From IMG/VR virus record IMGVR_UViG_3300006794_000002: 14,550 nt of DNA; one strand, written 5' to 3'. The notes below the pieces were generated by a model. It saw only the letters and a list, made by a program, of their open reading frames with translations. It was not told the DNA's origin and made no database searches. Origin of the DNA: a virus (Duplodnaviria > Heunggongvirae > Uroviricota > Caudoviricetes). Below, piece after piece: positions 1-14,550 of the stretch (within the stretch, counting starts at the first letter, position 1; every line of letters starts with the position of its first letter). The translations under genes were made by a program, and so were the position numbers.

Positions 1-139
1 AGCCACCCGGATTTTCCAGTTTAGCCCTAATGTGATGACGTTCCAGCAATAACCTACGTACATATTCAGACGTGTACTTCAGTGCTGCCGGTTCAGCCCT
101 TATTGGCTCATCGTGACGGGCGCGATCAGTACCGTCCAT
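1..139 (-). CDS. hypothetical protein, partial (runs off the left edge)
   Basis: Not in the ORF track. ATG at 139 overlaps the end of the clamp-like gene and the frame stays open to the edge: MDGTDRARHDEPIRAEPAALKYTSEYVRRLLLERHHIRAKLENPGG. A weak GGAG lies upstream. Confidence 0.4.
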   Translation of the reverse strand, partial: MDGTDRARHDEPIRAEPAALKYTSEYVRRLLLERHHIRAKLENPGG

Positions 140-1218
140 TGACTGTAGTTCTCTCCGTTTAACCTAATTGCTGGTGAGGGACTAGCCCACGCCAGTTCGA
201 TATCTTTGGACTCAAATGCCCTCAGCATATCCAAAAAGAGCGCACCTTGCACGCTTCGGATACCCTTACCTGTGGTAGTCGCAGGAAGTTTCATTCCCGC
301 TTCGGCACCATAAGGGAAGATTCCCAACATGCCGGTATCCACCTGAAGCGTTACGCGCTGGTACTCATCGTTCGGCATCTGACCTTTGATCGCTTCGATC
401 AGTTGCTTGCGATCTATAACTACACTTGCTGTCGGGTCGCCCCGCCATTCAAACGTAGGCCACGGTTTAGGATGACTAGGTGGCTCGCTAATCCTCTTTC
501 TAGGGTCGTACCTAGACACCTTCCAAGGCCCGCTGAAGACTTCGTAAAGTCCAGCGCGGGCTACAGCACCACCCTCACCAAATTCAATCGTCCCGTCCTG
601 ATCCATGATCTTCAGGGCACGCCAGAAGTCCATGTAGGCAGAGCCGTACACTTCTTCTTCAACCAGACGCTTAGCGTCGGCTGCGAATGTGGCGTACATC
701 TCCTTGTTTACGGGAGAGACTGCGGTGAGTCTTACTGTGTCATCGTAGAAATGAAAGGTGGGGGTAGACGCTTCGATATCGCGTTGAACGGTGTCAAATA
801 ACTTGCTAACTTGTCCAAAGCCGTCTTTAGGGATGAAGCCAATTGCTCGTACATCTCTTGGTTTCCTTGCAAAGCCAGCATCCTTGATACTTCCACTTGC
901 TCCCCATACGACACTGCCCCCCTTGTCGCTAACAAGTTGCAGACTATCTTCTGAGACAACGAATCGAAGGTCCAACTTACCTTTAAGTACTTTCGCGGTA
1001 GATAGTAGCGGTCTTGCCAGTACTGTAAAAGTTGCTCGTTGATCCGATCCAATATCTGCTGTGACCGTGACTCCGCCGACACGATTCGCGGCGATGAGTT
1101 TAAGGACTCCATCTTTGGCTTGGACTCCAATGAGAGTCTCAGGCCCGGAAGCCTTATCCCGAACAGTCGAAAAAGTAGATAGCGCACTACAAATCCTTTT
1201 GAATTCGGTTACTGTCAT
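100..1218 (-). CDS. dnaN: DNA polymerase III beta sliding clamp-like protein
   Basis: 372 aa, the size of a beta clamp. It has an N-terminal IGVQAKDGVLKLIAAN and FTVLARPLLSTAKVL, and domain III-like IDRKQLIEAIK, VQGALFLDMLRAFESKDIELAW and terminal SPAIRL...VLIAPV. ATGA overlap with the upstream gene. Divergent; recognised by eye. Confidence 0.72.
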   Translation of the reverse strand: MTVTEFKRICSALSTFSTVRDKASGPETLIGVQAKDGVLKLIAANRVGGVTVTADIGSDQRATFTVLARPLLSTAKVLKGKLDLRFVVSEDSLQLVSDKGGSVVWGASGSIKDAGFARKPRDVRAIGFIPKDGFGQVSKLFDTVQRDIEASTPTFHFYDDTVRLTAVSPVNKEMYATFAADAKRLVEEEVYGSAYMDFWRALKIMDQDGTIEFGEGGAVARAGLYEVFSGPWKVSRYDPRKRISEPPSHPKPWPTFEWRGDPTASVVIDRKQLIEAIKGQMPNDEYQRVTLQVDTGMLGIFPYGAEAGMKLPATTTGKGIRSVQGALFLDMLRAFESKDIELAWASPSPAIRLNGENYSQWTVLIAPVTMSQ

Positions 1219-1424
1219 TCATCTTCTTCATCTTCTATCAGGTCTTCAAGGCCAACCGGCAGGGAGTCCAGCACTTCAAGCAGCCGCACATCAACGATGT
1301 CCATGCCGTGCTTCTCTAGAATGTCGAACGCATCCCCTGTTGTAAACGTGGTGCGTAAGGAATGAGCGGTCAGTATCTCTCGCATCGCTGCGTCATACTG
1401 TGCTTCCGTTTTAAGTTTGCCCAT
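1215..1424 (-). CDS. hypothetical protein with acidic C-terminus
   Basis: 69 aa ORF overlapping both neighbours, in the operon direction; ends EDLIEDEEDE. Confidence 0.7.
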   Translation of the reverse strand: MGKLKTEAQYDAAMREILTAHSLRTTFTTGDAFDILEKHGMDIVDVRLLEVLDSLPVGLEDLIEDEEDE

Positions 1425-1830
1425 TCATCCTCACACCGTTGTTAATTCCGCTGTCGAATCGACCGAGGAACTTGATTGCGTTGATGGTCTGCTCGATTGA
1501 GCGCCAAGCGTTAGAAATCTTCCGCGCATTTGTACGCGCCTTGATTTCGGCAAGGCGATAATCCCGCGTTTTGACAGTGGCAATAGCCTCCAAGACGGCC
1601 TGACTCGCCTTTTCATTTGCGATCTTAGCCTCTTGGATAGCCTCTGATTCGGCGTACTTTCTTTCTGCTTCTGCAAGGTCGGCATCTCCTGTCGCTGTTG
1701 CTTCGATGTACCCGAAGTATGTGTACGCTTCTACCAGCCAGTCCAAGTCTTGGGCTGTCGGATTCTGCGTAAGTCTTTCTAGTGTCTTGTTGATATAGGA
1801 TGGACTAATCTCTAGTTTAGGCATCCTCAT
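1411..1830 (-). CDS. helical/coiled-coil protein, possibly UvsY-like recombination mediator
   Basis: 139 aa (alternative ATG at 1824), rich in Ala, Glu and Lys, predicted long helices (AEAERKYAESEAIQEAK...ARKISNAWRSIEQTINAIK). Overlaps both neighbours. The UvsY resemblance covers only size and helical pattern. Confidence 0.6.
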   Translation of the reverse strand: MRMPKLEISPSYINKTLERLTQNPTAQDLDWLVEAYTYFGYIEATATGDADLAEAERKYAESEAIQEAKIANEKASQAVLEAIATVKTRDYRLAEIKARTNARKISNAWRSIEQTINAIKFLGRFDSGINNGVRMNGQT

Positions 1831-2131
1831 CTTCTTTCATCTGGTCGTACCAAGGGCCGGGAAGTTCGTCCTCATTAGGCTCTTCTTCCTCTTCCTCTTC
1901 AGGATCGTACTCTTCGGCCAGCGTTACACTAGTCTCCTTGTCCTCATCCAGATCATAAGGAGCAATCGTGGCTACGCGCTTGGCTAGGCCACGCATAACG
2001 AGTACGTCCAGTGCTACTGCGGGCGGAATCATCATCGCCTGAGCGCTGAGCATCTGCATAACTTCGTCTTTGACTTCATAAATGCTGTATGCTGTGGCTA
2101 CAGTGATAAGGTTTCGCTTAGTTCTCGCCAT
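1817..2131 (-). CDS. hypothetical protein with very acidic C-terminal half
   Basis: 104 aa; 23 of the last 45 residues are D/E, including a run of 7 Glu. Overlaps both neighbours. Confidence 0.7.
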   Translation of the reverse strand: MARTKRNLITVATAYSIYEVKDEVMQMLSAQAMMIPPAVALDVLVMRGLAKRVATIAPYDLDEDKETSVTLAEEYDPEEEEEEEPNEDELPGPWYDQMKEDEDA

Positions 2132-2450
2132 CTATTGTACCACTTTCATCCCCGTAATGTCCAACGTGTACTAGATCAGCGATCATCAATGCAAAATTAG
2201 CAACGTCGGCGCATTCATGAATGATTGCTTCTGCGTGGTCCCTGTTTGGGTAAAACGCATTGTCAATCATAGCCTTATTTAGTTCGTCAATCTCTTCCAT
2301 CATCCGCTCGTGCGCTCTGTTGATGGTGAACCCATCCTCACTACGCCAGAACGGTTTGTGATCGTTCACCACAAACTTGAACCGCATTCGATTAGTAAAC
2401 CAGTCGAGCGCCTGTTCTACTTGTGGCATATCACTTCTCAGATTTGACAT
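2118..2450 (-). CDS. MazG-like nucleoside triphosphate pyrophosphohydrolase (all-alpha NTP-PPase)
   Basis: Motifs MMEEIDELNKAM and IIHECADVANFALMIAD match the EExxE...ExxD metal-binding helices of the NTP-PPase superfamily. Start trimmed to ATG 2450 (2429 is also possible), because the track's longer start lies deep inside the upstream gene. Confidence 0.72.
   Translation of the reverse strand: MSNLRSDMPQVEQALDWFTNRMRFKFVVNDHKPFWRSEDGFTINRAHERMMEEIDELNKAMIDNAFYPNRDHAEAIIHECADVANFALMIADLVHVGHYGDESGTIDGEN
2134..2165 (-). promoter_or_regulatory. promoter P1 of the GTTGGACA / extended -10 class, inside the MazG-like gene
   Basis: Minus strand reads GTTGGACATTACGGGGATGAAAGTGGTACAAT: TGGACA (2163-2158), 18 bp spacer, TGG, TACAAT (2139-2134). 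Same layout as three other copies. Confidence 0.6.
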
Positions 2451-2640
2451 CTTCAACTTCTTTCTTGTAGACAGATGGGCCGTAGGTAGGCAGTGCCAAA
2501 TTGAGAAGAACATTCCTCTCAATTGGCACACCTAGGTCAATTTCGTACTCAGGATGCTCTTTCATCCAAACATCGAACACCCTGTTAGACATGAGTACCC
2601 AATAGTTAGGCTCAGTCCGGGTCTTCGTAGACTGAATCAA
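2431..2640 (-). CDS. hypothetical protein
   Basis: 69 aa from TTG 2640 (AAGGA about 9 nt upstream) or 53 aa from ATG 2592. Fills the gap between the helicase and MazG-like genes. Confidence 0.55.
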   Translation of the reverse strand: MIQSTKTRTEPNYWVLMSNRVFDVWMKEHPEYEIDLGVPIERNVLLNLALPTYGPSVYKKEVEDVKSEK

Positions 2641-3904
2641 CTTCTTCGATCCTTCCCGTATTTAGCGTTATCTCGGTGTCAAATTTCTTTAGCGCACCGT
2701 GTCGGTTTTTGGCAATATCAAAGTGCAGGATAGGCGACTGTTCCTTACGGTTGCGACGAAGCATCACTGCAACATCGGCTGAGTCACGGATATCTCCTGC
2801 ACCCTTGAAGGTGTAGAATTCTCCCTGTCCCTTTTCCTGAATGTCCTGATTAGCCATTGCGTTTGACACTTGCGAGAATGCAACAACCGTGCATTGAAGG
2901 TCTTTAGCGAGTTGGAGTGATTCGACCGCCACATCTCTAGCATCTCCATACACATCTCCGCTGATGCGGATGTTCTGAATGTAGTCAAGCACCACAACAT
3001 CAAGCCCTTCCTGATCGTGGATGCGATGCAGAAGGTTCTTGATCTTGGCCCACTTGTAGTAGGCGTCGAAGATAAACAACGGCGACTTTTCTAGTTTGCG
3101 TGTCGCAGCAGCAAGGTTCTCTTGATTTTCGATGCCACGAATGACACCGTTTCGAATGTCTTGCTGTGGTACGCCCGAAGATATAGAGAGCAGTCGAATC
3201 ATGTACTGCTCCTGCGTCATCTCAGTTGAGACAATCGCAACCTTCTTGCCACGTACAGCCAGAGCGTCAAGAACAATGTTGCAGCCTACCGCTGACTTAC
3301 CCGTTGAAGAGAAGCCACCGATAACCCACAGGTTTCCACGCTGAAGCCCACCAGTTATCTGCGAAAGAGTCGGAGCAAAGAGAAGAGGAATCGTGTCACT
3401 CGGTCCCGCAGACGTGATCCTACGGATGATGTCTTGTGGGCGGGGACTGCGCTCTGCTTCAGGGAGAATGTCGGAGACAGCACGTAGGGCACTTTCAGCG
3501 TCCACGATTGCAGACTCGTAATCGGATCGATGCTCTCGCCCGATTTCAATAATCCTAGCCCCTGCTCTAGTGATGTGTCTAGAGACAGCCAATCCTTTGA
3601 CGGTTGCGGCATAGCCAGAGGCTTGCTCGACAGAAGCAGGAAGGCTACTGAGTCCGGCAACGTATTCTCCGGTACTATCGTCACCGGCAAGCCGAAGTGC
3701 TTCAAGTACGTAGGGAAGTTCTGGTCGTTGTTTTTCGGCAACAGTTTCAAAAACCGCCTTGGCAACACGACGGTTCTCTGGTCCAAGGAAGTCATCTTTG
3801 GTAAGGCCGACATGATTGATGGCATAGAATTCCTCAGGGTATCGCAGCATCGCTGCTAGTACTAGCGCCTCTGCTTCGTTGTTGTAGAGCGCTTCACTAG
3901 TCAT
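2612..3904 (-). CDS. dnaB: replicative DNA helicase, DnaB family
   Basis: 430 aa. N-terminal NEAEALVLAAML, Walker A GGFSSTGKS, STEM, Walker B VVVLDYIQ, AFSQVS, FKGAGDIRDSADV and arginine-finger IAKNRHG. Confidence 0.93.
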   Translation of the reverse strand: MTSEALYNNEAEALVLAAMLRYPEEFYAINHVGLTKDDFLGPENRRVAKAVFETVAEKQRPELPYVLEALRLAGDDSTGEYVAGLSSLPASVEQASGYAATVKGLAVSRHITRAGARIIEIGREHRSDYESAIVDAESALRAVSDILPEAERSPRPQDIIRRITSAGPSDTIPLLFAPTLSQITGGLQRGNLWVIGGFSSTGKSAVGCNIVLDALAVRGKKVAIVSTEMTQEQYMIRLLSISSGVPQQDIRNGVIRGIENQENLAAATRKLEKSPLFIFDAYYKWAKIKNLLHRIHDQEGLDVVVLDYIQNIRISGDVYGDARDVAVESLQLAKDLQCTVVAFSQVSNAMANQDIQEKGQGEFYTFKGAGDIRDSADVAVMLRRNRKEQSPILHFDIAKNRHGALKKFDTEITLNTGRIEEVDSVYEDPD

Positions 3905-4677
3905 TCGGTCTGAACCCTATCTTGCGACTCTGCGGCTCCATATAGTCCACCAATGGTGTACTTACTATCTTCTCGGAGCCAGTTGTAAAGGTCAAGTGCT
4001 GATACGAAAGCATTGAACGATGCACTTCCGATAACACATCTTCTAAGTTCGTACCCTGCGGGGCTAAGATGGAGAACGTAGCCGCGTTCTGCGACAGGGA
4101 CTTCGGTTCGTTGTCCATCACGGACGGCAAACTCGCCTCTAGAATAAGCCGCCAGTTGTAGTCCAACTTCAGGCCAGATGCTACTTCCAGTTTTGATATC
4201 AATTACGCATACCTTTCCGTTGATAACGGCGTAGATGTCGGCGGTACCGGCATAGCCGTAGGTATCGTTGAATACAGTCAGTTCAGTTGCAACGTAGGTA
4301 GGCTGAACGTCGTATTGAAAAGCCTCATACGCAGCGATGTAGGGCGCAGCAGCCTCAGAAAAGACTGGCAGTTCTGCGTTGCTTGCCATTGCGTCAGCGT
4401 AGGCGTGAACCTCTTGGCCTAGATTGGCCTTAACGTCTTTCCCTTCGTCCGCAAGTCCAAGAACGAACTTGATCGCTTTCTCGCGGTCGAGTGCTGCAAA
4501 TTCTTCATGGCTATCGTAAGCCGATTGAGCCACAAGTTTAGCCATCCAGCGGGATAGCGCTGGCTTCGGAATACAGTATTTGAGTACCGTGGTGACAGAT
4601 GGATAACGCTTCTCGTCATACTCATAGAAGCGGTCCCCGCCATCCAGTGTTCTTAATCCTTTCACGGATATGGGCAT
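3901..4677 (-). CDS. PD-(D/E)XK exonuclease, phage type
   Basis: Motifs YPSVTTVL, LGQEVH, YAGTADI, VIDIKTG and QLAAY. Shine-Dalgarno AAGGA precedes ATG 4677. Its TGA overlaps the helicase ATG (ATGA). Confidence 0.85.
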   Translation of the reverse strand: MPISVKGLRTLDGGDRFYEYDEKRYPSVTTVLKYCIPKPALSRWMAKLVAQSAYDSHEEFAALDREKAIKFVLGLADEGKDVKANLGQEVHAYADAMASNAELPVFSEAAAPYIAAYEAFQYDVQPTYVATELTVFNDTYGYAGTADIYAVINGKVCVIDIKTGSSIWPEVGLQLAAYSRGEFAVRDGQRTEVPVAERGYVLHLSPAGYELRRCVIGSASFNAFVSALDLYNWLREDSKYTIGGLYGAAESQDRVQTE

Positions 4678-5203
4678 CAAGGTTCCTTATATCGTACACC
4701 GGCTTACCTGTGCGGATCGCATAGTCTATGCAGTTCTTAGTTCCGCCCGGTGTACCGTTGTAGTAACTGATAACGATGTCCGCGTTATCAACCATGTGTT
4801 GATTGCGCTCCTGAAAGCGCCATTTGTGACCGTTGTAAGGGATAGGTTTGCAGGACTCAGCCTGACAAAGCGAGATGAAATGCAACCACTCTTCCACTGG
4901 CTGTGCGCCATTAGGTCCGCTGTTCAGCGCCTTATGCAGCGCCTTCAATCGGTAGTCGAACGGAACGTGGATGGCCTCAACGCTGTTGAGCGAAGGCCAG
5001 ATTCGTTTTAGTACGTAGGTATCAAATCCGTCAGCACCGCCATTATGGAATACAACTGGTCGATCCCATCCTATGTCACGCAGAAAGTCCAAGCCGTCGT
5101 CTATGGCTGGCTCATCTTCAGGCTCTACCTCACGGTGGCCGGTGAATGCAATGCTAAGAAGCGGAGGCAGTTTATCCAAAGATGATCCGTCCCTTCTCGT
5201 CAT
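4622..5203 (-). CDS. SLOG superfamily protein, YspA-like
   Basis: Motifs IAFTGHR, HNGGADGFD and FQERNQHMVDNADIVISYYNGTPGGTKNCIDYA..GKPV are typical of YspA/DprA-related SLOG Rossmannoid domains. Start codon uncertain. Confidence 0.8.
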   Translation of the reverse strand: MTRRDGSSLDKLPPLLSIAFTGHREVEPEDEPAIDDGLDFLRDIGWDRPVVFHNGGADGFDTYVLKRIWPSLNSVEAIHVPFDYRLKALHKALNSGPNGAQPVEEWLHFISLCQAESCKPIPYNGHKWRFQERNQHMVDNADIVISYYNGTPGGTKNCIDYAIRTGKPVYDIRNLDAHIRERIKNTGWRGPLL

Positions 5204-5504
5204 ACTTCACTAGTGGGGCATCCACAATGTCGTCAGGCCAGTACGTATCGTACTCTTCAGGCTCTCCGCCGTAACCGCCGTACTTCTGGACAGACTGGTA
5301 ACGACTCTCGACTTCGTAGTTGATGCTGAGTTTTTCTGCCAGAATCTCTAGGGCATCATCCCACCCGTTGGAAATGCCAAGTGAACCGCGAAAGGGATCA
5401 TGAGAGTAGAAATCCCAAATAAGTTTGCCATCCAGATACAGGCCAGCGAAGTCATCAGGACTTACGGCCATAACCAGTCTACGCTTCTCCGGTGACTCGA
5501 TCAT
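5172..5504 (-). CDS. hypothetical protein
   Basis: 110 aa from ATG 5504 with GGAG about 10 nt upstream (ATG 5471 is also possible). Acidic and aromatic-rich; overlaps both neighbours. Confidence 0.65.
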   Translation of the reverse strand: MIESPEKRRLVMAVSPDDFAGLYLDGKLIWDFYSHDPFRGSLGISNGWDDALEILAEKLSINYEVESRYQSVQKYGGYGGEPEEYDTYWPDDIVDAPLVKYDEKGRIIFG

Positions 5505-5817
5505 CGTTGAGCAACTCCAATAGTACGTCTGCATGGCATGGGAGCGGAGAACACCAGCAAGCAAGTGCTGTTGCGTCTTTAAGTGGGCTTAGCCACTCCG
5601 GTTCCTTCTTGACACGTCTGATAGCATAGACCCTGAACATGTCGATCACGAACTGTCGGATCGAATCACGGTCTTTACCAACCTTGTCCGGTGGACAGGC
5701 GATTACGTCCTGTACTCTATAGGGGTTTCCCCAAGGGGAGGGGCGACCGACGTACACGCACCCTTCAGGTACTTTCCTGCCGATCTTCCTCATGTTTAGG
5801 ATGATTTTCGGTGTCAT
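5479..5817 (-). CDS. DUF4326 domain protein
   Basis: Motifs VYVGRPSPWGNPY and LACWCSPLPCHADVLLELLN are the family signature. ATG 5817 lies 7 nt after the -10 of promoter P2 and has no Shine-Dalgarno. Confidence 0.85.
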   Translation of the reverse strand: MTPKIILNMRKIGRKVPEGCVYVGRPSPWGNPYRVQDVIACPPDKVGKDRDSIRQFVIDMFRVYAIRRVKKEPEWLSPLKDATALACWCSPLPCHADVLLELLNDDRVTGEA

Positions 5818-5823
5818 CTGCAC

Positions 5824-5855
5824 AGTTTACCACACTGATGTCACGTTTGTCCAAC
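5824..5855 (-). promoter_or_regulatory. promoter P2, leftward, for the replication/nucleotide arm
   Basis: Minus strand reads GTTGGACAAACGTGACATCAGTGTGGTAAACT: TGGACA (5853-5848), 18 bp, TGG, TAAACT (5829-5824). Confidence 0.75.
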
Positions 5856-5866
5856 CTCAGTGTGGA

Positions 5867-5899
5867 GTATCAATGGATACTAATTGATATCCATGGACA
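5867..5899. repeat. operator-like imperfect palindromes between divergent promoters
   Basis: TATCAATGGATA (5868-5879) and TATCCATGGACA (5888-5899) match at 10/12, are 20 bp apart and are each near-palindromic. GTATCAAT (5867-5874) and ATTGATAT (5883-5890) form an interlocked inverted repeat. Confidence 0.55.
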
Positions 5900-5900
5900 T

Positions 5901-5932
5901 GTTGGACATCAAGGTATACAGTGTGTTAAGAT
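5901..5932 (+). promoter_or_regulatory. promoter P3, rightward, for the SSB-like gene
   Basis: GTTGGACATCAAGGTATACAGTGTGTTAAGAT: TGGACA (5903-5908), 18 bp, TGT, TAAGAT (5927-5932). Confidence 0.75.
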
Positions 5933-5951
5933 GCTCTAGACAACTGTAAAC

Positions 5952-6006
5952 ATGCTTCTACATTGAGATTTAACCCTTTATAGAAGCGTTCACTCTTTAA
6001 GGAGTG
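5952..6006 (+). promoter_or_regulatory. two leader hairpins, the second covering the SSB Shine-Dalgarno
   Basis: ATGCTTCTA (5952-5960) pairs with TAGAAGCGT (5981-5989). CACTCT (5991-5996) pairs with GGAGTG (6001-6006) around a TTAA loop and includes the GGAG. Confidence 0.45.
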
Positions 6007-6009
6007 TAA

Positions 6010-6564
6010 ATGCCAAGAGTACCCGGTGCCGATGAATACGGCCAAGGTGGTGGCGATTTCGGTACGCTAGAAAGCGACGAGTATCGCCTAAAGATTCTGT
6101 CATGGGAAGAGCATGAGCAACCCCTGAACCAGTACAACAAAGACCCGAATGCCAAGAGCATCTGGTTCAAACTGGAACCTCTTCACTACGAGCATGATCC
6201 TGAGGCCGAGTTGGTCGATAAGGACACGGGTGAGCCTATCTCACCTGACAAGACGCTCATCTTCTTCTACGATCCTAAGCGATTGGGCCTTGTGCCGCGT
6301 ATCGCTCGATCACGCATGTTCCTTGCAGCCGCTCTGAACGTGCCGGTCGAAGAGCCTATCGACTTCGATGGCTACGATGATCTGATTGGCAAGGAGATTG
6401 TTGGAAACGTCATTGTCAAGGACGGCAAGAACCGAATTGACTCCGTAAGGCCCGTTAAGCAGCGTGCTAAGCGTTCTACCACGAAGGAAGCGCCAGCGGT
6501 TAAGGCTGCTAAGGAGGTCTTCGGGGAAGACGCCAACGAGCCTGAGGATGACACCGACTACTAG
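6010..6564 (+). CDS. single-stranded DNA-binding protein-like (DUF669-type phage SSB)
   Basis: 184 aa with Shine-Dalgarno TAAGGAG. Has FGTLESDEYRLKI, DLIGKEIVGNVIVK..NRIDSV, then a flexible linker and an acidic tail ending in an aromatic residue (EPEDDTDY), which is typical of SSBs. Lies next to the primase. Confidence 0.65.
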   Translation: MPRVPGADEYGQGGGDFGTLESDEYRLKILSWEEHEQPLNQYNKDPNAKSIWFKLEPLHYEHDPEAELVDKDTGEPISPDKTLIFFYDPKRLGLVPRIARSRMFLAAALNVPVEEPIDFDGYDDLIGKEIVGNVIVKDGKNRIDSVRPVKQRAKRSTTKEAPAVKAAKEVFGEDANEPEDDTDY

Positions 6565-6596
6565 GTTGGACATCCTCTTGACCAACGTGGTATAAT
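6565..6596 (+). promoter_or_regulatory. promoter P4, rightward, for the primase operon
   Basis: GTTGGACATCCTCTTGACCAACGTGGTATAAT starts immediately after the SSB stop codon: TGGACA (6567-6572), 18 bp, TGG, perfect TATAAT (6591-6596). Confidence 0.8.
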
Positions 6597-6601
6597 TGAA
6601 T

Positions 6602-6678
6602 GAGAGGCGGGCCGTTGTTCGCATCAATTCACTTTATGTTGTTCTTGGTTGACAGGGACAGCGGCCCTAACCTCTTCT
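6602..6678 (+). ncRNA. structured RNA leader (long interrupted hairpin) at the predicted P4 transcription start
   Basis: Three nested stems: 6602-6607/6671-6676, 6609-6620/6656-6667 (12 bp) and 6624-6629/6647-6652. They contain five G-U pairs that work only on the plus strand. Confidence 0.55.
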
Positions 6679-6703
6679 CAACACATTAAGAAAGGAAACT
6701 TCA

Positions 6704-6883
6704 GTGCAGGAATCTGATAAACTAAAGGCAATCGCCGTGTTCATGGGTATGCTGATGGTCATGACTTCCGTCAAGGGCGTAAGCATGATGACCAACGAGC
6801 AGAAGGACAAGGCTGCTGTTGAGGCACTCGATACCTTTGAGGCATTCATCGGCGCTATGGGATTCAAGATCGTCGCCAAGTAG
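6704..6883 (+). CDS. 59 aa Met-rich small protein with hydrophobic N-terminal segment
   Basis: Not in the ORF track. Strong AAAGGA then GTG 6704: MQESDKLKAIAVFMGMLMVMTSVKGVSMMTNEQKDKAAVEALDTFEAFIGAMGFKIVAK. Its TAG overlaps the primase GTG by 1 nt. Confidence 0.75.
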   Translation: MQESDKLKAIAVFMGMLMVMTSVKGVSMMTNEQKDKAAVEALDTFEAFIGAMGFKIVAK

Positions 6884-7761
6884 TGTATGAACTACAGGGT
6901 CAGATCGAAGAACTACTCGGACAGAATAGCCGTGGAAGTGGAGTTAACGGGATGTTCCTGTGTCCCTTCCACGATGAGCGCACGCCCTCGTTTAGCATTC
7001 ACCTTAACGAAGGACTCTGGTACTGTTTCGGATGTAGTCGAAAAGGGAACTTGGAAGGTCTTTACCGACAACTCGGAGAAGAGTTAACCGATGAGCAAAG
7101 ACACGATCTTCTCATCGCCTCTGTCTATCGAGAACCCGAAGAGCGAAAGAACTTCGCAGCACTCGCCAATTCTCATCGACGTGCATTTAAGGAGCCAGCA
7201 GGACAAAACCTCTGGCAGTCTTTCATTCGAAGCCGACCTATCCGACGAGACGCAGATGTTCATTTCGGAGTGGGTTACTCAGATGAAAAGGGCGCACTCA
7301 CCTTCCCTTACTGGAACGATGATGGTACAGTTACCGCTATCAAATACCGTTTTAGAGATGGAAGCAAGACTAGTGAGAGTGGCTCAAAGAGAAGCATCTA
7401 CAACGTCACTGATATTGTTGGAAGACCAGTAATCCTGCTATGTGAGGGTGAAAGTGATACGATGGCTGCGTGGTCGAAACTTACGGGGCCAGAAGTGGCG
7501 GTCTGTGGTTCTCCCGGTGCCGGGGTGTCCGAACGGACATGGGCTAATTGGGGTCTTGACTTCCTTTTCGCCCGACGTATCTACGTTGCGTTTGACGCTG
7601 ATGAGGCGGGAGATGCTGGTAGCACAACTGCCATGCAAGTGTTGGGTGCTGACAAATGTATCCGAATCCGACCGACTCGCGGTGGAGACTTATCCGAACA
7701 CATAACGGAAGGGGGAACTCTTGCCGAACTTGGAGTGGCAGAAGCGCACGATAACGTTTGA
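6883..7761 (+). CDS. dnaG: DNA primase, DnaG type (CHC2 zinc finger plus TOPRIM)
   Basis: Zinc finger CPFHDERTPSF...WYCFGC, TOPRIM LLCEGESD and YVAFDADEAGD, and GGDLSE. No C-terminal helicase-binding domain. Confidence 0.9.
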   Translation: MYELQGQIEELLGQNSRGSGVNGMFLCPFHDERTPSFSIHLNEGLWYCFGCSRKGNLEGLYRQLGEELTDEQRHDLLIASVYREPEERKNFAALANSHRRAFKEPAGQNLWQSFIRSRPIRRDADVHFGVGYSDEKGALTFPYWNDDGTVTAIKYRFRDGSKTSESGSKRSIYNVTDIVGRPVILLCEGESDTMAAWSKLTGPEVAVCGSPGAGVSERTWANWGLDFLFARRIYVAFDADEAGDAGSTTAMQVLGADKCIRIRPTRGGDLSEHITEGGTLAELGVAEAHDNV

Positions 7762-8077
7762 ACAACTACGATTTCTAGCACCGCTTCATGACTATCAAAC
7801 TTCCATGGTGACATGGTTAAAAGTAATCGGGGCAATCCCCAAAGACGTGGAGTGGAAACGTGGAAATAGGCATCCTAATACGAACCTCAAACCTGATGCC
7901 ATACCAGCGGGATATCTCGCTGAGGTCGCACATGATTGGGATACAGAGGGCAGAACTACACCGAGAGAGTTTGTGGACGCGCTGGCTTTCGAAATCGCGG
8001 GCACGCGGGAACGCAATTCGGTAATCGCTCTGTACGACGAGATGATGTTCGACAACATGGCTTGGGCCAACTCGTAG
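7721..8077 (+). CDS. hypothetical protein
   Basis: 118 aa, TTG start with a G-rich Shine-Dalgarno; overlaps the end of the primase gene. Confidence 0.6.
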   Translation: MPNLEWQKRTITFEQLRFLAPLHDYQTSMVTWLKVIGAIPKDVEWKRGNRHPNTNLKPDAIPAGYLAEVAHDWDTEGRTTPREFVDALAFEIAGTRERNSVIALYDEMMFDNMAWANS

Positions 8078-8093
8078 GAGAAATGGTCCGAAG

Positions 8094-8450
8094 ATGATGA
8101 CAGTGGTCCGTGAGAACGGAAACAGACCAACACTAACAACTCCCGCCCGCCTGAACGCCGATGCTGGCGCGAAGGTGCTGGCGGATTTAATGGCTCCCCA
8201 CGACTTCGCTGATTTGTGTGCTATCACACTTGATTGGGAAGGCGACGGGTTTACACCTGTGATGGTTATCGATACGATCAAATGGTTCCCGCACTTTAAC
8301 GGGCGTTCGCTATCGACACATCAAGTAATATCGATTGACGACGCTTTTGGCATGGATAACTATGACAATGCACTAGCCCGTCAGATAGTTTATGACCTGA
8401 GGGAAGAGTTTGAGCGTATGTCTCAGACGACCCCACCGGGTTGGAGTTAA
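8094..8450 (+). CDS. hypothetical protein
   Basis: 118 aa with AGGAG upstream; in the operon direction. Confidence 0.7.
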   Translation: MMTVVRENGNRPTLTTPARLNADAGAKVLADLMAPHDFADLCAITLDWEGDGFTPVMVIDTIKWFPHFNGRSLSTHQVISIDDAFGMDNYDNALARQIVYDLREEFERMSQTTPPGWS

Positions 8451-8451
8451 A

Positions 8452-8805
8452 ATGGACGGTATGATTCTTGGTAGAAACACTCAGCAATGGATGGGTGTGA
8501 TTACCGCAACAGTCGGATTCGTCGGCGTGATAATTGGGGTAGCATTTCCCATGGTCGTCGGTCCAGCCACCATCATCCTTAACGGATTGACTGGTGTTCT
8601 TGGAGTGTGGGTTGCGTTCCTTGCGAACACGGCTACGACTCCTATCAAGTCACCGCAACTTCAGGTTGGTACGGTCGTTTCCGCTACTGATCCGAACACT
8701 GGTGTCGTTGTTGGTCACGTTAAGGTTCCTGAGCCTACACCCGCGCCTTTGGCAGAGGATGTGGGTCCGCAGGAAGACGATGTTGACGGCGACGGAGTAG
8801 CGTAA
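8452..8805 (+). CDS. two-transmembrane protein, holin-like
   Basis: 117 aa from ATG 8452 (GGAG 5 nt upstream). Hydrophobic segments WMGVITATVGFVGVIIGVAFPMVV and ATIILNGLTGVLGVWVAFLA, then a Pro/acidic tail. The membrane protein call is solid; the holin call is tentative. Confidence 0.55.
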   Translation: MDGMILGRNTQQWMGVITATVGFVGVIIGVAFPMVVGPATIILNGLTGVLGVWVAFLANTATTPIKSPQLQVGTVVSATDPNTGVVVGHVKVPEPTPAPLAEDVGPQEDDVDGDGVA

Positions 8806-9182
8806 TGCCTAAGCAGCGCATCTACTCCGTTCACCAGCGCTCAGTCGCCCAAGGCATTAGCCTAGAGAGGGAGTTAGGTGTTTTCACAGACGACGCAATG
8901 GCGAATCAGGCTATCGATCATCTATATCGCTATGCTTGGGGCGATATCATTGCTTCTACTGCTAGCGTCGTGTGGTTTGACCCCGGCCTTCGCGCTGACA
9001 TTATGAGAAAAGGCTTCGATGTTTGGGCTGTTGATGATAAAAACAGTGACAACCCAATCTTCTTCAAGAGGCCGCATGATCTTTGGAATCAGGTACCGCC
9101 TAGCGCTGAAGACTTTAAGTTTCGGCAGGAAAGCGTAGACCTAGGCGTTATAGCGCCTGTAGAAGTTAAGAGGCCGTTCTAA
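8805..9182 (+). CDS. hypothetical protein
   Basis: 125 aa, TAATG-coupled at both ends. Confidence 0.75.
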   Translation: MPKQRIYSVHQRSVAQGISLERELGVFTDDAMANQAIDHLYRYAWGDIIASTASVVWFDPGLRADIMRKGFDVWAVDDKNSDNPIFFKRPHDLWNQVPPSAEDFKFRQESVDLGVIAPVEVKRPF

Positions 9183-9409
9183 TGCAAGAACTGTTTAGAG
9201 GTTTCGTTGAACTCAACTATGAGGGCGGCGTACAGAGAGTCGAAATCTACAAAGATGAAGACCACATCTACGCTTACGTGGACGAGAACCTAGCCGATGA
9301 TGTTGAGAACGCTGAAGAATTCAAGGACAGTTATGGCCTGAAGTTGTACAGCACAATCGAAGACTTCAAACGTGGCAACTCGATCAGTGTTGACAAGGTT
9401 TGGGTCTAA
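9182..9409 (+). CDS. hypothetical protein
   Basis: 75 aa, acidic, TAATG-coupled at both ends. Confidence 0.75.
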   Translation: MQELFRGFVELNYEGGVQRVEIYKDEDHIYAYVDENLADDVENAEEFKDSYGLKLYSTIEDFKRGNSISVDKVWV

Positions 9410-9495
9410 TGGGTAATCGTGACGATTGCGACCGCTGCAATAACCGAGGCACCTTCTATGGATGCCGGAAGTGCGGTCGCGTCATGGAGAAGTAA
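9409..9495 (+). CDS. 28 aa CxxC/CxxC zinc-binding microprotein
   Basis: Not in the ORF track. MGNRDDCDRCNNRGTFYGCRKCGRVMEK; TAATG-coupled upstream, and its TAA directly abuts the next ATG. Confidence 0.7.
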   Translation: MGNRDDCDRCNNRGTFYGCRKCGRVMEK

Positions 9496-9768
9496 ATGTT
9501 TGAACCAGCAAAGTGTCCAGACTGTGGCGTTTGGTGGCGCGGATTTGAGCATAGGTGCGCTCCGCTCGTAACCACTACTGGCACTAACCCTACAGTCGGC
9601 GGCTTTTGCCCGACCTGTGGCAAGTGGTATGATGGCGCTCACTTCTGCCCCGGTCCAGACTCTAGGCCGATCAAATGGACGATAAGCAATAACGGTGGTA
9701 GCAGCACCGTAAGTCCATGCCCTGATTGCAGTATGCCGGATGGGTGGCACTCTTGCGGAAGATGCTAG
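9496..9768 (+). CDS. Cys/His-rich protein with three repeated zinc-knuckle-like units
   Basis: 90 aa: CPDCGVWWRGFEHRC, CPTCGKWYDGAHFC and CPDCSMPDGWHSC, joined by Thr/Gly/Ser linkers. GGAG upstream. Confidence 0.75.
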   Translation: MFEPAKCPDCGVWWRGFEHRCAPLVTTTGTNPTVGGFCPTCGKWYDGAHFCPGPDSRPIKWTISNNGGSSTVSPCPDCSMPDGWHSCGRC

Positions 9769-9769
9769 A

Positions 9770-10378
9770 ATGGGAAGTATCGGTCTATCAATGATCGTAA
9801 GAGACGAACCGGCTGACCGCTTGGCAATGCTTGTCGAGTATGTCAAGCCGGTTGTTTCGCAAGTAGTAATCGCAGACACAGGAAGCGCAGTAGATGAAAC
9901 GGAACTATACAAAACTTGGGGTGTTGACGCTTTTAAGTTTGATTGGGTTGATGATTTTGCTGCTGCTAGGAATTCCACTCTCGATCATTTCGATGTGGGG
10001 ATTGACTGGATACTACATCTTGACGCGGACGAACTTCCTTCGTGGACTATGGTCGAACACCTTAGATGGATCAAAGACCACGCTCCCAAGAAGGTCAAGG
10101 GATATCAGTTCTGGACACAGAACTTTTGGGGCGGTATCGTTGGCGGAGAAGCGCCGTATCATTGGCATTGTCGGCTCTTCCGCAGAGGTCACGGTCGTTG
10201 GTACAAGAAAGTCCACGAGCAAGTCGAAATTGACGGCCTCCGAGAAGAGCAAGCGCATTCTAAAGGCTGGCTTGTCCATGCTGCAAAGGAAGCGTACCTA
10301 ATTCATAGCAAGCCACAGGAGACGATGGATCGTGCCAACGAGGTCTACTCGCGGATTGGTGAAGGTCCACGACAGTAA
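9770..10378 (+). CDS. glycosyltransferase family 2 (GT-A fold)
   Basis: Motifs LSMIVRDE, VVIADTGS, WVDDFAAARN, DWILHLDADE and RLFRR...VHEQ. Start trimmed to ATG 9770, 1 nt after the upstream stop. Confidence 0.88.
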   Translation: MGSIGLSMIVRDEPADRLAMLVEYVKPVVSQVVIADTGSAVDETELYKTWGVDAFKFDWVDDFAAARNSTLDHFDVGIDWILHLDADELPSWTMVEHLRWIKDHAPKKVKGYQFWTQNFWGGIVGGEAPYHWHCRLFRRGHGRWYKKVHEQVEIDGLREEQAHSKGWLVHAAKEAYLIHSKPQETMDRANEVYSRIGEGPRQ

Positions 10379-10397
10379 GTGGAGTCAGGAGAGAAAC

Positions 10398-10931
10398 ATG
10401 GACTACATCTACGAGTACTACGCTGAAATGAATAAGCAGTACCCACTGCGAAAGCAACCAGCGCAGACTCCACTCTCCGACTGGTACGCCGGTAAACTCT
10501 TCACGAAGGTTACAGCCTACTGTGCTGAAGAGGTTCGTCGGCAAGGTGATACACCGTGGCACGTCCAGCGAATGCTAGAGGCGTGGGAGTACGCTCTTCG
10601 TAAGTCGTTCTACAAACCTACCAAGAAGGACATCCTTGAAATTGGTAGGCTGATGGACGAACTGAACGAGAACGGCTTTCGTCAGTACCCAATCTCTGTT
10701 GGTGGCGAGACTCGCCCGTTTGAGACAATCGAACGTGCGATCACCAATTGGGAATCGGCTGTTGAAGAGGGTCGGCTTACGCCAGAAGAGGCGTACCTAG
10801 AGTTTGAAAAGATTCATCCTTTCGGGGACGGAAACGGTCGGACTGGCAAGGTGCTGTATAACTGGCTGAGCAAGACCCTTCTCGATCCAATCTGGCCCCC
10901 GGATTTCTTCGGAGGCATAGAGAACCCGTGA
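10398..10931 (+). CDS. Fic domain protein
   Basis: Motif FEKIHPFGDGNGRTGK matches HxFx(D/E)GNGRxxR with the last Arg replaced by Lys. Shine-Dalgarno AGGAG precedes ATG 10398. Confidence 0.88.
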   Translation: MDYIYEYYAEMNKQYPLRKQPAQTPLSDWYAGKLFTKVTAYCAEEVRRQGDTPWHVQRMLEAWEYALRKSFYKPTKKDILEIGRLMDELNENGFRQYPISVGGETRPFETIERAITNWESAVEEGRLTPEEAYLEFEKIHPFGDGNGRTGKVLYNWLSKTLLDPIWPPDFFGGIENP

Positions 10932-11611
10932 ACATAGCCTTGATCTGCCCCTCTCGCGGACGCCCTGACGAAGCCAGAGCAATGATGGGAAGTGCATTCT
11001 CTTCTAGTTCTGGCAACGTCAGGGTTTTCTTTATCGTTGATGTAGACGACCCTGAACTAGACAGGTATCCTGAGGCTGACAAGATTGTACTCGATCCGCC
11101 GCCAGCCAACATGGTTGAAGCAACAAATCGAGGACTACGTGCAATCAACACAGCCTACGGCGAATACGATATCTATGGATTCGTTGGAGACGATGTTCGG
11201 TTTAGAACCTTTGGATGGGATGATGCTGTACGAAAGGCTCTTGGCCCGCATAGAGGAATTGCGTATGCCAACGATGGCCTACAGGGAGAGAATCTCGCAA
11301 CGCATTGGTTTGTCTCCGGAGCAATTGTTAAGCGCGTGGGCCTTACTCCTAGTCCTACCAATCACTTCTATCAGGACAATGCTTGGACGGACGTAGGAAA
11401 AGAGATAGGTATTCTTCACTACATGCCGGACGTAGAGATAGAACATCTTCACTTCTCCGCAAAGAAATCAACCTATGACGAAACATACCGTAAGAGTGAT
11501 GAACGCTTCTGGAAGAGCGGAGTTGACTCTGAACTATGGAATAAATGGCGCTACTCTCCTGCTTGGGATAAGTTTGTAGAGCGCGTCAGGAGCAGTTTAT
11601 GGCGGGAATAA
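10928..11611 (+). CDS. glycosyltransferase (GT-A-like, phage type), paralog 1
   Basis: Motifs LICPSRGRP, IVDVDDP, GFVGDDVRFRTFGWD, FYQDNAW and PDVEIEHLH. GTGA overlap with the Fic gene. Confidence 0.78.
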   Translation: MNIALICPSRGRPDEARAMMGSAFSSSSGNVRVFFIVDVDDPELDRYPEADKIVLDPPPANMVEATNRGLRAINTAYGEYDIYGFVGDDVRFRTFGWDDAVRKALGPHRGIAYANDGLQGENLATHWFVSGAIVKRVGLTPSPTNHFYQDNAWTDVGKEIGILHYMPDVEIEHLHFSAKKSTYDETYRKSDERFWKSGVDSELWNKWRYSPAWDKFVERVRSSLWRE

Positions 11612-12306
11612 CTACTCTTATGCCGACACGCGGCAGACCTGAGCGGGCGCTAGAGGCTATCAATAGCCACAACAGCACCAAGACTCTTGAAGACACGGCC
11701 ATAGTTGCGGTGTTAGATAACAATGATCCGAGGTTTATGGACTACATAAAACTCGACTCGCCTACTACAGAAGTGATTGTTTCCACGGGCGGAATGGTGC
11801 AGCGTAGCAACGATGCCGCTCTGAAACTAGTTAACAGATTTGACGGACCATCTATAATTGGATGGACGGCAGACGACCAACTCTTCAGGACGGACGGGTG
11901 GGACCACCGCATCAAGGGTGCATTTCTGAATCCTTCTGTTGGCTTTGTAATGACCAACGACCTTCACTACGGTGAGGTTAAGGCTGTCAATATCTACACC
12001 CGCGCAGAGATTGTTAAGGCTCTAGGCTGGTTCTTGCTACCAACGTTGGAACACCTTTATGTTGACGATGCATGGGTAAGGCTAGGCAGAGAGTCAGGGT
12101 CGCTAGAATACCTAGAAGATGTAGTAGTAGAGCATATGCATCCCGTGTACGGCAAGGCAGAGGATGACGCTCAGTATGCAGAACTGCATACGTCAGAAAA
12201 GTACAAGAAGGACGGCGCAGCATATGACAATTGGCTGTTCCACTACTTGGACGGAGATGTGGACACGGTAAAGGAATGTCTTCGACGCCTTGGAAAACAG
12301 GACTAA
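11599..12306 (+). CDS. glycosyltransferase (GT-A-like, phage type), paralog 2
   Basis: Motifs LMPTRGRP, VLDNNDP, GWTADDQLFRTDGWD, LYVDDAW and EDVVVEHMH, colinear with paralog 1. Confidence 0.78.
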   Translation: MAGITTLMPTRGRPERALEAINSHNSTKTLEDTAIVAVLDNNDPRFMDYIKLDSPTTEVIVSTGGMVQRSNDAALKLVNRFDGPSIIGWTADDQLFRTDGWDHRIKGAFLNPSVGFVMTNDLHYGEVKAVNIYTRAEIVKALGWFLLPTLEHLYVDDAWVRLGRESGSLEYLEDVVVEHMHPVYGKAEDDAQYAELHTSEKYKKDGAAYDNWLFHYLDGDVDTVKECLRRLGKQD

Positions 12307-12719
12307 CAATCGGGACGTTCGACATCCCTCACATGGGCCATGTGGCGCTACTACAGCGGGCACAGCGGCTTGTTAATCTGTTCCTATACGTAGGGGTTAA
12401 CTCCGACGAATTCGTAGAGCAGTATAAGGGTAAGCGACCCATCTTCACCTTGGCCGAGAGGCGTTCGGCACTAGAAAAAATGGAAAAGATTGCCACGGTC
12501 GTCAATGATGGACCGGGCAGGGACTTGATCTATAGGATCAGACCTAGCGTTCTCATCATCGGTAGTGACTGGCTTGGCCGGGACTACCTAAAGCAAATCG
12601 ATATGACTGTCGATGATTTCGACCGTCTAGGCACAAGTTTAGTGTACTTACCGTACACTGAAGGAATTTCTACCACTGAACTCAAAAGGAGAATCGGTGA
12701 ACAAGAGTCAACAGCATAG
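12276..12719 (+). CDS. cytidylyltransferase-like nucleotidyltransferase (TagD/Gct type, HxGH)
   Basis: Motifs GTFDIPHMGH, VGVNSDEFV..YKGKRP, ERRSAL, IGSDW and YLPYTEGISTTELK. Start trimmed to ATG 12276. Substrate not established. Confidence 0.88.
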   Translation: MSSTPWKTGLTIGTFDIPHMGHVALLQRAQRLVNLFLYVGVNSDEFVEQYKGKRPIFTLAERRSALEKMEKIATVVNDGPGRDLIYRIRPSVLIIGSDWLGRDYLKQIDMTVDDFDRLGTSLVYLPYTEGISTTELKRRIGEQESTA

Positions 12720-13104
12720 GTACGGCATGAAGAACGGCCACTCTCCCGATGCAAAGGGAGTCGTGTGTGTTGACTTCGATGGTACAATAGTTCCATGGGG
12801 ACCACTCATGAACTCCCAAGCCGAGGCGCTTCCGGGCGCTCGTGAGGCCATCAAAGCCATGAAGAAGGCCGGATGGAAAATCCTGATCTATACTTCAAGG
12901 CTCTCTCCGTCGTGGCACGCCGCCTCAGGAGAGAAGTACGAAGTGCAATTACAATACGTAGTTGACACTCTTGTTCGGCTAAAGATTCCCTTCGATGGCG
13001 TGACTGCGGAAAAGGTTCCGGCAGAAGCGTACATCGATGACAGAGCAATCGAATTCACAGGAAACAACTGGAACGAAATAGCAGAAAGGATGCTAGGTAA
13101 GTGA
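12697..13104 (+). CDS. HAD-superfamily phosphatase
   Basis: Motif I VDFDGTI, motif II IYTSR, motif III/IV K.PAEAYIDDRAI. Shine-Dalgarno AAGGAG 5 nt before the GTG. Confidence 0.85.
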   Translation: MNKSQQHRYGMKNGHSPDAKGVVCVDFDGTIVPWGPLMNSQAEALPGAREAIKAMKKAGWKILIYTSRLSPSWHAASGEKYEVQLQYVVDTLVRLKIPFDGVTAEKVPAEAYIDDRAIEFTGNNWNEIAERMLGK

Positions 13105-13283
13105 TCTTATCATCGGTTATCTTGGGCGTAGCCAACATCGCCATGGGGCTGCTCAACTACGGTCTAGCAAGGCTGAATTGGGAAATGGGTAACACGGGCA
13201 TGACTGTGTTTGGTGTCGTTGTAGGCACTGCCGCTCTGCTCCTTGGCCTCTTCGTAACCGGCCATGGATTTGGTCTGTTCTAA
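13101..13283 (+). CDS. small membrane protein (two hydrophobic segments)
   Basis: 60 aa, almost entirely hydrophobic; GTGA overlap with the HAD gene. Confidence 0.7.
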   Translation: MILSSVILGVANIAMGLLNYGLARLNWEMGNTGMTVFGVVVGTAALLLGLFVTGHGFGLF

Positions 13284-13295
13284 GAAAGGAACACA

Positions 13296-13532
13296 ATGAA
13301 AAAGGCTAATCTAGTTAATCTTGCAAAAGAGATGGTTCCGGACTTCACCGGAAACGGGCTGGCATACCCGACCTTTCTGACTGGCCTAGAGTCAGGGTTG
13401 CTTCTTTCAGAGAAGCGACCAGACGTGGCAGCACAGATACTCGACGTGTTCCGTAACGGAGACTACTACGTTAACGGCAACTCAATGATGGAAGACGTAG
13501 ATGATGTTGTCGAGGCGTTAGGCGTTGCGTAA
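13296..13532 (+). CDS. hypothetical protein
   Basis: 78 aa with a strong AAAGGA Shine-Dalgarno. Confidence 0.75.
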   Translation: MKKANLVNLAKEMVPDFTGNGLAYPTFLTGLESGLLLSEKRPDVAAQILDVFRNGDYYVNGNSMMEDVDDVVEALGVA

Positions 13533-14112
13533 CGTCGCGCTCTTCGGTCAGATGTATGCCGGTAAATCTACTATCGCTGACGCGCTAGGAGAAGCCGGTT
13601 ATCACAGGATGTCCTTTGCAGGACCGTTGAAGAACGTAGCGGCCCTAGCCTACGGTACCATCGACAAGACCGGCGAGTACGAAACGATGAGTCCGTGGGA
13701 AGACGCCAAGATCGTCACGCCCGCTTACTCCACTTCGACAAAATCAGGTAGGCAAATCCTACAGGAAGTTGGTCAAGCCATGAAAATGGTAGATCGAGAC
13801 TTCTGGCTGAAGTGTTTCTTCCGAGACGCTAAGAACTACCTTGACACACCCCTTACAGTGGATGATGGACGATTCCTCTTCGAATTCGACGCACTGAGGT
13901 CACAGGGCTGGCTCTCCGTTGGCATCCTGACTCCGGATACAGTGCGTTGGCAGCGAGCAATCTCCCTTAACGGAAGAGAGCCTACGCCAGCGGAGAAGAA
14001 TCATCCATCTGAAACTGAGATTCCGTCAATCCTCGCTAAGTGTGACTTAGTGGTTGACGGCACTACTGATCCTTACGCGAACGCTAAGAGGATACTGGAT
14101 GTCGCACGCTAA
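13525..14112 (+). CDS. deoxynucleoside monophosphate kinase (phage dNMP kinase family)
   Basis: P-loop GQMYAGKST, SFAGPLK, RQILQEVGQ, DFWLK, VDDGRFLFE and HPSET. Confidence 0.88.
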   Translation: MRNVALFGQMYAGKSTIADALGEAGYHRMSFAGPLKNVAALAYGTIDKTGEYETMSPWEDAKIVTPAYSTSTKSGRQILQEVGQAMKMVDRDFWLKCFFRDAKNYLDTPLTVDDGRFLFEFDALRSQGWLSVGILTPDTVRWQRAISLNGREPTPAEKNHPSETEIPSILAKCDLVVDGTTDPYANAKRILDVAR

Positions 14113-14314
14113 CGAAGCGGACTATCGATGTCCGCGATGCAACTGGACGGTTCGTGCTGGAATCCCTCACGAATGCAATTTTCAGATTTGTCACAAGTGT
14201 AACGGCAAGGGAACAATTGGCTGGCGAGAACACGAAACTTGTGACTGGTGCAACGGTGATGGCCTCTGGCACGACCGTCCAGAAGAAGATAAGGGAGCGT
14301 TAGTTCCCGCATAA
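14099..14314 (+). CDS. zinc-finger protein: CPxC...HxC knuckle plus DnaJ-type CxxCxGxG pair
   Basis: 71 aa from ATG 14099 (AGAGGA 6 nt upstream): CPRC...HEC, CHKCNGKG and CDWCNGDG. Confidence 0.72.
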   Translation: MSHANEADYRCPRCNWTVRAGIPHECNFQICHKCNGKGTIGWREHETCDWCNGDGLWHDRPEEDKGALVPA

Positions 14315-14327
14315 GGAGAACCATACG

Positions 14328-14550
14328 GTGAAACGAGACGGATGGGGGGCTTCTGTAACGGGAACCTTCAACTACCTTAGATTCGCAGCAGTACTAATCC
14401 TAGCAGGAGCGCTAACGATTATCGCTTATGGCGCGGTGCGCGGAGCAACTTCTGTCTGCGGCGACCAACGATCAGAGACACGACCGCCAACCCACATCAG
14501 GGTATACATCGGGAGTCAGGACAGAGTTGTTGACGTACCATTTAAGTTGT
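14328..14550 (+). CDS. membrane-anchored or secreted protein, partial (runs off the right edge)
   Basis: Not in the ORF track. TAAGGAG then GTG 14328, open to the edge: MKRDGWGASVTGTFNYLRFAAVLILAGALTIIAYGAVRGATSVCGDQRSETRPPTHIRVYIGSQDRVVDVPFKL. Confidence 0.7.
   Translation, partial: MKRDGWGASVTGTFNYLRFAAVLILAGALTIIAYGAVRGATSVCGDQRSETRPPTHIRVYIGSQDRVVDVPFKL

Follow-up and report, generated by a model that had tools for sequence, protein, structure and literature searches.

A recurrent extended −10 promoter motif in the replication module of an uncultured phage

The DNA analysed here, a stretch of 14,550 nt that we call the window, belongs to a 78,511-bp (78.5 kb) contig, G000, which is 71% complete and comes from an uncultured, tRNA-rich phage. 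The genes of the window form two arms pointing away from each other (Table 1). Reading leftward, the first arm encodes a DUF4326 protein, an unknown protein, a GTPase-like protein, an exonuclease, the DnaB helicase, a MazG-like protein, two unknown proteins, a small ORF and a clamp-like protein, in that order. The rightward arm includes an SSB-like gene, a small ORF, a DnaG-type primase, unknowns, glycosyltransferases and Fic. An Rfam scan of the window returned no match.

Table 1. Features of the window, numbered from its first letter.
Feature	Position	Strand	Description
Leftward arm	100-5817	-	Predicted to be served by P2 and P1; Pfam and PHROG matches
P1, predicted class I promoter	2134-2165	-	GTTGGACA, exact match; −10 TACAAT
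Class II site (putative)	5609-5627	+	TTGACA-N4-TGA-TAGCAT; 300 nt upstream of P3, same direction
DUF4326 gene ATG	5815-5817	-	Exactly 6 nt past the P2 −10; DUF4326 match E = 2.9e-17
P2, predicted class I promoter	5824-5855	-	GTTGGACA, 14-nt variable stretch, GTGG, −10 TAAACT; heads the leftward replication arm
P3, predicted class I promoter	5901-5932	+	Exact match; −10 TAAGAT
Rightward arm	6010-14549	+	Predicted to be served by P3 and P4, then class II sites; Pfam and PHROG matches
P4, predicted hybrid promoter	6565-6596	+	GTTGGACA at −35; TTGAC (6578-6582) 7 bp from the −10; TGG-TATAAT
Class II-like site without TG	11840-11858	+	TTGAC-N8-TATAAT; weaker support
Class II promoter-like site	12770-12788	+	TTGAC-N5-TGG-TACAAT; gap between a gene end at 12719 and a start at 12808

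Within the window, the motif GTTGGACA-N14-GTG(G/T)-TAnnnT (hereafter class I) has four matches, compared to 0.00 in 200 dinucleotide shuffles. The four sites, their −10 boxes and the stretch CAGTGTG(G/T)TAA common to P2 and P3 are exactly as described in the first-pass annotation. GTTGGACA alone is found in four copies (0.51 expected), each of them accompanied by a −10 (4/4). Scanning the whole contig against shuffled sequence, a check which that annotation had proposed, yields five exact copies and one near copy, with a clear gap in score: the six sites reach 22.7-31.1 bits in a position-weight-matrix scan, the next-ranked site 12.0 bits, and the best score in 20 shuffled genomes is 19.1 bits. 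The fifth exact copy (P5) lies at 8982-9013 of the contig and the near copy, GTTGGACG...GTGC-TAAACT, at 11682-11713.

Spacing and spelling are both rigid. Throughout the contig the −10 stands at an identical distance from every GTTGGACA; TGGAC precedes TGnTAnnnT solely at N16 (6 sites, with 0 at other spacings), and TTGAC is absent at 17-18 bp and occurs solely at a 7-bp position. The 8-mer is unvarying in all five exact copies, including the two bases (GT) upstream of the hexamer, and this hexamer, TGGACA, is a 5/6 match to TTGACA placed 18 bp from the −10. The −10 itself conforms to TAnnnT in the five exact copies, in the near copy and in all homologues, and is preceded by GTG(G/T) in every exact copy, in the form TGTG (TRTGn) in 3/5. 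In a generic sigma-70 scan of the window, P4 scores 11/12 and P1 scores 10/12, and both are among the best matches. A literature search with the raw motif gave no informative parallel, and an exact-motif search of IMG/VR returned 96 contigs with a single match and 0 with several, which we judge to be about chance level.

P2, P3, P4 and P5, all the exact copies but P1, are located at the heads of gene units. Three of these had already been placed at operon heads, and the gene map agrees: P2 and P3 are arranged back to back in the gap at 5824-6009 that separates the two arms, an interval that also contains TGGACAT-like repeats and palindromes between the two sites, and P4 begins one base past the stop codon of gene 6010-6564. 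The distance from the P2 −10 to the DUF4326 ATG predicts a leaderless P2 mRNA. P3 is positioned to serve gene 6010-6564, which encodes the 184-aa SSB-like protein, with a predicted leader of ~71 nt and the Shine-Dalgarno sequence AAGGAG; P4 heads the primase operon, with a predicted structured leader of ~100 nt. Both long leaders contain Shine-Dalgarno sites, and P2 alone of the five is predicted to be leaderless. P5 is followed by 6 variable nt and then, in G000 as well as in the related locus L127, by CTTCGATGCGAAG, which belongs to the first Y RNA and is conserved, so that the conserved start of the Y-RNA/Ro60/ribonucleotide reductase (RNR) operon lies 6 nt past the fifth copy. P1 is internal and co-oriented with its genes. 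Like the near copy, it lies inside a gene, within the final 30 nt of the MazG-like gene (2118-2531). Its −10 ends only 2 nt before the ATG of the next gene (1817-2131), so the beginning of that ORF would be left out of any P1 transcript.

Related phages were sought by several routes. A GenBank search for near-identical phages and a DnaB search of IMG/VR found none, and no relative emerged from IMG/VR or the GTDB genomes with an alignment of the SSB-like protein; in JGI metagenomes the same alignment identified 13 related loci (designated L). The SSB-like protein is only 44% identical in phages that share the same promoter sites. Homologous sites are kept in L102, L103, L104, L106, L109 and L110, in each case with unrelated spacers and flanks. 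P2 has homologues with different spacers in L106 and L104; its N6-ATG geometry is common to the window and both of these loci, and the DUF4326 N-terminus, MTPKI, is the same in the window and L106 though the preceding 6 nt differ. P1 is kept in L102, L103 and L104 over non-homologous C-termini in different frames.

At the −35 position the relatives hold GTTTGACG, GTTTGATG or TTGACA at 17-18 bp. More specifically, P3 homologues read GTTGGACA in L106 and L104, GTTTGACG in L102/L108, and TTGACA in L105, L113 and L119 (18 bp) and in L115-L118 (17 bp), and TTGACG or TTGATG occupies the homologous position at P2 and P3 of L102/L108 and at P5 of L127. Spelling is often uniform per genome (all G in G000, L104 and L106). 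The L102-type phage carries two: GTTGGACA as an exact copy at P1 and again at P4 (17-bp spacer, no TGn), and GTTTGAC/GTTTGAT at P2, P3 and P5. Because TTGACA, TTGACG and TTGATG stand at the same place in relatives, with both spellings in one phage, TGGACA can be regarded as a one-base variant of the normal −35. The first-pass annotation had taken the unvarying non-consensus −35 and the 18-bp spacer as the sign of a particular sigma or activator, a view that these relatives do not support. Rather, TGGACA appears to be a lineage-specific spelling of TTGACA that does the same job.

Accordingly, we consider it likely that the motif represents strong promoters of the usual −35/extended −10 type, which the RNA polymerase of the host recognises through its primary sigma factor (group 1, sigma-70/SigA type). 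From the observed motif, its statistics, placement and conservation, we infer sigma dependence, start sites and timing. Judging by textbook sigma-70 contacts, TGGACA would be bound as the −35 hexamer by sigma region 4, the (T)GTGn that ends the 18-bp spacer would be contacted by region 3 as a TRTGn/TGn extended −10, and TAnnnT would be contacted by region 2 as the −10, with transcription starting ~7 nt (6-8) downstream of it. The G that replaces the second T of TTGACA would be tolerated by the same polymerase, and a change from GTTGGACA to GTTTGACA would leave activity preserved. The leaderless mRNA from P2 would cover the leftward helicase arm, while P3 would drive the SSB-like gene, P4 would drive the primase operon and P5 would drive the Y RNAs, Ro60 and RNR, and P1 may act as an internal booster for the clamp-like gene. 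Because the units headed by the copies all concern replication or nucleotide metabolism, one co-regulated class is plausible, and the five exact copies would then act on these units as one temporal class. What endures of the first-pass interpretation is thus a discrete, conserved set of extended −10 promoters, with plausible co-regulation and with no support for a special sigma or activator.

Several features of this arrangement have precedents. Mycobacterial RNA polymerase has been measured to perform best at a spacer length of 18 bp, and the −35 can be masked by TGN (PMC1616969). Sigma-70/SigA promoters such as mycobacteriophage L5 Pleft (TTGACA, 18-bp spacer; PMC1616969) share with class I a near-TTGACA −35, 17-18 bp spacing, TGn and TAnnnT, as well as placement at operon heads and repetition of near-consensus copies across a phage genome; in contrast to them, this phage has G as the second hexamer base in every copy and a fixed GT upstream. 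Leaderless genes are marked by a −10 adjoining the ORF (PMC12340547; PMC4895711). P2 and its homologues, with ATG 6 nt past TAnnnT, resemble these leaderless promoters of Actinobacteria and Deinococcus-Thermus, but here P2 is the only such case among five, P3 and P4 having long leaders. Transcript 5' ends 6 nt past TANNNT have been found in a Thermus phage (bioRxiv 10.64898/2026.04.20.719267). The result is a comparatively supported promoter map of the replication module, which predicts starts, a leaderless first gene and a replication/nucleotide-metabolism regulon. That an 'odd' −35 can be a mere tolerated spelling is unsurprising and helps annotation.

Alternatively, GTTGGACA could be the docking site for a phage activator or for a remodelled or alternative sigma, making this a middle class poorly read by the host holoenzyme. 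In T4, MotA and AsiA direct such middle promoters by sigma appropriation, a MotA box at about −30 replacing the −35. Class I resembles these in pairing a good −10 with a phage-specific upstream box on a temporal class of replication genes. The unvarying 8-mer, the uniform spelling per genome, the absence of TTGAC at 17-18 bp in G000, as if two boxes were being kept apart, and a structural module that lacks either class in the sense direction would all fit this explanation. The box, however, occupies the normal −35 place, 18 bp from the −10 and not the 11-13 bp of a MotA-type box, and is interchangeable with TTGACA or TTGACG in relatives, including within one phage. Neither sigma profiles (PF04542, PF04545, PF08281) nor MotA/AsiA profiles (PF09114, PF09010) match in the 71%-complete contig; PF00940 (T7-type RNA polymerase) has no match there either, a search that is uninformative since its control also matched nowhere. 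We regard a dedicated docking site as unlikely, and at the same time some phage-directed shift in polymerase specificity probably exists. So fixed an 8-mer and so uniform a spelling go beyond the known requirements of sigma region 4 by itself, and the missing part of the contig could encode a phage sigma or activator.

The location of P1 and the near copy inside genes, together with the repeats and palindromes between P2 and P3, might also suggest that the sites are not promoters and instead bind a repressor, as operators or 'stoperators' do. This is very improbable: each copy is fixed at 18 bp to TGn-TAnnnT, the copies are co-oriented with the downstream genes, an ATG or RNA starts 6 nt downstream, and the unconserved spacers leave no extended or symmetric site. 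Recent duplication of one mobile promoter cassette, with the individual elements unselected, would account for the identical 8-mer and the similar −10 regions of P2 and P3, but is hardly credible given that the copies show no relation to one another in spacer or flanking sequence and that the same sites occur in phages with so divergent an SSB-like protein; flanks or a stem-loop in common beyond the promoter elements, as in PeSL-like cassettes, are not found. The primary-sigma promoter reading is the one we retain for class I.

The host is probably an actinomycete, the clues to this being weak. DnaB and TerL show ≤27.5% identity to cultured phages, and these come from many phyla; the portal has weak matches, mostly to actinophages. 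The motif had been put forward as a clue to the host as well. The pattern T(T/G)GAC-N16-TGnTAnnnT, validated on G000, has 0 matches in 21 Streptomyces genomes, compared to 18 (TTGAC) and 60 (TGGAC) for reversed controls. Judged by this pattern, the promoter style appears atypical of the chromosome of Streptomyces, a candidate host.

P4 belongs to class I only in part, being a hybrid with a second class, in which TTGAC keeps a set distance of 7 bp from an extended −10. This class II has 13 exact sites in the same genome (0.12 expected), is more numerous than class I, and stands ahead of the tRNA array as well as of early genes. One of its sites (5609-5627) sits within the DUF4326 gene, on the opposite strand. 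At P4, TTGAC-N5-TGnTAnnnT is kept in 7/7 homologues (window, L102, L103, L104, L106, L109 and L110), and L106 no longer has the −35 box, that of L103 being degenerate. P4 carries both registers, the short one being exactly one helical turn closer. The TTGAC of class II might instead serve an overlapping promoter as its −35, with another −10 17 bp on, but we rejected this as there is no conserved hexamer at that place. The P4 hybrid pattern (19 fixed bases) has no match in GTDB genomes and one in IMG/VR (L124), which is without the final T of the −10 and comes from a 168-kb record with neither class enriched; we take it as chance.

In 401 sampled Actinomycetota genomes class II stays at control level, with no enrichment (the sample takes in the unpublished genome G023, with 1 match, on which no claim rests), and Streptomyces phage Samisti12 has 2 matches in 134 kb. 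One possible but rather doubtful interpretation is that T(T/G)GAC is used in two rigid registers relative to TGn-TAnnnT (17-18 bp and 7 bp), the short one being read by a phage factor or a repositioned region 4 and the G spelling limiting cross-talk. Because sigma regions 2 and 4 of a normal holoenzyme cannot bridge a 7-bp spacer, and because the 401 genomes show no enrichment, a phage factor or repositioned sigma region 4 would be called for. If real, class II would be an undescribed route for directing RNA polymerase, and more interesting than class I. Late promoters of Thermus phage Lalka27a combine a TAGGGT −10 with an invariant C at −25, and its authors take a −10 and a near −25 element without a −35 as the sign of a phage factor (bioRxiv 10.64898/2026.04.20.719267). 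Class II likewise has a −10 and a conserved element near −25 without a −35, a resemblance only: its element is TTGAC at −25 to −21 with TGn, whereas that of Lalka27a is a single C with TAGGGT.

The motif GTTGGACA-N14-GTG(G/T)-TAnnnT (class I, 18-bp spacer) stands in the window at the four places, P1 to P4, where the first-pass annotation had put promoter-like sites, and both the positions and the reading hold. The full pattern matched four times, compared to none in 200 dinucleotide-preserving shuffles. There are likewise four occurrences of the 8-mer alone, where 0.51 would be expected, and GTG(G/T)-TAnnnT follows all of them at a constant distance. A generic sigma-70 scan placed P4 (11/12) and P1 (10/12) near the top of its ranking. 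The window belongs to G000, an IMG/VR contig of 78,511 bp and 51% GC with a CheckV completeness of 71%. The genome-wide motif scan suggested by the same annotation revealed a fifth exact copy in G000 (P5), and a weight-matrix scan added a near copy. These six class I sites score 22.7–31.1 bits, while the next best match reaches 12.0 and the best among 20 shuffled genomes 19.1.

Coordinates of class I and class II sites and of neighbouring features
Feature	Sequence	Coordinates	Strand	Context
P1	window	2134-2165	-	within final 30 nt of MazG-like gene
P2	window	5824-5855	-	back to back with P3, in gap separating the two arms
P3	window	5901-5932	+	back to back with P2, in gap separating the two arms
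P4	window	6565-6596	+	first base directly after stop codon of 184-aa gene (one base on)
P5	G000	8982-9013		directly upstream of Y-RNA array
Class I near copy	G000	11682-11713	+	within class II ribonucleotide reductase gene
Counterpart of near copy	L128	5211-5240		homologous place
Class II, TTGAC(A)-N4/5-TGnTAnnnT	G000	7200-7218, 15008-15026, 15164-15182, 15243-15261, 16870-16888	+	exact match
Class II, exact	G000	26621, 37130, 51482, 57674, 58643, 68204, 72542, 76970	-	26621 and 37130 in structural module
Class II, window coordinates	window	5609-5627, 6578-6596, 12770-12788	+	
Stacked class II-like sites	G000	14831-15261	+	just upstream of tRNA array
Gap repeats	window	5861-5900		between P2 and P3
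Palindrome	G000	7405-7430		other control region
184-aa protein	window	6010-6564	+	adjoins primase
P4 leader	window	6597-6703	+	
Ro60/TROVE protein	G000	9507-11111	+	
Structural (late) module	G000	about 19900-46100	+	
Window	G000	49720-64269	-	

The window is a tailed-phage replication module with two divergent arms. The leftward arm carries DUF4326, GTPase-like, exonuclease, DnaB helicase, MazG-like and clamp-like genes, and the rightward arm encodes the 184-aa protein, a DnaG-type primase, glycosyltransferases and a Fic enzyme. In relatives, Ro60 is followed by an RNR gene and a ThyX gene. Judged by their positions relative to genes, P1 to P5 thus each head a replication or nucleotide-metabolism unit.

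As a comparison set, we used the contigs of 18 metagenomic relatives of the 184-aa protein. The class I motif is found at both divergent promoters in L106, at P1 in L102 and L103, at P4 in L109 and L110, and at all four of P1 to P4 in L104, though the 184-aa-protein homologue of the latter is only 44% identical. Spacers and flanks are unrelated, whether between copies or between phages. P1 shows this most clearly: the genes that it overlaps end in non-homologous C-terminal peptides, one of them in a different frame, and the GTTGGAC and GTG-TA...T register is unchanged; selection therefore acts on the DNA signal.

Transcripts from two of the copies would start at or near the encoded product. 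In the window, L106 and L104 alike, 6 nt lie between the P2 -10 box and an ATG; the window and L106 also have the N-terminus MTPKI in common but differ in the preceding six bases. At P5, CTTCGATGCGAAG, which is conserved in the first Y RNA, follows the -10 after six variable bases, both in G000 and in L127, a related contig. In Deinococcus-Thermus and Streptomyces, leaderless genes are marked by a -10 box adjoining the open reading frame (PMC12340547, PMC4895711), and transcript 5' ends of a Thermus phage were mapped 6 nt past TANNNT (bioRxiv 10.64898/2026.04.20.719267). The leaders of P3 and P4 measure about 71 and 100 nt, respectively, and include Shine-Dalgarno sites. At P1 the ATG of the next gene lies 2 nt past the -10, so that this open reading frame is not encodable from its start by a P1 transcript; we infer that P1 is an internal promoter serving genes further downstream.

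To characterize the -35 box, homologous promoters of relatives were compared using the -10 as anchor. The -35 reads GTTTGACG or GTTTGATG at P3 and P2 of L102/L108 and at P5 of L127, TTGACA at 18 bp in L105, TTGACA or TTGACC at 18 bp in L113 and L119, and TTGACA at 17 bp, with TGnTATAAT-like boxes, in L115–L118. GTTGGAC and GTTTGAC differ by a single base, at hexamer position 2. In the L102-type phage, P1 (an exact copy) and P4 (with a 17-bp spacer and without TGn) carry the G form, whereas P2, P3 and P5 carry the T form; P5 was read on L127, a separate contig that shares its sample with L102 and is only presumably part of the same genome. One polymerase must therefore read both spellings in this phage and, because G and T interchange at homologous promoters, TGGACA is a 5/6 version of TTGACA. 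Mycobacterial RNA polymerase has a measured optimum spacer of 18 bp, and TGN can mask the -35 (PMC1616969).

The class I sites form a coherent group that is conserved among relatives, probably ordinary primary-sigma promoters of one temporal class whose -35 is spelled in a lineage-specific way. The special sigma or activator class proposed by the first-pass annotation is unsupported, since relatives place TTGACA at the same position and both spellings occur in one phage. The identical 8-mer in every copy, the uniform -35 spelling within genomes and the complete absence of TTGAC at 17–18 bp from G000 speak for an activator, which we nevertheless consider unlikely. In G000 (71% complete), neither sigma region 2 or 4 nor MotA or AsiA was found; a T7-type RNA polymerase had no match there either, in a search whose control also matched nowhere.

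The P4 spacer also contains a TTGAC 7 bp from the -10, kept in 7/7 P4 homologues, more faithfully than the -35 box. Such short-spacer (class II) sites lack the TRTGn present in long-spacer promoters. G000 has 13 matches to TTGAC-N5-TGnTAnnnT, with 0.12 expected, and 26 to TTGAC-N8-TAnnnT, with 2.15 expected, and none of the other TTGAC spacings tested there, from 0 to 14, is used. Class II density is 16.6 per 100 kb in G000 versus 0.6 in 821 kb of unrelated IMG/VR contigs; neither the 401 Actinomycetota genomes sampled nor Streptomyces phage Samisti12 showed enrichment. Class II sites end 6 nt upstream of the first tRNA of a 33-gene array and 11 nt upstream of tRNA-Gly, and one in the early control region is followed by N6-ATG (a leaderless early gene), with matching geometry at an L105 site. 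By reading of a crude gene map, 11/13 are co-oriented with local genes. Judged by sequence, class II sites appear promoter-like in behavior. The long and short registers lie 11 bp apart, about one helical turn. To our knowledge, sigma regions 2 and 4 of a normal holoenzyme cannot bridge a 7-bp spacer, and we can name no known promoter architecture that class II fits; the class merits separate follow-up.

In the structural module, sense-oriented sites of either class are absent and the two class II matches are antisense, so a third signal must exist for late genes. Three or four class II-like sites crowd into 430 bp just ahead of the tRNA array, within a putative thymidine-kinase-like gene and at its end.

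Suggestive but weak clues point to an actinomycete host; no close cultured relative of the phage was found. The best available clue is Ro60, which shares 51–54% identity over >90% of its length with chromosomal TROVE proteins, the named matches all being actinomycetes (Streptomyces, Nonomuraea, Actinomadura, Thermocatellispora, Cryptosporangium, Marinactinospora). For the portal, 52 of 61 weak matches are actinophages, among them Streptomyces phages of roughly 130 kb. Leaderless starts and 18-bp spacers fit such a host. The motif itself, earlier offered as a host clue, failed as one: T(T/G)GAC-N16-TGnTAnnnT has 0 matches in 21 Streptomyces genomes, compared to 18 and 60 in reversed controls. 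The Streptomyces chromosomes sampled seem to avoid promoters combining a near-consensus -35 with an extended -10.

Several features adjoin these sites. The 184-aa protein has no match in Pfam or PHROG; its C-terminus is acidic and closes with an aromatic residue (EDDTDY), and our guess is that it may be a T7 gp2.5-style single-strand DNA-binding protein. The P4 leader, with no family match in Rfam, has conserved blocks across the L102, L103, L104 and L106 homologues, GTTCGCATCAATTCAC being common to the window and L106. The P2-P3 gap holds AATTGATATCC and TATCCATGGA-type repeats, and in the other control region the palindrome ACATTGATATCAATGT lies immediately past an extended -10; one regulator may be common to both. 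The near copy overlaps the sequence for the conserved LDDWHP(D/N)V motif, and its counterpart in L128, a related contig, has TTGACG-N14-GTGA-TAGACT. At both places CTA or ATA, usually rare codons, supply the TA of the -10, and the near copy is possibly an internal promoter maintained through codon choice.

Follow-up and report, generated by a model that had tools for sequence, protein, structure and literature searches.

The window analysed here, a stretch of 14,550 nt, comes from an IMG/VR phage record of 78.5 kb with 51% GC, from which it differs at two mismatched bases (3064 and 3069). Its genes diverge from a point at about 5.9 kb, with an exonuclease gene and others running leftward and a 184-aa gene, a 59-aa ORF and a primase gene running rightward. 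A gap of 139 nt separates the 184-aa gene from the 59-aa ORF. The rightward unit contains the following features.

6010-6564, + strand: gene of a 184-aa OB-fold protein with an acidic C-terminal tail (AlphaFold, Foldseek)
6565-6596, + strand: promoter P4, made up of GTTGGACA (6565-6572), an 18-nt spacer and a TG-extended -10 element TATAAT (6591-6596)
6602-6676, + strand: 75-nt leader hairpin of three helices, P1, P2 and P3 (MFE fold, covariance model R1)
6688-6696, + strand: Shine-Dalgarno (SD) region AAGAAAGGA, conserved as GAAAGG(G/A)A 5-10 nt before the start codon in all homologs
6704-6883, + strand: 59-aa ORF with a GTG start and homologs in the relatives L010 and L005
6883-7761, + strand: DnaG-type primase with zinc ribbon and Toprim domains (Pfam PF01807, 7e-12, and PF13155; PHROG primase families)

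Pfam and PHROG searches returned no match for the 184-aa protein. Its AlphaFold model (pLDDT 73) is an OB fold, for which Foldseek listed PrgE as the top match (E = 1.8e-4), ahead of bacterial SSBs, RPA, PriB and gp32. Because it models as an OB fold with an acidic tail, the protein is probably a divergent phage single-stranded DNA-binding protein, and it is called SSB-like below. The stop codon TAG of the 59-aa ORF overlaps the GTG start codon of the primase gene (TAGTG).

A consensus scan identified P4 as the top sigma-70-like promoter of the window (TGGACA, 18 nt and TATAAT preceded by TG), matching 11 of 12 consensus positions. Since the -10 element occupies 6591-6596, the hairpin begins 5 nt 3' of it, at the expected +1 of P4, a start that is itself predicted. 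The P4 spacer also carries the motif TTGAC (6578-6582), located 7-8 nt before the -10 element, which was not found in the other three window promoters of the P4 class. The hairpin itself is composed of the following parts.

6602-6607 (GAGAGG) paired with 6671-6676, + strand: helix P1, 6 bp (MFE fold), five of whose six pairs show compensatory changes among homologs
6609-6620 paired with 6656-6667, + strand: helix P2, 12 bp, with the 3' arm GGACAGCGGCCC; compensatory changes in 7 of 12 pairs, 90% of alignment cells paired
6624-6629 paired with 6647-6652 (GGTTGA), + strand: helix P3, 6 bp (MFE fold)
6621-6632, + strand: RCA (6621-6623), the P3 5' arm (6624-6629) and the start of the apical loop, UUCAC (6628-6632), aligned without gaps
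6671-6678, + strand: CCTCTTCT, the P1 3' arm plus 2 nt, able to pair with P1 or with 6689-6695; this is the segment that the sequence-only reading had proposed as an anti-SD

The MFE fold of 6602-6706 has a free energy of -34.3 kcal/mol (z = -3.14), and one of 200 shuffled sequences was as stable. P1 and P2 together form a near-coaxial duplex of 18 bp to which P3 adds 6 bp across small internal loops, giving about two helical turns and at least ~20 bp of near-continuous double-stranded RNA; the homologous hairpins carry 23-32 pairs. Within the window P3 is marginal, with a duplex energy of -3.3 kcal/mol and p = 0.73 against shuffles. The window fold contains five G-U pairs, and the minus strand folds less stably than the plus strand (-28.5 kcal/mol, z = -2.05). 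When folded as single-stranded DNA, the hairpin reaches only -11.9 kcal/mol, equally on both strands. The fold and the promoter scan thus bear out the sequence-only reading in its description of a three-helix hairpin of about 75 nt at the predicted P4 start, with five G-U pairs favouring the plus strand, and place a structured plus-strand RNA just 3' of P4 and ahead of the primase block, as that reading had proposed.

Searches of metagenomes yielded primase relatives with identities from 76% down to 38%. Six distinct relatives carry the element (L004, L005, L006, L007, L008, which equals L009, and L010), and their primases are 62-76% identical to that of the window. Their hairpins measure 69-75 nt and are followed by the SD sequence GAAAGG(G/A)A and a start codon. 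A covariance model, R1, was built from the seven sequences (the window and the six relatives); it scored the six relatives at 53-92 bits and found a single copy in the 78.5-kb genome, at 86 bits. Three other close relatives, outside the seven, show a gap of 114-139 nt or the start of the contig at the matching place. The order of parts is constant in all seven phages: a promoter, the hairpin, and then 16-27 nt that hold the SD and lead to the start codon. A promoter similar to P4 lies immediately 5' of the hairpin in every case, although L010 has a degenerate and L004 an altered upstream 8-mer, and L005 lacks the TG preceding the -10 element. The spacer motif TTGAC is kept in six of the seven (the window, L004, L005, L006, L007 and L010) and could be an overlapping regulator site. 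The distance from the -10 element to the hairpin is 5-8 nt in six phages. The exception is L006, the only relative in which another GC-rich hairpin (L006:1962-2000) stands between the promoter and the conserved hairpin, occupying the 5'-terminal position and leaving the conserved hairpin 59 nt after the -10 element.

The gene that follows the hairpin differs among these phages. The window and L010 have the 59-aa homolog in this position, L005, L006 and L007 another small ORF, and L004 and L008 the primase gene itself; no 59-aa homolog is present in the latter two. The element travels with the promoter and not with any one gene. The 59-aa protein, which is hydrophobic, is shifted relative to the promoter-hairpin unit, lying upstream of it in L005 (L005:1978-2166) and downstream in the window and L010.

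More distant relatives, with primases of at most 49% identity, lack both promoter and hairpin, which makes the promoter-plus-hairpin unit specific to one clade. In three of them (L173, L174 and L175, with a primase or SSB-like protein about 45-49% identical) the SSB-like gene abuts the next gene. Since no gap lies between the SSB-like gene and the primase block in these phages, the internal promoter and the hairpin were gained, or lost, as a unit. A nucleotide search of phage GenBank gave no match, and a protein search there returned only relatives of at most 28% identity. Primase-profile scans of IMG/VR and JGI data found only relatives of at most 42% identity, and R1 detected no hairpin in those loci; five complete viral records from more distant relatives were likewise without one. 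DNA-pattern scanning, done twice on viral contigs and once on genome contigs, produced chance matches only, none confirmed by R1 among the loci re-screened (80 of at least 117 in the first viral scan, all 30 in the second and 70 of at least 120 in the genome contigs). The primase-profile scan of genome contigs revealed no close relative, so the host was not identified. The conserved 12-mer of the element occurs as one exact copy in the 78.5 kb, with no recurrence that would hint at a regulon.

The hairpin covaries among the seven phages. In the model-based alignment 84% of the cells are paired, compared with 69% in shuffles, and compensatory double changes occur in 12 of the 18 pairs of the two lower helices. 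The covariation score was 0.534 versus 0.271 for shuffles, and none of 500 shuffles, which ignore phylogeny, reached 0.534 with these seven sequences; sliding the partners by 1-3 columns as a control reduced the score to 0.11-0.18. RNAalifold agreed with this result. A MAFFT alignment of the hairpin only was poorer than the model-based one and was left unused. The plus strand is the more stable one in all seven hairpins, by a margin of 1 to 16 kcal/mol, and G-U pairs make up 28 of the 190 pairs over the seven. A P3 helix is predicted in every homolog with differing sequences, a result that is modestly supported overall (Fisher p = 0.009) and weak in the window.

Sequence constraint is distributed unevenly along the hairpin. 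Four-fold degenerate sites of the adjacent primase genes, 0.49 identical over the 21 homolog pairs, served as the neutral reference. The arms of the lower stem (P1 and lower P2) are only 0.37-0.38 identical, below the neutral level, indicating that their sequence is free to change provided that pairing holds. P1 and lower P2 are thus constrained only to pair. In contrast, the upper P2 arms and the stretch comprising RCA, the P3 5' arm and UUCRC are 0.65-0.67 identical, and the upper part of the P2 5' arm, GTTGTTC, is conserved in sequence. The 5' half contains no indels in the seven sequences, with T20, G21, C26, A27 and T33 invariant. The junctions are variable: the window and L010 have a 1x3 junction between P1 and P2, whereas the two helices are continuous in L004, L005 and L008, and the junction between P2 and P3 takes forms that include 3x3 and 0x3. 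Of the junction parts, the 5' RCA alone is conserved.

The conservation of the 5' strand could have other origins, in DNA or in protein. A DNA-level element, such as an operator or DnaA-box-like site by the promoter, part of a replication origin or a primase loading signal, would suit a 5' half held at a fixed promoter distance without indels and a location within the replication module between the SSB-like and primase genes. On the conserved 5' strand, TTGTCCACA, a look-alike of the DnaA box of high-GC Gram-positive (actinobacterial) bacteria, is present exactly in L004 (2424-2432) and L005 (2199-2207) and is matched at 8 of 9 positions in L006 and L007. However, the window copy, TTGTTCGCA (6615-6623), matches at only 7 of 9 positions and has lost the CACA core, and L008 has no box. 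The box is neither enriched nor clustered in the window (39 matches with at most two mismatches, 41 expected), and GC skew, which tracks gene orientation only, is uninformative for an origin. The compensatory changes and the many G-U pairs indicate RNA, and the single-stranded DNA fold is weak and strand-symmetric. We therefore regard a DNA-level function as improbable. Still harder to credit is a leader peptide encoded across the hairpin, whose translation would control the downstream gene. An open frame of 29 codons does span 6600-6689, L007 has a 29-codon frame in the matching register with a similar stretch (PLFASIHF versus PLFTPIQF), and the register TTG-TYC-RCA is common to five of the seven homologs. 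But the ATG lies 3 nt after the -10 element, where it is probably untranscribed, and no SD precedes it; starts, stops and lengths vary, with a stop after 16 codons in L005 and a different frame in L008. Differences are non-synonymous, and the 3' half tracks the complementarity of the stem, not codons. With no ORF conserved among the homologs, the leader peptide was rejected and the 29-codon frame was judged a by-product of nucleotide conservation. Covariation, the greater stability of the plus strand, the G-U pairs and the lack of a conserved ORF together establish the element as a plus-strand RNA structure under selection.

How this RNA might act on the SD is a separate question. The segment CCTCTTCT (6671-6678) can form seven Watson-Crick pairs with AGAAAGG (6689-6695), with C6674 bulged; this pairing draws on the same bases as P1, so the two are mutually exclusive, as the sequence-only reading had noted. 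That reading went on to propose an anti-SD/anti-anti-SD switch, riboswitch-like, in which opening of P1 by a ligand, a protein or 5' processing would free CCTCTTCT to shut off the first cistron and the coupled primase. Several observations fit such a switch. The best partner of the SD overlaps the 3' foot of the hairpin in 5-6 of the seven homologs; removal of the 5' arm in silico raises the predicted cost of opening the SD by about 2 kcal/mol in the window and most homologs (with no effect in L005); and the duplexes of foot and SD, tested against foot shuffles, give p-values of 0.22 (window), 0.19, 0.02, 0.80, 0.51, 0.02 and 0.12, or a marginal value of about 0.015 when combined by hand with Fisher's method. 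The energetics speak against it. With the anti-SD:SD helix enforced, the ensemble of the full leader lies 4.5 kcal/mol above that with P1 enforced, corresponding to a population of about 3e-4 for the SD-sequestered state, and no intrinsic bistability of the leader is predicted. The anti-SD pairing is unexceptional in the window (p = 0.22) and hardly stands out from ordinary leaders: pairing of the SD with the 16 nt that precede it averages -4.9 kcal/mol in 81 leaders of the same genome and -6.2 kcal/mol in the hairpin family (p = 0.04-0.12, depending on the test). L004 has no anti-SD (-1.3 kcal/mol, p = 0.8), and in the MFE fold of L006 the SD pairs with a segment outside the hairpin, a pairing that does not compete with P1. 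The hairpin also folds before the SD is transcribed, and the junction loops vary in size, so that no ligand pocket is conserved. An intrinsic switch is thus unlikely and its riboswitch-like character finds no support; nor is the element specific to the 59-aa gene that it was thought to gate, since the first gene differs among the phages and the homolog in L005 lies upstream. Slightly more plausible, although still unlikely, is processing by RNase III as the main function, in which a cut would set the mature 5' end ahead of the ribosome-binding site and alter stability or translation. The 18 bp of near-coaxial P1 and P2, extended by P3 across internal loops, would present a suitable duplex; this duplex is kept by covariation, and its distance to the SD stays constant in L006 as well, despite the internal position of the hairpin there. 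But the conservation of the unpaired RCA and UUCRC would go unexplained, as RNase III makes little demand on sequence.

Other candidate functions were discarded. A pseudoknot between the apical loop and the SD was unsupported (Fisher p = 0.66). A terminator or attenuator was rejected given that the hairpin has no U tract and 5700-7200 holds no terminator-like site. Antitermination of the put type, known from HK022, was also rejected: terminator-like sites are not enriched (16 against 12.2 expected), and none is convincing on the plus strand in the operon. The P4 element is likewise promoter-proximal, but it is a single hairpin where put RNA has two.

The explanation we prefer, at a probability of roughly one half, is that the element is a cis-acting 5' leader hairpin that serves both as an mRNA cap blocking 5' decay and as a recognition site for a protein or RNase. 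The transcript from P4 would open with a stable hairpin of about 75 nt and carry the primase and the replication gene block. Its lower stem (P1 and lower P2) may cap the 5' end and form a roadblock 16-27 nt before the start codon, which would shield the ribosome-binding site from 5'-end-dependent decay and insulate it from upstream sequence. The upper stem, RCA and UUCRC at the start of the loop would be the most likely recognition site of a putative trans-acting factor, the candidates being an RNA-binding protein, of phage or host, and an RNase specific for double strands. A conserved upper half combined with variable junctions is less expected of a ligand pocket than of a rigid stem bearing a recognition site. 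As a bound factor would sit within the 30S footprint, it could tune the translation of whichever gene comes first. In the full window leader the predicted cost of opening the SD is 1.4 kcal/mol; the intact hairpin would leave the SD exposed, and the default state is hence expected to be ON. This may not hold for all homologs, because in some of them the SD is predicted to lie in a small local hairpin with the leader intact, at an opening cost of 3.4-7.5 kcal/mol. The conserved hairpin of L006 is not 5'-terminal, so capping of the 5' end alone cannot account for its retention.

A more specific proposal, possible but rather unlikely, is a feedback operator whose upper half would be bound or cut by a replication protein of the phage (the SSB-like protein with its OB fold, the primase or the 59-aa protein) or by an RNase of the host. 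Binding or cutting would expose the weak anti-SD foot or obstruct the 30S subunit, and synthesis of the primase block would thereby be coupled to replication status. If true, the hairpin would add a new autogenous control RNA, one that serves DnaG-type primase operons in a clade of uncultivated phages.

No known RNA family accounts for the hairpin, in line with the sequence-only reading. Rfam 15 returned for window positions 6400-6900 only a spurious match to sR3 (9.5 bits, E = 6.9), and a search of the six homolog loci gave nothing relevant. The leader hairpin is new and clade-restricted; it does not represent a new kind of regulation. Roadblocks and stabilising elements at the 5' end are established (review PMC3997798). 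Like the ompA-type stem-loop and the stabilisers of Bacillus, the P4 hairpin is at most about 2 nt away from the predicted 5' end and closely precedes the ribosome-binding site, and its lower stem is constrained solely to pair (concept PMC3997798). By predicted starts, a stem of the conserved hairpin lies within a few nucleotides of the 5' end in six of the seven homologs; L006 has a different hairpin there and keeps the conserved one nonetheless. In a further difference, 5' stabilisers need no conserved sequence, whereas the upper half of the P4 hairpin is conserved.

Translational operators in phage replication genes are likewise established, the T4 gp32 leader being an example (PMC10690425). 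The T4 gene 32 leader pseudoknot, the T4 gene 43 operator hairpin and the gene II leader of f1, on which the gene V protein acts, share with the P4 leader a structured RNA directly 5' of the SD of a replication gene; here 16-27 nt separate the structure from the start codon in each of the seven homologs. The SSB-like gene adjoins, and the conserved loop and bulge bases would suit recognition by a protein. Unlike in those systems, the first gene is not constant, and neither sequence or structural homology nor a loop-SD pseudoknot links them to the P4 hairpin. RNase III sites are found between the early genes of T7 (the R sites) and in the lambda N leader. Those hairpins resemble the P4 element as long, promoter-proximal intergenic duplexes with internal loops before a ribosome-binding site, but the P4 hairpin occurs once per genome without repetition and shows extra conservation at unpaired positions. 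With riboswitches and other SD-sequestering platforms the leader shares a segment able to pair either in the hairpin or with the SD; it differs in having no conserved ligand pocket (its junctions are variable), states that are far from isoenergetic (4.5 kcal/mol apart), anti-SD complementarity that hardly exceeds background and no Rfam family. In its logic, the proposed element would be comparable to the T4 gene 32 and gene 43 operators (PMC10690425) or to the RNase III sites of T7 and lambda. For phages, the csRNA catalogue drawn from IMG/VR (PMC10690425) already lists comparable candidate leader structures by the thousand, and it shares with the present case a covarying motif at most 25 nt from a start codon in uncultivated phages; the text of the paper makes no mention of primase.

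The element thus represents a covariation-supported motif outside any Rfam family, located in the first 75 nt of a predicted replication-operon transcript in phages known only from metagenomes. It opens to experiment the question of how these phages adjust the levels of primase and neighbouring replication proteins, and the split between a lower stem conserved only in structure and a sequence-specific upper part points to a putative binding partner. The SSB-like gene has a leader of its own (5939-6009), from another promoter termed P3, and in this leader the SD AAGGAG lies within a small hairpin (CACTC/GAGTG) preceded by a second hairpin, a structure unlike that of the P4 leader.
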